Source: an uncultured Candidatus Saccharibacteria bacterium | Lineage (GTDB): Bacteria; Patescibacteriota; Dojkabacteria; J137 | Length of the DNA: 64,000 nucleotides | NCBI GenBank assembly: GCA_964607415.1 | Contig: CAZSKK010000002.1 | Coordinates: 288,585-352,584 of the forward strand | Reading direction: 5' to 3' | In this document: positions 1 to 64,000 of the stretch, one piece after another | Numbering within the stretch: the first letter of the stretch is position 1 | Layout: each line of letters begins with the position of its first letter | Notes under the pieces: generated by a model | Database searches by the model: none | Told to the model about the DNA's origin: nothing | What the model saw: the letters and a program-made list of their open reading frames with translations, nothing else | Program-made: the position numbers and the translations under genes

Positions 1-8
1 CATCTAAA

Positions 9-251
9 GTGGTGAGGCTTTTTGATGGAGATGTTGAAATATTCGATGGTTGGTATCCAGGCGAGTGGAATGTTGATGAGCTAATTGATAATGCAATTGT
101 TGTCGAAGGTATTAGATTCGCAAATTTGGAAGATGTTATTAAATGGAAAAAAGCGTTTGGAAGGGAAAAGGATTTAGAACATGCTAGAGTTATTGAAGAA
201 TACCTACTTAAGACTTCAAAAAACAAGCTCAAAGTTCAAAATAATATTTAA
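9..251 (+). CDS. hypothetical protein, probably 5'-truncated by the window edge; C-terminal region faintly nucleotidyltransferase-like
   Basis: ORF open to the window start with no in-frame stop upstream; charged C-terminus (KWKKAFGREKDLEHARVIEEYL); no confident family assignment. Confidence 0.35.
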   Translation: MVRLFDGDVEIFDGWYPGEWNVDELIDNAIVVEGIRFANLEDVIKWKKAFGREKDLEHARVIEEYLLKTSKNKLKVQNNI

Positions 252-284
252 TAAAATCAATTATAAAGTGACATGGTAAATCAA

Positions 285-312
285 GATTCCGGATCAAGTC
301 CGGAATGACGCC
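285..312. terminator. Hairpin TTCCGGA-TCAAG-TCCGGAA followed by ATGACGCC between convergent genes, candidate bidirectional terminator; member of a small hairpin repeat family (see 54914-54993)
   Basis: Perfect 7-bp palindromic stem at 287-305 between the stop of ORF 9..251 (+) and the stop of typA (-); no long U-run, so terminator function is inferred only. Confidence 0.35.
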
Positions 313-354
313 TTTTGTCTTTTCGTCTTACGTCAAACGTCCTACTTCAAACGC

Positions 355-2241
355 TTACTTCAAACCCATTTGCTGTTTTGCATAGTCTGTTAAGTTTGCT
401 CGTTTGGACCAATCTCTTTGAGTTTTTGTTAAGTGAGCTTTTCTTAGTCTTAAATTTTGAGGAGTTACCTCTAGAATTTCATCTTTTCCTAAGAAAAGTA
501 GTGCAAAATCTAAAGTTACTGGCTTTATAGTCTTTAGCGCAACATGTGTAATTTCAGCTTGGTTTCTTCTAACTGCAGATTTTTCTCTAGCCTTAACTGG
601 ATTTACTTCTAAATCCGTTTCATATTTATTAATACCAATAATCATACCTTCATAAACTTGTGTAGAAGGCTCAATCAAAAGATCACCTCTTTCTTGAATC
701 ATATTTAATGCATATCCAACTGCAACGCCTGTGTCTGTTGAAATTAAAACACCTCTTCTGAATAAATCGGGCTGTACGGTATATGGAACATAGCCTAATA
801 AAAAGTTATTCATTACAACATTACCTTTTGTAGCTGTTAGTAATATATTTCTTAACCCCAAAAGATTTCTGGTCAAAATTTTGTATGTAAATTTTGTTTG
901 TCCATTTTCCGTGGTCATTTCCAAAAGCTCAGCCTTTCTTTCGCCAAGGGCAGATGTAACCGCACCTTGATACTGGTCCGCAACGTCAATCAGAAGCTCT
1001 TCGATTGGTTCTTTTTCAACTCCGTCTTCTTTAATAAAAATTACTTCTGGTTTTCTAATTTGAAATTCATACCCTTCCCTTCTCATTGTTTCGATCAAAA
1101 TTGAAAGTTGAAGTTCGCCTCTACCTGCAACGTAATATGCTCCACCTTCACCTTTAGTAATTTTTAAACTGATGTTTGTTTCTACTTCTTTTTCTAATCT
1201 TTGTTGAACAAGTTTTGCTGTAACAAATTTTCCTTCTTTTCCAACAAATGGAGAAGTGTTTGCTTCAAATCTAATTTGAACTGAAGGATTAGAAATTTTG
1301 ATCACAGGTAAAGCTTCTGGCTTTTTTGTGTCACATAAAGTTCCACCGATTGCCTTAGAATCAATTCCTGAAATTGCAATAATTTCACCTGTTCCAGCTT
1401 TTTCAACGGGTACCCATTCCATTCCTTCTCTTACAAAAATATTTTTTATTTTTCCTGTTTCCTTAGGGCTATCGTCTTCTTGATTATGAAGAATAACAAC
1501 TGAATCGCCAACTTTGGCAGAACCTCTTTTTACACTTCCAACTAATAATCTTCCAATGTGCTGATCAAACTCCAAAGTTGTAATTTGCATTTGAAGAGGA
1601 TCAGATTCATTTCCTGTAGGGCTTGGAACATGTTTAATAATGGCGTCCAAAAGTGGTTTAATATCTCCTGGAATTGAATTAGGGATGGACATGTCACCTT
1701 CAGGTAATTTTTCAAATGCCTTACCTTCTCTCCCAATTGCGTAGTAAATAGGAAAGTCTAATTGTTCAGCATTTGTAGCCAAAGTTAAAAATAGATCATT
1801 TAATTTATCTACAACTTTTGCAGGATTTGCATATTTTTTATCAATTTTATTAATAACAACAATAGGTTTTAATCCAATCTCCAATGCTCTTTTTAAAACG
1901 AATTTTGTTTGAGGCATTGGTCCTTCCTGCGCATCTACTAAAAGCAAACATCCATCGGCCATGTTTAAAGTTCTTTCAACTTCTCCCCCAAAGTCTGCGT
2001 GTCCTGGAGTATCAATCACGTTAATTTTATAGCCATTATAATTAACTGCAATATTCTTTGCTTTAATTGTAATTCCCTTTTCTCTTTCAAGATCTCCTGA
2101 ATCTAAAATCATTTCCATAGACATTTCTTGCTGATTGTCTCTAAAAAGGTGATTTTGTTTCATAAATGCATCAACCAAAGTTGTTTTTCCATGGTCAACG
2201 TGAGCAATAATTGCGATATTTCTTATATTTTCTTTATTCAT
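355..2241 (-). CDS. typA: Translational GTPase TypA/BipA
   Basis: N-terminus [35 protein letters not shown] and NKID G-domain motifs, EF-G-like domains; start taken at the internal ATG 2239-2241 because the upstream 45 codons (to 2376) match no TypA sequence. Confidence 0.9.
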
Positions 2242-2344
2242 ATGGTTTTTTGTAAAGCGAGTTATTTTAGCACGAATCTGCAATTTGCGGTAATGACAAA
2301 ATAAGAATGGAGAATCAAATGTAAGTTTTGCGCTATAATTATAT

Positions 2345-2599
2345 ATGGAAGAAAAACGATTGTGGTTTAGGGCCAAAAACTATGGATACGGTTGGTACCC
2401 AGTAACATGGGAAGGCTGGCTTTGTATATTAATCTACCTGGTTGTAGTTTTACTTGCTGCGTTTATTGGGTTTTACTTGTTTCCCGATACTTATGGATGG
2501 GCAATCTATTTTACTACTATAACTTTTTCAACAATACTCCTAATTTTTGTATCATATAAAAAAGGTGAGAAAGCGACGTTTCGATGGGGTAAGAAGTAA
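2345..2599 (+). CDS. small hypothetical membrane protein (2 predicted TM helices)
   Basis: 84-aa ORF with two hydrophobic segments; intergenic position between typA and the hydrolase gene. Confidence 0.35.
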   Translation: MEEKRLWFRAKNYGYGWYPVTWEGWLCILIYLVVVLLAAFIGFYLFPDTYGWAIYFTTITFSTILLIFVSYKKGEKATFRWGKK

Positions 2600-2644
2600 C
2601 TCGGCATTTGCAATGTCAAGAAGTTTGTAGAATAATAGTTTTTT

Positions 2645-3487
2645 GTGGATACATTCGAATACAAAGCAAAAAGAATAAACTTCAAAGGATACGAAATTCA
2701 AACTTACGTATTTGGTGAAGGAGATAATGTAATTTTTTCTTTTCCAAGCTACCCTCACTCCGGTCTTTACTACATTTTTTTTACAAAATTCTATAAAAAG
2801 CAAAATTTTAAATTTATTACTTTTGACCTTCCAGGTTGGAGCGGCTGGAGTCATAATTTGTTTAAAGAAGAAGGTTTTGATCTAAATACGTATACAGACA
2901 TTGCTGAAGAAATACTTAATCACTACAAGGTTGATAAATTTAGCTTAATCGGATACTCATTTGGTGGTGCGATGTCGGTATTGTTAGCAAAGCGAAGAGT
3001 TAATCAAATTAAAAGCATGGTTTTGGTAAGCCCGGTTATATTTGGTGATATTGCTAACGGCACATATGAAAAAAGAATGATCAATTTGGCTCACTCCTTT
3101 AGGGCGTATAGCATTTTTACCCATGTTATTAGAAGTCACTTGAAAGCAATTTTACCCGAACTATACAGTTTTATTAGTATGGATCTTTTAGATATGTATC
3201 TTACAATGTTTTTGCGAGCAGATAAAATAATTATGCTTGATAGTGTTTATAGATTGTTCAATTCAAAGATGACCACAGACGATATTTCCGTACTTGACCA
3301 AATACCAAATGTTCTTGTTGTAAATTCGGAAACAGAAGCACCACTTTTCAGAAAACAAGCCGGCCACTTAAGAAGAGTATTAAAAAATAACTCCAGTTTT
3401 AAAATTCGTGGTACTCATGATGACTTTATACTAAAACCAAAAGCCGAAACTGTTCAAAAAGTGATGGAGTTTTTGGTTAATAGTTAA
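2645..3487 (+). CDS. alpha/beta-fold hydrolase
   Basis: Nucleophile elbow GYSFGG (GxSxG), 280 aa, typical spacing for the alpha/beta hydrolase fold. Confidence 0.65.
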   Translation: MDTFEYKAKRINFKGYEIQTYVFGEGDNVIFSFPSYPHSGLYYIFFTKFYKKQNFKFITFDLPGWSGWSHNLFKEEGFDLNTYTDIAEEILNHYKVDKFSLIGYSFGGAMSVLLAKRRVNQIKSMVLVSPVIFGDIANGTYEKRMINLAHSFRAYSIFTHVIRSHLKAILPELYSFISMDLLDMYLTMFLRADKIIMLDSVYRLFNSKMTTDDISVLDQIPNVLVVNSETEAPLFRKQAGHLRRVLKNNSSFKIRGTHDDFILKPKAETVQKVMEFLVNS

Positions 3488-3524
3488 TTTACGCCGCAAG
3501 AAGCTTCATGGAGTTTGGGACAAT

Positions 3525-4808
3525 TTAAAAACTTTCTTCAACTTCGTTTCCTGTTTGCATATCTTTGATTTTATATATCCCCCTACTCTGCTCGTTTGTG
3601 CCTAAAATCACTACTTTATTTATCGATTCTCGATTTGCTCTGTCTAAAGCCTTGCCCAACCTTTCTGTCTCCAGTCCGGTTTCAACAATTTTACCTTCTT
3701 TTCTAAGCTTATTTGCTATTGAAAAAACTTCGTCAAACAAGCTTTCGTCAAGAATTGGTATATAGAATTTCTCGCTTTGAATTTTAGATTTTATATTTTC
3801 CAATAATCCCCAAGTCTCTAAAAATATTCTGGTTGTTTCATCACCTGGGGCACATCCAACTGCAGGAAAAGAATTTCCACCAAATATCCCTGCTAAACCA
3901 TTGTATCTTCCACCTCCAAAAAGAGAACGTGGATTTTCTGGGTTCTTATCAAAAACCTCAAAAACCATCCCATCGTAGTAATCAAATCCTCGTATAATAT
4001 TTGGAGTAAATTTAAACCAATCAGAATAGCCGTACTCTGTAAGTTTTCTGGTTATTTCTAATATTTCCTTCATTCCCTCATTTTCAACTACTCCTGGAAT
4101 TGCTTGTATTAGTTCTTCCTGTGATTTGCTACACATAAACTTATACAAATTTTCTATTTGTTCTTGATTTAACCCTGTTTCTGAAAGCCTCGAATTAAAA
4201 TCATCTTTTGTAAGTTTATCGAATTTATCTAAAATTCTTACAACTTCGACGCGTTGCTCTTGGCTGACTTTTGCAAATTCATTCAAGATAAAATCTATAA
4301 TTTTTCTATTATTTATGTTTAATGTGAAACTGCCAACAGGCGGTTTGAATGCCAACATTATCTCTAAAGCTATTACGAGAATTTCTACATCAGCGTTAAT
4401 TGAACTCGATCCAAAAATATCAAAGTTTAATTGCCAGAACTCTCTATTTCGACCTTTTTGCGGTTTCTGATTTCTAAAGAAATTTGCAATTGAAAATAGT
4501 CTAAGTGGTTTTGGAGTTGACTCGTAAAATTTTGAAACCATTCTTGTTACCGATGGCGTCATTTCAGGCCTGATTGCCAGCTCTCTTCCGCCTCTATCTT
4601 CAAAAGTTGTTAATTCTTTTCCTCCAATATCTTCCCCTGACTTAGCTCTGTAAAGGTCTGCATATTCAACCATAGGAGTTAAATACTCTTTATAGCCAAA
4701 GTTTTCACACACTTTTCTCCAAGTATCAAAAATATATTTTCTAATTTGATACTCTTCTGGAATCCAGTCCGAAGTACCTTTTGGTGGAATATTTGTAAAT
4801 TGTTTCAT
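3525..4808 (-). CDS. hisS: Histidine--tRNA ligase (class II aaRS)
   Basis: Class II motifs (FRNQKPQKGRNREFWQLNFDIFG motif 2 region, GGGRYNGL motif 3), HisRS-specific N-terminal region; 427 aa. Confidence 0.9.
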   Translation of the reverse strand: MKQFTNIPPKGTSDWIPEEYQIRKYIFDTWRKVCENFGYKEYLTPMVEYADLYRAKSGEDIGGKELTTFEDRGGRELAIRPEMTPSVTRMVSKFYESTPKPLRLFSIANFFRNQKPQKGRNREFWQLNFDIFGSSSINADVEILVIALEIMLAFKPPVGSFTLNINNRKIIDFILNEFAKVSQEQRVEVVRILDKFDKLTKDDFNSRLSETGLNQEQIENLYKFMCSKSQEELIQAIPGVVENEGMKEILEITRKLTEYGYSDWFKFTPNIIRGFDYYDGMVFEVFDKNPENPRSLFGGGRYNGLAGIFGGNSFPAVGCAPGDETTRIFLETWGLLENIKSKIQSEKFYIPILDESLFDEVFSIANKLRKEGKIVETGLETERLGKALDRANRESINKVVILGTNEQSRGIYKIKDMQTGNEVEESF

Positions 4809-4876
4809 AAGTAAATTTTAACATTAAATATTTTTAATATCTTTATCGTTAGCATAAAATAAATCTAAAACACGCA

Positions 4877-5698
4877 CTAAGGTTCGATAAGGATAGGCTT
4901 ACGTGGTTTATCAGCAATATATTCTGGATTTCTGAGGGGATCTTCTCTTCTTATCCACGGCCACATTATTATTAATTCATTTGCATACATACTGGCTTTA
5001 ATTACTGGAGGCAGTTCATCGGCAATTAGTATTCCTCCCATTTGTTGAATTAGCTGGCCTTGATCTCTATATGAGCGAAATTTAGCTTCAGTAACTCTTT
5101 GAACATCTGCTATTGTCAATTTTTTAAAAAATTCTGGGTCGTATTTTTCAATTTGGTCTTGAAAATATTTGAATTTGAGTTCTGCTTCTTCTCTAATGGC
5201 TGCAGGATCAAAGTTATAATTTGTTGCATTTAGAATTTCTTTTTCCAAATATTTTTCATAAAGTGAAAAAACCCTTATAACTCTACTTGCAGTAGTTGGC
5301 AAAATAGTTTCTTTAGGAACAGCTTGAAAAAGCTCTATCCCATTTTGAACACGATTTTTATTTAGTAATTGAACTAAATATTCCTTATAGCTAGTTACTC
5401 TTGACGCATAAATTTCTAGGTTAAAATCACCCATGTTCGCACCATTTCGCAAAGCTGATTCAACAGCCATCCAGTTATATCCGATTTCAGGTGCAAAATC
5501 ACTATCACCAATTAGTAATACTAATTCAAAGCGAGCATCTGATTTTGAAAATCTTTCGAACATTTGAAATATCCTGGGAATTCTTGAGACAAAGATATCA
5601 GCTTTTGCTCCATTTACGCTGCTTAACGAAAATGCAGATGGCATTATATTTGAAGGGTTTTGCATATCTCTGACATCAAATTTAGGACAGATAAACAT
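4877..5698 (-). CDS. hypothetical protein of unknown function, located between tRNA-His and hisS
   Basis: 273-aa ORF with no recognisable motif; a 52-codon ORF in a different frame lies between it and the tRNA at 5769-5924. Confidence 0.45.
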   Translation of the reverse strand: MFICPKFDVRDMQNPSNIMPSAFSLSSVNGAKADIFVSRIPRIFQMFERFSKSDARFELVLLIGDSDFAPEIGYNWMAVESALRNGANMGDFNLEIYASRVTSYKEYLVQLLNKNRVQNGIELFQAVPKETILPTTASRVIRVFSLYEKYLEKEILNATNYNFDPAAIREEAELKFKYFQDQIEKYDPEFFKKLTIADVQRVTEAKFRSYRDQGQLIQQMGGILIADELPPVIKASMYANELIIMWPWIRREDPLRNPEYIADKPRKPILIEP

Positions 5699-5947
5699 AC
5701 ACGCCCTTGGCGTACCATATTCTAATATTTGTGCTTTTACTTTAGATATTATTAAATCTCTAAAATCAATGGGGAGAGTAAGGCTTTCCTTCTTCTAGTA
5801 TACCTGTGGCCTTTAATATATCTCGGTTTGTCTCATTATTGAAAATTCCAGCCATTGAAAAAAACTCACTAGAAACTACTTCTACCGTATTATCTTGTTC
5901 TAGCATTTGATTCAAGTTTGACATATAAAAATAAATAATAAATATAA

Positions 5948-6022
5948 TGGGCGAATGACGGGACTCGAACCCGCAATTTCTTATTTCACAGATAAGCGCT
6001 TTACCATTAAGCTACATCCGCC
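5948..6022 (-). tRNA. tRNA-His (anticodon GTG) with a genomically encoded G-1
   Basis: Minus-strand reading GGCGGATGTAGCTTAATGGTAAAGCGCTTATCTGTGAAATAAGAAATTGCGGGTTCGAGTCCCGTCATTCGCCCA; D-stem GCTT/AAGC, anticodon stem CTTAT/ATAAG with loop CTGTGAA, T-arm GCGGG-TTCGAGT-CCCGT; an extra 5' G pairs with C73 as in bacterial tRNA-His. Confidence 0.85.
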
Positions 6023-6111
6023 AAAAATTTCATAGAGAGTTTGCATAGCAAAAACCCTCCAGTTGGAGGGTTAAAAATCACTTAAGATTCTTCGGTTGAA
6101 ATAATCTAACC

Positions 6112-6417
6112 TTACCCTCCTTTATGAGGGCTATGATGTTTAGAAATTCTGCTTAAAACTGTTAAATATCCATCTTCACCTCTTTTTAACCATTGGTTCA
6201 CTCTTGTTACTGTTGCAATACTTACACCTGTTTCTTTTGAAACAGTTCTTTGAGTCTTGCCAGCATAAAGCTCTTGGGCTACTTCAAATCTTGCTGCAAA
6301 TTCTTCAATTTCAGATTCAGTCATAAGATCACGGCAAAAATTCGCTACTTCATCTTCAGTTTTAAGCGATAAAAATGCATTAAATAATTTTTTAGTTTTT
6401 GTATTTTTCCATTTCAT
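6112..6417 (-). CDS. YerC/YecD-like TrpR-family DNA-binding protein
   Basis: 101 aa; C-terminal HTH region (QRTVSKETGVSIATVTRVNQWLKRG) characteristic of the TrpR-related YerC family. Confidence 0.65.
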   Translation of the reverse strand: MKWKNTKTKKLFNAFLSLKTEDEVANFCRDLMTESEIEEFAARFEVAQELYAGKTQRTVSKETGVSIATVTRVNQWLKRGEDGYLTVLSRISKHHSPHKGG

Positions 6418-6456
6418 GACAATGTATTATTACATTAATACATTGAGTTGTCAAGA

Positions 6457-6487
6457 ACAAGGCGAAACGCTAGCGTTTCGCCTTGTT
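6457..6487. terminator. Strong perfect palindrome AACAAGGCGAAACGCTAGCGTTTCGCCTTGTT downstream of the CHRD gene; likely transcription stop or processing hairpin
   Basis: 15-bp stem centred on GCTAGC; a second AT-rich palindrome CAATGTATTATTACATTAATACATTG sits at 6419-6447 just upstream of the yerC-like start. Confidence 0.4.
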
Positions 6488-6495
6488 GGTACAAC

Positions 6496-6960
6496 TTATT
6501 TAATTACACCACAAAAATCATAAGTACCCAAATCTTCTGCAGATCTATGACCTGTGATTATATGATTACCGTCATTAATATCATCAAGATTAAGATCCAC
6601 CAATGATGTTGATCTTCCATTTACTACATTTGTTAGGTTTACAATAATGGCACCTGGTGCTTCACAGCTTCCAACGTGAATATGAACAGGTTGAAGTGTG
6701 TCAGGATTATTTACAAGGCTAAGTTCTACCGAAAGCTTGCCCTCTTGTTCTTCTAAGATAGCAGTTCCATATTGATTTATAACACTTTGAGAGTTTAAAT
6801 CTATTCTCAATGAATCGTTATCGTCAATAGAGGTTTCCTGTTCCTCGTTTGTAGAGCTATCGGAATCATCATCTTTCAAGAAAAAGAAATATACTGCAGC
6901 TGAAGTTACTGCGATTACTAAGAGAATTAGTATAGCACCTAACACCGTTTTGTTTCGCAT
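6496..6960 (-). CDS. membrane-anchored CHRD-domain protein
   Basis: N-terminal TM anchor, acidic linker, then PVHIHVGSCEAPGAIIVNL and GHRSAEDLGTYDFCGVI resembling the CHRD (chordin-like) beta-sandwich motif. Confidence 0.5.
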   Translation of the reverse strand: MRNKTVLGAILILLVIAVTSAAVYFFFLKDDDSDSSTNEEQETSIDDNDSLRIDLNSQSVINQYGTAILEEQEGKLSVELSLVNNPDTLQPVHIHVGSCEAPGAIIVNLTNVVNGRSTSLVDLNLDDINDGNHIITGHRSAEDLGTYDFCGVIK

Positions 6961-7009
6961 TTAGAAAAACATAAAAAGTAAATTAGGTACTTACAAGTTA
7001 GCACACAAA

Positions 7010-7080
7010 AGGTAAAGAGGTAAAGAGCTACGCAGGTAATGGACTGAAGAGGTAGAGAGCTGCAGAGCAAAGCTGTTAGT
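7010..7080 (+). repeat. GC-rich dispersed repeat (GAAGAGGTAGAGAGC family)
   Basis: ggtaaagaggtaaagagc...gaagaggtagagagctgcagagcaaagctg; near-identical 14-mers recur at 9846-9915, 16555-16600 and 32246-32292 in mixed orientation. Confidence 0.4.
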
Positions 7081-7156
7081 TAAAATGTTTAAACGTTAAA
7101 ACGTTGCAACCTTATAACTTTGAAACTATCCATTTCTATTCTTAATTCTTGATTCT

Positions 7157-8086
7157 TTAATCTTTTTTTAATTTCGCTACAAAAAATCCAGTATAATTTT
7201 CGTTAGGAAGAATACGGACTGCTTTTGAAATGCTATCGTCGAACTTATCCTTTCCAAATAAGGTTAAGGCAGGAATTTGATTTTGAATTTCAAATTTTAC
7301 CTTTTGCACTTTACACTTTTTGTTCTTTTTTAATATCCAGTCCAGAACTTTCTCGTTTTCTTCCGCGCTATAAGTGCAAGTTGAGTAGACTATTTCTCCT
7401 CCAGATTTGCATAACTGAACTGCTGCGTTTAATAAACCCTTTTGAAGTTTAGAATAATTTTTTGCATTTGAGCTTCTCCAAAATTGATGCCAGTTTTTAT
7501 TATTTAAATCAATATTTACTTCGTTTGAACATGGCGCATCAACTAGAACCTTATCAAAGTAATTTAAAAACTCTGTGAATTTATGCGGCAATAATTTAGC
7601 GTCTACGTTTAAAGTTCTAACATTATCAGCACCAAAGTTTTCTAGTAGCCTATTGAGTTTAAAAAACCTATCTCTACTCTTCTCTACTGCAATTATTTCG
7701 GATTCTTTTTTTGTGAAACAAGACATTAAGATAGTTTTACTTCCTGGTGACGCACATAGATCTAAAATTTTCTCATCCTTTTTAGGATCCAAAGCTAAAA
7801 CTGGAAGCATACTGCTAAGCTGTTGAATATAAATTTTATTTTCTAAAAAAGCTTTTGATTCGGATAATTTCTTTTCAGAAGTACTTATGTATGAATTGGG
7901 TAAACCTGCTTCAATTACTTTATATCCTTCAGTATTTAGTTCTTGCAAAACTTGTTCTGGTTTATACTGGTTAATGTTTATAAAGAAAGTAAATGGCTTT
8001 TTTGATTCGTGTGTTTTTAAAATAGAAGAAAAATTAGCTCCGTAGATGTCTTTTAGTTTTTGAGTAAATTGTTCAGTTTTGGTCAT
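7157..8086 (-). CDS. NOL1/NOP2/Sun-family RNA m5C methyltransferase (RsmB/RsmF-like)
   Basis: SAM-binding LDLCASPGSKT, motif IV VLVDAPCSNEV and motif VI YSTCTYS with both catalytic cysteines. Confidence 0.8.
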   Translation of the reverse strand: MTKTEQFTQKLKDIYGANFSSILKTHESKKPFTFFININQYKPEQVLQELNTEGYKVIEAGLPNSYISTSEKKLSESKAFLENKIYIQQLSSMLPVLALDPKKDEKILDLCASPGSKTILMSCFTKKESEIIAVEKSRDRFFKLNRLLENFGADNVRTLNVDAKLLPHKFTEFLNYFDKVLVDAPCSNEVNIDLNNKNWHQFWRSSNAKNYSKLQKGLLNAAVQLCKSGGEIVYSTCTYSAEENEKVLDWILKKNKKCKVQKVKFEIQNQIPALTLFGKDKFDDSISKAVRILPNENYTGFFVAKLKKD

Positions 8087-8123
8087 AAAAGTTTAATAAC
8101 CCCTCCTGCCAGCTTCGCTGCCT

Positions 8124-8161
8124 CCTCCCCTTTGATTAAAGGGGAGGTGACTCGAAGAGTC
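8124..8161. repeat. GGAGAGG-family hairpin (CCTCCCCTTT-GATT-AAAGGGGAGG) plus adjacent palindrome GACTCGAAGAGTC
   Basis: 10-bp stem between the methyltransferase start and the trmB-like stop; same GC-rich hairpin type as 12166-12184, 23687-23704 and 24297-24314. Confidence 0.4.
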
Positions 8162-8169
8162 GGAGGGGT

Positions 8170-8958
8170 TCATCCAAAATTTTTTGCATCCTTCCACAAA
8201 ACTTCAAAAATCTGCTTTTGAAACTTTGCTATCTTTTCGTTATAAATTTCTACACCCCAAATCTCATTTTCATGCCAGCTATAAAAAGACAACACTTCAT
8301 CATAAATATCGCTTTGATAAGAAATATCAATAACATCTTTTGGTAGATATTTTGTTTGAATGTAAGTGTTTGGAAATGAGGAAATCACCATTCCTACGTT
8401 TTTTACACTTTCTATATAAGAATCGCTAATTATATCTCTAAACTTAATTCTTCTAATCAATATCTCTTCCTCCCACTTTTTTGCAAAATCCTCTCCTACG
8501 ATCTCTGAAAGGCTTCTAAAGCTATATCCAACTATCTCACTCTTAGCTTTAAGAGTATTCCAAACCATTTGTTTAATTCCTTCTACCCCTTTATACATAA
8601 GCACCTTTGTACCAGGCTGAGAAATAGAAGTATTGTAAGTAATTAGACTTTGAATTTGCGGCAACGTTTCCTTTAAAAATTTTACTTTGTCTTCTTGCTC
8701 TTTCACTAGCATTTCAAGTTTATGGGTTCCTACAGGGTACAAAACTTTTTTGTTAAATTTTAAAACTTCTTCTATAACACCAATCCCTTTAAGCCTTTCA
8801 ACAATTCTGTAAGTAGTCGTTCTAGGAAGTTTAGATTCTTTGGAGATTTCAAGGACAGTAAGGCCTCCCTTATCAACAAGGTCAAAATAAATTTGAGCCT
8901 CTGTAAAGTCTAAGCCTAGAAAAGTTAGAAATTTTAGAACAACATCTGCGTTTTTCAT
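8170..8958 (-). CDS. TrmB-family transcriptional regulator
   Basis: N-terminal winged HTH (FDLVDKGGLTVLEISKESKLPRTTTYRIVERLKGIGVIEE), 262 aa with a C-terminal effector domain. Confidence 0.7.
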   Translation of the reverse strand: MKNADVVLKFLTFLGLDFTEAQIYFDLVDKGGLTVLEISKESKLPRTTTYRIVERLKGIGVIEEVLKFNKKVLYPVGTHKLEMLVKEQEDKVKFLKETLPQIQSLITYNTSISQPGTKVLMYKGVEGIKQMVWNTLKAKSEIVGYSFRSLSEIVGEDFAKKWEEEILIRRIKFRDIISDSYIESVKNVGMVISSFPNTYIQTKYLPKDVIDISYQSDIYDEVLSFYSWHENEIWGVEIYNEKIAKFQKQIFEVLWKDAKNFG

Positions 8959-9098
8959 AAATATTGACCACTATTTGGACATCAAGTTTATTATAACTCC
9001 TGGTATTGATAAAATAAAGCATCAATTTGTCCAGAAATTGTTAATTCATTTATGTGTTATCGAGTTTACGTTTCTAAATTAATCTTTAAAACCATGTA

Positions 9099-9830
9099 AT
9101 GATCGATTCTTACAACAAAATATTTAAAACTGTAAATAATGTCCTAGTTGTGCTTGCACATCCGGATGATGCGGAAGTTGTTTGTGGTGGATTGATTTCT
9201 AGGCTTACGGCTGATAATAAACATGTGCGTCTGATAGTTACAACAAATGGTGGGAAAGGTATGCAAAATAAGAAAAATATTAACGAGGATGACTTTGGAA
9301 AAATGAGAACTTTAGAACAGTTAAATGCTGGGAAAATATTGGGTATCAACGAAAACAATAACTTCAACTTAAATCTTCCGGACGGTGAAGTGGAAACTAG
9401 CATTGTCAATATTGAGAAGGTTGTTTTTCATATACGAGATTTTAAGCCAGATATTATAATAACTCACAATCCACAGGACTATATTATTAAATTTGATCCA
9501 AAAGTTCATTGGGTTAATCACAGAGATCATAGAAATACAGCACAAATTACTTTGGATGCAATGTATCCGTATTCTAGAGACCGCGGATTTTTTCCAAACC
9601 ATTTTAAAAAAGGATTGGAGCCACATAAGGTTACTAAAGTGCTGCTAGCCGATTCGTATAGCAACGAACTTGTTTCTTATTTTGACATAAGTGGTTTTAC
9701 TGAAACAAAAGTGAAAGCACTTATGCACCATCCAAGTGCAATAAATCCAGCCCATGCTAATGATTACCTTGAAGAAAATCTAATTGGTGGAAGATATTAC
9801 GAATCACTTCTCTACACAGAAATTTACTAG
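9099..9830 (+). CDS. PIG-L/LmbE-family N-acetylglucosaminyl deacetylase
   Basis: VLVVLAHPDDAEVVCGG (AHPDDE motif) and HxDH region (VNHRDHRNT). Confidence 0.8.
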   Translation: MIDSYNKIFKTVNNVLVVLAHPDDAEVVCGGLISRLTADNKHVRLIVTTNGGKGMQNKKNINEDDFGKMRTLEQLNAGKILGINENNNFNLNLPDGEVETSIVNIEKVVFHIRDFKPDIIITHNPQDYIIKFDPKVHWVNHRDHRNTAQITLDAMYPYSRDRGFFPNHFKKGLEPHKVTKVLLADSYSNELVSYFDISGFTETKVKALMHHPSAINPAHANDYLEENLIGGRYYESLLYTEIY

Positions 9831-9845
9831 TACATGATTTTAGAA

Positions 9846-9915
9846 TTTAGGATTTCTAGCTATTGCTCTAACGCTCTTTTACTCCCTACCTCTTCACCTC
9901 TAAACCTCTATCGCT
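9846..9915 (-). repeat. GC-rich dispersed repeat (GAGAGG/ATAGAGGTTTAGAG family), minus orientation
   Basis: Reverse complement reads ggcgagcgatagaggtttagaggtgaagaggtagggag; shares ATAGAGGTTTAGAG with 16583-16597. Confidence 0.4.
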
Positions 9916-9918
9916 CGC

Positions 9919-10602
9919 CTAATCTCTGTTTTTTCCTTGAATTAACATTAAAAAATAAAGAATTTGCCCTAATGATTGAACTAATGCCGCTACGTAAGTT
10001 AGTGCTGCAGCAAATAAAACTAATCTTGCCCCACTTAACTTTCCGTTTGCAATTAAGTTATGTTTCTTTATCAAATTTAACCCTCTTCTCGAAGCATCAA
10101 ATTCTATTGGTAAAGTTATTAATGAGAATAATGCAGTCAAAGAAAAGAATGCAAGTCCAAGCCAAGCCAAGCCTGTTATTGAGAATATTAGTCCAATAAT
10201 GATTAAAATGTAACCTAAGTTTGATCCAATATTAACAGCAGGTACCATTCCAGTTCTTATTTTCATCAAAGAACTAGCCTTATATTTTTGCTCTACATGG
10301 CCAAATTCGTGAGCCACTACCGCAATATTGGCAACGCTCCCTTTAACCTGATTATCTTCAGAGAGATTCACTTTGTTTGCGAGTGGATTAAAAAAATCAT
10401 TTAATTTTCCTGGTTGCAATACTATATCAACACCAAAGCCTTCTTTTTCGTTAATGATGTTAGCTGCGTCAAGACCGGTAATACTACTCCCAGCTGAGTC
10501 CCCAGAATAGATAGAGTAAAAAAGCCAGACTAAAAGTTGAGCACCCAAAGCTAAAATTAGCCCTGGCAATGCAAATACAAAATATAGCGGATCTAGGTAC
10601 AT
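9919..10602 (-). CDS. YugP-like membrane zinc metallopeptidase (Zn_peptidase_2)
   Basis: HEFGH zinc-binding motif, flanking TM helices, 227 aa. Confidence 0.75.
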   Translation of the reverse strand: MYLDPLYFVFALPGLILALGAQLLVWLFYSIYSGDSAGSSITGLDAANIINEKEGFGVDIVLQPGKLNDFFNPLANKVNLSEDNQVKGSVANIAVVAHEFGHVEQKYKASSLMKIRTGMVPAVNIGSNLGYILIIIGLIFSITGLAWLGLAFFSLTALFSLITLPIEFDASRRGLNLIKKHNLIANGKLSGARLVLFAAALTYVAALVQSLGQILYFLMLIQGKNRD

Positions 10603-10691
10603 AAAAAGTTGAAAAGTTAAAAAATATTAACGTTGTAGCGTTCAAACCTTAAAACAATACTGGCGCTATCTAAATTATATCACGGAAGTTT

Positions 10692-12020
10692 TTATACACT
10701 GGTTAGCGTTGGCTTAGGCTCTTCTCCACCCGCAGTTTCCTTTTTAAATACTCCAACAAGCCATTTGTGGCTACGCTGGGTATGGTCTAGCTTTACAAGC
10801 TTAAGTCCAGCAGACTCTGCTCTTTTTGTGAGTTCTTCAGCAGTAAATAGATGATAAAATCTTTCAAGACCGCCTTGATCTGTGTAAGGTTTAATTTCTT
10901 TTTCTAAAATTTCACCTTCACCTTCTCTAACGATAGCATATAGAATTCCGCCTTCTACAAGAGCATTCGAAAGCTTTTTAAAAACTTTGTCCAGGTCACC
11001 TTCATGGATGTGATGCAAAGAATCTCTGGCCCAAATTCCCTTATATTGACTTACACCAATATCGTAATTAACTATATCAGCATTAATAAATTCAGCCTCA
11101 GGGCAATCATAACATGCAATTTCATAAAAGCTTTTAGAGGGTTCAATTCCTGTAACTGAATATTTTTTGGATAAATAAGAAGAATCATGACCCGGTCCAG
11201 AACCTACATCTAATATTCTAGCCGGAGGATTTACCATTGTAATAAACTCGTCTAATTGTTCCTGAGCAACAAGTTTACCAACGTTTTGCGCATGATAACT
11301 TTTTGCAAATTGTTCATAAGCTTTTGTTGTCGCTTTTGTTTTGGCCGATATAACAAAAGCAGCTTCGTCTCCTTTTACAACTTTAAGATGAATACTTTTT
11401 AGCTTAGCTTCATGTAGTCTGATCAGATCTAAAACCTCTTGCGGACTTCTTGCGTTATATAAAACTGAAAGCTCTACTTCGTCAATGTACATTGATTTTT
11501 GAACACCAATAATTAAATCATCCCAAAACTCACCGTATAGAATTACAGGTTTATGCGCTCCGTAATATAACTTTGCCAAAGCCCATACCATGCCGAATTC
11601 AGAAATTGTTCCCGTTCCACCTTTGCAAACAACATATGCTTGGCCCTTTTCGATAAGTCCTAAAGTTCTGATCATGTAATTTGAATATGCTTCGCTTTCA
11701 TCAACAATATTTGAAAGATTCTTGCCTTCAAAAACGGATGCCAGACGTGGTTCCCAATAAACTGCGATAGTCTTACCATTTACAGCTTTTGCTCCATCAG
11801 TAGCTGCTTTCATTATTCCTGGCCCACCACCATTAACAATTGTATAGCCATTTTGCGCAAGCAATTTGGAGGCTTCAAATACAGAATTGTAAATAGGATC
11901 ACCTTCAGGTATTGCGGAATCTCCAAAAAATGTAATATTATTAATAAATCTGTCTGACTGACTCACTTGTTCTTGAATTAGATCAGCTGGTCTTTTGGGC
12001 AGTTTTACTTCTGTTGGCAT
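10692..12020 (-). CDS. Fusion protein: LOG-family (TIGR00730) nucleotide phosphoribohydrolase domain plus C-terminal class I SAM-dependent methyltransferase domain
   Basis: N-terminal half has GGGPGIMKAATDGA and KGGTGTISEF LOG motifs; C-terminal half has ILDVGSGPGHDS (SAM motif I). Start placed at ATG 12018-12020 (MPTEVKL...); the 21-codon extension to 12083 overlaps a conserved leader hairpin. Confidence 0.7.
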   Translation of the reverse strand: MPTEVKLPKRPADLIQEQVSQSDRFINNITFFGDSAIPEGDPIYNSVFEASKLLAQNGYTIVNGGGPGIMKAATDGAKAVNGKTIAVYWEPRLASVFEGKNLSNIVDESEAYSNYMIRTLGLIEKGQAYVVCKGGTGTISEFGMVWALAKLYYGAHKPVILYGEFWDDLIIGVQKSMYIDEVELSVLYNARSPQEVLDLIRLHEAKLKSIHLKVVKGDEAAFVISAKTKATTKAYEQFAKSYHAQNVGKLVAQEQLDEFITMVNPPARILDVGSGPGHDSSYLSKKYSVTGIEPSKSFYEIACYDCPEAEFINADIVNYDIGVSQYKGIWARDSLHHIHEGDLDKVFKKLSNALVEGGILYAIVREGEGEILEKEIKPYTDQGGLERFYHLFTAEELTKRAESAGLKLVKLDHTQRSHKWLVGVFKKETAGGEEPKPTLTSV

Positions 12021-12075
12021 ATATAAAAAAGCATTTATACATCTAACTTCGAATGCAGCTAACTTAGCTCCACTC

Positions 12076-12119
12076 GACAACACAATGTGTTGTCTCAGGA
12101 TGAGGTGATTTAAATAAAG
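12076..12119 (-). promoter_or_regulatory. Leader element (hairpin GACAACACAATGTGTTGTC plus GGATGAGGTGATTTAAATAAAG), paralogous to the rpsL and rpsG leaders
   Basis: The block (G)GATGAGGTRATTTAAAT is shared with 23727-23756 and 24338-24364, each time preceded by a strong hairpin. Confidence 0.35.
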
Positions 12120-12165
12120 TTTTAAGTATTTAGTTAATGCTTCAAGCTCAACCTCTCACCTTACT

Positions 12166-12184
12166 CCTCTCCCAAAGGGAGAGG
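12166..12184. repeat. GGAGAGG-family hairpin CCTCTCCC-AAA-GGGAGAGG
   Basis: 8-bp GC stem directly downstream of the rpe-like gene stop. Confidence 0.4.
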
Positions 12185-12212
12185 AAATTAAGTTCGTTCT
12201 CTTCATTAATCT

Positions 12213-12860
12213 TTATCCATTCAAAGCCTTATTCAATAATTCGTAGTCTTTTTCAAAGTTCTCTGATTTACTAAAAAAAGAACCCACACTTACTCTATCA
12301 ATTGAGTATTTTTTAATCAAGTCTGCTGTACTTAAATTAACACCACCATCAATGCTTATTTTCCCTTTGTAACCCATCTTTTTAAGCTCCTCTACCCTAC
12401 TCATAATTTCAACTTTAAATGAACTCCCTTGGGCACCAGTTTTAATAGTCATAAGTTGAATCTCTGAAAAGTTTTTGTAAAAGTTTATATCCAAAAGTTT
12501 AGACTCGGCCTTTACTGCCAACCCTCGTTTTTCAAACATTAAATAATCTCCTATCTCACCTAAAATAGTTTCCTGATGGACAAAAACTCTATTAACAAAT
12601 GCAAAATTATTTATAAGCGCTATTTGCTCTGAAGGAAAATCTACCATTAGGTGCAGATTAAACTTTGTTGTATTTGCTTCTTCGCTACTTAAAATTAATT
12701 GGATCACATCATCTAGGTGTACAGTTATTCTTCCGCCAAAGTTGTCATTTTCAATGTTTATATCGATGTCAATAAGATTCACTACCCTAGCGTATTGTTC
12801 AAGTTGGGCTTGAAAGGTCGAAAGATCGCTTGTAAGTATTGCGGGCGTTATTTTTATCAT
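12213..12860 (-). CDS. divergent ribulose-phosphate 3-epimerase-family TIM-barrel protein
   Basis: MIKITPAILTSD (compare Rpe IAPSILSADF), HLDxxD-like segment, KTGAQGSSF and ISIDGGVN matching Rpe phosphate-binding motifs. Confidence 0.5.
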   Translation of the reverse strand: MIKITPAILTSDLSTFQAQLEQYARVVNLIDIDINIENDNFGGRITVHLDDVIQLILSSEEANTTKFNLHLMVDFPSEQIALINNFAFVNRVFVHQETILGEIGDYLMFEKRGLAVKAESKLLDINFYKNFSEIQLMTIKTGAQGSSFKVEIMSRVEELKKMGYKGKISIDGGVNLSTADLIKKYSIDRVSVGSFFSKSENFEKDYELLNKALNG

Positions 12861-13258
12861 GATACATATAGAATACAGAAATGTTGCAAGATTAACAAGT
12901 GTAACGATTTTTCATTGCTAGAAAAGCATTATCGCAAATATTTTTCAATATCTCTTTTTTATAAATTTTTACGTGAAACATTTTAAAGATTTACTGATGT
13001 TTTTCGTGTGAAATTATCCTTTGCGGTTCAAAGCTAATCAGAATTTTGCACTACTATTACTGCACTTATAACTATTTTATTAATATAGAAGCCATAAAGT
13101 AGCAGCAATCCCTGCATAACATATACTCAGCAATTTCATTGGTAGTAAAAGCTTTCTACGTATCAGCATTTGTGCTCACCCTATAGTTAAGACCTGCTTT
13201 TACTTTGCAGGAAATAGTTTTGAGGCGCTGTTTTGAATAGAGTAGTGTAGCTTGAATA

Positions 13259-13287
13259 TTGACATTTCATCTCATTATTTCTAAACT
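13259..13287 (+). promoter_or_regulatory. putative sigma-70 promoter for hup (TTGACA-17-TAAACT)
   Basis: TTGACA at 13259-13264, 17-nt spacer, TAAACT at 13282-13287, about 85 nt upstream of the HU start in a 500-bp AT-rich leader. Confidence 0.3.
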
Positions 13288-13373
13288 TATCTCAGCAATA
13301 AAACCTAATGTAAGTCATTTTATTACAAAGGTTTTTAGAGCATAATTATTTTTATTTATTATTTTTATTCATA

Positions 13374-13646
13374 ATGAATAAAGCAACTCTTGTTAACTAT
13401 ATTGCTAACAAAACAGGCATGACAAAAAAAGATGTTAATGCTAGTTTAGATGCAATGGTAGATGCTGTTGTTTCTACAGTTTCTAAAGGTGATTCTGTTA
13501 CATTAACAGGTTTCGGAACTTTCTTATCTGTTCACAGACAAGCTACAACAAAGAGAAATCCTAAGACTGGAGCTGCTGTTTCAGTAAAAGCAAAGAACGT
13601 TCCAAAATTCAGAGCAGGAAAAGCATTCAGAGAAGCTGTTGCATAA
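13374..13646 (+). CDS. hup: DNA-binding protein HU
   Basis: 90 aa, MNKATLVNYIANKTGMTKKDV...GFGTF...RNPKTG; full HU/IHF signature. Confidence 0.9.
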   Translation: MNKATLVNYIANKTGMTKKDVNASLDAMVDAVVSTVSKGDSVTLTGFGTFLSVHRQATTKRNPKTGAAVSVKAKNVPKFRAGKAFREAVA

Positions 13647-13673
13647 TACTGTTTCTTTACAAAGAACTTAAAA

Positions 13674-13706
13674 CCCCTTGGGAGAAATCCCTAGGGGTTT
13701 TTGTTT
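13674..13706 (+). terminator. rho-independent terminator of hup
   Basis: CCCCTTGGGA-GAAA-TCCCTAGGGG stem followed by TTTTTGTTTT. Confidence 0.6.
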
Positions 13707-13752
13707 TAATAATTATCAAACTTACCTGTTTGCCTTCAGTTTATATTGAAGG

Positions 13753-15459
13753 TCATTGAGCTAATCGTATATCCTTGACTTTAAATACAATTTTTTTATT
13801 ACCATTCCATCGATCAATTTCAGGAAAACCAGCTACATCTACATTTGGAAGGGTAGAGGAGTTCAAATTAAATCCAAAATCAGATTTTAATCTTTCAACA
13901 GAATTAAAAGCTATAAATTCCATAAACCTTTGACTAGATGAAGCAACAAATTTAACATGATTTTTTTCTCTTCCAATAATATTTATGTATCCTGGAGCAA
14001 TATTTTTTAATGCCAATACAGGTCTAAGATTTCCTTGTCCAAAAGGCGCAAACTTATGCAACAATTCAACCAGTTCGAAATCAAGATTTTCAATGTTTGC
14101 TATTGCATCTATGGCCATGTTTTTTTCAAAGTCTGAAGTTGTAATGTTTTCGTTGGCGTGAGATAAAAGAGCAGAGTAGAGGTCTAATTCTGAGTTCTCA
14201 TCCAGCCCAAAGCCTGCAGCCTGTGCATGACCACCATGTCTTGAAAGATACTTATCTGCAAATCTTAAAGCTTCAACGATGTTGTAGTCAGCAATGCTTC
14301 TTGCAGATCCTTTAATAAAACCATTTGATTTTGAACCTACGAGTACAGGGCGTAGATATTTTTCTGTTAATCTACCTGCTATTAGTCCTAAAATACCTTC
14401 TGGCCAGTCTTCTCCAACTATAAAATAAATTTTTTGGTTGGGGTCCAGTTCAGCAATCTTTTTTTCTGCAAGTTCAACATATTGCTTTGTTAGGTCCTGC
14501 CGTTGTAAATTTAGTTGGTTAAGTTTCTCGGCAAGTTTTTTTGCACTTACTCTGGAATTTGTTGAAAGTAATCGTACAGCATCCATAGCATGCCCTAATC
14601 TACCAGATGCGTTTAAACGGGGTCCGATTGCAAAACCGATGTGATACTCATTCAGATCATCTTGATTAATTCCAGCGATTTTTATGAGCTCCTGAAGCCC
14701 TACATTTGAGGTTTCTTTTAATCGTTTTAACCCAAGCTTTACAATAGTACGATTTTCATCAATTAACGGCATAATATCGCAAACTGTTCCAAGGCTTGCC
14801 AGATCGATATATTCTAGCATATCAAATCCAGCTTTTAGATATTCATTTAATGCAGTGCAAACTTTCCAAGATACAACAGCACCACAAATCTCAGTAAAAG
14901 GATATTCCCCCGAAAGTTTTGGATGTACTACAGCCAAAGCATCTTTTGAAATACAATAATCACCAACTTTTTTTGAGCCTGGCAAATTTTCATTAGAAGA
15001 AAACGATTTTATTGTATGGTGATCTGTAATGACAAATTCTAACTTGTCTTTATATTCATTTACTAAATCTATGTCCTTAACGCCACAATCAACAGTAATT
15101 ACAAACTCGCCTCCTTGGGCAATAATTGCGTCCAAAGACTCCCTTGATAGGCCATAACCTTCATCAAACCTACTGGGAATATATGGCTTTACATCAGCAT
15201 TAAGCTTTCTAAATAAGAAATCCCACATTATTGTTGTTGCACTAATTCCGTCCACATCAAAATCACCATGAATAAAAATTTTCTTTTTATTCTCAATTGC
15301 ATTTGAAATTGCTTTCACAGCCTTTTGCATATCGTAAATTAAAAAAGGATCGTGAAGGGTAGTAGTATAGTCAAGAAAGTTTTCTTTGGAAAGATTTCTT
15401 GATCTCAAAAGCCATTCAACTACATCTTCTGTATCTTGATTTGGAAAAAGCCACTTCAT
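13753..15459 (-). CDS. recJ: single-stranded-DNA-specific exonuclease RecJ
   Basis: DHH motifs (IHGDFDVDGISAT, VITDHH), DHHA1 domain, C-terminal OB fold; 568 aa. Confidence 0.85.
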   Translation of the reverse strand: MKWLFPNQDTEDVVEWLLRSRNLSKENFLDYTTTLHDPFLIYDMQKAVKAISNAIENKKKIFIHGDFDVDGISATTIMWDFLFRKLNADVKPYIPSRFDEGYGLSRESLDAIIAQGGEFVITVDCGVKDIDLVNEYKDKLEFVITDHHTIKSFSSNENLPGSKKVGDYCISKDALAVVHPKLSGEYPFTEICGAVVSWKVCTALNEYLKAGFDMLEYIDLASLGTVCDIMPLIDENRTIVKLGLKRLKETSNVGLQELIKIAGINQDDLNEYHIGFAIGPRLNASGRLGHAMDAVRLLSTNSRVSAKKLAEKLNQLNLQRQDLTKQYVELAEKKIAELDPNQKIYFIVGEDWPEGILGLIAGRLTEKYLRPVLVGSKSNGFIKGSARSIADYNIVEALRFADKYLSRHGGHAQAAGFGLDENSELDLYSALLSHANENITTSDFEKNMAIDAIANIENLDFELVELLHKFAPFGQGNLRPVLALKNIAPGYINIIGREKNHVKFVASSSQRFMEFIAFNSVERLKSDFGFNLNSSTLPNVDVAGFPEIDRWNGNKKIVFKVKDIRLAQ

Positions 15460-15494
15460 AAAAAGAATAGCGAATAATGATTAAAGAATGACGA

Positions 15495-15625
15495 ATTAAA
15501 TTCGAAATCGTAAATCCGAAATTCTAAACAAATTTTAAATTAGAAATTTTTAAATCACAAAAGTTTTTGTTATTTGGGATTTATTTCGAATTTAGATATT
15601 CGTATTTCGGATTTTTCAGGTTGGG
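15495..15625. repeat. AT-rich intergenic element with long imperfect inverted repeats (AAATTCGAAAT / AAATCCGAAAT arms); left arm paralogous to 32095-32170
   Basis: gaattaaattcgaaatcgtaaatccgaaattctaaa versus atttcgaatttagatattcgtatttcggattt on the other side; a near-copy lies upstream of rpoB. Confidence 0.4.
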
Positions 15626-15696
15626 GTTATTAATATTAACATGAAAAATAATCGTAGCAAGGTTTTAAAGTTATAACGTTTTAAAATTGAAACTTT

Positions 15697-16290
15697 TCAG
15701 CGCTCATCTTCCTTATTTAGCCACTTTACAAATTTTTTAAATCCAAAAAATAATGCAAAGATTCCAAAAATTCCACCAACAATTCCACCAACAATTATAA
15801 TTACAAGCCTCATTGTTTTTGCACTTTTATATTCGTCTGTCAAGGGAAGTATCTCCCCTGACGAGTTTGTAGCAAAATTTTTTCTAACAGTTACAACATA
15901 AATTCCATCAGCTTTGTATGCTTCTACCTTTCCTATCAATTCGTTAACACCTGCATTTACTGGTTTGACAATAATTGGAATGCTGTAGTCTTTACCTGCT
16001 TCTATAACTGCACTTCTTGAAGTTAAAGATGAGTCTGGAAAATTACTAGGGCCTGTTAATGTCCAAGTAATTTTTACTCTATCTGAATCAATTCCTGATT
16101 TTAGATTCATTTCAAATTTAATTTCTTTACTCCATGGGCTTTGAGTACCTTGAATAAATTCAGCCCGTAAGCCTGGAACGTCCTCAACAACTGCAGGCTT
16201 ATCTTCAGTTTGAAGTTCAGATTCTGTTTGAGCTGAAACAGATAAAGGTAAGCTAATAGCTAATAGCAAATAGCTAACAATCAATGTCAT
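15697..16290 (-). CDS. hypothetical secreted/membrane-anchored protein (signal peptide plus C-terminal TM helix)
   Basis: Start placed at MTLIVSYLLLAISLPLSVSAQ (signal peptide); the upstream 24 codons overlap TATAGCG tandem repeats; C-terminal Gly-rich TM helix and KKFVKW stop-transfer. Confidence 0.45.
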   Translation of the reverse strand: MTLIVSYLLLAISLPLSVSAQTESELQTEDKPAVVEDVPGLRAEFIQGTQSPWSKEIKFEMNLKSGIDSDRVKITWTLTGPSNFPDSSLTSRSAVIEAGKDYSIPIIVKPVNAGVNELIGKVEAYKADGIYVVTVRKNFATNSSGEILPLTDEYKSAKTMRLVIIIVGGIVGGIFGIFALFFGFKKFVKWLNKEDER

Positions 16291-16539
16291 ATTGCGTATA
16301 GCGTAAACCGTATAGCGAATAGGCGACATTTCTTTTCTACTTAATTCTCGTTTCATACTCATAGTTCTTAATATTTCAGTTTATCAGAAGTTTGCATAAG
16401 TAAACAGTCTATAGTAATCAAACTTGCTAACTGTACAGCAAAATTGACGTGAAATGTTTTTAAGCTTATAATTCAATAAATACACAACTATGGTTCGCTA
16501 TTCGCTTTGCGAATGATCGCCATAAACTTCGGATTACGT

Positions 16540-16740
16540 CACTGAAGGAGTAGAGAGAAGAAGCTTAAGAGGTAAAAAGCAATAGAGGTTTAGAGCAAGC
16601 TCTTGGCCTGATTGGCTCTTAAGCTGTAGACCTTTCCGGGTATGCCCGTAATAGCAGCAAATTAAGTGTCCTGAACTTCTCAGGAAATAAGGGTGGTAAC
16701 GCCGGAACCTTCGGTCCCTACAACAATTTCAAATTTATAA
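16540..16740. other. GC-rich hairpin-dense intergenic block (repeat-family members plus possible structured RNA)
   Basis: GC-rich in an AT-rich genome; hairpins CGGGTATGCCCG, CCTGAACTTCTCAGG, TTCCGG/CCGGAA pairing; contains the ATAGAGGTTTAGAG repeat; weak and incomplete resemblance to RNase P P4/GGTAACGCC motifs. Confidence 0.3.
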
Positions 16741-16756
16741 TTATTAATTTCTAAAC

Positions 16757-17098
16757 TTGAATTACGACTTGGAAGATCGTACAAAAAAATTTTCAATTGA
16801 AGTAATCTGGCTTTGTAAATCGTTAAAAATTGACTTACATAATGAAAATATAGTTAAGCAGCTACTAAAATCGTCTACTTCTGTAGGTGCAAATTATCGT
16901 GAAGCTAATGGCGCTAGCTCAAAAAATGATTTTAGAAACAAAATTCATATCTGTAGAAAAGAAATACAAGAGACAGAGTATTGGTTGGATTTACTTAACG
17001 AAGCAACCGATAATTTAAGTCTTAAAGAATTAAAACAAGAATCTCATGAATTAAAATTAATTTTCAGTAAAATATCTAGTAAACTAAAGAAAGATTAA
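16757..17098 (+). CDS. four-helix-bundle protein (TIGR02436, 23S rRNA intervening-sequence protein family)
   Basis: 113 aa; VGANYREANGASSKNDFRNKIHICRKEIQETEYWL signature of the family. Confidence 0.75.
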   Translation: MNYDLEDRTKKFSIEVIWLCKSLKIDLHNENIVKQLLKSSTSVGANYREANGASSKNDFRNKIHICRKEIQETEYWLDLLNEATDNLSLKELKQESHELKLIFSKISSKLKKD

Positions 17099-17198
17099 GC
17101 CTTGTTATGAATTTGTATTTAAAAATTAAACATTGTTTAGAAATTGCAAATTAGAAATTAAAAATTTTTACGAACGTATTACACATTACCTATAACAT

Positions 17199-27400: not shown

Positions 27401-28351
27401 CCATGCAGGATTTACCCCTGATTTCATTAAACCTTTAAGAACTCTTAATCTCTGTATAACTCTAGATTTTTTTAACTGGGATTTGCTTGATCTTAAAACT
27501 TCTTCAAGATTTACAATTTCTGTTTCGAGATTTAATTTTTCTAAAAGATTTTTAATAGCTTCAGCACCCATGCCTGCTTCAAAAAAGAAAAGATTATTTT
27601 CTTCAAGTAATTGATGTTCTTCTTCTGATAGAGTGGAGCCATTAGTTATATTCTCAATCAATGATTTTAATTCAGAATATTTTTTATCTACATTATCTTG
27701 CTTTTGTTTAAACGCTGATTTTAATTTTGCCAATTGACTTTTTTCGTTATTAGCAATTCTTTCAATTTGAAGATCAGCTTTACTTTTAACTTTTTCTGTT
27801 TTTTTAACTTCATTCACTTGATCTGCAAATGCTTTCTGGGTTTCTTCTATTTTTTCCTTAAGTTCTTTTTCTGTTTCTGCTTCCTCGCTCTTTTTAAGAT
27901 CTGCTAGACTTTCTAATGCCTCTTTTTGCTTAGTCTCATCCACACTTGTTACAACATATCGTGCGTAGTATACAACAGTTTCAAGTTTTTTCTGAGGAAT
28001 ATCTAAGATTAAAGACAATCTGTTTGGAATGCCGTTAGAAAACCAAACATGAGATACAGGAGCTGCTAATTTAATATGTCCCATTCTTTCTCTTCTTACT
28101 CTTTTATGTGTTACTTCAACCCCGCATCTGTCACACACGATACCTTTGTATCTTACTTTTTTGTACTTTCCACAGTAACATTCGAAATCCTTTACTGGGC
28201 CAAAAATTTCTTCAGCCATAAGCCCACCTGGCTCTGGTTTAAAAGTTCTATAATTAATTGTTTCTGCTTTTGTCACCTCACCAAAGGACCAGTTAAGAAT
28301 GTCCTGTGGAGATGCAATAGAGATTTTAACGGCATTAAAGTCTTTAAGCAT
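24416..28351 (-). CDS. rpoC: DNA-directed RNA polymerase subunit beta' (with a lineage-specific coiled-coil insertion around residues 140-255)
   Basis: Zn-finger CX2C...CX2C N-terminus, NADFDGDQMAVHLP catalytic motif, bridge helix and trigger loop regions; 1311 aa. Confidence 0.95.
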   Translation of the reverse strand: MLKDFNAVKISIASPQDILNWSFGEVTKAETINYRTFKPEPGGLMAEEIFGPVKDFECYCGKYKKVRYKGIVCDRCGVEVTHKRVRRERMGHIKLAAPVSHVWFSNGIPNRLSLILDIPQKKLETVVYYARYVVTSVDETKQKEALESLADLKKSEEAETEKELKEKIEETQKAFADQVNEVKKTEKVKSKADLQIERIANNEKSQLAKLKSAFKQKQDNVDKKYSELKSLIENITNGSTLSEEEHQLLEENNLFFFEAGMGAEAIKNLLEKLNLETEIVNLEEVLRSSKSQLKKSRVIQRLRVLKGLMKSGVNPAWVILDVLPVIPPDLRPIIQLPGGRFATYDLNDLYRRVINRNNRLKRLISLGAPEIILRNEKRMLQEAVDSLLDNSHKPGAPALNTRQMPYKSLSDMLRGKQGRFRQNLLGKRVDYSGRAVIISGPELGFHQCGLPKNIALELFKPFIIRELIVRGSAANPTRAKAIYESASDEVWDILEEVSKDRPVLLNRAPTLHKQSILAFYPVLIEGNAIRLHPMTCEGFNADFDGDQMAVHLPLSDKAVEEVRNRMFSKDNLLSPRDGMPIVNVAKDMAMGIYFLTLMKGDESTAVKAFGNDDLAVSAYHLNDIKFFEPIKVLRNGEVVTTTAGRIIFNRVLPPEMEYINKAMSKSDIAQLSSRIFREYGKDQTVKTLDGIKDLGFKYASRLGFSVSMDEFKFGTDELLNSGLKEYELKEDQLMEDYSEGMITEKELEWLKQKEWEKRSEEIKDSIWKVAVNQPKTENLLDLDKSGATPVSAWVKQISGVRGYVSDMYGNRVNLPLTKNYAAGLDNFQYFVAAKAVRKSMTDVALRTSDSGYLTRRLVDVAQDIITNQDDCGTNDGIYVDRNEQRQQKYGDRLKGRYAAEDVIDPKTKKVIVAKDEPITLEVSKLIEANEEITMVKVRSALTCKVSHGICRKCYGFDNATGKLIEIGEAAGIIAAQALGQPTTQLTLKSKSDARAAKSDVTQGLPRVEELFEARTPKALALISEIAGKVAIIDDKKKIKIRISALKKTNKKYDLSEGDTVVIKDGGKVKVGETLIVKSNKDEIKSELSGKIEILEKEVLVHANKEVEIEKFVNSMTDLMVKDGDTVAMGDQLTFGSVDPKELALYKGIYAAQKYIIKEIQYVYGIQGLEVDDRHLEIIVRQMSRYGLVTDSGDSEIFLPGDYADSLDIDSGNVELVKSDKRPVKYERILLGITNSSIRTESFLSAASFEQQVRVLTDAALIGKVDHLRGLKENVIIGRPVPLGEQLKMKLGLIESEDAFDNQVEEVEEIND

Positions 28352-28422
28352 ATTTTTTTAGTTAATAGTTATATTATTTAGCTATTAGCATTTAGCTTTT
28401 AGCAGATAGGTTTAATAATAAG

Positions 28423-31400
28423 TTAATTATTTTCTTCAATAACTTCTGTTGCTTCAGCCTTTGGCGTACCATTTCCAATGGAATCAATTATTTCTTCTAG
28501 AGCCATTTCTCCCATTTCCTCATCAATCTTGGCGTCAATTTTATCAAGTTTAATTGCAAGACCTGCAAGCTCTTTATCAAGAACGTTAAATGATTCAGGA
28601 ACGTTAGGAGCTTTGATTTTTTGACCAGAAATGATTGATTTGTAAGCGGCAGCTCTTCCCACCACATCGTCAGATTTAATAGTTAACATTTCATGAAGAA
28701 CTGTAGGTACTGCATGTGCTTCTAATGCCCATACTTCCATTTCCCCAAGCCTTTGACCTCCCATTTGAGCTTTTCCTCTTAATGGTTGTTGAGTTACAAG
28801 AGTGTATGGTCCAGTAGATCTTGCATGAACTTTATTTTCTGAAAGGTGATCCAATTTGAAGAAATGTTTAACTCCAACTGTTACCTTCTGGTCAAACTTT
28901 CTTCCGGTTCTACCATCGTATAAGTCGACTTTTTCTTCATAATCAACACCTTTTTCACGAGCCAAATCCAATAATGGCTGCATACTATATTTACTAAAAG
29001 GTTGAATTTCGACTTTGATTCCTAATTTGCTTGCCAATGCTCCAATATGGGTTTCAATAAGCTGTCCAATATTCATTCTACGAATCATAGATGCTGGGCC
29101 AAGAACAATGTCTACTGGTTGACCATCGGCCGTATGAGGCATGTCTGCTTCAGGAACAATCTTTGCAATAATTCCTTTGTCTCCGTGAAAACCTGTAAGT
29201 TTATCTCCAAGAGAAATTTTGTGAGTTTTTGCAACCCATACCTTTACTTGCTTTATAACACCAGCTCCAAGCTTTGCATGTTTTGCTCTATCTAAAATTT
29301 GAACTCCAACAACAACACCTCTTTCACCATATGGCATTCTTAATGAGTTATCTCTAACATCTCTTGCATATTCACCAAAAATTGCTCTTAAAAGTTTTTC
29401 TTCTGCAGTTAATTCAGTTTCACCTTTTGGAGCGATAATTCCAACAAGAATATCACCTGATTCAACACTTGCTCCAACTCTTATTACACCTTCCTCATCA
29501 AGATTTCTTAAAGCTCTTTCTCCAACTCCAGGAATATCTCTTGTGATTAATTCATCACCTAGTTTTGTTTCTCTTACTTCTTGAGCATATTCTTGAATAT
29601 GAACAGAAGTTAATACATCATTTTTGACCATTTTATCTGAAAGAACGATAGCATCTTCATAATTATATCCATCCCAAACCAAATATGCAGTCCTCAAATT
29701 GACACCAAGAGCAAGCTCACCATTTCTAGTGCAAGGACCATCAATGATTGGTTGACCTTTAGAAACTTTTTGTCCTGGCAATACAAGAGCAATTTGTGTA
29801 AAGCATGTGTTTTGATTTGTTCTTACAAATTTTTCAACTTCGTACACTTTTTTGTATTTATCTTTTCCTGCACCATATTCAACTATTATTTTGTCGCTAT
29901 CAGCTTCAATTACAGTTCCTTCTGCTTCTGCATAAACTGTTCTACCGCTAGCTTTTGCAGCTTCTTTTTCAAATCCTGTACCAACAATTGCAGATTGAGG
30001 ATTAACTAAAGGCACAGCTTGGTTTTGGGTTTTTGCACCGTAGAAAGCTCTGTTAGGGTCATCATTTCCAACTGCTGGAATTAATGATAATCCTAAACCT
30101 GCAATTTGAGCAGGGCTAATATCAATATAATCAAGTTCTTTTGTGGCAATTTTCTTGTAGCCTTTTGCAACCCTTACATATGAAGTTTCTTGTACAATAT
30201 TTCTATTCTCGTCCATTTCAATTGAAGCACTACCTATTTTTAGTTTTAATTCTTTATCTGTATCTAAGTAGGTAACTTCAGTATCAGCAAAAGGTATAAG
30301 TTTGATTGTTTCAACATCTGTTTTCTTAAGTTGATCTATTACTTTAGAAGTAAATTCGCTTCCTTTTTTTGCAATAACTTTTCCTCCTACCCTTAGATCT
30401 TCAGCAATTAACCTTCCTTTAAAGTTAGAAATTTTATCATTTTTCAAGTTAAATTCTTTGATTACTTTATGATATGGAGCTTCTAAAAATCCATATTCAT
30501 TAATCTTTGCATAAACAGCAAGTTGGTTGACCATACCAATTCCAGGACCTTCTGGAGTTGTAATTGCGCAAAGTTTTGAATAGTGAGAATTATGAACATC
30601 TCTAACTGAGAATGTCGCTCTTTCTTTCGTTAAACCTTTTGGACCAGTAGCTGTAATTTTTCTTTTAGCCTCAAGTTCACTTAAAATATTTTCTTGATCC
30701 ATGTATCTTAGTAATGCACTGCTACCAAAAAACTGATTAATTGCTGCACTTACTGGTCTTGTATTAATTAACATTGCAGGAGTAACTTTTTCATCTGATG
30801 AATAAGTACTCATTCTGTCTCTAATATTCTTTTCCATCAAAAGAACACCTACTCTAATTCTTTCACTTAAGATTTCATTGATACCTCTAATTCTCCTGTT
30901 TGAAAGACTGTCTATATCATCAGGAAGTTGAGTTCCATTATTAAGTCTTATAACTGCTTTGATTATTTCTACGATGTCCCTTCTTTTTAGAAGATAATCA
31001 GAAATTTTAATATCTTCTTCTATTCCAAGTTTTTTGTTTAGTTTATATCTACCAATTCTTCCAAGATAAAATCTTCTTTTATTAAAGAAAATATTTTCTA
31101 GAAATACCTTTGCATTCTCAAGTGTAACAGAATCTTCTGGTCTTAATTTTCTATAAATATCAATTAATGCCTCTTCGGTATTTTTTGTTACATCCTTTTT
31201 AAGGGTTGTATCAATATATTTGAATTCGCCAGTATCAGCATCGCCTATTGCTTTTCTGATTTCTGCATCTGTTCCATAACCAAGTGCTCTTAAAAGTGTA
31301 GTTAGTAGAATTCTTGGCCTTTTTTCAAGTAACTTAACGCTCATTACTCCGTATTTGTTAACATCAAATTCATACCATTTTCCTCTAAAAGGCATAAGTT

Positions 31401-31866
31401 TTGCAGAATAGATAGGTTTTTGAGAAGTAGATGCCTTACTTTCGGAAAATAATAATCCTTCTGATCTTAAAATCTGAAACACAACGACTCTTTCATTGCC
31501 ATTAATCATAAAAGAAGCTCTTTCACTCATTATTGGCATGTCACATAGAAATATTCTTTGTTTTTTAATTTCGCCAGATCTTTTATTAAGTAGTTTTGCA
31601 TTTACATAAACCGGAGCATCGTAGCTTTGTCCTAGAAGTTGTGCTTCTCTGAATTGAAGTTTTGGTTCACCCCATTCAACTGCTTCAAATGAAAGCACCC
31701 AGGTTGATCCAGTGTAGTCTTGTATAGGATTGATTTCATCGAATAATTCTTCAAAACCATTTTCAATAAAATCTCTGAAAAATTTTTTCTGAGCCTCCAG
31801 AAGATCCATTTCCAATGGAGTAGTTGGGTTTGTTGTGAGCTTGAGTCTTTTAGTAGGTTCAGCCAT
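28423..31866 (-). CDS. rpoB: DNA-directed RNA polymerase subunit beta
   Basis: 1147 aa; conserved blocks including GDKLTGFHGDKGI, rifampicin-region motifs and a C-terminal clamp. Confidence 0.95.
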   Translation of the reverse strand: MAEPTKRLKLTTNPTTPLEMDLLEAQKKFFRDFIENGFEELFDEINPIQDYTGSTWVLSFEAVEWGEPKLQFREAQLLGQSYDAPVYVNAKLLNKRSGEIKKQRIFLCDMPIMSERASFMINGNERVVVFQILRSEGLLFSESKASTSQKPIYSAKLMPFRGKWYEFDVNKYGVMSVKLLEKRPRILLTTLLRALGYGTDAEIRKAIGDADTGEFKYIDTTLKKDVTKNTEEALIDIYRKLRPEDSVTLENAKVFLENIFFNKRRFYLGRIGRYKLNKKLGIEEDIKISDYLLKRRDIVEIIKAVIRLNNGTQLPDDIDSLSNRRIRGINEILSERIRVGVLLMEKNIRDRMSTYSSDEKVTPAMLINTRPVSAAINQFFGSSALLRYMDQENILSELEAKRKITATGPKGLTKERATFSVRDVHNSHYSKLCAITTPEGPGIGMVNQLAVYAKINEYGFLEAPYHKVIKEFNLKNDKISNFKGRLIAEDLRVGGKVIAKKGSEFTSKVIDQLKKTDVETIKLIPFADTEVTYLDTDKELKLKIGSASIEMDENRNIVQETSYVRVAKGYKKIATKELDYIDISPAQIAGLGLSLIPAVGNDDPNRAFYGAKTQNQAVPLVNPQSAIVGTGFEKEAAKASGRTVYAEAEGTVIEADSDKIIVEYGAGKDKYKKVYEVEKFVRTNQNTCFTQIALVLPGQKVSKGQPIIDGPCTRNGELALGVNLRTAYLVWDGYNYEDAIVLSDKMVKNDVLTSVHIQEYAQEVRETKLGDELITRDIPGVGERALRNLDEEGVIRVGASVESGDILVGIIAPKGETELTAEEKLLRAIFGEYARDVRDNSLRMPYGERGVVVGVQILDRAKHAKLGAGVIKQVKVWVAKTHKISLGDKLTGFHGDKGIIAKIVPEADMPHTADGQPVDIVLGPASMIRRMNIGQLIETHIGALASKLGIKVEIQPFSKYSMQPLLDLAREKGVDYEEKVDLYDGRTGRKFDQKVTVGVKHFFKLDHLSENKVHARSTGPYTLVTQQPLRGKAQMGGQRLGEMEVWALEAHAVPTVLHEMLTIKSDDVVGRAAAYKSIISGQKIKAPNVPESFNVLDKELAGLAIKLDKIDAKIDEEMGEMALEEIIDSIGNGTPKAEATEVIEENN

Positions 31867-32094
31867 ATTTGTATAATAATTGTGTTAAATAAAGCCCATT
31901 GATAAAAAGGGCATACAAAAAGGCGTACTTATGTTTAAGTACGTTAAATTTTTAATTTCAAATTAAGAATTTCTGAAAAGTTTCCTTTTCTGCTTGGTGA
32001 AAATCATTATTTCTCTGCAAAACTACGTTTCACTTTATAACACAAAAAGAAGCAAAAGACAAGTTTAAAGATCAAAATAATAGTAATTGTGAAT

Positions 32095-32170
32095 AAATTC
32101 GAAATACTAAATCTGAAATTCTAAATAAATTGAAATCATAAATCACAAATTAGTTTCAAGATTCAAATAA
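32095..32170. repeat. AT-rich intergenic element upstream of rpoB, paralogous to 15498-15560
   Basis: gaataaattcgaaatactaaatctgaaattctaaataaatt matches gaattaaattcgaaatcgtaaatccgaaattctaaacaaatt. Confidence 0.35.
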
Positions 32171-32245
32171 AGTTAACTTGTTAATTCGTGCTGAGTTAAT
32201 TTGTAATCACCAATTAACCTTTTACCAGTCAACTAATTGACACTT

Positions 32246-32292
32246 ATTGCACTAACCTGAAGCTCTCTTGCTCTCTACCTCTTGGGCTCTTG
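32246..32292 (-). repeat. GC-rich dispersed repeat (AAGAGGTAGAGAGC family), minus orientation
   Basis: Reverse complement aagagcccaagaggtagagagcaagagagcttcagg; compare gaagaggtagagagctgcagagc at 7046-7068. Confidence 0.4.
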
Positions 32293-32299
32293 TGCTTAC

Positions 32300-32956
32300 T
32301 TACTTCCAGTCAGTAGGATCTATATTATTAACTACAGCATCTGCTTTAACTTCAATGTTAACAAGGTTAGCAGAAAGAGAGTTCTGACATTCACTTACAT
32401 CTTTTTCTTGAGTACATTTTACATATTCAGTGTAGTAGGCTTTGGGTTCTTGAATTAATGTTCCAGTTTCATCATCAATATTGATTGCAAATACAGAATA
32501 GATGCCTACTGGTACAACAAGTGAAAAATCTCTAGTAATGGCTGAAACAGATGCACAAAATCTTGAACTTTTATTAGAAGTATTTTCAGCACAAACAAAT
32601 TGATACTTATTAAATGATCCTCCTGATATTACAATTGGAACAACTGATCCTTTTATGATCCCAGACTTTCCATATTTCTCAAGTTGCTTTTTTAAAGAAT
32701 CGTTATCTATGTTTAACTCTTCGTTCATAGCTTCAAGGTCTGAGATTTTATTCTTTAACTCATTTACTTGTTCACTTGTGGCTTCTTCACCTTGGTTTTT
32801 ACCATTTTTAAAGTCATTAAACTCATTTTGTAGATCATTGTAGTCGTTCGTTTTTGCGTATAATGCAATACCCAAAACTATTGTAGATGCAATCAAAGTA
32901 AGAAATAAAATCACGACAAGAACTTTTAATAAATTTTTAACAACCTTTTTAAACAT
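32300..32956 (-). CDS. hypothetical membrane-anchored coiled-coil protein
   Basis: N-terminal TM helix, coiled-coil heptads (ELKNKISDLEAMNEELNIDNDSLKKQLEK), Cys-containing C-terminal domain. Confidence 0.4.
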   Translation of the reverse strand: MFKKVVKNLLKVLVVILFLTLIASTIVLGIALYAKTNDYNDLQNEFNDFKNGKNQGEEATSEQVNELKNKISDLEAMNEELNIDNDSLKKQLEKYGKSGIIKGSVVPIVISGGSFNKYQFVCAENTSNKSSRFCASVSAITRDFSLVVPVGIYSVFAINIDDETGTLIQEPKAYYTEYVKCTQEKDVSECQNSLSANLVNIEVKADAVVNNIDPTDWK

Positions 32957-33116
32957 AACAGAATGTGTAATAGTTATATAAAAATTTTAGCATGAAGATC
33001 AAGTATTGTGGATATGTATTCAAAAGCGGGAGAACTGTTGAAAAGTTTCAATGCTATAAAGTTTTAAAGTAAAAAGGTTTTAGCGTTATATAATTGAAAC
33101 TTTTCAACTTTCCAAA

Positions 33117-34595
33117 CTAAACCTCTACTTTCACCACTTTTTTTGCATTTCGTTGCGCTTTAGCATAAACAATTTGAGTTAACCCCAAACCGATAAAAGT
33201 TGCAAGAACACTACTACCACCGTAGCTTATTAAAGGCAAAGGAACACCAGTGATGGGCAGAATTCCTATATTCATTCCTATATTTTGAAAAACATTAAGA
33301 ATAATCATTGAGGCTACTCCAACACAAATAAGTCTTCCAAAAGTCCCAGAGTTTCTGCTGTAAGAAAGAATTCTTATTATAAGAATATAAAAAAGAAAAA
33401 TTATAAAACTTCCCCCTATAAATCCAGTTTGCTCAGCAATACTTGCAAAAATAAAGTCTGTTTCAGGAAAAGGTAATAACCCAGAGTTGACTTGTGTTCC
33501 TTTCATTAATCCTCTTCCAAAGATTTGACCAGCTCCAACCGCGGTTTTTGATTGTTCTTTATTCCAGTTTATACTTAAATTTTGGTCATTATCATTCGAA
33601 AGATAACTTTCAATTCTAGTCTTTTGATAATCCAGTAGTAAATAGTCATAAGAAATTGTTAAAAAGGGAGTAATTGAAAGTCCAGTTAGTAAAAGTCCTA
33701 AAAAAATAAATAGATTTCCTTTTAAAAATTTGATCAAAATTGCTATAAAAATACTTATTAATGTAAGAATAAGTATTTTTAAATCTAGATTGATATTTAA
33801 GGTGATTATTTCCGGTTGAAAAATTGCAATGCTAAAAACTAGTCCTAGTACTAAAGTTATAAAGTAAATGAAGACAGTTTTGGTAAGTTTGATTAATGAT
33901 AACAACATTAAAGTGTAAATAGCGCTTATTAGCAATGAATTTCCCAAAGAGTTCTGTTGAAATACCAGAGTAATACTTATAAATAAGCAAAAAAAACTTG
34001 TAGAAATTAAAATTATTTTTTGTAGATTATTCCTAAAGAAAATCTTTAGCAGCCCTGTATCGTGTTTTTGTTCATAAATATTATAGATTTTGCCTACGTT
34101 GCGTTTGAACTTATAACTTAGCAAAAAAGAAGTAGTAAGAATGATTGTAATTTTGGCAAACTCAGATGGCTGAAGAGTAAATCCACCAATAGCAATCCAC
34201 CTTTTGGCGCCATTTATTTCTGCGCCAAAAATTAATACCCAAATAAGTAAAACAATATTTAGGAAAAAACAAAAAAGAATAAATTCCCATTTTTTCAAAT
34301 GTTTTAAATCTACATTTGAAATAAAGATAAAAATAATCGTGCCGATTATGTAAAATAAAATCTGGTTCCAGAATAGTGGCGAAACACCTTCTTGTTTTAC
34401 ATAGGTTGTTGTAAAAATTGCCACACTTCCTGCGATAGAAATTAGTGCAATTAAAGCAACCATTATAGGGTCTAGTGGTTTTAAAAAAATTGAATTTTCT
34501 CTCAACGTAGAGCTCGAACTCTTAAATATATCTGTTTTAAACTTAATCTTACTTGAGGTTTTATTAGTAAGGTGACCTTTTTGTCTCTTTTTCAT
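33117..34595 (-). CDS. SEDS-family peptidoglycan glycosyltransferase (FtsW/RodA) with N-terminal extension
   Basis: PSEFAKITIIL, GAKRWI, LPFPETDFIFASIAEQTGFIGG and GVPLPLISYGGSS conserved SEDS motifs. Confidence 0.8.
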   Translation of the reverse strand: MKKRQKGHLTNKTSSKIKFKTDIFKSSSSTLRENSIFLKPLDPIMVALIALISIAGSVAIFTTTYVKQEGVSPLFWNQILFYIIGTIIFIFISNVDLKHLKKWEFILFCFFLNIVLLIWVLIFGAEINGAKRWIAIGGFTLQPSEFAKITIILTTSFLLSYKFKRNVGKIYNIYEQKHDTGLLKIFFRNNLQKIILISTSFFCLFISITLVFQQNSLGNSLLISAIYTLMLLSLIKLTKTVFIYFITLVLGLVFSIAIFQPEIITLNINLDLKILILTLISIFIAILIKFLKGNLFIFLGLLLTGLSITPFLTISYDYLLLDYQKTRIESYLSNDNDQNLSINWNKEQSKTAVGAGQIFGRGLMKGTQVNSGLLPFPETDFIFASIAEQTGFIGGSFIIFLFYILIIRILSYSRNSGTFGRLICVGVASMIILNVFQNIGMNIGILPITGVPLPLISYGGSSVLATFIGLGLTQIVYAKAQRNAKKVVKVEV

Positions 34596-34667
34596 TGCAG
34601 GTAAGAAAGATTAGTTAGATTAATTAGTTTAATTATGCTACAATCACAAAGCTAAATTCAATTATAT

Positions 34668-36212
34668 ATGTTTATGGTTAACAGTCAAAAAAAGCTTAGA
34701 CAACCAGTAGTTGCTGTAATGGGTCACGTGGATCACGGTAAGACTTCGTTTTTGGATGCAATTAGAGGAACCAGAGTTCAGGATAAAGAAGCAGGCGGCA
34801 TTACTCAAAATACAAGAGTACACGAAGTAACTTTAAAAAATGGGTTTAAAATTACATTTATTGATACTCCCGGTCACGAGGCTTTTAGCAATATGAGAGA
34901 AAGAGGTGCTAAAGTAACAGATTTTGTAGTACTGATTGTTGCTGCAGATGATGGAATCCAACCACAGACAAAAGAATCTATAAAATTTGCACAAGATAAT
35001 GGTGTGCCAATTATTGTTGCAATTAATAAAATTGACATTGCTGGAGTAAAAACAGAAAAAATTAAAAAAGAATTGGCAAGTTTTAATGTTGTAATTGAAG
35101 AGTATGGAGGTGAGACACTTTGTTTTGAAATATCTGCTAAAACAGGTTTAAATTTAGATAAACTTTTAGAAGGGATTGAGTTACTAACAGAAGTTTCTGA
35201 GCTATCGCCAAGAGCAATTAGAGAAAATACTTTGGCTGAAGCATTTGTATTGGAATCTTTGCTGGATAAAAATCTAGGGGCAATTGCAATTTGTATTCTA
35301 AAATCTGGAAACCTTTCCGAAAGAGTTTATGCAGTTACAAAAGAAGGTACATTCAAAATTAGAGCTTATTTAAATGAAAATTTAAAACAAATAAGTACTG
35401 TTAACGAATCAGCGCCTGTGATTCTTACTGGGCTTAAAAAAGAAATTTCAGCAGGTGATACTGTTTACTTCACACAATTGGAAGAAAATGCAAAAGAGTT
35501 GGAAAAAGAACTAATTCAACAAGAGGAACAATCAGAAAAACTTACGGCAGAATCAATTTTTGCACAAATGTTGATCAATAGAGAAGAGAAGAAGCAAGGA
35601 ATAGAGCAAAAAATATTAAACATTATTTTAAAATCGTCTACGGTAGGCACTTTAGAAGCTATTAAAGTTCAACTCGAAAAACTGAATGCTGAAGATGCAA
35701 AAGTAAACATAATTGCATCGGGTACAGGATCTATTAAAGAAGAAGATATTTTTAGAGGCAAAGCTGCCAAGGCAATCGTTGTTAGCTTTCAACTTCCAAT
35801 AGATACAAAACTTCAAATGATTGCAAAGCAAGAAAAAGTATTAGTTAGAAACTATGAAATCATTTATGAACTGGTAGATGAACTGGCTGATGTTCTGGAT
35901 AGCTTAGGCTCTCCAATAGAAGAAGAAATTGAAATCGCAAGAGCGAAAGTTAAGCAAGTTTTTGAATTGAGCAATAAAAGCTTTGTGGCAGGTTGTGAAG
36001 TTACTAAAGGTACAATGCTGAAGGGCTTTAGGGTAAAAGTAGAAAGAAAGGGAATAGAACTTGGTAAAGGTAAAATTTCATCTTTAAGACAAGGTAAGAA
36101 TGAAGTTAAGGAAGTTAAAAAGGGCCTAGATTGCGGTATTCTATTAGATCCTCAAATTCCAGATATACAAGAAGGGGACGAAATAATTGCCTTCAGAATT
36201 GAACGGACCTAA
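34668..36212 (+). CDS. infB: translation initiation factor IF-2, short form (G2-C1-C2 only)
   Basis: QPVVAVMGHVDHGKTSFLDAIRGTRVQDKEAGGITQ, DTPGHEAF and NKID G-domain; 514 aa lacking the N-terminal domains of long bacterial IF-2. Confidence 0.85.
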   Translation: MFMVNSQKKLRQPVVAVMGHVDHGKTSFLDAIRGTRVQDKEAGGITQNTRVHEVTLKNGFKITFIDTPGHEAFSNMRERGAKVTDFVVLIVAADDGIQPQTKESIKFAQDNGVPIIVAINKIDIAGVKTEKIKKELASFNVVIEEYGGETLCFEISAKTGLNLDKLLEGIELLTEVSELSPRAIRENTLAEAFVLESLLDKNLGAIAICILKSGNLSERVYAVTKEGTFKIRAYLNENLKQISTVNESAPVILTGLKKEISAGDTVYFTQLEENAKELEKELIQQEEQSEKLTAESIFAQMLINREEKKQGIEQKILNIILKSSTVGTLEAIKVQLEKLNAEDAKVNIIASGTGSIKEEDIFRGKAAKAIVVSFQLPIDTKLQMIAKQEKVLVRNYEIIYELVDELADVLDSLGSPIEEEIEIARAKVKQVFELSNKSFVAGCEVTKGTMLKGFRVKVERKGIELGKGKISSLRQGKNEVKEVKKGLDCGILLDPQIPDIQEGDEIIAFRIERT

Positions 36213-36221
36213 CCATTACCC

Positions 36222-36665
36222 TTGTGCTTTATGGAATTTATAAAAGATATTAAGATCTTAACTCTTGCAAGTCTAATTATTTTAGCAACTTCTTGTGCTG
36301 AAAAAGACTATACGGCATTTATAGCCAACGAACAATATCTTGTTTTTGGACTTTCTGAAACAGATGCAAACATTCTATCTCAATATTCAGGGGTACCAAC
36401 TAATCTATTCTCCAAAATGTATTGTAAAACTGAAGTTGAAATTAATGAGGATATTTCGATTAGCACGGTAGAAATTTTTACTGGTGAGTTAAATGAAGCA
36501 TCTTTTCAAAAAATTGGAGCGATTGAATCTTTAAGATTTGATGGATCTGAAGAAGCATTATCCTTTACAATGAATGGTAAAGTCATTGAATTGAGATCAG
36601 ATTCAACTGATATTGCGCATCGAATAATGGAATTTTGTTCGGAAGACAGTGTTTCTGAAGCATAA
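36222..36665 (+). CDS. hypothetical lipoprotein
   Basis: Signal peptide with lipobox LATSC; 147 aa. Confidence 0.4.
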   Translation: MCFMEFIKDIKILTLASLIILATSCAEKDYTAFIANEQYLVFGLSETDANILSQYSGVPTNLFSKMYCKTEVEINEDISISTVEIFTGELNEASFQKIGAIESLRFDGSEEALSFTMNGKVIELRSDSTDIAHRIMEFCSEDSVSEA

Positions 36666-36670
36666 ATCAA

Positions 36671-36707
36671 ACAGGAAGGTTTGAGGATATGCCTCAAACC
36701 TTCCTGT
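36671..36707. terminator. bidirectional terminator hairpin (16-bp stem) between the lipoprotein gene and the giant surface-protein gene
   Basis: ACAGGAAGGTTTGAGG-ATATG-CCTCAAACCTTCCTGT perfect stem between convergent stops. Confidence 0.55.
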
Positions 36708-36728
36708 AGGTTTCTTTAACACTAAAGT

Positions 36729-39700
36729 TTAACTAAACGGATTTTGCATAGTCCTCACTTTTACAAGTTCCGCTAAAGATGATTTTTTTACTTCTACCTT
36801 CTTCATTGCGATATCTTTTGATATATAGCCCCTTTCGGTAACAGTTATATTATTAGAATCCGATTCAGATACATCTGACATTACATAACCTTCTTTATTT
36901 GCAAGACACCAATATATACCTTTTCTTAATCTGATCTTCATTCTACCTTGTGCGTTTGTTAGATAAACACCAACCTGCTTGGCATCTCTATAAAATCTTA
37001 CACTTACACCAGGTAGTCCTTTTTCTGTATCTAAATCAATAACTCTACCTAATCTGCTTAAAATCAAACTTGTAGCCAGTTGCAAAAAGTTAATTATAAA
37101 AAGACCAAAGTATGCAATTATTATCAAGCTGTTTATAACATTTGGGAAAAGTGTAAACACATAAACACTATAGAAAAATCCAATCAACATTAATGCTGTA
37201 AGAATAACTCTAACCGTTTTTATTACCTCAGCTTTGTAATAAAATCTAAGTTTATTTATCAAATTTGGTTTTTTCCCAACTGGAGTTAAAGCAATATCTT
37301 CCAAAAATTCAACACTTTTACCTACTTTCTGGATATCAAACTTCTTACTAAATAATTCATATCCCTGTGCTTTAACTTCCACAGTATACGTGCCGGATTT
37401 CTCTAGAAGAATTCCATATTTACCTTCCTCATCAGAAATTACTCTAGTGATCATTTCTTTATCTTTAAAGACAGTAATATAGGCAAAAGGAATAGGTTTG
37501 TATTTGTTAACATCGAATATGAACCCCCAATATTTTTTCTTTTTTGGAATTAATATTCCATAAAGGATTCCTAGTCTTGAACTAACTTCTCTTAAGGCAA
37601 ATGGTGTGCCACCTGCAAAACTTAGAGTGTAGATAATTGTAAATGCAGTTAAAACGGCACCAAGACCGGCAGGAATTAGAGCATTTATGTCAGTTCTATA
37701 TCTAAGATCAACAAAATCAAGATTTAAAATTTCTTTCACCTCGCCTTTTTCATTTCTTGCAATTAACTGTAACTGTGTGTCTTTGTCTATATAAATTTCT
37801 GCTGAACCATCTAATGCAAGATTTTCTCCTATCCCTATAATATCAACGGAAGTTGCATTTTCTGTTTCCCAGATTACTCTATACAAAGCTCTAGTATTAG
37901 TTTCCGATAATTTTTCTGCTTCAAATTTAACAATTACTACATCTTCCACTATTTCACTTGTCAACTCGACAGGTTCTTCGTAAACCTCAACTGTTAATGT
38001 TGATCTCAAATTACCATAAGGGCCTTCTCCATCCAGATAAAAAGTAGTAGTTTTTTCTAAAGTTAATTTGGTTTCACCATTAGTTGTAACAGCCCCATAA
38101 TCTTTGTCGTCTGACCGTAGTCTTAAGATATTAAGGTTTGAAGATGTCCAACTTAATGAAAACTCTTCACCTTTTAGAACTTTATATTTATCAGATTTAA
38201 ATACTAACGAAGGAATTACGGTTATGTTGTTATTATCGATGGTGCCAATAAAGTTTATTGGCTGAGATACAGCACTACCTTCGTCGTTATAAGCACGAAG
38301 ATAATAGGTTCCCAAAACATTTGCTGTTGCGTTGGTAATTATTGCCTGACCATTAATAATTTCAGCGTTTGTTACATTAAATCCTGGAACAACTTGATTG
38401 TCAGATAATCTTCTTAGTTCAATATTGACTGGTTGACTACCTTCAACTGGGTTGTTCAAAAGATCCAAGGCATTTACAGCAAAACTAAAATTATTCCCAA
38501 CCAAAACGGTTTCTGGTTCGTTAGCTATATCCATAGAAAACCCTCTATCGGTATCGTTTAGGTAAGCAGAGTAGGAGAAACTTATATTTCCTATGACAGG
38601 AGTTGAACCTTTAGTCATAGTCACTCTAAATTTAATACGGTAGTCTTTTGTAGGAAAGTTTACAGTGCTACCAACAGCAACAGGATACCATGTTAAGCCT
38701 CCATCATTGGATACTTCATATGAAATACCCCCTGCATTAATTAATGTTTCTACGCTATCGAGAGTGATAAAGTCTGCATCTAACCTTCCTTCGATTTGAG
38801 CATCAATTTCACTACTTGCAATACCAGAAGCTGCAAAATCTCTATTTAAATTGTAATCATATACACCATGCCTTGCTAAAACTGCTCTTAAAGATCCATA
38901 TCCAGTCATGTAAAAGTCTCCAATCTCAGCAGGGTAAAGATCATTATTAATATTTAGATTTAAGATTTGATCATCAAATCTATCAGTATATGTATCGTTT
39001 ATAGAAAGGTAAATCATTCTTCCTGATACAGTCGAAATGAAGAATTGACTTCCAACAGGATATTGACCAGGTAAGTACTCCATATCTGTTCCAAAGTCAT
39101 TTACATCTTCATAGGTTGCCAATACTGTAATAGTATCATCGGCCAAGTCAAAAGTACCTTGATCGTTAGTAATGGCCTCAACTCCTCCAGGATAAGAATA
39201 AACAATATTATTGTTTTTATCCTTCACAAATGTTGAAACCATGTTTTTGCCTGGTCTAATGGTTACAGAATTATCACCAAGGTTTACAGGTGTAGCGTTA
39301 TCGTTTATTTTATATATGCCAGCTTGAAAATCTCCAAACCATACAGTATTTGTTGCTTCATCAAGGTAAAGTCCTGTAGGAATAGGTAATAAACCGCTAC
39401 AAGAACCGCTTGAACAAGAGTATGTGAAGCCAAATCCATAGGTCATTGTTTCATCATCTGCTGAGGTTGTAAAATCTCCTGGTCTAACATATCCGATTCC
39501 TGCTCCATGTGTAAAATAAACCCCGTAGTTAGGGAGACTTCTTTTGTCAATCTGAAGCATGTAAGTTTCATAATAAGACTCGCCATTGTAAATTACATAG
39601 GAGTCGTAGCCATCAGTGATACTAGTTCCAAAGTTGATCCCTAGCAATCCGGTACCTGCAGCAACCCAAACGTGATATTCACCATTTACATAAATTTCTT

Positions 39701-42611
39701 CAATTTCACTAATTTTTGCATTTTGAAAGAACACAACAGGGAATCCAGAGAAATCATAAGCACCGAATGTAGTTTCTATTCCCGTTCCAATATTATAATA
39801 GCTAAAATTATCTTCATCTTTAGTTACCCAAAAGCCGTTCGAACTACTTTGAAAAATCTTGTTTTTAACAGCATATCCACCATATTGTGGTGCAAATCCT
39901 CCTGTTAAAACAGTTGTTCTTGAAGGATTCATAGCTTCTTTTAGTCTTAATACTCCATTTCCCCAGATCAAGTCAGAAGATACTATATCATGATCATCAT
40001 GATTATCGAATGATTCTGTTTTTACAATATTTATTGCATTTTGATTAGGATCTTGAGCTACAATTTCAAATGTAATAGTTTGATTCTTGCTTTGGGTATT
40101 TGTATCATTGCCAGAATTATCTACAGCTCTTACTTCAGCAGTATGTGCCCCCAAACTCAAGCCTTCCAAAGGTAATGAGAATAACTCTTCAGTACTGTTA
40201 TTAGAGCCATCTAATGGAGGCATTGTTAACCAAGATCCACCGTCAATTCTATAGTAAATGGTTTGAATATTTGATGTTTTCTGACCAGGATCGTCTTTCA
40301 CTTTTCCTTGTAAAGGAGGGTCTTGGTCAGTAGTAGGATCTGGAATTATTGATTGAAGCTGAATATTGGGAGCTAAAGTATCAACGCTATCTATTACTAT
40401 TCTGTCTATTGTTTGGCCTTCCCCAAGAAGTGATGATGCTCCAGTAAAAGCACCAAGAATATTGCCCACTGAGTCAATAGTTCTAACTAATATTTGCTTG
40501 TTACCATCTGCTAAAAGAGTAGTTATGGAGAAGCTAAAGTCTTCTGTAGGTTCGTCAAAAGCTCCATCAATTGGTGTTGTATTAGTCCAATCGTTTTCAA
40601 AACCACTGCCTTCAGCAAAAATTCTGTATTGTACATTGGCTATGTTTACATCGGTTTCAACAGCTGTTCCGTTATAGTTAAGTGTTGGGGTTACGGTCAT
40701 ATCAATCGGTGTTTGTCCCAGTGTTGTAACGCTTTGGATAGTTGGAGCCACTGCGTCAATTATTCCAGTAAAAGGGTAATCTTGAGTTAAATTTACAGAG
40801 TTGGTAACAGTGATAACTATATCGTAAGTTGCTCCATCAGTAAGCATATTCCCATGGTCATCAAAGGTTAAGGTAAAGTCTTCGTTATTGGAATCAAAGA
40901 AAAGGTCATTTGCTGAAGCAGTAATTGGTGATTGAACTGCTTGATTGGGATTAGTAACTGAAAAAGTTGCAGTAACATTGCTTATTGTTGATTCCGGATC
41001 AGACGCAGTACCAGTGAATATCATTCTATTTCCTCCTATACCAGAGTAGCTTTGGGTAAAAGTTATACTAGCAGGTGTACTATCTGGTGCCGGACCGGTA
41101 AGAGTACCCAATAAAGATAGATCATCAATTGTAAAACCTCCAGTAGCTGTTGTGCTTACAGCTTGTCCCTCTGCATCAAAGTGAAATCGAACCTGAAAAG
41201 TACTGGTTGGAGGCGTTGCACCAAGCAAAGAATCAATATCAATTGTTGCAGCAACGTACGTACCAAGAATTGAATTTGTTCGAAGATTATATGCTTCAAT
41301 CCATTCACTAGTGTTTGATGCCCTTATGAATACTCTGTTAAGGTCTCCAAGTGCTGGATTATCATGGTGCCACATATATTGAAATTGAAGTTCAAGATCT
41401 GTAGCGGTTTGATAATTACTCAAGTCTCTAGTTAGTACTAAATCTGTCTGTGCACCCCCACCATCAACTGAATCCAAGGTTGCAGCTCCATTACCGGCAA
41501 ATTGAAAACCTCCTCCCTGTAATCTTAATCGACCATAACTTATTGTTATATCCCATTCAGATCCAATTGTGTCAGTCATGGGACCTTGTTGTACACCTTG
41601 GTCTATCGTTGTTCCAACTCCATCTTCAAATTGTTCCTGGTAAATTGTATGTTGTCCGCCTGGTATATTTATAGAATACTCAGCTACAGGCCAATAATTA
41701 CTATTTTGATCAACTGCCCTCAAATAAAAAGTATGCACACCTGGAATTCCCGCTACTGTTCCAGTTGCTGCAGAACCATCAGGTTGAATTGATAGATCTG
41801 AAGGACTGAACCAACTTCCATTGTCAAAATTGTATTCTAATGAAAGAATTTGTAGCTCCGTGACATTAGTAGATGCTCCGCTAACAGAAATATACGATCC
41901 ATTGTCAATTGCATTAACTGTAATTTCGGCTCCTCCACAATCCATAGTTCCGTTAATAGTATCGGAAACATAAGAATTACCAGGTGATTCTAGGTTAAAT
42001 TGATCGAAGGCTCGTGCTTCAATAGTGTGTGCACCGCAAGCTAGAGTATTTGCATAAACTCTTGCAGCCACAAAATCAGTTCCGTAATTTCCAAATTCTT
42101 CGGGAGCAAGTGTCCAGTCCCCTCCATCAATTCTATACTCAAGTGCCTGTACATACTCTGGTCCTGAGTTATCTTCAGTTGCTTGAACAACAACACCGTC
42201 CTGATCAGGGATTAGAATAACTGTTAAGTAGTTGGGTCTTGTTAATTGAACCATTAAATCACCTACTGGCCATGTATCTGTGTTTATATCGACAGCTCTA
42301 AAGTAAATATTATTTGTTCCTGGAGGTAGATCATTGTAGTAAAAATTTGCAACTACAAGGGTGTCAACTCCGTATGTTCCTTGACTTGCGGGGATTTGTA
42401 TCCAGTTTGCTTGATCGGTACTCCATTCAATAGAAGTGATTATTAATGCACCTGCAGAATCTGCATAAAGTTCGTAGTAGTTTATTGCATCTGTGCCACT
42501 AAGGGTAACTTCGGCAGAAGCAGTAATAAACTCTTTGGCAATTACTAGTGTACCGAACCAAGCTAGCACTATAAAGGGAATTAGTAGGGCGTATAAATAT
42601 TTTGATCTCAT
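36729..42611 (-). CDS. giant (1960 aa) cell-surface protein: N-terminal signal anchor, ~1500-aa beta-rich ectodomain, C-terminal TM helices interleaved with two CarboxypepD_reg-like domains
   Basis: N-terminal hydrophobic segment; T/S/N/G/D-rich repetitive beta-strand segments; C-terminus has at least 4 TM helices plus ITVFKDKEMITRVISDEEGKYGILLEKSGTYTVEVKAQGYELF and VSVRFYRDAKQVGVYLTNAQGRMKIRLRKGIYWCLANKEGYVM (carboxypeptidase-regulatory-like fold). Confidence 0.8.
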   Translation of the reverse strand: MRSKYLYALLIPFIVLAWFGTLVIAKEFITASAEVTLSGTDAINYYELYADSAGALIITSIEWSTDQANWIQIPASQGTYGVDTLVVANFYYNDLPPGTNNIYFRAVDINTDTWPVGDLMVQLTRPNYLTVILIPDQDGVVVQATEDNSGPEYVQALEYRIDGGDWTLAPEEFGNYGTDFVAARVYANTLACGAHTIEARAFDQFNLESPGNSYVSDTINGTMDCGGAEITVNAIDNGSYISVSGASTNVTELQILSLEYNFDNGSWFSPSDLSIQPDGSAATGTVAGIPGVHTFYLRAVDQNSNYWPVAEYSINIPGGQHTIYQEQFEDGVGTTIDQGVQQGPMTDTIGSEWDITISYGRLRLQGGGFQFAGNGAATLDSVDGGGAQTDLVLTRDLSNYQTATDLELQFQYMWHHDNPALGDLNRVFIRASNTSEWIEAYNLRTNSILGTYVAATIDIDSLLGATPPTSTFQVRFHFDAEGQAVSTTATGGFTIDDLSLLGTLTGPAPDSTPASITFTQSYSGIGGNRMIFTGTASDPESTISNVTATFSVTNPNQAVQSPITASANDLFFDSNNEDFTLTFDDHGNMLTDGATYDIVITVTNSVNLTQDYPFTGIIDAVAPTIQSVTTLGQTPIDMTVTPTLNYNGTAVETDVNIANVQYRIFAEGSGFENDWTNTTPIDGAFDEPTEDFSFSITTLLADGNKQILVRTIDSVGNILGAFTGASSLLGEGQTIDRIVIDSVDTLAPNIQLQSIIPDPTTDQDPPLQGKVKDDPGQKTSNIQTIYYRIDGGSWLTMPPLDGSNNSTEELFSLPLEGLSLGAHTAEVRAVDNSGNDTNTQSKNQTITFEIVAQDPNQNAINIVKTESFDNHDDHDIVSSDLIWGNGVLRLKEAMNPSRTTVLTGGFAPQYGGYAVKNKIFQSSSNGFWVTKDEDNFSYYNIGTGIETTFGAYDFSGFPVVFFQNAKISEIEEIYVNGEYHVWVAAGTGLLGINFGTSITDGYDSYVIYNGESYYETYMLQIDKRSLPNYGVYFTHGAGIGYVRPGDFTTSADDETMTYGFGFTYSCSSGSCSGLLPIPTGLYLDEATNTVWFGDFQAGIYKINDNATPVNLGDNSVTIRPGKNMVSTFVKDKNNNIVYSYPGGVEAITNDQGTFDLADDTITVLATYEDVNDFGTDMEYLPGQYPVGSQFFISTVSGRMIYLSINDTYTDRFDDQILNLNINNDLYPAEIGDFYMTGYGSLRAVLARHGVYDYNLNRDFAASGIASSEIDAQIEGRLDADFITLDSVETLINAGGISYEVSNDGGLTWYPVAVGSTVNFPTKDYRIKFRVTMTKGSTPVIGNISFSYSAYLNDTDRGFSMDIANEPETVLVGNNFSFAVNALDLLNNPVEGSQPVNIELRRLSDNQVVPGFNVTNAEIINGQAIITNATANVLGTYYLRAYNDEGSAVSQPINFIGTIDNNNITVIPSLVFKSDKYKVLKGEEFSLSWTSSNLNILRLRSDDKDYGAVTTNGETKLTLEKTTTFYLDGEGPYGNLRSTLTVEVYEEPVELTSEIVEDVVIVKFEAEKLSETNTRALYRVIWETENATSVDIIGIGENLALDGSAEIYIDKDTQLQLIARNEKGEVKEILNLDFVDLRYRTDINALIPAGLGAVLTAFTIIYTLSFAGGTPFALREVSSRLGILYGILIPKKKKYWGFIFDVNKYKPIPFAYITVFKDKEMITRVISDEEGKYGILLEKSGTYTVEVKAQGYELFSKKFDIQKVGKSVEFLEDIALTPVGKKPNLINKLRFYYKAEVIKTVRVILTALMLIGFFYSVYVFTLFPNVINSLIIIAYFGLFIINFLQLATSLILSRLGRVIDLDTEKGLPGVSVRFYRDAKQVGVYLTNAQGRMKIRLRKGIYWCLANKEGYVMSDVSESDSNNITVTERGYISKDIAMKKVEVKKSSLAELVKVRTMQNPFS

Positions 42612-42697
42612 TTTATAATAGAATTAAAGGCTATAATTCCAGTATAAAGTTTTTAAATGTTACTTCAAGTATTTTTTTACTCCCTCCAAGATAAATA

Positions 42698-43618
42698 TCA
42701 TGACTTATCTTCTAACCATTTTTGAGCTGACAGGGCTGCCATGCAACCTAAACCCGCTGCGGTAATAGCCTGCCTGTACTTTTCATCTTCAACATCTCCA
42801 CATGCAAACACCCCTTCGACATTAGTTTTAACATGATCAACTGCAGTTATATACCCCCTTTCGCTGGTTGAAATACTGTTTTTAAGAAATCCAGTAACTG
42901 GGATGTGGCCAATTGCCAAAAATAGCCCATCTACCTTTAGCTCAAATTCTTCATTTTTTACGTTATTAAATAACTTAACTCGATCAACCTTATCTTCTCC
43001 CAAAACTTCTTTTACCTCAGTATTCCAAATAATTTCAATTTTAGGATTATTTAAAGCCCTTTCTTGCATTATTTTGCTTGCCTTAAATTCGTTTTTTCTA
43101 TGTATGATATAAACCTTTGAAGCAAATCTTGTTAGGAATGAAGATTCCTCCATAGCAGAGTCGCCACCTCCAATAACGGCTACTGTTTTATCTCTGTAAA
43201 AAGCAGCATCGCATGTTGCGCATGTTGAAACACCTTTCCCATAAAATTTATCTTCTCCTGGAATTTCAAGTTTTCTTGGCGTTGCTCCTGTTGCAATAAT
43301 TACTGCTTTGGATCTAAATTCTTCACTTGAAGTTTTTACAATTTTTTCTTTACCTGAAAGATCAACAAAAGTTGCGTCATCATATTTAAATTCTGCGCCA
43401 AACTTTTGTGCTTGTTTTAGCATTTTGTCCATAAGTTCCGGACCCTGGATTCCTTCTGGAAAACCTGGAAAATTTTCTACTTCAGTTGTATTCATTAATT
43501 GTCCTCCCCAAATTACGCCAGTAATAACTAAAGTTTTAATACGTGCTCGCGAAGCATAAATTGCTGCAGTTAAGCCAGCTGGTCCTGAACCAATGATAAT
43601 TAGATCAAACATATTCAT
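42698..43618 (-). CDS. trxB: thioredoxin-disulfide reductase
   Basis: FAD GxGxxG (IIGSGPAGLTAA), redox-active CATCDAAF, NADPH site VIGGGDSA. Confidence 0.9.
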   Translation of the reverse strand: MNMFDLIIIGSGPAGLTAAIYASRARIKTLVITGVIWGGQLMNTTEVENFPGFPEGIQGPELMDKMLKQAQKFGAEFKYDDATFVDLSGKEKIVKTSSEEFRSKAVIIATGATPRKLEIPGEDKFYGKGVSTCATCDAAFYRDKTVAVIGGGDSAMEESSFLTRFASKVYIIHRKNEFKASKIMQERALNNPKIEIIWNTEVKEVLGEDKVDRVKLFNNVKNEEFELKVDGLFLAIGHIPVTGFLKNSISTSERGYITAVDHVKTNVEGVFACGDVEDEKYRQAITAAGLGCMAALSAQKWLEDKS

Positions 43619-43698
43619 AAATTAAGGATTATTGTAAATAACTAATGACTAATAAAATAATATTACTAAAGTTTATTAGTAATATTAAGATTTTGTCA

Positions 43699-44019
43699 TT
43701 ATTTATCAAGGTTTCTATTCAAAAAATCCATATAGATCATTTTGTTTGCCGCACCTGTTATTCTATCAACTGGTTTACCATCTTTGAAGAGAATAAGAGT
43801 AGGAATTCCTTGAATGCCGTAAAGACCAGCAATTTCAGGATCGTGGTCTGTATCAAGCTTTCCAATTTTTACTTTACCATCCATTTCTTTTGCAATATCT
43901 TCGATTATAGGAGCAATCATTTTGCAAGGTGTGCACCATTCAGCCCAAAAATCTACAAATGTAAATCCAGACTGTATTTCAGCATTGAAGTTATCCTTAT
44001 TTAGGTGAACAAGAGCCAT
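43699..44019 (-). CDS. trxA: thioredoxin
   Basis: WAEWCTPCK active site, 106 aa. Confidence 0.9.
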   Translation of the reverse strand: MALVHLNKDNFNAEIQSGFTFVDFWAEWCTPCKMIAPIIEDIAKEMDGKVKIGKLDTDHDPEIAGLYGIQGIPTLILFKDGKPVDRITGAANKMIYMDFLNRNLDK

Positions 44020-44174
44020 AAAATTGTATTAAAAATTAAAAGTGTAAAGTAAAACTATGATTAAAGATTCAAGAACTATGATAATGAACAATTTAAATAA
44101 TTTACAATTTTCATAGCTCAAAATCCTCAGCAGATTTGGAAATTTTTCAAATTATAAATTGAAAATTACAAGCA

Positions 44175-44435
44175 TTAGCTTACTTTAAAAAATCCATTAA
44201 CCAACTCTTCAAACTTTTTCATCTTTTTATCTTTGCTTTTTTGTTTAAAACATTCTTCACATTCTTCTCGTAGAGCGTCAGTTGCGAGTCTTGCGAGGGC
44301 AGAGCGTACTGCTGAAATTTGTTGAGAAATGCTAACAGCATCTCTTTTTTCTTCTACCATTCGTTCAACACCTTCGAGCTGTCCTTTGATTCTTTTTATT
44401 TGGATTTTAATATCAACGCAATTGTCTTTTTGCAT
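44175..44435 (-). CDS. CsoR/RcnR/FrmR-family (DUF156) sensing transcriptional repressor, atypical ligand set
   Basis: KRIKGQLEGVERMVEEKRDAVSISQQISAVRSALARLA family core; start at MQKDNCVD (ATG 44433-44435) because the 12-codon extension overlaps the operator; canonical X-position Cys replaced by Ala, C-terminal CEEC. Confidence 0.65.
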   Translation of the reverse strand: MQKDNCVDIKIQIKRIKGQLEGVERMVEEKRDAVSISQQISAVRSALARLATDALREECEECFKQKSKDKKMKKFEELVNGFFKVS

Positions 44436-44448
44436 TCCAAAATGATAA

Positions 44449-44465
44449 TATACTCCCAGGGGGTA
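44449..44465. promoter_or_regulatory. CsoR-type operator: inverted repeat ATACTCCC-AG-GGGGTAT 14 nt upstream of the regulator start
   Basis: GC-rich interrupted palindrome resembling known CsoR/RcnR sites (TACCC-N-GGGTA with G/C tract), immediately upstream of the DUF156 gene. Confidence 0.5.
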
Positions 44466-44471
44466 TGTCAA

Positions 44472-44834
44472 CTAGAAATTTAAAATTTGGTTCTCGTCAG
44501 GATTTTCTTTGTTTATTTTGATTTTTAGTTCATCGCCAACTAAATATTTTTGCTCCAATTTATTAACAAATTCCTGGTCTTTAGTATCAGTTTCAGAATA
44601 ACTTGATGTGTAGTTAAGGTTTTTATAATTATATTTGTATCTCAAATCTATAGTGTACAAAATATTATTTGATTCGGCAGGTGCTTTAAAAACAGTATAT
44701 TTAGTAATCTCGGCATCAATTTTTTTCCATTTATTGCTAGGTAGTAAATTCAAGGCGATAACAATAATCAACAGCAAAATCAGTACAATTAGAATTGGAA
44801 TAAAATATTGCTTCCTATATGTTAGTTTATTCAT
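44472..44834 (-). CDS. hypothetical membrane-anchored protein
   Basis: 120 aa, single N-terminal TM helix. Confidence 0.35.
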   Translation of the reverse strand: MNKLTYRKQYFIPILIVLILLLIIVIALNLLPSNKWKKIDAEITKYTVFKAPAESNNILYTIDLRYKYNYKNLNYTSSYSETDTKDQEFVNKLEQKYLVGDELKIKINKENPDENQILNF

Positions 44835-44841
44835 AGACTAA

Positions 44842-46083
44842 TTATACAAGATCATTTAATTGTTTTTGAGGAAGATGAATTTTTTTGGGAGTTATAATTA
44901 ATAAAAATATAGATATTATAAGGCAAATTGCACCTATAGCTCCAAATGTATGTTCATATCCGATTCTATCAGAAAGAAATCCGGTTACTAAAGGACCAAT
45001 AATGTATGAAAACGAAATGGTCATCCGTGCAATGCTAAGTAAAAGCATTTCGGCTTCTTTGGATCTCTTGGAAAGGTCGCTGTAAACTGCTTCGTTAAGT
45101 GGAAATGCAAACCCCACAAAAAATGCCGAAATCGTAATAATTATATAAATCATAGGTTCTGACGGGTTAAGAAAGAAGGAGGTTAATAAAAGTGACGCAA
45201 TTAAGACACTTATTTGTGAAATAAATTTTTTTCTTGTTTTAATTTTTAACCTAATGGTTAAAGATTCACCTAGAAGCATCGCGCAGCTATTTAGAACTAT
45301 TATTAACCAAGCAGTATTTTCTGATAAGCTTACCCCAAATAAGGCACCTATAGTCCAATAAGTTGATGTAATCAAGCTTACACAAAATCCTAAAAAAACT
45401 ATTGGGTAAATTTTTTCTCCAAGTATTTCTATTATTTTCACTTCTTTTACAATCTTAAAAAAGTATTTCACTTCAGAAGTTTCTTTTATGATACTTTTGT
45501 TTTTGGGGCTTTTTAGAATTAGACTTGCCAAACTAAGAGCCAGTATTTGAATACCAATAACGACAACAGCCAATTTATTTTCGGATTCCTTAAGTAAATA
45601 AGCTCCTAGTATTGGAGCAATTATCATTGTTAAATCCCAACCAGATGACAAAATTCCCCATGCTTTAGAAAATTCATTTTTGGGTTCTTCGGTTACAACA
45701 AAATCTTGTTGCGAAAAACCAATAAATTCAAAGTATATTCCCCAAACGATACTTGCGAATGTAAACAGTATTAAAGGATAGTGGTTGCTTGCCAAATGAG
45801 TTAATAAAGGAAAAAGTGTTGCCAAAGCAATTCCAGTAACTAACATCGGCTTCCAAGATCTGCTTTTAAATATTTGAGGAATTATTAGATCCATTACAAT
45901 CCCAGCTACAGAAGAAAATGCCATTATAATCCCCATTTGAGTATTAGAATTAAGCTTCTGCTCTGCAAGTACTGGAAAAACATAAGCCATTATCCCGTCT
46001 GCCAATAAAATTAAAAAAACAGGAATAACGAACCTACTAAGTTTACTTTTAGAAATATAATTGTTTTTGTATCTAGCTCTCAT
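44842..46083 (-). CDS. MFS-type transporter (12 TM)
   Basis: Start at MRARYKNNY (ATG 46081-46083); 12 hydrophobic helices with a central loop; N-terminal 42 codons of the longer ORF are unsupported. Confidence 0.5.
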   Translation of the reverse strand: MRARYKNNYISKSKLSRFVIPVFLILLADGIMAYVFPVLAEQKLNSNTQMGIIMAFSSVAGIVMDLIIPQIFKSRSWKPMLVTGIALATLFPLLTHLASNHYPLILFTFASIVWGIYFEFIGFSQQDFVVTEEPKNEFSKAWGILSSGWDLTMIIAPILGAYLLKESENKLAVVVIGIQILALSLASLILKSPKNKSIIKETSEVKYFFKIVKEVKIIEILGEKIYPIVFLGFCVSLITSTYWTIGALFGVSLSENTAWLIIVLNSCAMLLGESLTIRLKIKTRKKFISQISVLIASLLLTSFFLNPSEPMIYIIITISAFFVGFAFPLNEAVYSDLSKRSKEAEMLLLSIARMTISFSYIIGPLVTGFLSDRIGYEHTFGAIGAICLIISIFLLIITPKKIHLPQKQLNDLV

Positions 46084-46241
46084 AATCAATACTAAGTTAT
46101 CATATTTGTAATTGTATTGGAACTGGGAGCTAATAGTATTAGAATGAGTGTAACGTTCTTTTACAGAATAATAAATACAAATTTTTAATTTACAAGTATC
46201 AATTTTCAAATCAGGCTTTTGAAAATTCTTTAAATTGTAAA

Positions 46242-47066
46242 TTGATAATTTTAAATTTACTTTTTACATTCTTAACTATGTTAAAGTACAAGCGCTATAT
46301 TTTTCAGGGTGGAGTCATTTTTTTAATTTGTCTTACTCTGATTGTATCCACTTTTTTGATCTCGCAAACTGATTTTTACATTAAAGATATTTCAGGAACT
46401 GATTTAGCTGGGAATAAAATTACAAATACTATAAATGTTAGTGGTGATGGTAGAATTTATTCAAGTCCAAATATGGTAACAATCAGTTTTACTGCAAGTG
46501 AACTTACAGACACATCAAAACAATCACTTGAAAAAGTTAATGAAAAAATTAACACAGCAAAAGAAATACTTAAAGATAAAGGAATAAAAGATGAAGATAT
46601 TCAAACCACTGATTTATCTATTTATCCAGAATATGATTATAGTGGTACTAGATCAGTTCTAAAGGGACAAAGAGCTTCTCAAACGATTAAGGTTGATGTA
46701 AAGGGTATCGAAAATTCCATTAGCAAAGCATCAGAGATCGTTGATGATATTGCAAAGATCGAAAATATTCAGATTAACTCAATAAGTTTTGATATCGAAG
46801 ATAAAACCGAGCTATTTGCAAAGGCAAGAGAATTAGCATTTGAAAAAGCAAAGAGTAAAGCAGAGCAGTTGTCCAAGCTATCTGATGTAAAGCTGTTAAA
46901 ACCTGTGTCAATTACAGACAATGCGGTTGATTATCAACCACCAGTATATTACTCTGCAAATGCTTTCCAAGAATCTATGGCTGCAGATGCATCAAGGGAT
47001 ACTGGCATTTCTGGAGGACAGTTGGAGATTTCTTTAACAATTAACGTACTTTTTGCGATTGATTAA
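46242..47066 (+). CDS. SIMPL-domain (DUF541/BP26-like) protein
   Basis: N-terminal TM/signal, then the DUF541 pattern (QTIKVDVKGIENSISKASEIVD...ELAFEKAKSKAEQL...GGQLEISLTINVLF). Confidence 0.65.
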   Translation: MIILNLLFTFLTMLKYKRYIFQGGVIFLICLTLIVSTFLISQTDFYIKDISGTDLAGNKITNTINVSGDGRIYSSPNMVTISFTASELTDTSKQSLEKVNEKINTAKEILKDKGIKDEDIQTTDLSIYPEYDYSGTRSVLKGQRASQTIKVDVKGIENSISKASEIVDDIAKIENIQINSISFDIEDKTELFAKARELAFEKAKSKAEQLSKLSDVKLLKPVSITDNAVDYQPPVYYSANAFQESMAADASRDTGISGGQLEISLTINVLFAID

Positions 47067-47087
47067 TTGAAGAATTAGAATAAAAAA

Positions 47088-47116
47088 GGGTTTCGACTAT
47101 GTCGAAACCCTTTTTT
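47088..47116. terminator. rho-independent bidirectional terminator
   Basis: AAAAAA-GGGTTTCGAC-TATG-TCGAAACCC-TTTTTT between convergent genes. Confidence 0.7.
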
Positions 47117-47197
47117 GATTTTATTACTTCCAATCTTAATAAAGTTTGTAAGCTAGTAATAGTTTGGCAATTTTATGAAAACAATAATAGTCATACT

Positions 47198-47626
47198 TTA
47201 AGCTACAGCTATGACAGCTCCCATCATTAAGTAGATAATCAAACTATAACCAGATTCCACTGCCCAAAGCTTTTTTCTTGCCATTCTAAATAAAGTATTT
47301 GAAAAAGATGCAATTACGACTAAAAGCCACAGCATAAATCCCGTTAATAAACCGGCAGGAACTTCTTTTAATTGATTAATAGTTCCAACATAAGGAACTA
47401 AAATAGCTATAATCACTGCTGTTATTAGATTTAGAAGAACAGTTATGAATAAGGGCATCATGCTAGCTTCTTTCATCTGTTTTTCTGTAAGGCCCACCAA
47501 TTTAATCCATAATTTCCCTGTAGGCACATTGGGCATATAGTAAACAAAACCCACCACCATAGAAAGAACTGTTGCGATTAAAACCACAAGAACATTTACT
47601 TCGGACTCTAGGATTGTTATATCCAT
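47198..47626 (-). CDS. hypothetical membrane protein (4 TM, DUF1761-like)
   Basis: 142 aa, four hydrophobic helices; weak similarity only. Confidence 0.4.
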   Translation of the reverse strand: MDITILESEVNVLVVLIATVLSMVVGFVYYMPNVPTGKLWIKLVGLTEKQMKEASMMPLFITVLLNLITAVIIAILVPYVGTINQLKEVPAGLLTGFMLWLLVVIASFSNTLFRMARKKLWAVESGYSLIIYLMMGAVIAVA

Positions 47627-47733
47627 TAGAAAAAAGTTAAAAAGTAAAAGTGTTATTTATAGAATAAACGATGAAATAACATTGTACAAGAAGGCATGTT
47701 AAAATAAGCCTAATAATTATTTAGTTTGCGTAA

Positions 47734-48480
47734 ATGAATATCATAATTAATAGTTGGCCATCGACAGGCGGAACTACCGTCGGTCTTTTGTTAAGCTATT
47801 TTCTAGGCTATAAACACCTGGACTCGTCTGAAGCATTTAAACTTTTAGCTTCAGAGGTATACGGAGCTAACAATTTGCAAGCATACGGTAGATTTGAAAT
47901 AGATTTTGGAGCTTATTGGGATAAAATCTGGGAAAATTACATTCTATGGAAAATCAAAAATGATGATGAGGTTGTTATAAGTGGGAGAATCACAGGCTTT
48001 TTTGCTGAGGATATAGAAAATCTGATAGAGATAATGCTGATTGCAAACACACAGGCAAGAATAGGCAGATCGGGAAATAAACGCACATATGTTGCAGAAC
48101 AGGATAATTTTACCAGACAACGATGGTTTACCAGATACAATATAGATCTATTTAATCTTTCCCAAATAGAGCTAAACTATGATTTGATTATAGATAATAG
48201 CTACATGAAGCCTGGCGAGGAACTATTTGATATCTTCGAATTTTTAAAACAGAACGAATTTTTTAATGATTTGCAATATAGTGACGAAACAGATACTAGG
48301 GTTTTAGATATTGTTCAAAATTTTTCTAAATATGGAATTCGGTTTTTTCTTAACAAGCAAGCCCAAGAAGGAAAAATTGTTCATCCTGCACAAGTTTTAA
48401 AAGAATGGAATAAACACTTTAAAAAAGAAATTGATGTTTTGCCAGAGCCTTTCAGAATGGTAGTAAAGAAATATCAATAG
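47734..48480 (+). CDS. cytidylate-kinase-like protein with degenerate Walker A (likely non-catalytic)
   Basis: N-terminus IINSWPSTGGTTVGLLLSYFLGYKHLDSSEAFK aligns with Cmk IDGPSGAGKGT...LDSGAIYR but lacks the P-loop Lys. Confidence 0.35.
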   Translation: MNIIINSWPSTGGTTVGLLLSYFLGYKHLDSSEAFKLLASEVYGANNLQAYGRFEIDFGAYWDKIWENYILWKIKNDDEVVISGRITGFFAEDIENLIEIMLIANTQARIGRSGNKRTYVAEQDNFTRQRWFTRYNIDLFNLSQIELNYDLIIDNSYMKPGEELFDIFEFLKQNEFFNDLQYSDETDTRVLDIVQNFSKYGIRFFLNKQAQEGKIVHPAQVLKEWNKHFKKEIDVLPEPFRMVVKKYQ

Positions 48481-48502
48481 AGTAGGAGCTTAAAGAGGTT
48501 AT

Positions 48503-48793
48503 TTATAAACTAAGAATTATTAAAAGTGCAAAGCCTATACAAATAAGTCCATAAATCCAGGCAAATTTAGCTCCAACTTCTACAAACTCTCTTCTTTTTA
48601 CAAATTTTTTTGTAAAAATTACAACAAGGCCTTCTAATACAAACCAGATAGATATAATTACACCTAGTAGTTTTTCTATTTGACGATCTTCAGAAAGTTT
48701 TATTATAAGCACAGAAACAGGAACGACGATTAAAAGCCCTAATAACACAATAAGGTGAGCTAGTTGTGATTTACTTAGATTTTTCATAAACAC
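48503..48793 (-). CDS. small hypothetical membrane protein
   Basis: 96 aa, 3 TM helices; overlaps the tsaC-tsaE start by 23 nt. Confidence 0.3.
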   Translation of the reverse strand: MFMKNLSKSQLAHLIVLLGLLIVVPVSVLIIKLSEDRQIEKLLGVIISIWFVLEGLVVIFTKKFVKRREFVEVGAKFAWIYGLICIGFALLIILSL

Positions 48794-49886
48794 TAATTTT
48801 TCTAGAGTTCTCAGAAAGGACTTTTAATTTTACAATATAAATCTTTGTTTTTTCAAACTTAAAATCCAAAGCACTCATTACTGAAGGCCATTCTATTGAA
48901 ACAATATTATCTTTTTTAAGATAGCTTTTTAGATTTAAAGTTTCTAAATCTTGTTTTGATTTAATCCTCCAGGCATCTATATGAATTAGTTTACCTTCAT
49001 GATATTTCACTGAATAATTATATTCATTTAAATAAATGTAGGTTGGAGATTTAATAATCCGATCTATTTCCAAAAATTTTCCAAAACCTTTTGTAACTTG
49101 TGTTTTGCCGGCTCCAAGTTCACCATCTAAAAGAATAATTATTGGATTAGATGATTTATTAAGATTGATAATTTCTGATAAAATTTCACTTCCAGCTTGA
49201 ATTGTTTGCTCAGCTGAACTTGTTGTAAATTCAGCGATTTTATTTAAACCTTCTCTATCATTAGAGTTTACATGAGCTTTATTGCCAAGCATTATGTTAC
49301 CATGGCGGTAGGCGGTTAACTCATCAGTGGTAGTATCTATTACAGTAGATGGTGGGTTATGTGGAAGCTGACTTGCATCAATAATCAATCCAATCATTTT
49401 TCTTTGTTTTTCTGAAATATTTTGCAAAATATCTTCAATGTTATAAGGTGTTTTTTTGCCTGCAGAATTTGCAGATGTTGATGTGACCGGTTTTTTGAAT
49501 TTATTCAAAAGCTTTAGTATAAAATCATAATCTGGAATTCTTATACCCAATGTTCCTTTTTCGGATTCAAGTCTTTTATCAACCAAATTTTTTGATTTTG
49601 AAATTATGGTTACTGGCCCTGGAAGAAAATTTGAATAAATGTTTTTTGCAGTATCGTTAATTTCTACGATAGTTTCCGCCATATCTTTATTTGCGACTGC
49701 AACACTAATTGCTTTACCTTCGGGTCTTTTTTTATATTTTAGAACTTTTGTAACAGCATTCGAGTTAGTTGCATCTACGCCAACGCCATAACAGGTCTCC
49801 GTTGGATAAATTACAATTTCACCATTATTTAAATACTCAATTGCTTTGTTAATAGCTTTTGGATTTTTAATATCAACTATTTCCAT
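48771..49886 (-). CDS. Fusion: L-threonylcarbamoyladenylate synthase (TsaC/YrdC/Sua5) N-terminal domain plus TsaE (YjeE) P-loop ATPase C-terminal domain, t6A37 tRNA modification
   Basis: YrdC-fold motifs (IVIYPTETCYGVGVDA, KKRPEGKAISV, TSTSANSAGK) followed by TsaE Walker A IILLDGELGAGKTQVTKGF and C-terminal TsaE pattern. Confidence 0.75.
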   Translation of the reverse strand: MEIVDIKNPKAINKAIEYLNNGEIVIYPTETCYGVGVDATNSNAVTKVLKYKKRPEGKAISVAVANKDMAETIVEINDTAKNIYSNFLPGPVTIISKSKNLVDKRLESEKGTLGIRIPDYDFILKLLNKFKKPVTSTSANSAGKKTPYNIEDILQNISEKQRKMIGLIIDASQLPHNPPSTVIDTTTDELTAYRHGNIMLGNKAHVNSNDREGLNKIAEFTTSSAEQTIQAGSEILSEIINLNKSSNPIIILLDGELGAGKTQVTKGFGKFLEIDRIIKSPTYIYLNEYNYSVKYHEGKLIHIDAWRIKSKQDLETLNLKSYLKKDNIVSIEWPSVMSALDFKFEKTKIYIVKLKVLSENSRKISVYEKSK

Positions 49887-49891
49887 GAAGA

Positions 49892-50524
49892 TTAGTTAGA
49901 TTTTCTCGTTTTTACGAAGAATAAAGACATAGACCAGAATCCGCTTGAGATCATCAAAGTGCCCATTCCTACCATAACTAAATCAAAGTATTTTTCACTT
50001 ATATTTGCAATTAAACCTGCAGCTAAGCTAAAAATTACTATAGAAAGGCTCATTACTGTATCATAAGCGCCATATTCCAATCCTTCCTTGCCAGAATCAA
50101 GGTTTTTTGCAAACAATTTTCTCCAGTTTACAAGATTCATTGCAGAACCTAGTCCAATGAAAAATTGTAATACAAAGAATAAAAGTGGTGAGGAAATTAA
50201 AGGATAAAATAGAAATGGTGCACCCATAAATAAATTCCCTGCTGTTAAAAACAGAATATCATCCCTATCTTTTTTAATTCGATCGGTAATTATTCCAACA
50301 GGAATTTGGAACCCTCCTTTTGCAAGGTTATAAATTGCAACTCCAACTCCAACAATTTCAACTGCATTTTCGTCTAATTTAGTTGCTAGGTAAAGTCCAG
50401 CAAGACTTGTAATTACAAGGTATAACCCCCAAGTAAAAATATCAGAAAGGGTTAAAAAAGCTATTACTTTATTAATTTTAAAATCTTTTTCTTTTTGTAA
50501 GTAAGTTTTCTTTTCGGTTGACAT
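49892..50524 (-). CDS. hypothetical membrane protein (6 TM, MFS-half-like)
   Basis: 210 aa, six hydrophobic helices; first gene of a block of five uncharacterised genes. Confidence 0.35.
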   Translation of the reverse strand: MSTEKKTYLQKEKDFKINKVIAFLTLSDIFTWGLYLVITSLAGLYLATKLDENAVEIVGVGVAIYNLAKGGFQIPVGIITDRIKKDRDDILFLTAGNLFMGAPFLFYPLISSPLLFFVLQFFIGLGSAMNLVNWRKLFAKNLDSGKEGLEYGAYDTVMSLSIVIFSLAAGLIANISEKYFDLVMVGMGTLMISSGFWSMSLFFVKTRKSN

Positions 50525-50569
50525 TATAAGTTATTATAATTGATTTTTTGGTTTAGAGCGAAAGTGTAC

Positions 50570-51226
50570 TTAAACCATTTTCAAAAACTGTTGCATTTTT
50601 ATTTTAAAAGATGCTCCAACTGAACTAATTCGTGGATCATACTTTTTATTTACAGAGTGAATGGCCTTAAAATCTTTTCCCTTTGGGAATATTCCTAGCT
50701 CTAATTGTGCTCCGCTGCCAATATACAAGTTAACTGCGGCAATGTTATAGTTGATTATTTGTTCTTTCCCATTAACTAGTCCTGGAACTTTTTGGTAAAG
50801 ATTCAAGGCTACTTTATAGAAAGTACCATTATCTTCACCCACGCCATTACTAAATGCAATACTTACTCTATATGGAACTTCTCCTACAACAGATTTATAT
50901 ACAAACAAAACTCTTTTATTGTAAAAATCAATTATTAATTTGTCAAAATCCATGTCTCGAAATCCTTTCTCTGCATTTTCAGCTATAAATTCGAATGGCT
51001 CCTTTGAAGAAATGTTTGATGAAGGTAAGGCCTTGTTTACAAGCTCCGCTATTGTTTTAAAGCTTTCAGTCTGAGATGTAAGTAGTTCAACCAATGAATT
51101 AATCGTTTCTTTCCCTTTTTCAGACAATTGAACTTTCTGTGGGCGCTCCTTTGTCACTTTTTCATAGACTTTATCAAATATATCGTCAGGCATACAAATA
51201 ACACTATCTAATTCGGGCTCATCCAT
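50570..51226 (-). CDS. hypothetical soluble protein
   Basis: 218 aa, no recognisable motifs. Confidence 0.35.
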   Translation of the reverse strand: MDEPELDSVICMPDDIFDKVYEKVTKERPQKVQLSEKGKETINSLVELLTSQTESFKTIAELVNKALPSSNISSKEPFEFIAENAEKGFRDMDFDKLIIDFYNKRVLFVYKSVVGEVPYRVSIAFSNGVGEDNGTFYKVALNLYQKVPGLVNGKEQIINYNIAAVNLYIGSGAQLELGIFPKGKDFKAIHSVNKKYDPRISSVGASFKIKMQQFLKMV

Positions 51227-51279
51227 ATAAAAAATTTGAAAATTACAGGATTATAGCAGCATAAATTTAGAAGTATCAA

Positions 51280-52305
51280 TCATTTTCTGTTTTGATATCT
51301 TTCAATGAGAAGAATTAATATGATATCTATGATTGTAAAAATTGCTGTACTAAATTGATCAAAATAAAAGCTGAAAATATCTACAACAGCAACATTCAAA
51401 ATAAGTGCAAGTTGAATGTAATCCAATCGTCTCTTATTTTGGGTGCTGATTGAATAAAGCAAAACTATAGCAATAGCAAAACTCAAGATATTTCTTGAAT
51501 AAAAAAGCACAAGTTCTGTTGCCAGCAATCCATGCAATTCTTTAATTTGTAAGAATTCATAATCCTTAATTTCAGGAAAAATTGTGATTAATAAAAGCAC
51601 TAATGTTTGGATAATTGAACTAAATGCCCTAAGAACCAAGAATATGGTTAAAGTTTTAAGAAAATGTGTATTTTTTATTATTGTGTCAGTAAATCTATTT
51701 GCTTGTAGTTCTATTTTTTCAAAAAAGTTAGGTGTTTCGTTAAATCCATTTTCTTGAACTATTTCCATTAACAATTTAGCAAGCTTAACTTCCTCTTTGC
51801 TTTTTGAGCTTTTAACAATTTTGTTTAGTTTTAAAGTTAAATTTTCATATTCAGATTTAGAAATTTTCTTTTGGGGATTAATTTCAAAAAGTTCCAGTAT
51901 ATCGTTTAGATTTGAAGTTGAGTTTGTTTTTGATTTTTTCTGAATATAAAAAAAGTAAAGAAGATTTAGTAAAAAAGTGATGTATATGATTGGTGCAGCT
52001 GGTTTATAAAAGTAATCATTGTTTGCTGTTATAAATTTGCCAACTTCGTCAATAAATAGTCCCCAGCCAATTCCCGCCAGTATTGATACAAAATTTAAAA
52101 CGTTTTTGCCTTTATACAAAACGGCAAGGTAAGTTGCAATCAGTAAAGCAACGCCGCCCCAAAGAACGTGTGCAATATGAAGGCCAAGGCCAGCAATTTG
52201 AGGATAGCTTGTAATTTCTAAAAATATTCTGGTTACAATAATTGTGCTTGCTGCAGAAATTACTATAACTAAAAAGTAGTGTTGTGCTTTAGAGCGTAGG
52301 GTCAT
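51280..52305 (-). CDS. hypothetical polytopic membrane protein
   Basis: 341 aa; N-terminal 4 TM, central soluble Lys-rich insert, C-terminal 4 TM. Confidence 0.35.
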   Translation of the reverse strand: MTLRSKAQHYFLVIVISAASTIIVTRIFLEITSYPQIAGLGLHIAHVLWGGVALLIATYLAVLYKGKNVLNFVSILAGIGWGLFIDEVGKFITANNDYFYKPAAPIIYITFLLNLLYFFYIQKKSKTNSTSNLNDILELFEINPQKKISKSEYENLTLKLNKIVKSSKSKEEVKLAKLLMEIVQENGFNETPNFFEKIELQANRFTDTIIKNTHFLKTLTIFLVLRAFSSIIQTLVLLLITIFPEIKDYEFLQIKELHGLLATELVLFYSRNILSFAIAIVLLYSISTQNKRRLDYIQLALILNVAVVDIFSFYFDQFSTAIFTIIDIILILLIERYQNRK

Positions 52306-52306
52306 G

Positions 52307-52933
52307 CTAGCTACTTAAGTTATTAGTGGCATAGTTATGCCAATTTACTTCTGTCTGAACTAAATTTGTTAATTTCTCAAGTGTACCATATCCGATTGAA
52401 CCAATAAAAATAGTGACCTCACGAGCTTCATCATAGGAGTCCAGTTGAGCGGTCTGTACAAATAACACTCCGGGTAAGGCACCTTTGATAAAGAAGTTTG
52501 TACTATCTTTGGCTAACTCTATGGGTATAGCTTCGTCATTTAAGCAATAGATAAGATCTTCTTGTACGGATTTAATGTATAAGTGCTCAAGATCTATGTT
52601 GGGAGTAGTAAGAATATGTTGAGCAACAATATTTGAGTAGAAATAAACGAGACGAGAAACACTTGCTATTTTCTCTTGAGGTGATAAATTTTTTACACCA
52701 TCAGGCTTTTCTAATAGATCTTCTACAAACTTTGTTATTTCATTACTTGCTTCTTTAAAAAAATCACACAAAGTGTCGTAGTCAAATGTACTGTCCTTAA
52801 AAAATACTTCAAATCCTGAATCAGGATAGAATTGTATCACAAAACGTTTGTCCTCAGTGTAATTGAAAAAAATATTAAAGGAGTCAGCGGAAGCTATTTG
52901 TCCTAGGGTACTTTGAATTATTTGATCGCCCAT
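52307..52933 (-). CDS. hypothetical soluble protein
   Basis: 208 aa; 2-nt gap to the downstream gene and 16-nt overlap with the upstream gene imply translational coupling. Confidence 0.35.
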   Translation of the reverse strand: MGDQIIQSTLGQIASADSFNIFFNYTEDKRFVIQFYPDSGFEVFFKDSTFDYDTLCDFFKEASNEITKFVEDLLEKPDGVKNLSPQEKIASVSRLVYFYSNIVAQHILTTPNIDLEHLYIKSVQEDLIYCLNDEAIPIELAKDSTNFFIKGALPGVLFVQTAQLDSYDEAREVTIFIGSIGYGTLEKLTNLVQTEVNWHNYATNNLSS

Positions 52934-54231
52934 GTATGTAAATATAATCTTAAACTTGTATTATCGATTGGAATGTCTCCAATCCAATAAGCTAACATTG
53001 ATTTTACGCAAATCATAACAAGAATGAAGCTTAAAAAACAGAAGATTATTTTAAATTTCCGATTTTTTATAAAACTTAAAACTGATGCGTAAAAAATTGC
53101 AAAAAAGGGAAGTGCTTCAATAAATGCTCTGTGGCCAAAACTGCCTCCATATGGCCAATGCCACCAGCTTGAAATAGTGTATATATGAATTATTAAAATA
53201 AAAATTATCGGAAGCCAGAAATTTTTAATATATTTTCTTGAAAGATAAATTCCAGGAATTGATAGCAAAAGTACTGGTGCCCAGAAGAAAAAACCTTTCC
53301 TAACGCTAAGTAGAACATTAAAAATTTCTGGCTTAAGTAAATTTGTAAAGCCTTCGCCTGGTTCGTAAGGGAACGTTATGAATTTGCCAGTTACATATTT
53401 CCAATAAAGCATTTGTGGGACCAGTAGTAAGAAACCAGAGACAAGAATTACGAGTATGTGTTTGTAATTTTTTTTGTAAAGCTTAAGCCTTTGTGTTGCA
53501 TCTTTTATATTTAGGATTTCGTAAAGAGGGAAGAGTAGTAGGAATATAGCATTTGTTGGTCGCACAAGAATTATCAATCCCGAAATTAAGCCCAGTAATA
53601 AAGTCTTTTTCAAATTTATCTTTGAATACCAACTTTCGACAATGTTTAAAAATGCCGAAATTAAAAAGAACGAATATACATGGCTAAAAATTGAATCATA
53701 AGTACCATAATGGAATAAATTAGTTCCAAAAGTGATTATGAAAAGCGTAAAGTAAGTAGTTTTTTCTGAAAATCTTTTAATTAAAAATCTTTTTAGTAAA
53801 TATAACCCGAAAAGAAAGTAAAACATGCCGGAAAAACCTGCTGAAAGTTGATAAAATGCTCCAAATCCACCTTCTTTATCAACTCCAGTTATAAAGGATG
53901 CAAAGTGTGCAATAAAGAAAAATGGAGCCATTAAAACTGCAACTCCAATTGGATATTTATCAATTCTTTTTCCTGAATCTTTGTAAACATAAATCCCAGC
54001 ATAACTATTAGGAATTTCTGGTTCATCCTTCAACTTTTCTTCAATTAATGAATTCATTGATAAATCTTTATGAACAAAAATTGCTGGAAGATACGAGTAG
54101 TAGCCAATTCCATCAGATCTAATTGGTGGAAAGTTTAAACGAGTCTGATAAATCCAAAAAACGGAAAGGAATGAAAGAATAAATAGTGTTAGGGAAAATA
54201 CTAGGTCTTTTTTATGAGATTTAAGATTCAT
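52918..54231 (-). CDS. polytopic membrane protein, possible GT-C-fold glycosyltransferase (ArnT/PMT-like)
   Basis: 437 aa, more than 10 TM helices, first extracytoplasmic loop RSDGIGYYSYLP reminiscent of GT-C acidic-loop architecture; weak. Confidence 0.4.
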   Translation of the reverse strand: MNLKSHKKDLVFSLTLFILSFLSVFWIYQTRLNFPPIRSDGIGYYSYLPAIFVHKDLSMNSLIEEKLKDEPEIPNSYAGIYVYKDSGKRIDKYPIGVAVLMAPFFFIAHFASFITGVDKEGGFGAFYQLSAGFSGMFYFLFGLYLLKRFLIKRFSEKTTYFTLFIITFGTNLFHYGTYDSIFSHVYSFFLISAFLNIVESWYSKINLKKTLLLGLISGLIILVRPTNAIFLLLFPLYEILNIKDATQRLKLYKKNYKHILVILVSGFLLLVPQMLYWKYVTGKFITFPYEPGEGFTNLLKPEIFNVLLSVRKGFFFWAPVLLLSIPGIYLSRKYIKNFWLPIIFILIIHIYTISSWWHWPYGGSFGHRAFIEALPFFAIFYASVLSFIKNRKFKIIFCFLSFILVMICVKSMLAYWIGDIPIDNTSLRLYLHTWAIK

Positions 54232-54337
54232 GATTCAAGAATTTAGAATAGAAAAAAGTAATACAGTAGACATTCAATGGTAATTCATTGAAGAACAACT
54301 AAAGATCTAATGGTCTAATCGATTCCCCGCTATCAGG

Positions 54338-54904
54338 TTACAGTAGCATCTGTTTTTGAATATCCATCATTAATTTTTCCATTAGCTCAGGATAAATTTC
54401 TAAACCTTTTTCAGTTTTAATTCTATCTGAAAAAGTTTCTTCCCAAAGCTCATACATTTTAAGCCATTCAGACTCAAGGTATTTTTCTTTTAAATGATTA
54501 ATATCAAGTTTACTTAAGTTATCCGCATCAACAATTATTTCTTCATCTGGATTGCTAGATTCGTGACTATCACAAGCCTTAACTAATCGTATAATAGTTA
54601 ACACATCTTGCTCAGTCAGATGCTCATCTGCTCTTAAAACTTTTCTAATCAACCCTTCAGATTGATTATTTGCTTGAGGCTCAAACTTTTTTAGTTCTTC
54701 TTTTGTAATTTTTTTATCTTTGGAGATTATTTTATACCAACCAATATCATGAATGTATGCAGCTCTGATTAAAAGAGCTAAGTCAGAAGTTTCGCTTGCT
54801 AATTCTTTAACCCACTTTACAACTCTTTGGCAGTGTTTCCAATCTCCTGGCCTGCAAAGATCAATGTAGGGTTTAACGAGTTTTATAAAAGAGTCTTCGT
54901 TCAT
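54338..54904 (-). CDS. HD-domain phosphohydrolase
   Basis: H...HD motif (AAYIHDIGW) and downstream His/Asp ligands; 188 aa. Confidence 0.7.
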   Translation of the reverse strand: MNEDSFIKLVKPYIDLCRPGDWKHCQRVVKWVKELASETSDLALLIRAAYIHDIGWYKIISKDKKITKEELKKFEPQANNQSEGLIRKVLRADEHLTEQDVLTIIRLVKACDSHESSNPDEEIIVDADNLSKLDINHLKEKYLESEWLKMYELWEETFSDRIKTEKGLEIYPELMEKLMMDIQKQMLL

Positions 54905-54913
54905 TTGTTGTCA

Positions 54914-54993
54914 TTCCGGATTTAGTCCGGAATATAACTTTAGATTAGGTAATGCTTTACAATTAGATGCTGAATCAAGTTCAGCATGACGCC
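54914..54993. repeat. pair of hairpin repeats (TTCCGGA-TTTAG-TCCGGAA and GCTGAA-TCAAGT-TCAGC followed by ATGACGCC), same family as 287-312
   Basis: The loop plus tail ATCAAGT...ATGACGCC at 54969-54993 matches 297-312 exactly; the stem TTCCGGA matches 287-293. Confidence 0.35.
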
Positions 54994-55015
54994 AAGAGCG
55001 AGATGACAGATGAAC

Positions 55016-56281
55016 TTATCCCACAATCACTTCTTTAAATTTTTCTTGAATAAAATATTGATTTGCAAGATCGCGGATTTCCTCGGCTGTAATATTATTT
55101 AAAGCTTTTAAAATCTTATCGTAATATTCGTAATCTTGATTATAATTCTTGATTGCAATAAAAGCATCCATTAGTTTGAAAGGCCCATCAATCATTTGCA
55201 AGAACATTCCAAGCATATAGTTTTTAACTTTATTTAATTCTTCTTCTGAAACAAGCTCAGATTTAAGTCTATCCATTTCTTTGTAGATTTGATCAATTGC
55301 TAGATTTACAGATTCTTTTTTAAGCTCAGTTTTTACTCTGAATATTCCTTCGTTTTCAAAACTTTTAAATTCGCTGTAAATTCCGTAGGTAAGGCCTTTC
55401 TCTACCCTTATATTTAGCATCAGCCTTGAGCTTAAAGATGGTCCACCTAAAATATGATTTAAAATTCTAATCTTTGGATAATCTTCGTGAAGTTTATTTA
55501 TAGAAATATTCCCAATGTTGATTGCAGATTGCACTGAATCTTTTTTATGAATATTGATTTTTGTCTGTGTAATCGATTTAAAGTCATGTTTAGGATTTTG
55601 TTTTATATAATTTTTGCTCCAATTATTTTTCCCAAATATATCATTAATTTTATTGATTAAATTTTTATTAAATTTTCCAGCAAGAACAATATAAACATTT
55701 TGTGAAGTCAGAAACTTATTAAAGAATTCTTGTAAATCTGATTGATTAAGTTTTTTTAAATTATCAGTTGTTTCATAAAAACCATAAGGATGCTTTGTTC
55801 CAAACAAAACTTCCATAAATTTTAAACTTCCAAAACTGGAAACATTTTCATCTCGATTTTTAATTGATTGAGAGTTTAGTTCAACTAAAGTAGAAAATTC
55901 TTTTTTGGGAAAACAACTTTCGGTTAAAAGCTCAAAAAGTAAGGAAAAAGAATTTTCAATTCTTTCAGATAAACCGCTTATAGAAACTTCAATTCTATCT
56001 TCTGATTGTTCTGTCTGAAAACTAACTCCATTGCTTTCAAAAAGTTCATTTATCTCTTTATTCTTCTTTGAATCAGTTCCTTCATTTAACATTTGGCTAA
56101 CAAGATTTGAAACCATTGCTTTTTCTTCAAACCAATTTCCTGCAGAAAAAATTAAACTTAACTTTGAAACTTCAATTGAACCAGTGTTCAAGTAGAAAAG
56201 CTCGATACCGTTATCAAGAGTAAACTTTTCTGGTTCAATAATTTTTAAGTTTTTTATTTGTTTTGGTTCTGGTAGTTTCAT
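55016..56281 (-). CDS. M16-family peptidase, non-catalytic partner subunit (no HxxEH)
   Basis: 421 aa with the M16 fold signature but no inverted zincin motif. Confidence 0.7.
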   Translation of the reverse strand: MKLPEPKQIKNLKIIEPEKFTLDNGIELFYLNTGSIEVSKLSLIFSAGNWFEEKAMVSNLVSQMLNEGTDSKKNKEINELFESNGVSFQTEQSEDRIEVSISGLSERIENSFSLLFELLTESCFPKKEFSTLVELNSQSIKNRDENVSSFGSLKFMEVLFGTKHPYGFYETTDNLKKLNQSDLQEFFNKFLTSQNVYIVLAGKFNKNLINKINDIFGKNNWSKNYIKQNPKHDFKSITQTKINIHKKDSVQSAINIGNISINKLHEDYPKIRILNHILGGPSLSSRLMLNIRVEKGLTYGIYSEFKSFENEGIFRVKTELKKESVNLAIDQIYKEMDRLKSELVSEEELNKVKNYMLGMFLQMIDGPFKLMDAFIAIKNYNQDYEYYDKILKALNNITAEEIRDLANQYFIQEKFKEVIVG

Positions 56282-56320
56282 GTTTAGCTAAACACCTCCC
56301 TTAATCCTGAGACAGCATAT

Positions 56321-56373
56321 TATGCTGTCGAATGGAGCTATTTTAGTCTCACTCAAATGCACAATGTGCATTT
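56321..56373. repeat. two perfect hairpins in the M16-M16 spacer (GACAGCATATTATGCTGTC; AAATGCACAATGTGCATTT)
   Basis: 9-bp stems; CTGTCGAA tail is shared with the element at 60870. Confidence 0.3.
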
Positions 56374-56388
56374 TCGGGAGTTATAAAG

Positions 56389-57657
56389 TTAAGCTTTTTT
56401 TGCGTAATAAATTGTATTTGAATTATTTTTAGTTAAATATTTTTCGCAAGCACTTTTAATATCTTCTTTGGTTACATTTTGTCTTTTTTCCACTTCGTAG
56501 TTTAGGTAATCTGCGTCACCCAAAATTTCCATCCAGCATAAGTCTAAAGCTCGATCAGCTATTTCAAGTTTTTGAAATTCAAAGCTTGTTTTAGATTCAA
56601 TTTTAACTTTTTCAAGTTCTTTATCAGAAACAAATTCATTCTTTACTTTTTCGATTTCAAACCAAATTTTTTCTTCAGCAAGTTTAAAATCGATACCATC
56701 TAAAAGCTCCGCCTTAAAATTTACTAAACCTACTTCTTTTAGTGTGTCTACACTTGCTGTAATACTTGAAAAAATCTTTTCCTCTTTAACAAGATTTTGA
56801 TACAACCTTGAAGATTCACCACCAGACAAAATATCAGTCATTAGATCCATTGTGTAAAAATCTTTGTGAATTCTTTCAGGAATATGAAAGCTGATAAAAA
56901 TTCTGTTGTGTGGAACCTCTCGTTCTACTTCTAGTAATCTTGGCTTTTTTTGCTCGGGTTCAGGTGGTAAAGCTCGCACATTTTTCTCACCTCTTTTAAT
57001 ACCTCCAAAGTACTTTTCGGTTAAATTTACAATTTCATCAAAATTAACCGAACCTGCAACGCAGAGTACTGCATTGTTTGGCACATAGTACTTGTCAAAA
57101 AACTTTTGTGCAGTTTTTAACTTAGAATTTTTAATGTGTGCAAGATTTTTGCCTATAGTGATCCAACTATATGGGTGTTTTTTATAAGCTTGCGAATAAA
57201 TCAATTTCCAAACATCGCCGTAAGGTTTGTTAATGTACCCTTGTTTGAATTCTTCCATTACAATTTTACGTTCAGCGTTAAGTTTTTCTTCTGAAATTTC
57301 AAGATTTTGCATTCTATCGGATTCAATAAAAAAAGGAATTTCAATATTTTGAGAAGGTAAAACTTCGTAATAATTTGTTGCATCCTGAAAAGTAAATGCG
57401 TTTAAATAACCACTTGCATTTTCTACAACGTCATCGATTTTGGGAATTTGCTTTGTACCTCTAAACATCAAATGTTCAAATAAGTGTGCAAAACCTGTTT
57501 CATTTGGATCTTCGTCTTTTGAACCAACGTTGTACATTAGATTAAAACAAGCTAGCGGAGTAGATTCATCTTCGTGAACTAAAAGCTTTAATCCGTTAGA
57601 TAGTGTGTGACGTTTAAAAGTGATCATAAAAATGATTATAGCAGTTTTCTGATGCAA
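56389..57657 (-). CDS. M16-family zinc peptidase, catalytic subunit
   Basis: Inverted zincin HLFEHLMFRGT (HxxEH), downstream Glu ligand region; 422 aa. Confidence 0.8.
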   Translation of the reverse strand: MHQKTAIIIFMITFKRHTLSNGLKLLVHEDESTPLACFNLMYNVGSKDEDPNETGFAHLFEHLMFRGTKQIPKIDDVVENASGYLNAFTFQDATNYYEVLPSQNIEIPFFIESDRMQNLEISEEKLNAERKIVMEEFKQGYINKPYGDVWKLIYSQAYKKHPYSWITIGKNLAHIKNSKLKTAQKFFDKYYVPNNAVLCVAGSVNFDEIVNLTEKYFGGIKRGEKNVRALPPEPEQKKPRLLEVEREVPHNRIFISFHIPERIHKDFYTMDLMTDILSGGESSRLYQNLVKEEKIFSSITASVDTLKEVGLVNFKAELLDGIDFKLAEEKIWFEIEKVKNEFVSDKELEKVKIESKTSFEFQKLEIADRALDLCWMEILGDADYLNYEVEKRQNVTKEDIKSACEKYLTKNNSNTIYYAKKA

Positions 57658-57683
57658 ATAGCGTATAGCGCATAGCGGATAGA

Positions 57684-57762
57684 TTTATTGACCATTAGCT
57701 ATGTGCTATCTGCTATAAGCTTTTAATAATTGTTAGCCATTCATGAACTACACATTTACAAC
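57684..57762. promoter_or_regulatory. ATAGCG-type imperfect inverted repeat in a divergent promoter region
   Basis: atagcgtatagcgcatagcggatag ... ctatgtgctatctgctat, arms about 19 nt separated by about 25 nt; ATAGCG repeats also at 15467, 16300-16330 and 28365-28400. Confidence 0.3.
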
Positions 57763-57804
57763 TGTCAAGTTTGCTGCTAATATTCGGCAGTTAAATTTAA
57801 AATT

Positions 57805-58062
57805 ATGGAGCCACAAATTTCTATACAACCAGTAGAACGACCTTCATTTTTACAATCAGATGCGCTAAGGTTCCCAGCTTATCAAACTGTGGGTAATTTT
57901 CTCAGCGGAAAAACTATTAGCAGACAAGATTTAATCGATAGTCTTTCTTTTGTTTTAGCAGACATAAACGAAAACCCAGGCAATTTGAACGATGCATTGC
58001 TTTGTGACATAACGTTAGAACAACTGAGACAAACAATGGATTGGGCGCTCGTTGAAGTGTAA
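57805..58062 (+). CDS. hypothetical small protein
   Basis: 85 aa ORF with a plausible divergent promoter; no motifs. Confidence 0.3.
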   Translation: MEPQISIQPVERPSFLQSDALRFPAYQTVGNFLSGKTISRQDLIDSLSFVLADINENPGNLNDALLCDITLEQLRQTMDWALVEV

Positions 58063-58074
58063 TTAAAGACTTAG

Positions 58075-60006
58075 CTAAAAAAGCTCACAAATCTGATAAA
58101 ACTTGTCCAATTTAAATCCACGTTTATCGTAATATTCTCTTGTACCAATTGAAGAAATAACTGCAAGTTTATTAAATCCGTTTTCTTCTGTGATTTCTTT
58201 GGCTTTTTCAATCAATTTTGTACCTAAGCCTAAATGTTGGGCTTGGCCGCTTGATGTTTTTTCTAACTCAAGACTTGGCCCATAGACATGAACTTCTCTA
58301 ATAATTGCACAGTTATTAAGTTCATCTGTTACTTCATTTTCTTTGCTAACTGGAATTGAAAGTCGCAAAAATCCAGCAATTTCTCTTTTACTTGTAATAT
58401 ATTGTAAAAAATACTCAGTTGAAGTTACAGTTTTGTATACAATAATGTCCAGTTTTAAATCGCTAGCCTCTAATTTCTGCCCCCTAACCTCCCTGGCTCT
58501 GATATTTGGATTTTTGCGCCCTTCAACTTTAAGTTTATTTTCAACAACTTCTCTTAAATTCGTTGTTTTGTTACCAGCTTCAATTTCAGTTGAAGGAATA
58601 TCTCTGATAATTCTTGTAAGCCTTGTGTATTCTGGGGTTGCTTCCATGCAATCTGCAATTAGGTTTACAAGCTCATTTGTTTCGTAAGGACGGTATTTAC
58701 CGTCTTGCTGAAGTTTATGTAACTCAGTATTTTTAATTACAGAAGTAGGGTAGATTTTAACTTCGTCAGGCTTGTAGTTTAAATCAGAAAAAAGCTCTTT
58801 GTAAACTTTCAAATCCAATTCTGGCGTTGCTCCATAAAGATTTGGCATCATGTGCGCATGAATTTTAAACCCAGCTTCTCTAAGTAAATTAAATGCCCTA
58901 GATGTCTCGGCACGATGTTCTCCACGTTTGTTTAAATCGCTAATGCTATCATCAAGAGTTTGAATTCCCAATTGAATTTTTGTTGCACCCAATTTCCTTA
59001 AGTTTAAAGTTTCAGTTGGAGTTAAAGTGTCTGGTCTTGTTTCCAAAACTAAACCTACGCAACGCACAGAGCCTTTTGAATTTTCATCTTGAAGATTGAA
59101 TAATTCATTCCACAATTCTTCCTTAGATTTTTTTACAATTTCGTCTTCGCTAGAAATAAATTTGTTAAAGTCATTTTTAAATTTTTGAGTTTGAATAAGC
59201 TGATTGTAAGGCTTATCACCTGTTTCTGATCTTAATTCGTCATTGTAGTCGTGTGAAAGGTAGGTGTTAAGTTCGACAGAGTTTATTGGCTGTTCGGCTA
59301 CTCCCTCACCTGGTTCGCTACGCTCACCTTCCTCTCCCAAGGGGAGAGGGAAGGCCTCATCCGGCTCGCTTTGCTCGCCACCTTCTCCTGAAAGGAGAAG
59401 GGTTTTAGAAGCTCGTGACTCGTGACTTGTGAACTCATTCATTGCTCTAAAACATTCTTTTATAAACCAGACTTTATACTTTTCTGGATAATAACTCCAG
59501 GTTCCGCCCAAAATAAGAAGTTCAATTTTATCTGTGGGGTGGCCAATATTTTTTAACGCTTGTAGTCTATTAAAAGTCTGAAGGTAAGGGCTAAATCTAT
59601 TCATTAATGCTCGTTGGGCTCCAGGTTCTGTAGCAATATAACTTTTCGGCATTCTCACATCGTTAGGGCAAAATACACATTTACCAGGACAGGCAAATGG
59701 TTTTGTTAAAACTGTTACAGTTGTAACTCCAGAAATAGTCCTTGTAGGTTTTAATTTTAATTTGCGGGTTAGCGAGTTAGCGCGTTCACGAGTTAGGCCG
59801 GGGAGTAATTTCTCGTTTTGATTTACAAGCCATTCGATTCCTAAAATTATCTGATCTCTTGCGAACATTTCTCTTCCATCTTTGGGATATTTTTTTAAGA
59901 TTTTATCAACGTTTTTTTGAGTAAGATCTGAAAGATTTAACAATTCGGTGGCAATTGCAATTAGTTCATATTTATATTTCGACGCGTCGAATCTATACTT
60001 ATTCAT
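58075..60006 (-). CDS. Elp3-like radical-SAM/GNAT tRNA wobble-uridine modification enzyme homolog
   Basis: Radical-SAM cluster CPGKCVFCPN, ELP3 central domain, C-terminal GNAT acetyl-CoA motif (HLGLGTKLIEKAKEIT); 643 aa including an internal repeat insertion. Confidence 0.8.
   Translation of the reverse strand: MNKYRFDASKYKYELIAIATELLNLSDLTQKNVDKILKKYPKDGREMFARDQIILGIEWLVNQNEKLLPGLTRERANSLTRKLKLKPTRTISGVTTVTVLTKPFACPGKCVFCPNDVRMPKSYIATEPGAQRALMNRFSPYLQTFNRLQALKNIGHPTDKIELLILGGTWSYYPEKYKVWFIKECFRAMNEFTSHESRASKTLLLSGEGGEQSEPDEAFPLPLGEEGERSEPGEGVAEQPINSVELNTYLSHDYNDELRSETGDKPYNQLIQTQKFKNDFNKFISSEDEIVKKSKEELWNELFNLQDENSKGSVRCVGLVLETRPDTLTPTETLNLRKLGATKIQLGIQTLDDSISDLNKRGEHRAETSRAFNLLREAGFKIHAHMMPNLYGATPELDLKVYKELFSDLNYKPDEVKIYPTSVIKNTELHKLQQDGKYRPYETNELVNLIADCMEATPEYTRLTRIIRDIPSTEIEAGNKTTNLREVVENKLKVEGRKNPNIRAREVRGQKLEASDLKLDIIVYKTVTSTEYFLQYITSKREIAGFLRLSIPVSKENEVTDELNNCAIIREVHVYGPSLELEKTSSGQAQHLGLGTKLIEKAKEITEENGFNKLAVISSIGTREYYDKRGFKLDKFYQICELF
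59303..59401. repeat. tandem pair of GGAGAGG-family elements inserted in-frame within the elp3-like CDS
   Basis: Two ~50-bp units each ending in a hairpin (CCTCTCCCAAGGGGAGAGG; CCTTCTCCTGAAAGGAGAAGG); GC-rich; encode the low-complexity SGEGGEQSEPDEAFPLPLGEEGERSEPGEGVAEQ; followed by GTGACTCGTGACTTGTGAAC. Confidence 0.5.
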
Positions 60007-60018
60007 AGATGCAATTTT

Positions 60019-60100
60019 AACACACCCCCTCTAGATCACCCCCACTGTCACTTCGTGACATCTCCCCCAGATCTGGGGGAGATTGCAGAGGGGGTGTGTT
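60019..60100. repeat. 82-bp GC-rich nested perfect palindrome in the elp3-like/methyltransferase divergent intergenic region
   Basis: Outer 14-bp arms AACACACCCCCTCT/AGAGGGGGTGTGTT, inner 24-nt perfect palindrome ATCTCCCCCAGATCTGGGGGAGAT, plus GTCACTTCGTGAC. Confidence 0.5.
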
Positions 60101-60117
60101 ACCTCTATACTTAATCT

Positions 60118-60828
60118 ATGAATTTATACAAAGACTACGCAGAAGAGTTTTCAAACACAAGAAAAATCGCTTGGAAAGGGTGGTTTAAGATTTTGCCTTT
60201 TTTAAATAAAAACAAAGAATTAAAAATTTTAGATTTAGGTTGTGGAAATGCAAGGTTTTTGGGCTTCTTAGTAGAGCAAGGTTACAAAATTTCGTTATAC
60301 GTTGGAATTGATAGCTCACAAGAAATGTTGAATATTGCATACAAAGAAATTAGGGAACAAATGTCTAGCCAGAACGTAATGTTTGACTTTGACCTTTGTC
60401 AAAAGAATCTAGATCTATCGGATTGGGATGAAGGTATAGACGATTCGTTCGATTTGATTGTTGGTTTTGGAGTAATACATCATTTAAAAAGTTTTAAAGC
60501 AAGAAAATTTATTTTAGAAAAATCTCAAAAGCTGTTGGAAAAAGATGGTGTTTTAGCTCTATCGTTCTGGCAGTTTTTAAAATCAGAAAGATTAAAATCG
60601 TTGATTGTAGAGCCAGCTGAAATTGGAGTAAACCATAAATCGCTAGGAGAAAACGATTATTACTTAACATTTGGAAAAGATAAAAAAGCGTATCGTTTTT
60701 GCCATTTTACAACTGAACATGAAGTAGCCGAACTTGAAGAAAGCTCAAATTTAAAAAGAGTAAAAGACTTTTATGCTGATGGAAAAGAAGGGAATCTGAA
60801 TTTCTATTGCGTTTGGAGTTTGACGTAG
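60118..60828 (+). CDS. class I SAM-dependent methyltransferase
   Basis: Motif I ILDLGCGNARF, acidic motif II, motif III-like LIVGFGVIHH. Confidence 0.7.
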   Translation: MNLYKDYAEEFSNTRKIAWKGWFKILPFLNKNKELKILDLGCGNARFLGFLVEQGYKISLYVGIDSSQEMLNIAYKEIREQMSSQNVMFDFDLCQKNLDLSDWDEGIDDSFDLIVGFGVIHHLKSFKARKFILEKSQKLLEKDGVLALSFWQFLKSERLKSLIVEPAEIGVNHKSLGENDYYLTFGKDKKAYRFCHFTTEHEVAELEESSNLKRVKDFYADGKEGNLNFYCVWSLT

Positions 60829-60849
60829 TCGGAGTAATTCTTTGAGATC

Positions 60850-60935
60850 AAAGAAACCTTGCAGATGTCATGGTGAGCCTGTCGAATCCATACATCTGCG
60901 ATATACTTGTCTATCTTTCGACAAGCTCAGGATGA
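60850..60935. repeat. complex palindromic intergenic element (GCAGATGT...ACATCTGC; CTTGTC...GACAAG)
   Basis: gcagatgtcatggtgagcctgtcgaatccatacatctgc and cttgtctatctttcgacaag; GC-richer than surroundings. Confidence 0.3.
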
Positions 60936-60964
60936 CAAGATCATAATTTAGTAATTAAAAGTCT

Positions 60965-61915
60965 ATGCTAAATCACTTTTCTACAAAACAAACTAATAAT
61001 TCATCCATCTTTTTCGAATGGAGTGAATTTGAACAAAAAGTTAAATCGGAACTTTCGTTTCCAGACGGATGCGTTTTTACTTCGGAAGTTTTTTCTATAA
61101 ATAAAGGCATCGGATTTGAAAATGTTTCAATTTTTGTAGAAAGCAGAATTTCAAATTCAGAGCTAGATGAACTTAAAAAATCAGGTTGCAAAAAAATTTT
61201 ATTAAGGTGCGCAGGCTCCGATATGTTGAATTGTGAATATGCTAAATCTATTGGAATAAAAGTTTTTAGAGTAGCTTCGTATTCTCCAGAATCAATTGCA
61301 GAATTTGTATTTGCGTTAATTCTAAACCTTGCAAGAAATTTAAATCATCAAAGAAGATTGCATACAAAATTAGAAGAAAAAAGAGATTTAAAATCGCTAG
61401 GGTTTAGTTTAAAAGGGAAAACGTTAGGAATTCACGGCTATGGGAAAATTGGCAGAAGTGTTGCACATATTGCTAGAAATGGATTTCAGATGAAAGTTTT
61501 GTATTTTGATCCATATTATGAAGGTTTGACCCGCGACACACGGGTAGCCGATCTATCAGAGTTATATTTAAGAAGTGACATAGTTTCAATACACGTTCCT
61601 TTATGTTCCGAAACCAAAAATCTTGTAGGTAAAAAATTACTTAAAAATGTAAAAGAAAGATTTATGTTGATAAATACTTCCCGTGGTGGAGTTTTGAATT
61701 CAAAAGAAATAAAAGAGCTTTTGCAAAGTAAAATAATTGATTTTCTAGGAGTTGATGTTTGGAGAAGCTATGATGATTTTGATAAAGATTTATTAAAAGA
61801 AAATATTATTCAAACAGATCATGTTGCGTTTTTAACTGAAGAGTCTATAATTTCGATTCTTAACCAAACTTTGAATTCGTTAGCGGGCAATCCTTCCGCT
61901 CAGAATATCATTTAA
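60965..61915 (+). CDS. D-isomer-specific 2-hydroxyacid dehydrogenase family protein (NAD-dependent)
   Basis: NAD-binding GIHGYGKIGRSVA, catalytic Arg/Glu/His region (NTSRGGVL...DV...E); 316 aa. Confidence 0.75.
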   Translation: MLNHFSTKQTNNSSIFFEWSEFEQKVKSELSFPDGCVFTSEVFSINKGIGFENVSIFVESRISNSELDELKKSGCKKILLRCAGSDMLNCEYAKSIGIKVFRVASYSPESIAEFVFALILNLARNLNHQRRLHTKLEEKRDLKSLGFSLKGKTLGIHGYGKIGRSVAHIARNGFQMKVLYFDPYYEGLTRDTRVADLSELYLRSDIVSIHVPLCSETKNLVGKKLLKNVKERFMLINTSRGGVLNSKEIKELLQSKIIDFLGVDVWRSYDDFDKDLLKENIIQTDHVAFLTEESIISILNQTLNSLAGNPSAQNII

Positions 61916-62033
61916 CTTTCCAATTTAGACTTTTCGGTCTATAATTTTATTAGGCATATTTCCATTACTCTTAGTTGAAATTAGGCCAAACCCCCAACAA
62001 AAGTTAAGAGGTTTTACTTTTTAGGTCTATATT

Positions 62034-62300
62034 ATGAATAAAGTAGTTAATCTTAAGAATCTAACAACCGAAGTTGTTATGAAAGCTTTACGGGAGGTTT
62101 ATTTAGACTGGAATTTTACTGAGCTTCATGGCGCACAAAACTTCGAAGTAGTTCCTAAAGATGAAGCAGAAAAAGGAAAACTTACGCTAAAATTCTACAA
62201 ACAAGATGAAAATACTTTCATTGACATTTCTGTAATAGAAGGAGAAGTAACTGATTGGACAAAAAAGTCGGTGGAAAGGCTATTGGAATATATAGCATAG
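62034..62300 (+). CDS. hypothetical small protein
   Basis: 88 aa, no motifs. Confidence 0.3.
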   Translation: MNKVVNLKNLTTEVVMKALREVYLDWNFTELHGAQNFEVVPKDEAEKGKLTLKFYKQDENTFIDISVIEGEVTDWTKKSVERLLEYIA

Positions 62301-62501
62301 CTAAAACCCAGGAAACAAAACACAAGCTCAAAATAGTATTCAATAAATAAATTTTCAACATCGACAATTTGCCAATCGCTATTCTTTTGCTTATACTGGT
62401 ACTTACCAACTTCAAAAAGCTTACTTTGTTGAGGTGTGGATATACAAAATTTCGCTTAAGAGCACAAAGAAACATAGATTTAACTTGTTACATTAAAGCA
62501 A

Positions 62502-64000
62502 ATGTGCGGAATTTTCGGATATATCGGCACCCAAAACGCGCCCACAAAAGTTCTTTCTGGTCTAAAACGTTTAGAATATCGAGGCTACGATTCATGGGGA
62601 GTTGCTTTTCAATCAAGCAATCATTTAGATATTAAAAAATATGTTGGACATATTGAGAATGCAAATCTAAGTAAAGACGATCAAAGCCTAATTGCAATTG
62701 GGCATACCAGATGGGCAACTCATGGAGGTGTTACAGACATCAATGCGCACCCTCACTTAAGCACAGATGGCTCTTTTGCACTTGCCCAAAATGGCATTGT
62801 TGAAAACTATCAAGAGCTTAAATCAGAATTAAAATCAAAAGGATTCCACTTCATTTCCCAAACAGATACAGAAGTAATAGTTAGGCTTATTGAAGAAAAA
62901 CTCAAAACAACATCGGATTTGCTGGTTGCAACTCGTCTTGCTTTTTTGGACTTAAAAGGCCGAAATACAATCATATTAATTGAAAATAATTCAAACAGAA
63001 TTATTGCAATTAGAAATGGATCACCATTGGTTGCAGGAGTTTCAGAAGATGGATTTTATTTAGCTTCCGACACATTATCTTTTGCTGAAAATACCGACAG
63101 AGTAATTTTTATAAAAGATTTTGAAATGGTTGAAATTGTTGATGGAAAAATCAAACTTTTAAACGCCAAAACAGGAAAAATTATTCAACATAAAATTCAA
63201 AAGATTAACATTGAAGATTCCAAAATCGACAAAGACGGCTTTGATCATTTTATGATTAAAGAAATTGTTGAGCAAAAACATACAATCAGAGAAGCTGTTC
63301 AATACTCTGAAGAAGATTTAAAACCTTTAACTGATAGAATAAAATCATCAAAAAGAGTTTACACAGTTGGAGCTGGGACTGCAGGATTTGCCGCAAGCCA
63401 AATTGCTTTCTTTTTGCGCGAGTACGCAAACATTAACGCAATTGAACTAAAATCCTACGAAATGACAAGCTTTAAAAATTTATTTACAAAAGAGGATTTG
63501 ATTATTGCTGTAAGCCAAAGCGGAGAAACGGCTGACACAATTGAAGCAATAGAGTTTGCAAAAAGTAAAGGCGCCAAGGTTGCAAGTATTGTAAATATGA
63601 TTGGTTCAACAGTCACAAGAATGTCAGACTATGCATATCTATCAAGATCTGGCCCAGAAATTTGTGTTGCTTCAACTAAAGCTTTTACGGCTCAGATCTC
63701 ATGGGGATTATTGCTTGCTAAAACAGTGATTGGTGAATACGAAAAAACTAAAAAAACAATCGAACAAACAGGTAAATCTTTGGAGAAGTATTTTACGGAC
63801 GAACTTTTTGATGACATCAAAAAGTTCGTTAAAATGCTTTCTAAAAAGGAGCACTTCTTCGTTTTGGGAAAAGGTCAAAATTATTATATTTCTTTGGAAG
63901 GATCATTAAAAATTAAAGAAATTACCTATAAACATTTTGAAGGTTTCCCAGCCGGGGAATTAAAACACGGAGTAATTGCGTTAATAGAAAAGGGGACTCC
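62502..64000 (+). CDS. glmS: glutamine--fructose-6-phosphate aminotransferase (isomerising), 3' partial at window end
   Basis: N-terminal nucleophile MCGIFGY, GATase type 2 domain, SIS domain motifs (AVSQSGETADT, GFPAGELKHGVIALIE); read by hand in frame 62502 with no stop through the window end; absent from the ORF track because it runs off the window. Confidence 0.9.
   Translation, partial: MCGIFGYIGTQNAPTKVLSGLKRLEYRGYDSWGVAFQSSNHLDIKKYVGHIENANLSKDDQSLIAIGHTRWATHGGVTDINAHPHLSTDGSFALAQNGIVENYQELKSELKSKGFHFISQTDTEVIVRLIEEKLKTTSDLLVATRLAFLDLKGRNTIILIENNSNRIIAIRNGSPLVAGVSEDGFYLASDTLSFAENTDRVIFIKDFEMVEIVDGKIKLLNAKTGKIIQHKIQKINIEDSKIDKDGFDHFMIKEIVEQKHTIREAVQYSEEDLKPLTDRIKSSKRVYTVGAGTAGFAASQIAFFLREYANINAIELKSYEMTSFKNLFTKEDLIIAVSQSGETADTIEAIEFAKSKGAKVASIVNMIGSTVTRMSDYAYLSRSGPEICVASTKAFTAQISWGLLLAKTVIGEYEKTKKTIEQTGKSLEKYFTDELFDDIKKFVKMLSKKEHFFVLGKGQNYYISLEGSLKIKEITYKHFEGFPAGELKHGVIALIEKGT

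Follow-up and report, generated by a model that had tools for sequence, protein, structure and literature searches.

Bacteria of the CPR/Patescibacteria are thought to depend on contact with other cells, and few of their surface proteins come with a functional handle. The closest described systems combine, each in its own way, parts that also occur in the protein reported here. Sortase-anchored MSCRAMMs (SdrD, Cna) and the pilin SpaA have a signal peptide, a modular beta-sandwich ectodomain, an LPXTG motif, a C-terminal anchor that includes a basic stop-transfer cluster, and B-repeat-like domains of the transthyretin clan. In the hybrid two-component sensors of Bacteroides (BT4663 and BT4673, built from Reg_prop and Y_Y_Y domains), two extracytoplasmic beta-propellers are connected through a membrane segment to kinase, phosphotransfer and DNA-binding domains. 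CarboxypepD_reg domains (PF13620), which are usually extracytoplasmic, are known from carboxypeptidases D, N and M and from the N-terminal extension of SusC-type transporters. The integrins of eukaryotes have a seven-bladed propeller head that stands on Ig-like legs, cross the membrane and end in a short cytoplasmic tail of the N-P-x-aromatic type. The original prediction for our locus was a giant surface protein anchored by C-terminal helices; we find these helices to be more than a simple anchor, namely part of a conserved module of ~300 residues that is common to hundreds of proteins.

The giant gene and its surroundings

The gene occupies positions 36729 to 42611 of the minus strand in the window (the whole stretch of 64,000 nucleotides that was analyzed), starts with ATG and encodes 1960 amino acids. 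Its product matches one database protein identically and has full-length orthologues with 79% and 76% identity; the predicted reading frame is genuine and conserved. The neighbors also agree with the original prediction: infB (514 aa) adjoins the gene, and an ORF of 147 aa with a lipobox-like L-A-T-S-C converges on it. A complete Dojkabacteria genome of 862 kb, whose rpoB, rpoC and trxB are 71-72% identical to those of the window and syntenic with them, has a positional orthologue of the giant gene in the order trxB-giant-infB-rpoB, which supports the proposed origin in a small-genome CPR lineage, here a Dojkabacteria-like one. The lipoprotein gene is absent from the orthologous Dojkabacteria locus and is thus probably unrelated to the giant gene, so that a functional tie between the two was ruled out. 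Within the window there is a single copy of a giant-type protein. One copy, kept in place between housekeeping genes, would fit a structural envelope role equally.

The giant gene looks like a transcription unit of its own. A promoter-like site precedes it (Table 1), suggestive by position alone, as such sites are no more frequent in the region than in shuffled sequence, and the perfect hairpin between the two convergent genes is likely to be a bidirectional terminator.

Table 1. Predicted features of the giant gene and its flanks, with positions in the window
Feature	Residues	Position	Strand	Basis or remark
Promoter-like site TTGAAG-16-TATACT		42641..42668	-	Consensus match, within the 86-nt gap that precedes the start codon
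Sec-type signal peptide	1-33	42513..42611	-	MRSK, hydrophobic 5-24, A-S-A|E
Three divergent beta-sandwich domains with Y-x-x-D-G-G-x-W signature	34-320	41652..42512	-	Internal similarity; in the Lys-free stretch
Jelly-roll-like domain (putative fold)	321-507	41091..41651	-	40-46% identity to copies elsewhere
Three beta-sandwich domains	508-855	40047..41090	-	Start of the core common to the subfamily
N-terminal strands and seven-bladed beta-propeller (blades ~919-1268)	856-1268	38808..40046	-	AlphaFold2 model
Beta-sandwich with canonical Asp-box S-N-D-G-G-L-T-W (1301-1308)	1269-1352	38556..38807	-	Kept in the subfamily
Three Ig-like stalk domains adjoining the membrane	1353-1640	37692..38555	-	1359-1455 modeled
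First spanning helix TMa, probably outside to inside	1642-1666	37614..37688	-	Estimated insertion energy +1.2; acidic flank before it
G-x3-G hydrophobic helix Hb, then P-K-K-K-K, then Y-W-G	1669-1693	37533..37607	-	Probably non-spanning
Transthyretin-like (CarboxypepD_reg) domain 1	1694-1776	37284..37532	-	Pfam; model pLDDT mostly >90
Transmembrane hairpin TMc-TMd, turn at Pro1823	1796-1850	37062..37226	-	Hydropathy, family alignment, model
Transthyretin-like (CarboxypepD_reg) domain 2	1855-1938	36798..37049	-	Pfam, model, Foldseek
Short helix and tail L-x-N-P-F-S, with stop	1939-1960	36729..36797	-	Family alignment
16-bp perfect hairpin		36671..36707	.	Between the two convergent genes

The C-terminal module, its family and its probable topology

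An exhaustive search with the module returned 1572 clusters at E <= 1e-3, of which 373 reach 1e-10 and 53 reach 1e-30. Approximately 112 of the best 150 clusters are colinear with it over ~290 aa at the extreme C terminus of proteins 270 to 3700 aa long, and the family was defined by this match: helix, short helix, sandwich, helical hairpin, sandwich. A hidden Markov model built from 30 members, the window sequence being one of the 30, scores the window ORF at 5e-107. The signature shared across the family consists of [KR]3-K-Y-W-G, a Pro turn followed by Asn, Tyr and Asn in TMd, and a C-terminal N-P-F; in our protein these are KKKKYWG (1690-1696), P1823, then N1827, Y1834 and N1841 at a spacing of seven residues, and NPFS (1957-1960). 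At the end of Hb, the [KR]3-K positions are occupied in 70-92% of the family, and the near-invariant Y-W-G that follows has W in 95% and G in 100%. The tail has P in 87%, F in 97%, N in 61% and L in 57%, and is invariant in the three orthologues.

Nearly all of the 14 module loci with an organism label are labeled CPR/Patescibacteria, and the ectodomains attached to the module are highly variable. Short members of ~380 aa occur in surroundings that look non-CPR. A subfamily begins with a Response_reg receiver domain and two hydrophobic helices ahead of the ectodomain; the receiver is found at the start of 17 of the 61 long members and at one Dojkabacteria locus. Pfam finds Response_reg in relatives only, and the iterative search with the receiver unit returned no ORF of the window; our protein starts with a signal peptide instead, and the receiver-bearing relatives have different ectodomains. 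An all-against-all comparison of flanking ORFs at 15 loci of the family showed local synteny only and no partner gene common across lineages, which we count against the function favored below. The module is apparently undescribed so far: the searchable literature yielded no account of it or of giant surface proteins with receiver domains in CPR, and none of the adhesin-like proteins that the Southlakia Tn-seq study mentions as essential could be linked to the family.

The two CarboxypepD_reg-like domains that had been predicted to alternate with the helices are clearly present. PF13620 scores 50.5 bits against a gathering threshold of 32.3, in two stretches of which the best is 1696-1762, and the AlphaFold2 model of the module (pLDDT 82) contains two transthyretin-like sandwiches and four helices in the order two helices, domain, two helices, domain. 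Foldseek aligned the sandwiches with domains of carboxypeptidases D, N and M at an rmsd of 2.5-3.5 A (2.5 A for carboxypeptidase D, over 86 columns with 26-27% identity), and found no solved structure matching the module as a whole (query-normalized TM-score <= 0.22).

At least four transmembrane helices had been proposed for this region. Four are indeed modeled, but hydropathy identifies three membrane-grade helices in this protein (1642-1666, 1796-1820 and 1825-1850), the fourth (1669-1689) having neither the hydrophobicity nor the length of a span. Across the family, the median insertion energy of Hb is +11.4 kcal/mol, compared with +1.7 for TMa, -0.6 for TMc and -0.5 for TMd, and only 1% of members have an Hb at or below 1.5. 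The flank ahead of TMa has a net charge of -1.55, whereas the segments following Hb and preceding TMc have +2.86 and +3.43; the turn between TMc and TMd is close to neutral (-0.12), and the stretch behind TMd has +1.61. Both domain-side flanks of the hairpin are thus K/R-rich and its turn is uncharged. In all 70 of 70 long members the ectodomain is poorer in Lys than the soluble parts of the module (2.1% versus 10.1%). Taken together, these values, which derive from charge, composition and a hydrophobicity scale, indicate three membrane-spanning helices in the module rather than four. With three spans, the cytoplasm and not the surface would be the probable place of the two transthyretin-like domains and of the N-P-F tail. 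The receiver domain of the relatives, which must be cytoplasmic, counts for a cytoplasmic function in the family.

The arrangement that competes with this one has all four helices spanning as two hairpins, which would leave the two transthyretin-like domains and the N-P-F tail outside, against the membrane or cell wall, as an extracellular pedestal or wall-binding anchor and no cytoplasmic part. Indeed, the AlphaFold2 model places Hb, a 19-residue helix (model residues 39-57), straight after TMa in a way that is compatible with a hairpin too; in several homologues, hydropathy flags a pair of helices ahead of domain 1; the layout resembles a duplicated unit of two helices and a sandwich; and domains of the CarboxypepD_reg, Cna-B and SdrD-B types are typically extracytoplasmic. 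However, such an arrangement would turn all three K/R-rich flanks outward, including the near-invariant [KR]3-K, and leave the two uncharged turns inside, it would require Hb to span although throughout the family this helix falls well short of membrane grade, and it would expose soluble parts that are basic, Lys-rich and cytoplasm-like, unlike the ectodomain of every long member. We consider it unlikely, while ranking it first among the alternatives.

A mosaic ectodomain around a beta-propeller

The hydrophobic stretch that had been taken for an N-terminal signal anchor exists, with MRSK followed by 20 hydrophobic residues (estimated insertion energy -1.1) and A-S-A|E, but a permanent anchor is its less likely role. 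Because relatives have an N terminus of this type too, in which positions -3 and -1 are small and an acidic residue follows, a cleaved signal peptide is more likely. The ectodomain that follows, ~1600 aa, is acidic and Lys-poor, with a pI of 4.05 versus 9.64 for the soluble parts of the module, and includes a run of 678 consecutive residues without Lys (none between 27 and 704), compared with 8.6% Lys in the other ORFs of the window. Thus the signal peptide, the pI and the beta-sandwich and propeller folds, every indirect criterion available, place the bulk of the protein outside, as originally predicted.

This ectodomain had been described as ~1500 aa of beta-type repeats rich in Thr, Ser, Asn and Gly. 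The four residues do make up ~32% of the composition, but there are no tandem DNA repeats and a tandem-repeat protein was ruled out; the ectodomain is a mosaic of approximately five divergent Y-x-x-D-G-G-x-W beta-sandwich domains, a jelly-roll-like domain and Ig-like domains around a seven-bladed beta-propeller. Internal comparison shows residues 34-320 to resemble 636-872 and also 779-844, where an OmpL47-type beta-barrel domain (NCBIfam NF047446) matches below threshold, at 34.8 bits against a curated cut-off of 40; an iterative search detected four further internal copies of this region. The jelly-roll-like domain, which has no Pfam match, is confined to the closest relatives and to type IX-secreted giants encoded by one unrelated 2.25-Mb genome, where it is repeated. 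The part of the Dojkabacteria orthologue corresponding to 508-855, the sandwich region before the propeller, has weak Y_Y_Y and Big_13 matches. Of the Ig-like, Cna-B and PKD folds that the ectodomain might have held, Ig-like domains were recognized in the model and alignment; Pfam searches of ten ectodomain segments gave sub-threshold hints only, among them BNR for residues 1269-1352 (E = 0.062). Searches against Pfam, NCBIfam and PHROGs, the last without any match to the protein, found no enzymatic domain that would account for its size, in keeping with a surface protein as predicted; profile searches against PDB sequences gave single-domain or insignificant matches only. A sortase substrate was ruled out, there being no LPXTG, PEP or other short C-terminal sorting signal and the sole PGF (residue 1409) falling within an Ig domain. 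An excess of N-glycosylation sequons was likewise ruled out (1.43 per 100 aa versus 1.25 expected).

For residues 850-1461, AlphaFold2 (pLDDT 85.5, pTM 0.77) models the propeller together with one sandwich and one Ig domain. The propeller is formed by 28 strands in groups of four, and its loops carry a recurrent motif, (N/D)-x-G-T-(P/F)-x4-D-D, with conserved acidic pairs at 1052/3, 1113, 1158/9 and 1213/4. Foldseek searches with this model returned propellers: the best are the extracellular sensor propellers of the Bacteroides hybrid two-component systems (E = 1.8e-10 to 5.6e-9, at low global TM-scores of 0.22-0.32), and WD40-type propellers, a sialidase with a carbohydrate-binding module (rank 39) and integrin alphaV (rank 48) are also among the matches.

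The distal ectodomain and the propeller are where most of the divergence and of the variation between strains is found. The propeller is the least conserved domain of the core (53% invariant columns), with 29% identity to the Dojkabacteria orthologue; the module reaches 44% and the neighboring housekeeping genes 63-72%, and the giant gene evolves about twice as fast as these neighbors. All 19 strain-level substitutions fall within residues 8-1284, and none occurs from residue 1353 to the C terminus.

This pattern bears on whether the protein could be a structural component of the envelope, an S-layer-like protein, spacer or scaffold with a housekeeping role rather than a ligand-specific adhesin or receptor. 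Its single copy in the window, the trxB-giant-infB-rpoB position kept in two divergent Dojkabacteria-like genomes, the ~1450-aa core architecture kept across ~16 clusters and several CPR loci, and the gene's own promoter-like site and strong terminator would all suit such a role. The rate of evolution and its concentration in distal domains and propeller are more typical of an interaction surface, however, and the ectodomains vary across a family in which about one-quarter of the long members carry a receiver domain; Pfam and NCBIfam reveal no SLH or other known wall-binding domain, nor was a lattice-forming domain detected. We therefore judge an envelope role to be rather improbable.

A membrane-tethered surface enzyme, in which the propeller would be a catalytic glycoside hydrolase of sialidase/BNR type, is very improbable despite the Asp-box, the Asp-box-like loops that recur in the blades and the sialidase in the Foldseek ranking, given the absence of an enzymatic family or significant BNR match, seven blades where sialidases have six, best fold matches to non-catalytic sensor and WD40-type propellers, profile searches against PDB sequences that found nothing, and a lone canonical Asp-box that sits outside the propeller where several would be expected within it.

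Proposed function and comparison with known systems

On balance we favor, by a modest degree, a surface receptor or adhesin whose membrane anchor doubles as a cytoplasmic coupling module. The giant protein would be exported by Sec and held in the cytoplasmic membrane by its C-terminal module. Outside, it would present distal beta-sandwich and jelly-roll domains and a propeller head with conserved acidic loops on an Ig-like stalk; ligand binding would most likely fall to the variable distal part and the propeller, the ligand probably being a glycan or protein that another cell or surface presents. The module would cross the membrane three times, TMa from outside to inside and TMc with TMd as a hairpin, with Hb and the K-K-K-K clamp staying at the inner face, and its cytoplasmic parts, the two transthyretin-like domains and the N-P-F tail, could dock a partner or oligomerize. 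The protein would then be a transmembrane link from outside to inside and not a passively tethered adhesin. Attachment to a host through it is plausible. The reading frame with its domains, the conserved family, the synteny and the distribution of variation are observed; the topology, the cleavage of the signal peptide, ligand binding and cytoplasmic coupling are inferences.

The locus thus belongs to a large family that is readily recognized by its C-terminal module, to which very diverse giant ectodomains are attached; if the topology is right, part of each family protein is cytoplasmic. Candidate contact proteins in CPR genomes can be catalogued by this simple signature in the sequence. By analogy, the family might even be a bacterial counterpart of the integrin-type adhesins that signal in both directions, with an intracellular partner on the transthyretin-like domains and N-P-F tail, and with receiver phosphorylation setting the conformation or adhesiveness of an ectodomain stretched between two membrane anchors, as a dedicated means by which CPR bacteria would sense and control their contact with host cells; this is a speculative extension that we regard as quite improbable.

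Among described proteins with PF13620 the fold is the same, both small domains scoring above the Pfam cut-off. Here, however, the two alternate with membrane helices at the C terminus of a giant protein, are probably cytoplasmic, and have no peptidase or transporter attached. With the MSCRAMMs and SpaA our protein shares all the elements listed at the outset except LPXTG, and its anchor is a polytopic module with folded domains. The likeness to integrins is one of analogy only: our protein is a single chain with no detectable homology and no FG-GAP match in Pfam, yet the order of propeller head, Ig-like legs, membrane span and short tail recurs, and the receiver domain of some family members would correspond to a cytoplasmic signaling domain. 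The Bacteroides hybrid sensors provide the best fold matches. Our protein has one propeller instead of two, is devoid of their kinase, phosphotransfer and DNA-binding domains, and has no Pfam match to Reg_prop, Y_Y_Y, HisKA, HATPase, receiver or HTH, so the likeness is at the level of the fold; in both, a membrane segment would connect an extracytoplasmic beta-propeller region with domains in the cytoplasm.

The giant gene and its ectodomain

The giant gene begins with an ATG, and its product has an identical database entry, found on contigs of up to 445 kb, and two full-length orthologues (79% and 76% identity). As originally predicted, it lies beside infB and converges on a lipoprotein-like gene; the latter has no Pfam match, and in a Dojkabacteria bacterium with a complete genome of 862 kb (AP024679.1) the interval separating the giant gene from infB lacks it. 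Unlike typical bacterial IF-2, the infB product has no long N-terminal region. Given the hairpin between the convergent genes and a promoter-like site within the 86-nucleotide gap 5' of its start, the giant gene looks like its own transcription unit. The antisense ORF inside it is most likely spurious, and local G+C reaches 38% over 40001-42000 in a 33% G+C genome.

The window genes rpoB, rpoC, trxB and the short infB are 63-72% identical to those of AP024679.1, where the common order is trxB, a 2638-residue giant, convergent infB, a membrane protein of about 211 residues, and rpoB. That giant is 36% identical to the window protein where the two align (residues 631-1960 of the latter) and is, judged by sequence and gene order, its positional orthologue. 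Based on the gene identities, the common order and this orthologue, sequence comparison places the window in a CPR/Patescibacteria lineage akin to Dojkabacteria.

Coordinates of the features discussed (residues, window protein; L numbers, genome loci carrying proteins that end in the conserved C-terminal module)
Feature	Residues	Locus	Coordinates	Strand	Remark
infB		window	34668..36212	+	514 residues; 524 in Dojkabacteria genome
Convergent ORF		window	36222..36665	+	147 residues; lipobox-like L-A-T-S-C
Hairpin		window	36671-36707		16 bp, perfect
Giant gene		window	36729..42611	-	1960 residues
Antisense ORF		window	40366..40677	+	103 residues; TTG start
Membrane protein, about 211-218 residues		window	32300..32956	-	
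Same		L002 (Dojkabacteria)	10786-11421		
Same		L009	3294-3977		
N-terminal hydrophobic segment	6-24
Lysine-free run	27-704	window	40500..42530
Jelly-roll-like domain	321-507	window	41091..41651
Propeller loop	1060-1074	window	39395..39439		GFGFTYSCSSGSCSG
Asp-box	1301-1308				S-N-D-G-G-L-T-W, canonical
TMa	1642-1666
Hb	1669-1693
Sandwich 1	1694-1776
TMc	1796-1820
TMd	1825-1850
Sandwich 2	1855-1938
Protein of about 365 residues		L007	153-1247		
Same		L006	123-1229		
Tandem family members		L009	1-567, 576-1856		
Same		L012	2-622, 699-8924		
Receiver-bearing giant		L004 (Dojkabacteria)	1119-8885		
Same		L008	376-7560		

The ectodomain had been described as some 1,500 residues of repeats; the gene contains no tandem DNA repeats, and the region is instead made of sandwiches, a propeller and Ig-like domains. 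Pfam gave no significant match over residues 1-1640. Iterative searches within the collected proteins delimit a conserved core (about 508-1960) common to some 16 clusters, the Dojkabacteria orthologue and two Saccharibacteria-labelled loci. This core begins with three sandwiches; a region of 405 residues (856-1260) comes next, then the Asp-box sandwich, three Ig-like domains and the C-terminal module. The N-terminal third varies among relatives and contains three more sandwiches with Y-x-x-D-G-G-x-W, resembling a sub-threshold OmpL47-type match at 779-844. Within the CPR family the jelly-roll-like domain is confined to the closest relatives. Type IX-secreted (Por_Secre_tail) giants of one unrelated 2.25-Mb genome have it in up to five copies (40-46% identity), and it may have moved between lineages.

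An AlphaFold2 model of residues 850-1461 (16 sequences; pLDDT 85.5, pTM 0.77) has 28 strands grouped in fours, indicating a seven-bladed propeller at about 919-1268, with a sandwich and then an Ig domain after it. Foldseek ranks highest the extracellular sensor domains of BT4673 and BT4663, both Bacteroides hybrid two-component systems; next are generic WD40-type propellers (TM-score normalised to target 0.57-0.63), with integrin alphaV and a sialidase lower down. The most conserved elements of the propeller, loops of the form (N/D)-x-G-T-(P/F)-x4-D-D every 50 residues or so, could, speculatively, bind metal or ligand. The Cys-containing loop GFGFTYSCSSGSCSG, missing in the 76%-identical orthologue, is a lineage-specific insertion and forms the lowest-confidence segment of the model (pLDDT < 50).

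The C-terminal module and its topology

Two CarboxypepD_reg-like domains had been proposed at the C-terminus, and Pfam bears them out (50.5 bits against a cut-off of 32.3). The accompanying proposal of at least four transmembrane helices alternating with the sandwiches holds in part: AlphaFold2 (30-sequence alignment; pLDDT 82, pTM 0.57) draws helices at 12-35, 39-57, 163-191 and 195-220 and sandwiches at 66-145 and 225-308 (module numbering; add 1630), but Kyte-Doolittle hydropathy has only three C-terminal segments, and the second helix, Hb, is not membrane-grade. In Foldseek searches of the PDB only the individual sandwiches match, resembling the transthyretin-like domains of carboxypeptidases D, N and M (rmsd 2.5-3.5 A) as well as SdrD B-repeats and SpaA. 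No likeness to the whole module was found there (TM-score normalised to query <= 0.22), and profile searches against PDB sequences agree.

The ectodomain must lie outside the cell, given its beta-sandwiches and propeller, its pI of 4.05, and a signal-peptide-like N-terminus (basic n-region, h-region of 20 residues, A-S-A|E); in relatives, small residues are retained at -3/-1, with an acidic one following. On which side the two small domains lie is decided by whether Hb spans the membrane. Family net charge is -1.55 before TMa, +2.86 after Hb, +3.43 before TMc, -0.12 at the TMc-TMd turn and +1.61 after TMd, which under the positive-inside rule places the sandwiches in the cytoplasm. Lysine is scarcer in the ectodomain than in the soluble parts of the module in 70/70 long members (means 2.1% versus 10.1%), and net charge per 100 residues is -8.3 versus +3.2. 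In the window protein 678 consecutive residues lack lysine, against 8.6% in the other window ORFs. Median insertion energies, on an approximate Hessa biological scale, are +1.7 (TMa), -0.6 (TMc), -0.5 (TMd) and +11.4 kcal/mol (Hb).

From charge, composition and insertion energy we argue that Hb does not span the membrane. A module with four spans and extracellular sandwiches is kept alive by the 19-residue helix that AlphaFold draws directly after TMa and by two hydropathy peaks at TMa/Hb in some homologues, but all three of those measures count against it. Our preference is for three spans, which would leave the two sandwiches and the N-P-F tail on the cytoplasmic side. A protein of about 365 residues lies directly upstream of a giant member at two loci; it begins with two membrane helices, continues as a coiled coil and ends in a CarboxypepD_reg domain (Pfam 36.7 bits). 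From its helix count and Lys-rich tail, this domain would be cytoplasmic, making it a second CPR case on the inner side.

Relatives of the module and variation along the protein

The last 330 residues, used as query of an exhaustive HMMER search, matched 1572, 373 and 53 clusters (50% identity) at E <= 1e-3, 1e-10 and 1e-30, part of them generic multi-repeat CarboxypepD_reg proteins. In about 112 of the best 150 clusters the whole stretch of some 290 residues is colinear and ends at or near the C-terminus. These proteins span 270-3700 residues, nearly all with an N-terminal hydrophobic segment and helices about 300, 150 and 125 residues from the C-terminus. Features conserved across 115 aligned modules are Pro1647 in the first helix; a short hydrophobic G-x3-G stretch (1680-1688) ending in Pro; basic [KR]3-K, then Y-W-G (W 95%, G 100%); K/R-rich stretches on both sides of the helical hairpin, that after sandwich 1 amphipathic; a hairpin with a Pro turn and Asn1827, Tyr1834 (91%) and Asn1841 at seven-residue spacing; and a terminal L-x-N-P-F-[GS] (P 87%, F 97%).

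Scanning species-representative genomes with one peptide pattern, which favours close relatives, gave 14 loci, nearly all CPR-labelled as deposited (Dojkabacteria, Saccharibacteria, Falkowbacteria, Staskawiczbacteria, Nealsonbacteria, Parcubacteria and an unclassified Patescibacteria bacterium); one carries only the label 'Bacterium BMS3Abin15'. Short members of about 375-390 residues (P0084, P0097; loci L016, L017) have almost no ectodomain, so the module occurs without giant cargo. Their neighbours, PAS histidine kinases, a dCache protein and an MscS-type channel, suggest larger, possibly non-CPR host genomes. Some genomes hold several paralogues, as judged from tandem members, the C-terminal end of one directly upstream of the next, and from two loci (L006, L010) in isolate SRP107338_co1_190. 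The membrane protein of about 211-218 residues, in which an N-terminal membrane helix and a coiled coil precede a C-terminal domain bearing conserved cysteines, is found near family members at three loci; it adjoins ftsW in the window and L009, and rpoB in the window and L002. This may be simply inherited synteny; no conserved partner gene was found beside family members.

Seventeen of 61 long whole-module members (P0031, P0034, P0036, P0040, P0044, P0053, P0056, P0065, P0076, P0086, P0095, P0098, P0101, P0129, P0134, P0139, P0162) start with a conserved unit of about 250 residues, a Response_reg receiver plus two hydrophobic helices, as do giants at two loci; three of five tested score 36-43 bits (Pfam cut-off 30.2). 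Three members that lack the receiver have an N-terminal hydrophobic segment matching the second of these helices. Since a receiver is necessarily cytoplasmic, in at least this subfamily signalling parts inside the cell are linked to a giant region outside it, an unusual fusion. The ectodomains of receiver-bearing members differ from that of the window protein, which has no receiver, and the window has no receiver ORF.

Among three close orthologues, invariant columns are fewest in the propeller region (53%) and reach 79-92% in the module. Identity to the Dojkabacteria orthologue is about 25% in the N-terminal part, 29% in the propeller, 38% in the Ig domains, 42% in the sandwich and 44% in the module, compared with 63-72% for neighbouring housekeeping genes. 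One orthologue has strain-level variants with 19 distinct substitutions; every one falls within residues 8-1284, leaving the last 669 unchanged (p ~3e-4 under uniform placement, by our own calculation). The distal ectodomain and propeller therefore vary, and the stalk and module are constrained, which fits an interaction surface on a conserved base.

Function and comparison with known anchors

The evidence best supports a giant receptor or adhesin of the cell surface, exported by Sec and held in the membrane by the conserved polytopic module, which would probably expose two transthyretin-like domains and the conserved peptide tail to the cytoplasm. A possible role in host attachment would be consistent with the lineage and the pattern of variation. 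The rival of a mainly structural envelope role draws on the conserved position of the giant gene and its single copy in the window. A tethered glycosidase is a weak alternative: no enzymatic family was detected anywhere in the protein, nor an enzymatic domain accounting for its size, which the original prediction had named as grounds for its own refutation.

We found no description of the module in the literature, where coverage of subscription journals was thin. The main value of these results lies in a family signature and in the testable idea that the module couples cell surface to cytoplasm. As a type, large surface proteins of modular build with an anchor at the C-terminus are already known. 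The window protein has no short sorting signal of LPXTG, PEP or PGF type; its anchor is a conserved module of about 300 residues composed of familiar domain types, for whose arrangement no solved analogue exists.

Follow-up and report, generated by a model that had tools for sequence, protein, structure and literature searches.

A CsoR/RcnR-family repressor gene ahead of trxA-trxB in a Patescibacteria contig, and its probable role as a thiol-based redox switch

What a CsoR/RcnR-family regulator senses once the canonical cysteine of the family has been replaced, and which genes it controls, are the questions raised by a short gene found directly upstream of thioredoxin and thioredoxin reductase genes in an uncultured bacterium (Candidatus Saccharibacteria in GenBank, Dojkabacteria in GTDB). 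The locus is contained in a stretch of 64,000 nucleotides, referred to here as the window, and the regulator gene, its promoter and operator, trxA, and trxB are all on the minus strand. The best explanation of the evidence as a whole, and a probable one, is that the gene product is a thiol-based redox repressor of its own operon, csoR-like-trxA-trxB.

The regulator gene extends from 44175 to 44435 and encodes a protein of 86 amino acids (MQKDNCVDIK...FFKVS) from an ATG start codon that agrees with independent gene calls on 20-odd public contigs. The protein is a member of the CsoR/RcnR superfamily. Residues 9-79 match PF02583 (Trns_repr_metal, formerly DUF156) with an E-value of 9.4e-19 and a score of 68 bits, against a cut-off of 22.8, in agreement with the clear DUF156 core noted in a preliminary description of this DNA. 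None of the NCBIfam equivalog cut-offs is reached, and the RicR, FrmR, and RcnR models all score far below theirs (for RcnR, 28.5 bits against a cut-off of 138). An AlphaFold2 model of the protein, generated with 51 relatives, has a mean pLDDT of 84 and places helices at residues 5-28, 33-63, and 68-85, forming the three-helix protomer of an alpha1-alpha2 hairpin plus alpha3. Foldseek matches of this model include InrS, CstR, CsoR, and FrmR with TM scores of 0.62-0.88, the top hits being InrS, CstR, and CsoR (0.72-0.88) with InrS the best at 0.88, and the fold assignment is secure on the basis of the model and these structural matches.

The X, Y, and Z ligand positions were assigned by pairwise HMMER alignment to CstR of Streptococcus pneumoniae, the CsoR proteins of Geobacillus and Mycobacterium tuberculosis, and InrS, and the alignments to these solved family members are ungapped through helix 2. 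Ala33 (codon at 44337-44339) aligns to the X-position Cys of CsoR and CstR, which confirms the earlier observation that the canonical CsoR cysteine is replaced by alanine. Glu58 (44262-44264) aligns to the Y-position His, a residue that is Asn in CstR, and Cys62 (44250-44252) aligns to the Z-position Cys. Two additional cysteines are present, Cys6 (44418-44420) and Cys59 (44259-44261), the latter at position Y+1; the codons of all of these residues were verified. The fingerprint of the regulator is thus C-A-E-C, and the alignment reveals no standard Cu-CsoR set. The C-terminal CEEC motif had been taken to have the ligand spacing of RcnR and FrmR. Its two cysteines are indeed there, but the spacing was misread, because Cys59 is Y+1 and the Y position itself is Glu58; the CEEC cysteines are spaced i/i+3, whereas the Y and Z ligands of the family are spaced i/i+4, and Cys62 alone occupies a ligand position.

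Cys is found at X in all characterised clusters of the superfamily (PMC8643695), and the regulator departs from each of the described groups on at least one defining residue. With Ala33 at X, Glu58 at Y, and Cys62 at Z, it does not have the x-C-H-C set of the Cu(I)-sensing CsoR proteins. The RcnR/InrS set (His3 as W, Cys at X, His at Y, and His or Cys at Z) is likewise absent from a protein whose N-terminus, MQKDNC, is without His. The FrmR set consists of Pro2 and Cys35, in place of which the regulator has Gln at residue 2 and Ala at X, while of the CstR set, an attacking Cys at X plus a Cys at Z, the Z Cys alone is present. Because each group fails on a tested defining residue, the regulator falls outside the CsoR (Cu), RcnR/InrS, FrmR, and CstR groups, and a standard identity of any of these four types is ruled out by the ligand fingerprint.

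The DNA upstream of the gene is, by comparison with the protein, conventional for the family. A 17-bp pseudo-palindrome, ATACCCCCTGGGAGTAT on the coding strand and ATACTCCCAGGGGGTAT on the plus strand, occupies 44450-44466 at a distance of exactly 14 nt from the ATG, where an inverted repeat had been described previously. The repeat has one arm mismatch and includes TAC-N9-GTA at 44451-44465, and both the type-2 CsoR operator consensus ATATACCCCTNAGGGGTATAT and the associated TAC-X9-GTA motif (PMC3902906) fit it, so that it is predicted to be a type-2 CsoR operator. This motif is also found ahead of ordinary x-C-H-C csoR genes at loci of Veillonella and Erysipelothrix, so that the operator counts as canonical rather than atypical for the family. 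The earlier comparison to CsoR/RcnR operators thus holds, with the refinement that the site is a canonical type-2 CsoR operator and not an unusual one. In the window, which has a GC content of ~33%, this is the sole match even when 2 mismatches are permitted, with 0.06 matches expected by chance and a match obtained in 6 of 100 shuffled sequences. A search for additional copies of the operator, for example in front of the trx genes or the MFS transporter gene, had been suggested, and searches with relaxed patterns located no second operator ahead of trxA, ahead of the MFS gene, or elsewhere in the 64 kb.

The predicted operator is embedded in the best promoter match of the region (44442-44471, 11 of 12 positions), which consists of a perfect -35 hexamer, TTGACA, at 44466-44471, a spacer of 18 nt, and a -10 hexamer, TATCAT, at 44442-44447. 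The operator starts at the last base of the -35 hexamer and occupies the 18-nt spacer between the two hexamers. Because the ATG follows 6 nt past the -10 hexamer, and because there is no Shine-Dalgarno sequence, the regulator mRNA is probably leaderless.

This arrangement of promoter and operator is conserved. An orthologue with 86% identity (loci L001-L008) carries a perfectly palindromic operator, ATACCCCC-A-GGGGGTAT, and third codon positions of the regulator gene are only 54% identical. Operator and promoter geometry is kept across relatives of 40-86% identity. Among the relatives of 40-55% identity, which come from metagenome-assembled genomes labelled Saccharibacteria, Dojkabacteria, or 'Patescibacteria group', the layout is TTGACA, a 17-18 nt spacer containing an operator of the form (AT)ACCCC(C)-N1-3-(G)GGGGT(AT), a -10 hexamer, 5-6 nt, and the start codon. 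The complete order of TTGACA, operator, -10 hexamer, and start codon is found in 13/16 related loci, and the operator motif occurs once per related locus, always ahead of the regulator gene. Two loci, L065 and L068, carry TATACT-NN-AGTATA in place of the usual operator. Retention of the operator in orthologous and distant loci is contrary to the absence that would have counted against the earlier interpretation.

Downstream of the regulator gene are trxA (43699-44019), encoding a thioredoxin of 106 amino acids with the active site WCTPC (PF00085, E=3e-29; TIGR01068, 114 bits against a cut-off of 96.8), and trxB (42698-43618), encoding a low-molecular-weight thioredoxin reductase of 306 amino acids (TIGR01292, 417 bits against a cut-off of 343). 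Both assignments are above the model cut-offs, and the order originally described, with the regulator directly upstream of trxA-trxB on the same strand, is correct. The two genes are the proposed regulated targets; trxA keeps its position in every relative of the clade, and the synteny of trxB is conserved as well. A spacer of 155 nt (44020-44174) separates the regulator gene from trxA; it contains no minus-strand terminator, an Rfam search of it identified no RNA element, and it folds only weakly better than shuffled sequences (a weak hairpin, z = -1.7). The spacer does, however, contain a promoter-like site, TTGTAA-18-TATCAT, at 44078-44107, and is 90% identical to that of the orthologous locus, as compared to 54% for the third codon positions of the regulator gene. 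Given this long and conserved spacer with its promoter-like site, expression of trxA-trxB may depend only partly on the regulated promoter. The window neighbours of the regulator gene are those for an MFS transporter, a DUF3592 protein, trxA, trxB, and a SIMPL protein. The gene order is shared with two Dojkabacteria loci, L061 and L063, in which a Sua5-TsaE fusion lies nearby and the regulator is followed by trxA, trxB, and the gene for a giant CarboxypepD_reg-domain protein, an order that fits a CPR/Patescibacteria genome, probably one similar to Dojkabacteria.

The association with thioredoxin genes extends well beyond the window. A survey was assembled of 136 loci from GTDB genomes, metagenomes, and exact-protein look-ups, with the regulator ORF located by HMM, its fingerprint read by hmmalign, and thioredoxin and thioredoxin reductase genes found by phmmer; a locus was regarded as informative if the contig held enough downstream DNA to judge the presence of trx. 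Where Y is Glu (Asp in one case) and Z is Cys, trx was found downstream on the same strand, at distances of a few to 124 nt, in 24/24 informative loci. By comparison, trx was downstream in 1/92 informative loci with the x-C-H-C fingerprint, and in none of those with x-C-H-H (0/6), x-C-Y-C (0/2), or x-C-N-C (0/1). Fisher's exact test on 24/24 versus 1/92 gives p ~1e-24, or ~1e-21 with duplicate proteins collapsed, values that overstate the number of independent events because the clades are phylogenetically linked. The link to the thioredoxin system that was suggested for the window is therefore strongly supported by the Y=Glu/Z=Cys group, the named sources of which are almost all CPR/Patescibacteria (Dojkabacteria and Saccharibacteria). 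In the relatives, regulator and trx lie on the same strand and are mostly separated by 5-60 nt, and such short gaps indicate co-transcription. The association survives changes in the flanking genes and even an inverted trxB-trx order (L070). Furthermore, in three lineages trx is followed by a gene for an enzyme capable of producing NADPH, namely glucose-6-phosphate dehydrogenase (G6PD) in L065 and malic enzyme in L069 and L070. Because its group always sits ahead of the thioredoxin genes, the regulator is most likely a redox switch for them.

The sensory site itself has varied within the group. A word-indexed protein search returned the regulator itself and one orthologue only, and the clade became visible by exhaustive representative search; fingerprints were counted in the 263 relatives that were collected. 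The X Cys is kept in 70 x-C-E-C relatives. Approximately 20 relatives are of the type of the window regulator, C-x-E-C, with A, S, Y, P, V, or E at X, and in five C-C-E-C relatives the X Cys and an N-terminal Cys are both present. A further ~15 relatives are x-S-E-C proteins of 77-78 amino acids, one of them named 'candidate division WS6', in which the Z Cys is the sole cysteine. Among proteins with Y=Glu and Z=Cys, a Cys exactly 12 or 16 residues before the glycine of the conserved KGQ motif occurs in 20/41 of those without the X Cys, versus 2/74 of those with it, and at these same positions an N-terminal Cys is found in 0/130 other family members with Cys at X. No variation is seen at Glu58 or Cys62, and 10/10 full-length close relatives have the N-terminal Cys. 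A rough neighbour-joining tree, with weak support owing to the shortness of the protein, groups the C-x-E-C proteins in one clade and the x-S-E-C proteins in a second, each nested within the x-C-E-C proteins. The simplest reading of these distributions is that the Z Cys and the Y Glu would be the indispensable pair, and that X lost its partner Cys on at least two occasions, apparently once with replacement in the N-terminal arm and once without replacement.

How might such a site regulate the thioredoxin genes? In the proposed mechanism, the reduced repressor would bind the single type-2 operator inside its own sigma-70-type promoter and, because the operator lies between the -35 and -10 hexamers, RNA polymerase would be blocked. 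The regulated transcript, probably leaderless, would continue past the regulator gene to include trxA and trxB. Under oxidising conditions Cys62 would be oxidised or otherwise modified, helped by the invariant Glu58, and the modified residue would be resolved by a second cysteine, here Cys6 in the N-terminal turn of helix 1, with the lineage-specific Cys59 close by. Oxidation of the thiols would free the DNA, levels of thioredoxin and thioredoxin reductase would rise, and the thioredoxin system would re-reduce the repressor to complete a homeostatic loop. The components of this model differ in strength. The repressor, its operator, and the trx link are very likely; thiol oxidation as the sensed signal is slightly favoured; and the specific pairing of Cys6 with Cys62 or Cys59, with reset by thioredoxin, is offered tentatively, as less likely than not.

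Precedents for both elements of the sensing step are found in the family, as CstR provides one for non-metal, thiol-based sensing (PMC8643695) and FrmR one for covalent capture by the N-terminal arm (PMC5146963). In the AlphaFold2 model Cys6 occupies the second position of helix 1 and, counted back from the KGQ motif, matches Lys8 of Escherichia coli FrmR. This is the end of the Pro2-Lys8 arm that in FrmR is mobile when unmodified and that delivers the W ligand (PMC5146963), and it makes a role for Cys6 structurally plausible. A helical-register estimate places Cys6 ~1.5 turns away from Cys62, and contact between the two would consequently need movement of the N-terminal arm. Moreover, a disulfide within or between subunits is not essential to the mechanism of the clade as a whole, because the x-S-E-C sister clade has one Cys.

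Other signals can be considered for the same locus. CstR proteins are the persulfide-sensing repressors of Staphylococcus aureus, Enterococcus faecalis, and S. pneumoniae, assigned to clusters 3, 4, and 10 of a sequence similarity network (SSN) of the family (Fakhoury et al. 2021, PMC8643695), and the window regulator could be a CstR-type sensor of persulfides or reactive sulfur that induces thioredoxin for the reduction of protein persulfides, rather than a sensor of general oxidant or disulfide stress. S. pneumoniae CstR is its best sequence match in the PDB (E=8e-9), CstRs are dithiol proteins without the Y His (x-C-x-C; PMC8643695), and one S. aureus study reports reduction of protein persulfides by thioredoxin-like proteins (PMC6196236). 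However, the attacking residue of CstR is the X Cys (PMC8643695), which is absent here, and the chemistry must therefore differ from that of CstR. Furthermore, the neighbourhood contains no gene for a rhodanese, persulfide dioxygenase, CoA-persulfide reductase, SQR, or TauE, with no sulfide or sulfite detoxification genes found within ~5 kb in the window or in the relatives, and the NADPH-supply genes of sister loci indicate a general demand for reductant. A persulfide sensor is accordingly judged unlikely.

The CsoR/RcnR family is predominantly metal-sensing, and a sensor of a thiophilic metal (Cu(I), or Zn, Cd, or Ni) could have been rebuilt from Cys6, Cys59, Cys62, and perhaps Glu58, with the N-terminal arm contributing as it does in RcnR. 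The window protein does have three cysteines that possibly cluster, including a CxxC, and in RcnR, InrS, and FrmR one ligand comes from the N-terminal arm. Against this, the family's characterised metal sensors all require a Y His, which is replaced by Glu here; a sister clade possesses just one Cys; and most relatives have Ser, Ala, or Thr at the position of Cys59, with the CxxC recurring only in the window lineage, L015, and P0013. The gene neighbourhoods are also unfavourable: neither copA nor copZ was found in the immediate neighbourhood in the window, and no copA, copZ, rcnA, or other metal-efflux gene adjoins any of ~20 clade loci, where the neighbours are instead trx, trxB, G6PD, and malic enzyme genes. 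Metal sensing is thus quite improbable.

It could also be argued that the protein is a signal-blind autoregulator, or that adjacency to trx is inherited synteny, with trxA-trxB of the window transcribed from a promoter of their own in the spacer. The promoter-like site and strong conservation of the 155-nt spacer, together with the lack of a second operator ahead of trxA, are in keeping with this view. Yet the adjacency holds across regulators that are 30-45% identical, with different flanks and in one locus the inverted trxB-trx order, and in most lineages gaps of 5-25 nt leave no room for independent promoters. That Cys62, Glu58, and the N-terminal Cys are so strictly conserved likewise speaks against a protein that senses nothing, and there is little probability in this explanation. 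Least credible is an FrmR-like sensor of aldehydes or other electrophiles with the N-terminal arm crosslinked to the Y/Z site, which would draw on FrmR being the second-best NCBIfam model (sub-threshold, 38 bits against a cut-off of 133) and on covalent sensing by the FrmR arm, but which is very improbable in a protein that begins M-Q-K, has Ala at X, and so has neither Pro2 nor Cys35, both required in FrmR (PMC5146963), and that has no frmA or frmB-like gene nearby.

A thiol-based redox repressor, the preferred reading, can be placed among known systems. With CstR the regulator shares the fold, the closest sequence match, Cys-based non-metal sensing (inferred for the window protein), the lack of a Y His, the presence of the Z Cys, and the type of operator, a GC tract with TAC/GTA. 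It differs in that CstR is x-C-x-C with an attacking X Cys, whereas X is Ala in the window regulator and a new Cys is found in the N-terminal arm; in that Y is an Asn 'wedge' in CstR but an invariant Glu in the clade of the window regulator; and in its regulon, which for CstR is sulfide and sulfite detoxification and here is predicted to be trxA-trxB. The Cu(I)-sensing CsoR proteins of M. tuberculosis, Bacillus subtilis, and Streptomyces lividans (x-C-H-C) belong to the same Pfam family, have the same three-helix fold, and are similar in operator, the S. lividans type-2 consensus with TAC-X9-GTA, which is located at the regulator's own promoter and is autoregulatory (predicted for the window operator). 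Unlike these proteins, the window regulator is without two of three Cu ligands, with X Cys changed to Ala and Y His to Glu, and without copA/copZ neighbours. With RcnR, InrS, and FrmR the regulator would have in common an N-terminal arm that carries a functional residue before helix 1, as is proposed for Cys6, although the W residue of the window regulator is a Cys five residues further in than His3 or Pro2, and both the X Cys and the Y His are lacking. The RcnR operator, TACT-G6-N-AGTA, is type 1, whereas that of the window is type 2. By analogy, the regulator is likely closest to CstR in its thiol chemistry and to RcnR and FrmR in its use of the N-terminal arm.

The output of the proposed circuit resembles that of unrelated regulators. 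In Spx and the RsrA-SigR-TrxBA loop, thiol-switch regulators of the thioredoxin system, oxidation of Cys raises trxA/trxB and thioredoxin re-reduces the sensor, the same logic as is proposed for the window locus, and, as with OhrR, a single clade includes both 2-Cys and 1-Cys variants. The folds of these proteins and their modes of binding DNA or RNA polymerase are unrelated to those of the window regulator, and the resemblance to Spx or the RsrA-SigR-Trx loop is one of functional analogy only.

Full-text searches of the literature turned up neither a CsoR-family regulator that controls trx genes nor a Y=Glu clade in CPR bacteria. The family-wide SSN of 2021 lists X=Cys fingerprints only, for the characterised clusters, and its clusters 6-9 are uncharacterised (PMC8643695). 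To judge from their fingerprints, the Y=Glu/Z=Cys proteins appear to be a previously undescribed group, set apart from the characterised SSN clusters, and may fall within one of clusters 6-9. They may further represent a new functional class of the superfamily, a CPR redox homeostat of thioredoxin and NADPH in which the sensory centre has moved from the X Cys to the Z Cys and Y Glu, the partner Cys is interchangeable (at X, N-terminal, or absent), and reset is by thioredoxin; belief and doubt in this wider proposal are nearly balanced, with doubt slightly ahead.

If this proposal is correct, the Y=Glu/Z=Cys clade would add a fifth input/output class to the CsoR/RcnR family, one in which thioredoxin is controlled in place of metal efflux or sulfur detoxification, and the clade would constitute a natural experiment in the rewiring of a sensory site. 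To our knowledge, almost nothing is known of transcriptional regulation or the control of oxidative stress in the reduced and mostly uncultured CPR/Patescibacteria. For these bacteria the locus offers a predicted regulator, operator, apparently leaderless promoter, and regulon, in the form of an 86-amino-acid protein and a 17-bp site that can be put to the test.

The start codon of the regulator gene lies 5-7 nt downstream of the -10 hexamer and lacks a Shine-Dalgarno sequence in 13 of 16 loci, namely the window (44433-44471, minus strand), its orthologue L001, the Dojkabacteria loci L061 and L063, and the related loci L015-L017, L022, L026, L059, L067, L069 and L070. This short distance, together with the missing Shine-Dalgarno sequence, suggests from sequence that the regulator mRNA is leaderless, and that this arrangement is conserved across CPR lineages. 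In the window, the -35 box of this promoter begins 0-1 nt past the end of two upstream genes (44472-46209, minus strand), one for a 455-aa MFS transporter and one for a small membrane protein of 120 aa that resembles DUF3592. The order MFS-regulator-trxA-trxB is also found in L016, L017 and L059, and no operator was found in front of the MFS gene of the window.

Downstream of the regulator, a 155-nt spacer (44020-44174, minus strand) separates it from trxA, whereas the spacer at the same place in relatives is only 5-60 nt. The spacer is 90% identical to that of the orthologous locus, compared to 54% identity at third codon positions of the regulator, and contains a promoter-like TTGTAA-18-TATCAT and a weak hairpin, with no Rfam match. 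The trxA product (43699-44019, minus strand) has the active site WCTPC, shared with L017, in place of the common form WCGPC, which is present in L015 and L016. The gene immediately downstream of trxB is a giant ORF of 1960 aa (36729-42611, minus strand) that matches CarboxypepD_reg domains weakly, and L061 and L063 have a counterpart of 2638 aa at this position. A single 371-aa ORF (48771-49886, minus strand) fuses Sua5/YrdC and TsaE, both domains of the t6A tRNA-modification pathway, and the same fusion is found near the L061 locus.

Among the 92 loci with a canonical Cu-type x-C-H-C regulator in the 136-locus survey of downstream trx genes, the sole exception is L043, assigned to 'Patescibacteria group', where a thioredoxin gene lies 6 nt downstream of the regulator (3980-4222) and the operator is ACACCCCCTGGGGGTGT. 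An x-S-E-C sister clade consists of 77-78-aa regulators whose sole cysteine is at position Z (L065/L066, represented by protein P0170, L071, and L074-L076), and the palindrome TATACT-NN-AGTATA replaces the G-tract operator in L065 and L068.

In L065/L066, the x-S-E-C regulator is followed by trx and then by glucose-6-phosphate dehydrogenase. In two x-C-E-C loci, a malic enzyme gene lies directly 3' of trx/trxB (L069, 4381-5243; L070, 4131-5258), a position that hints that NADPH supply belongs to the same unit.
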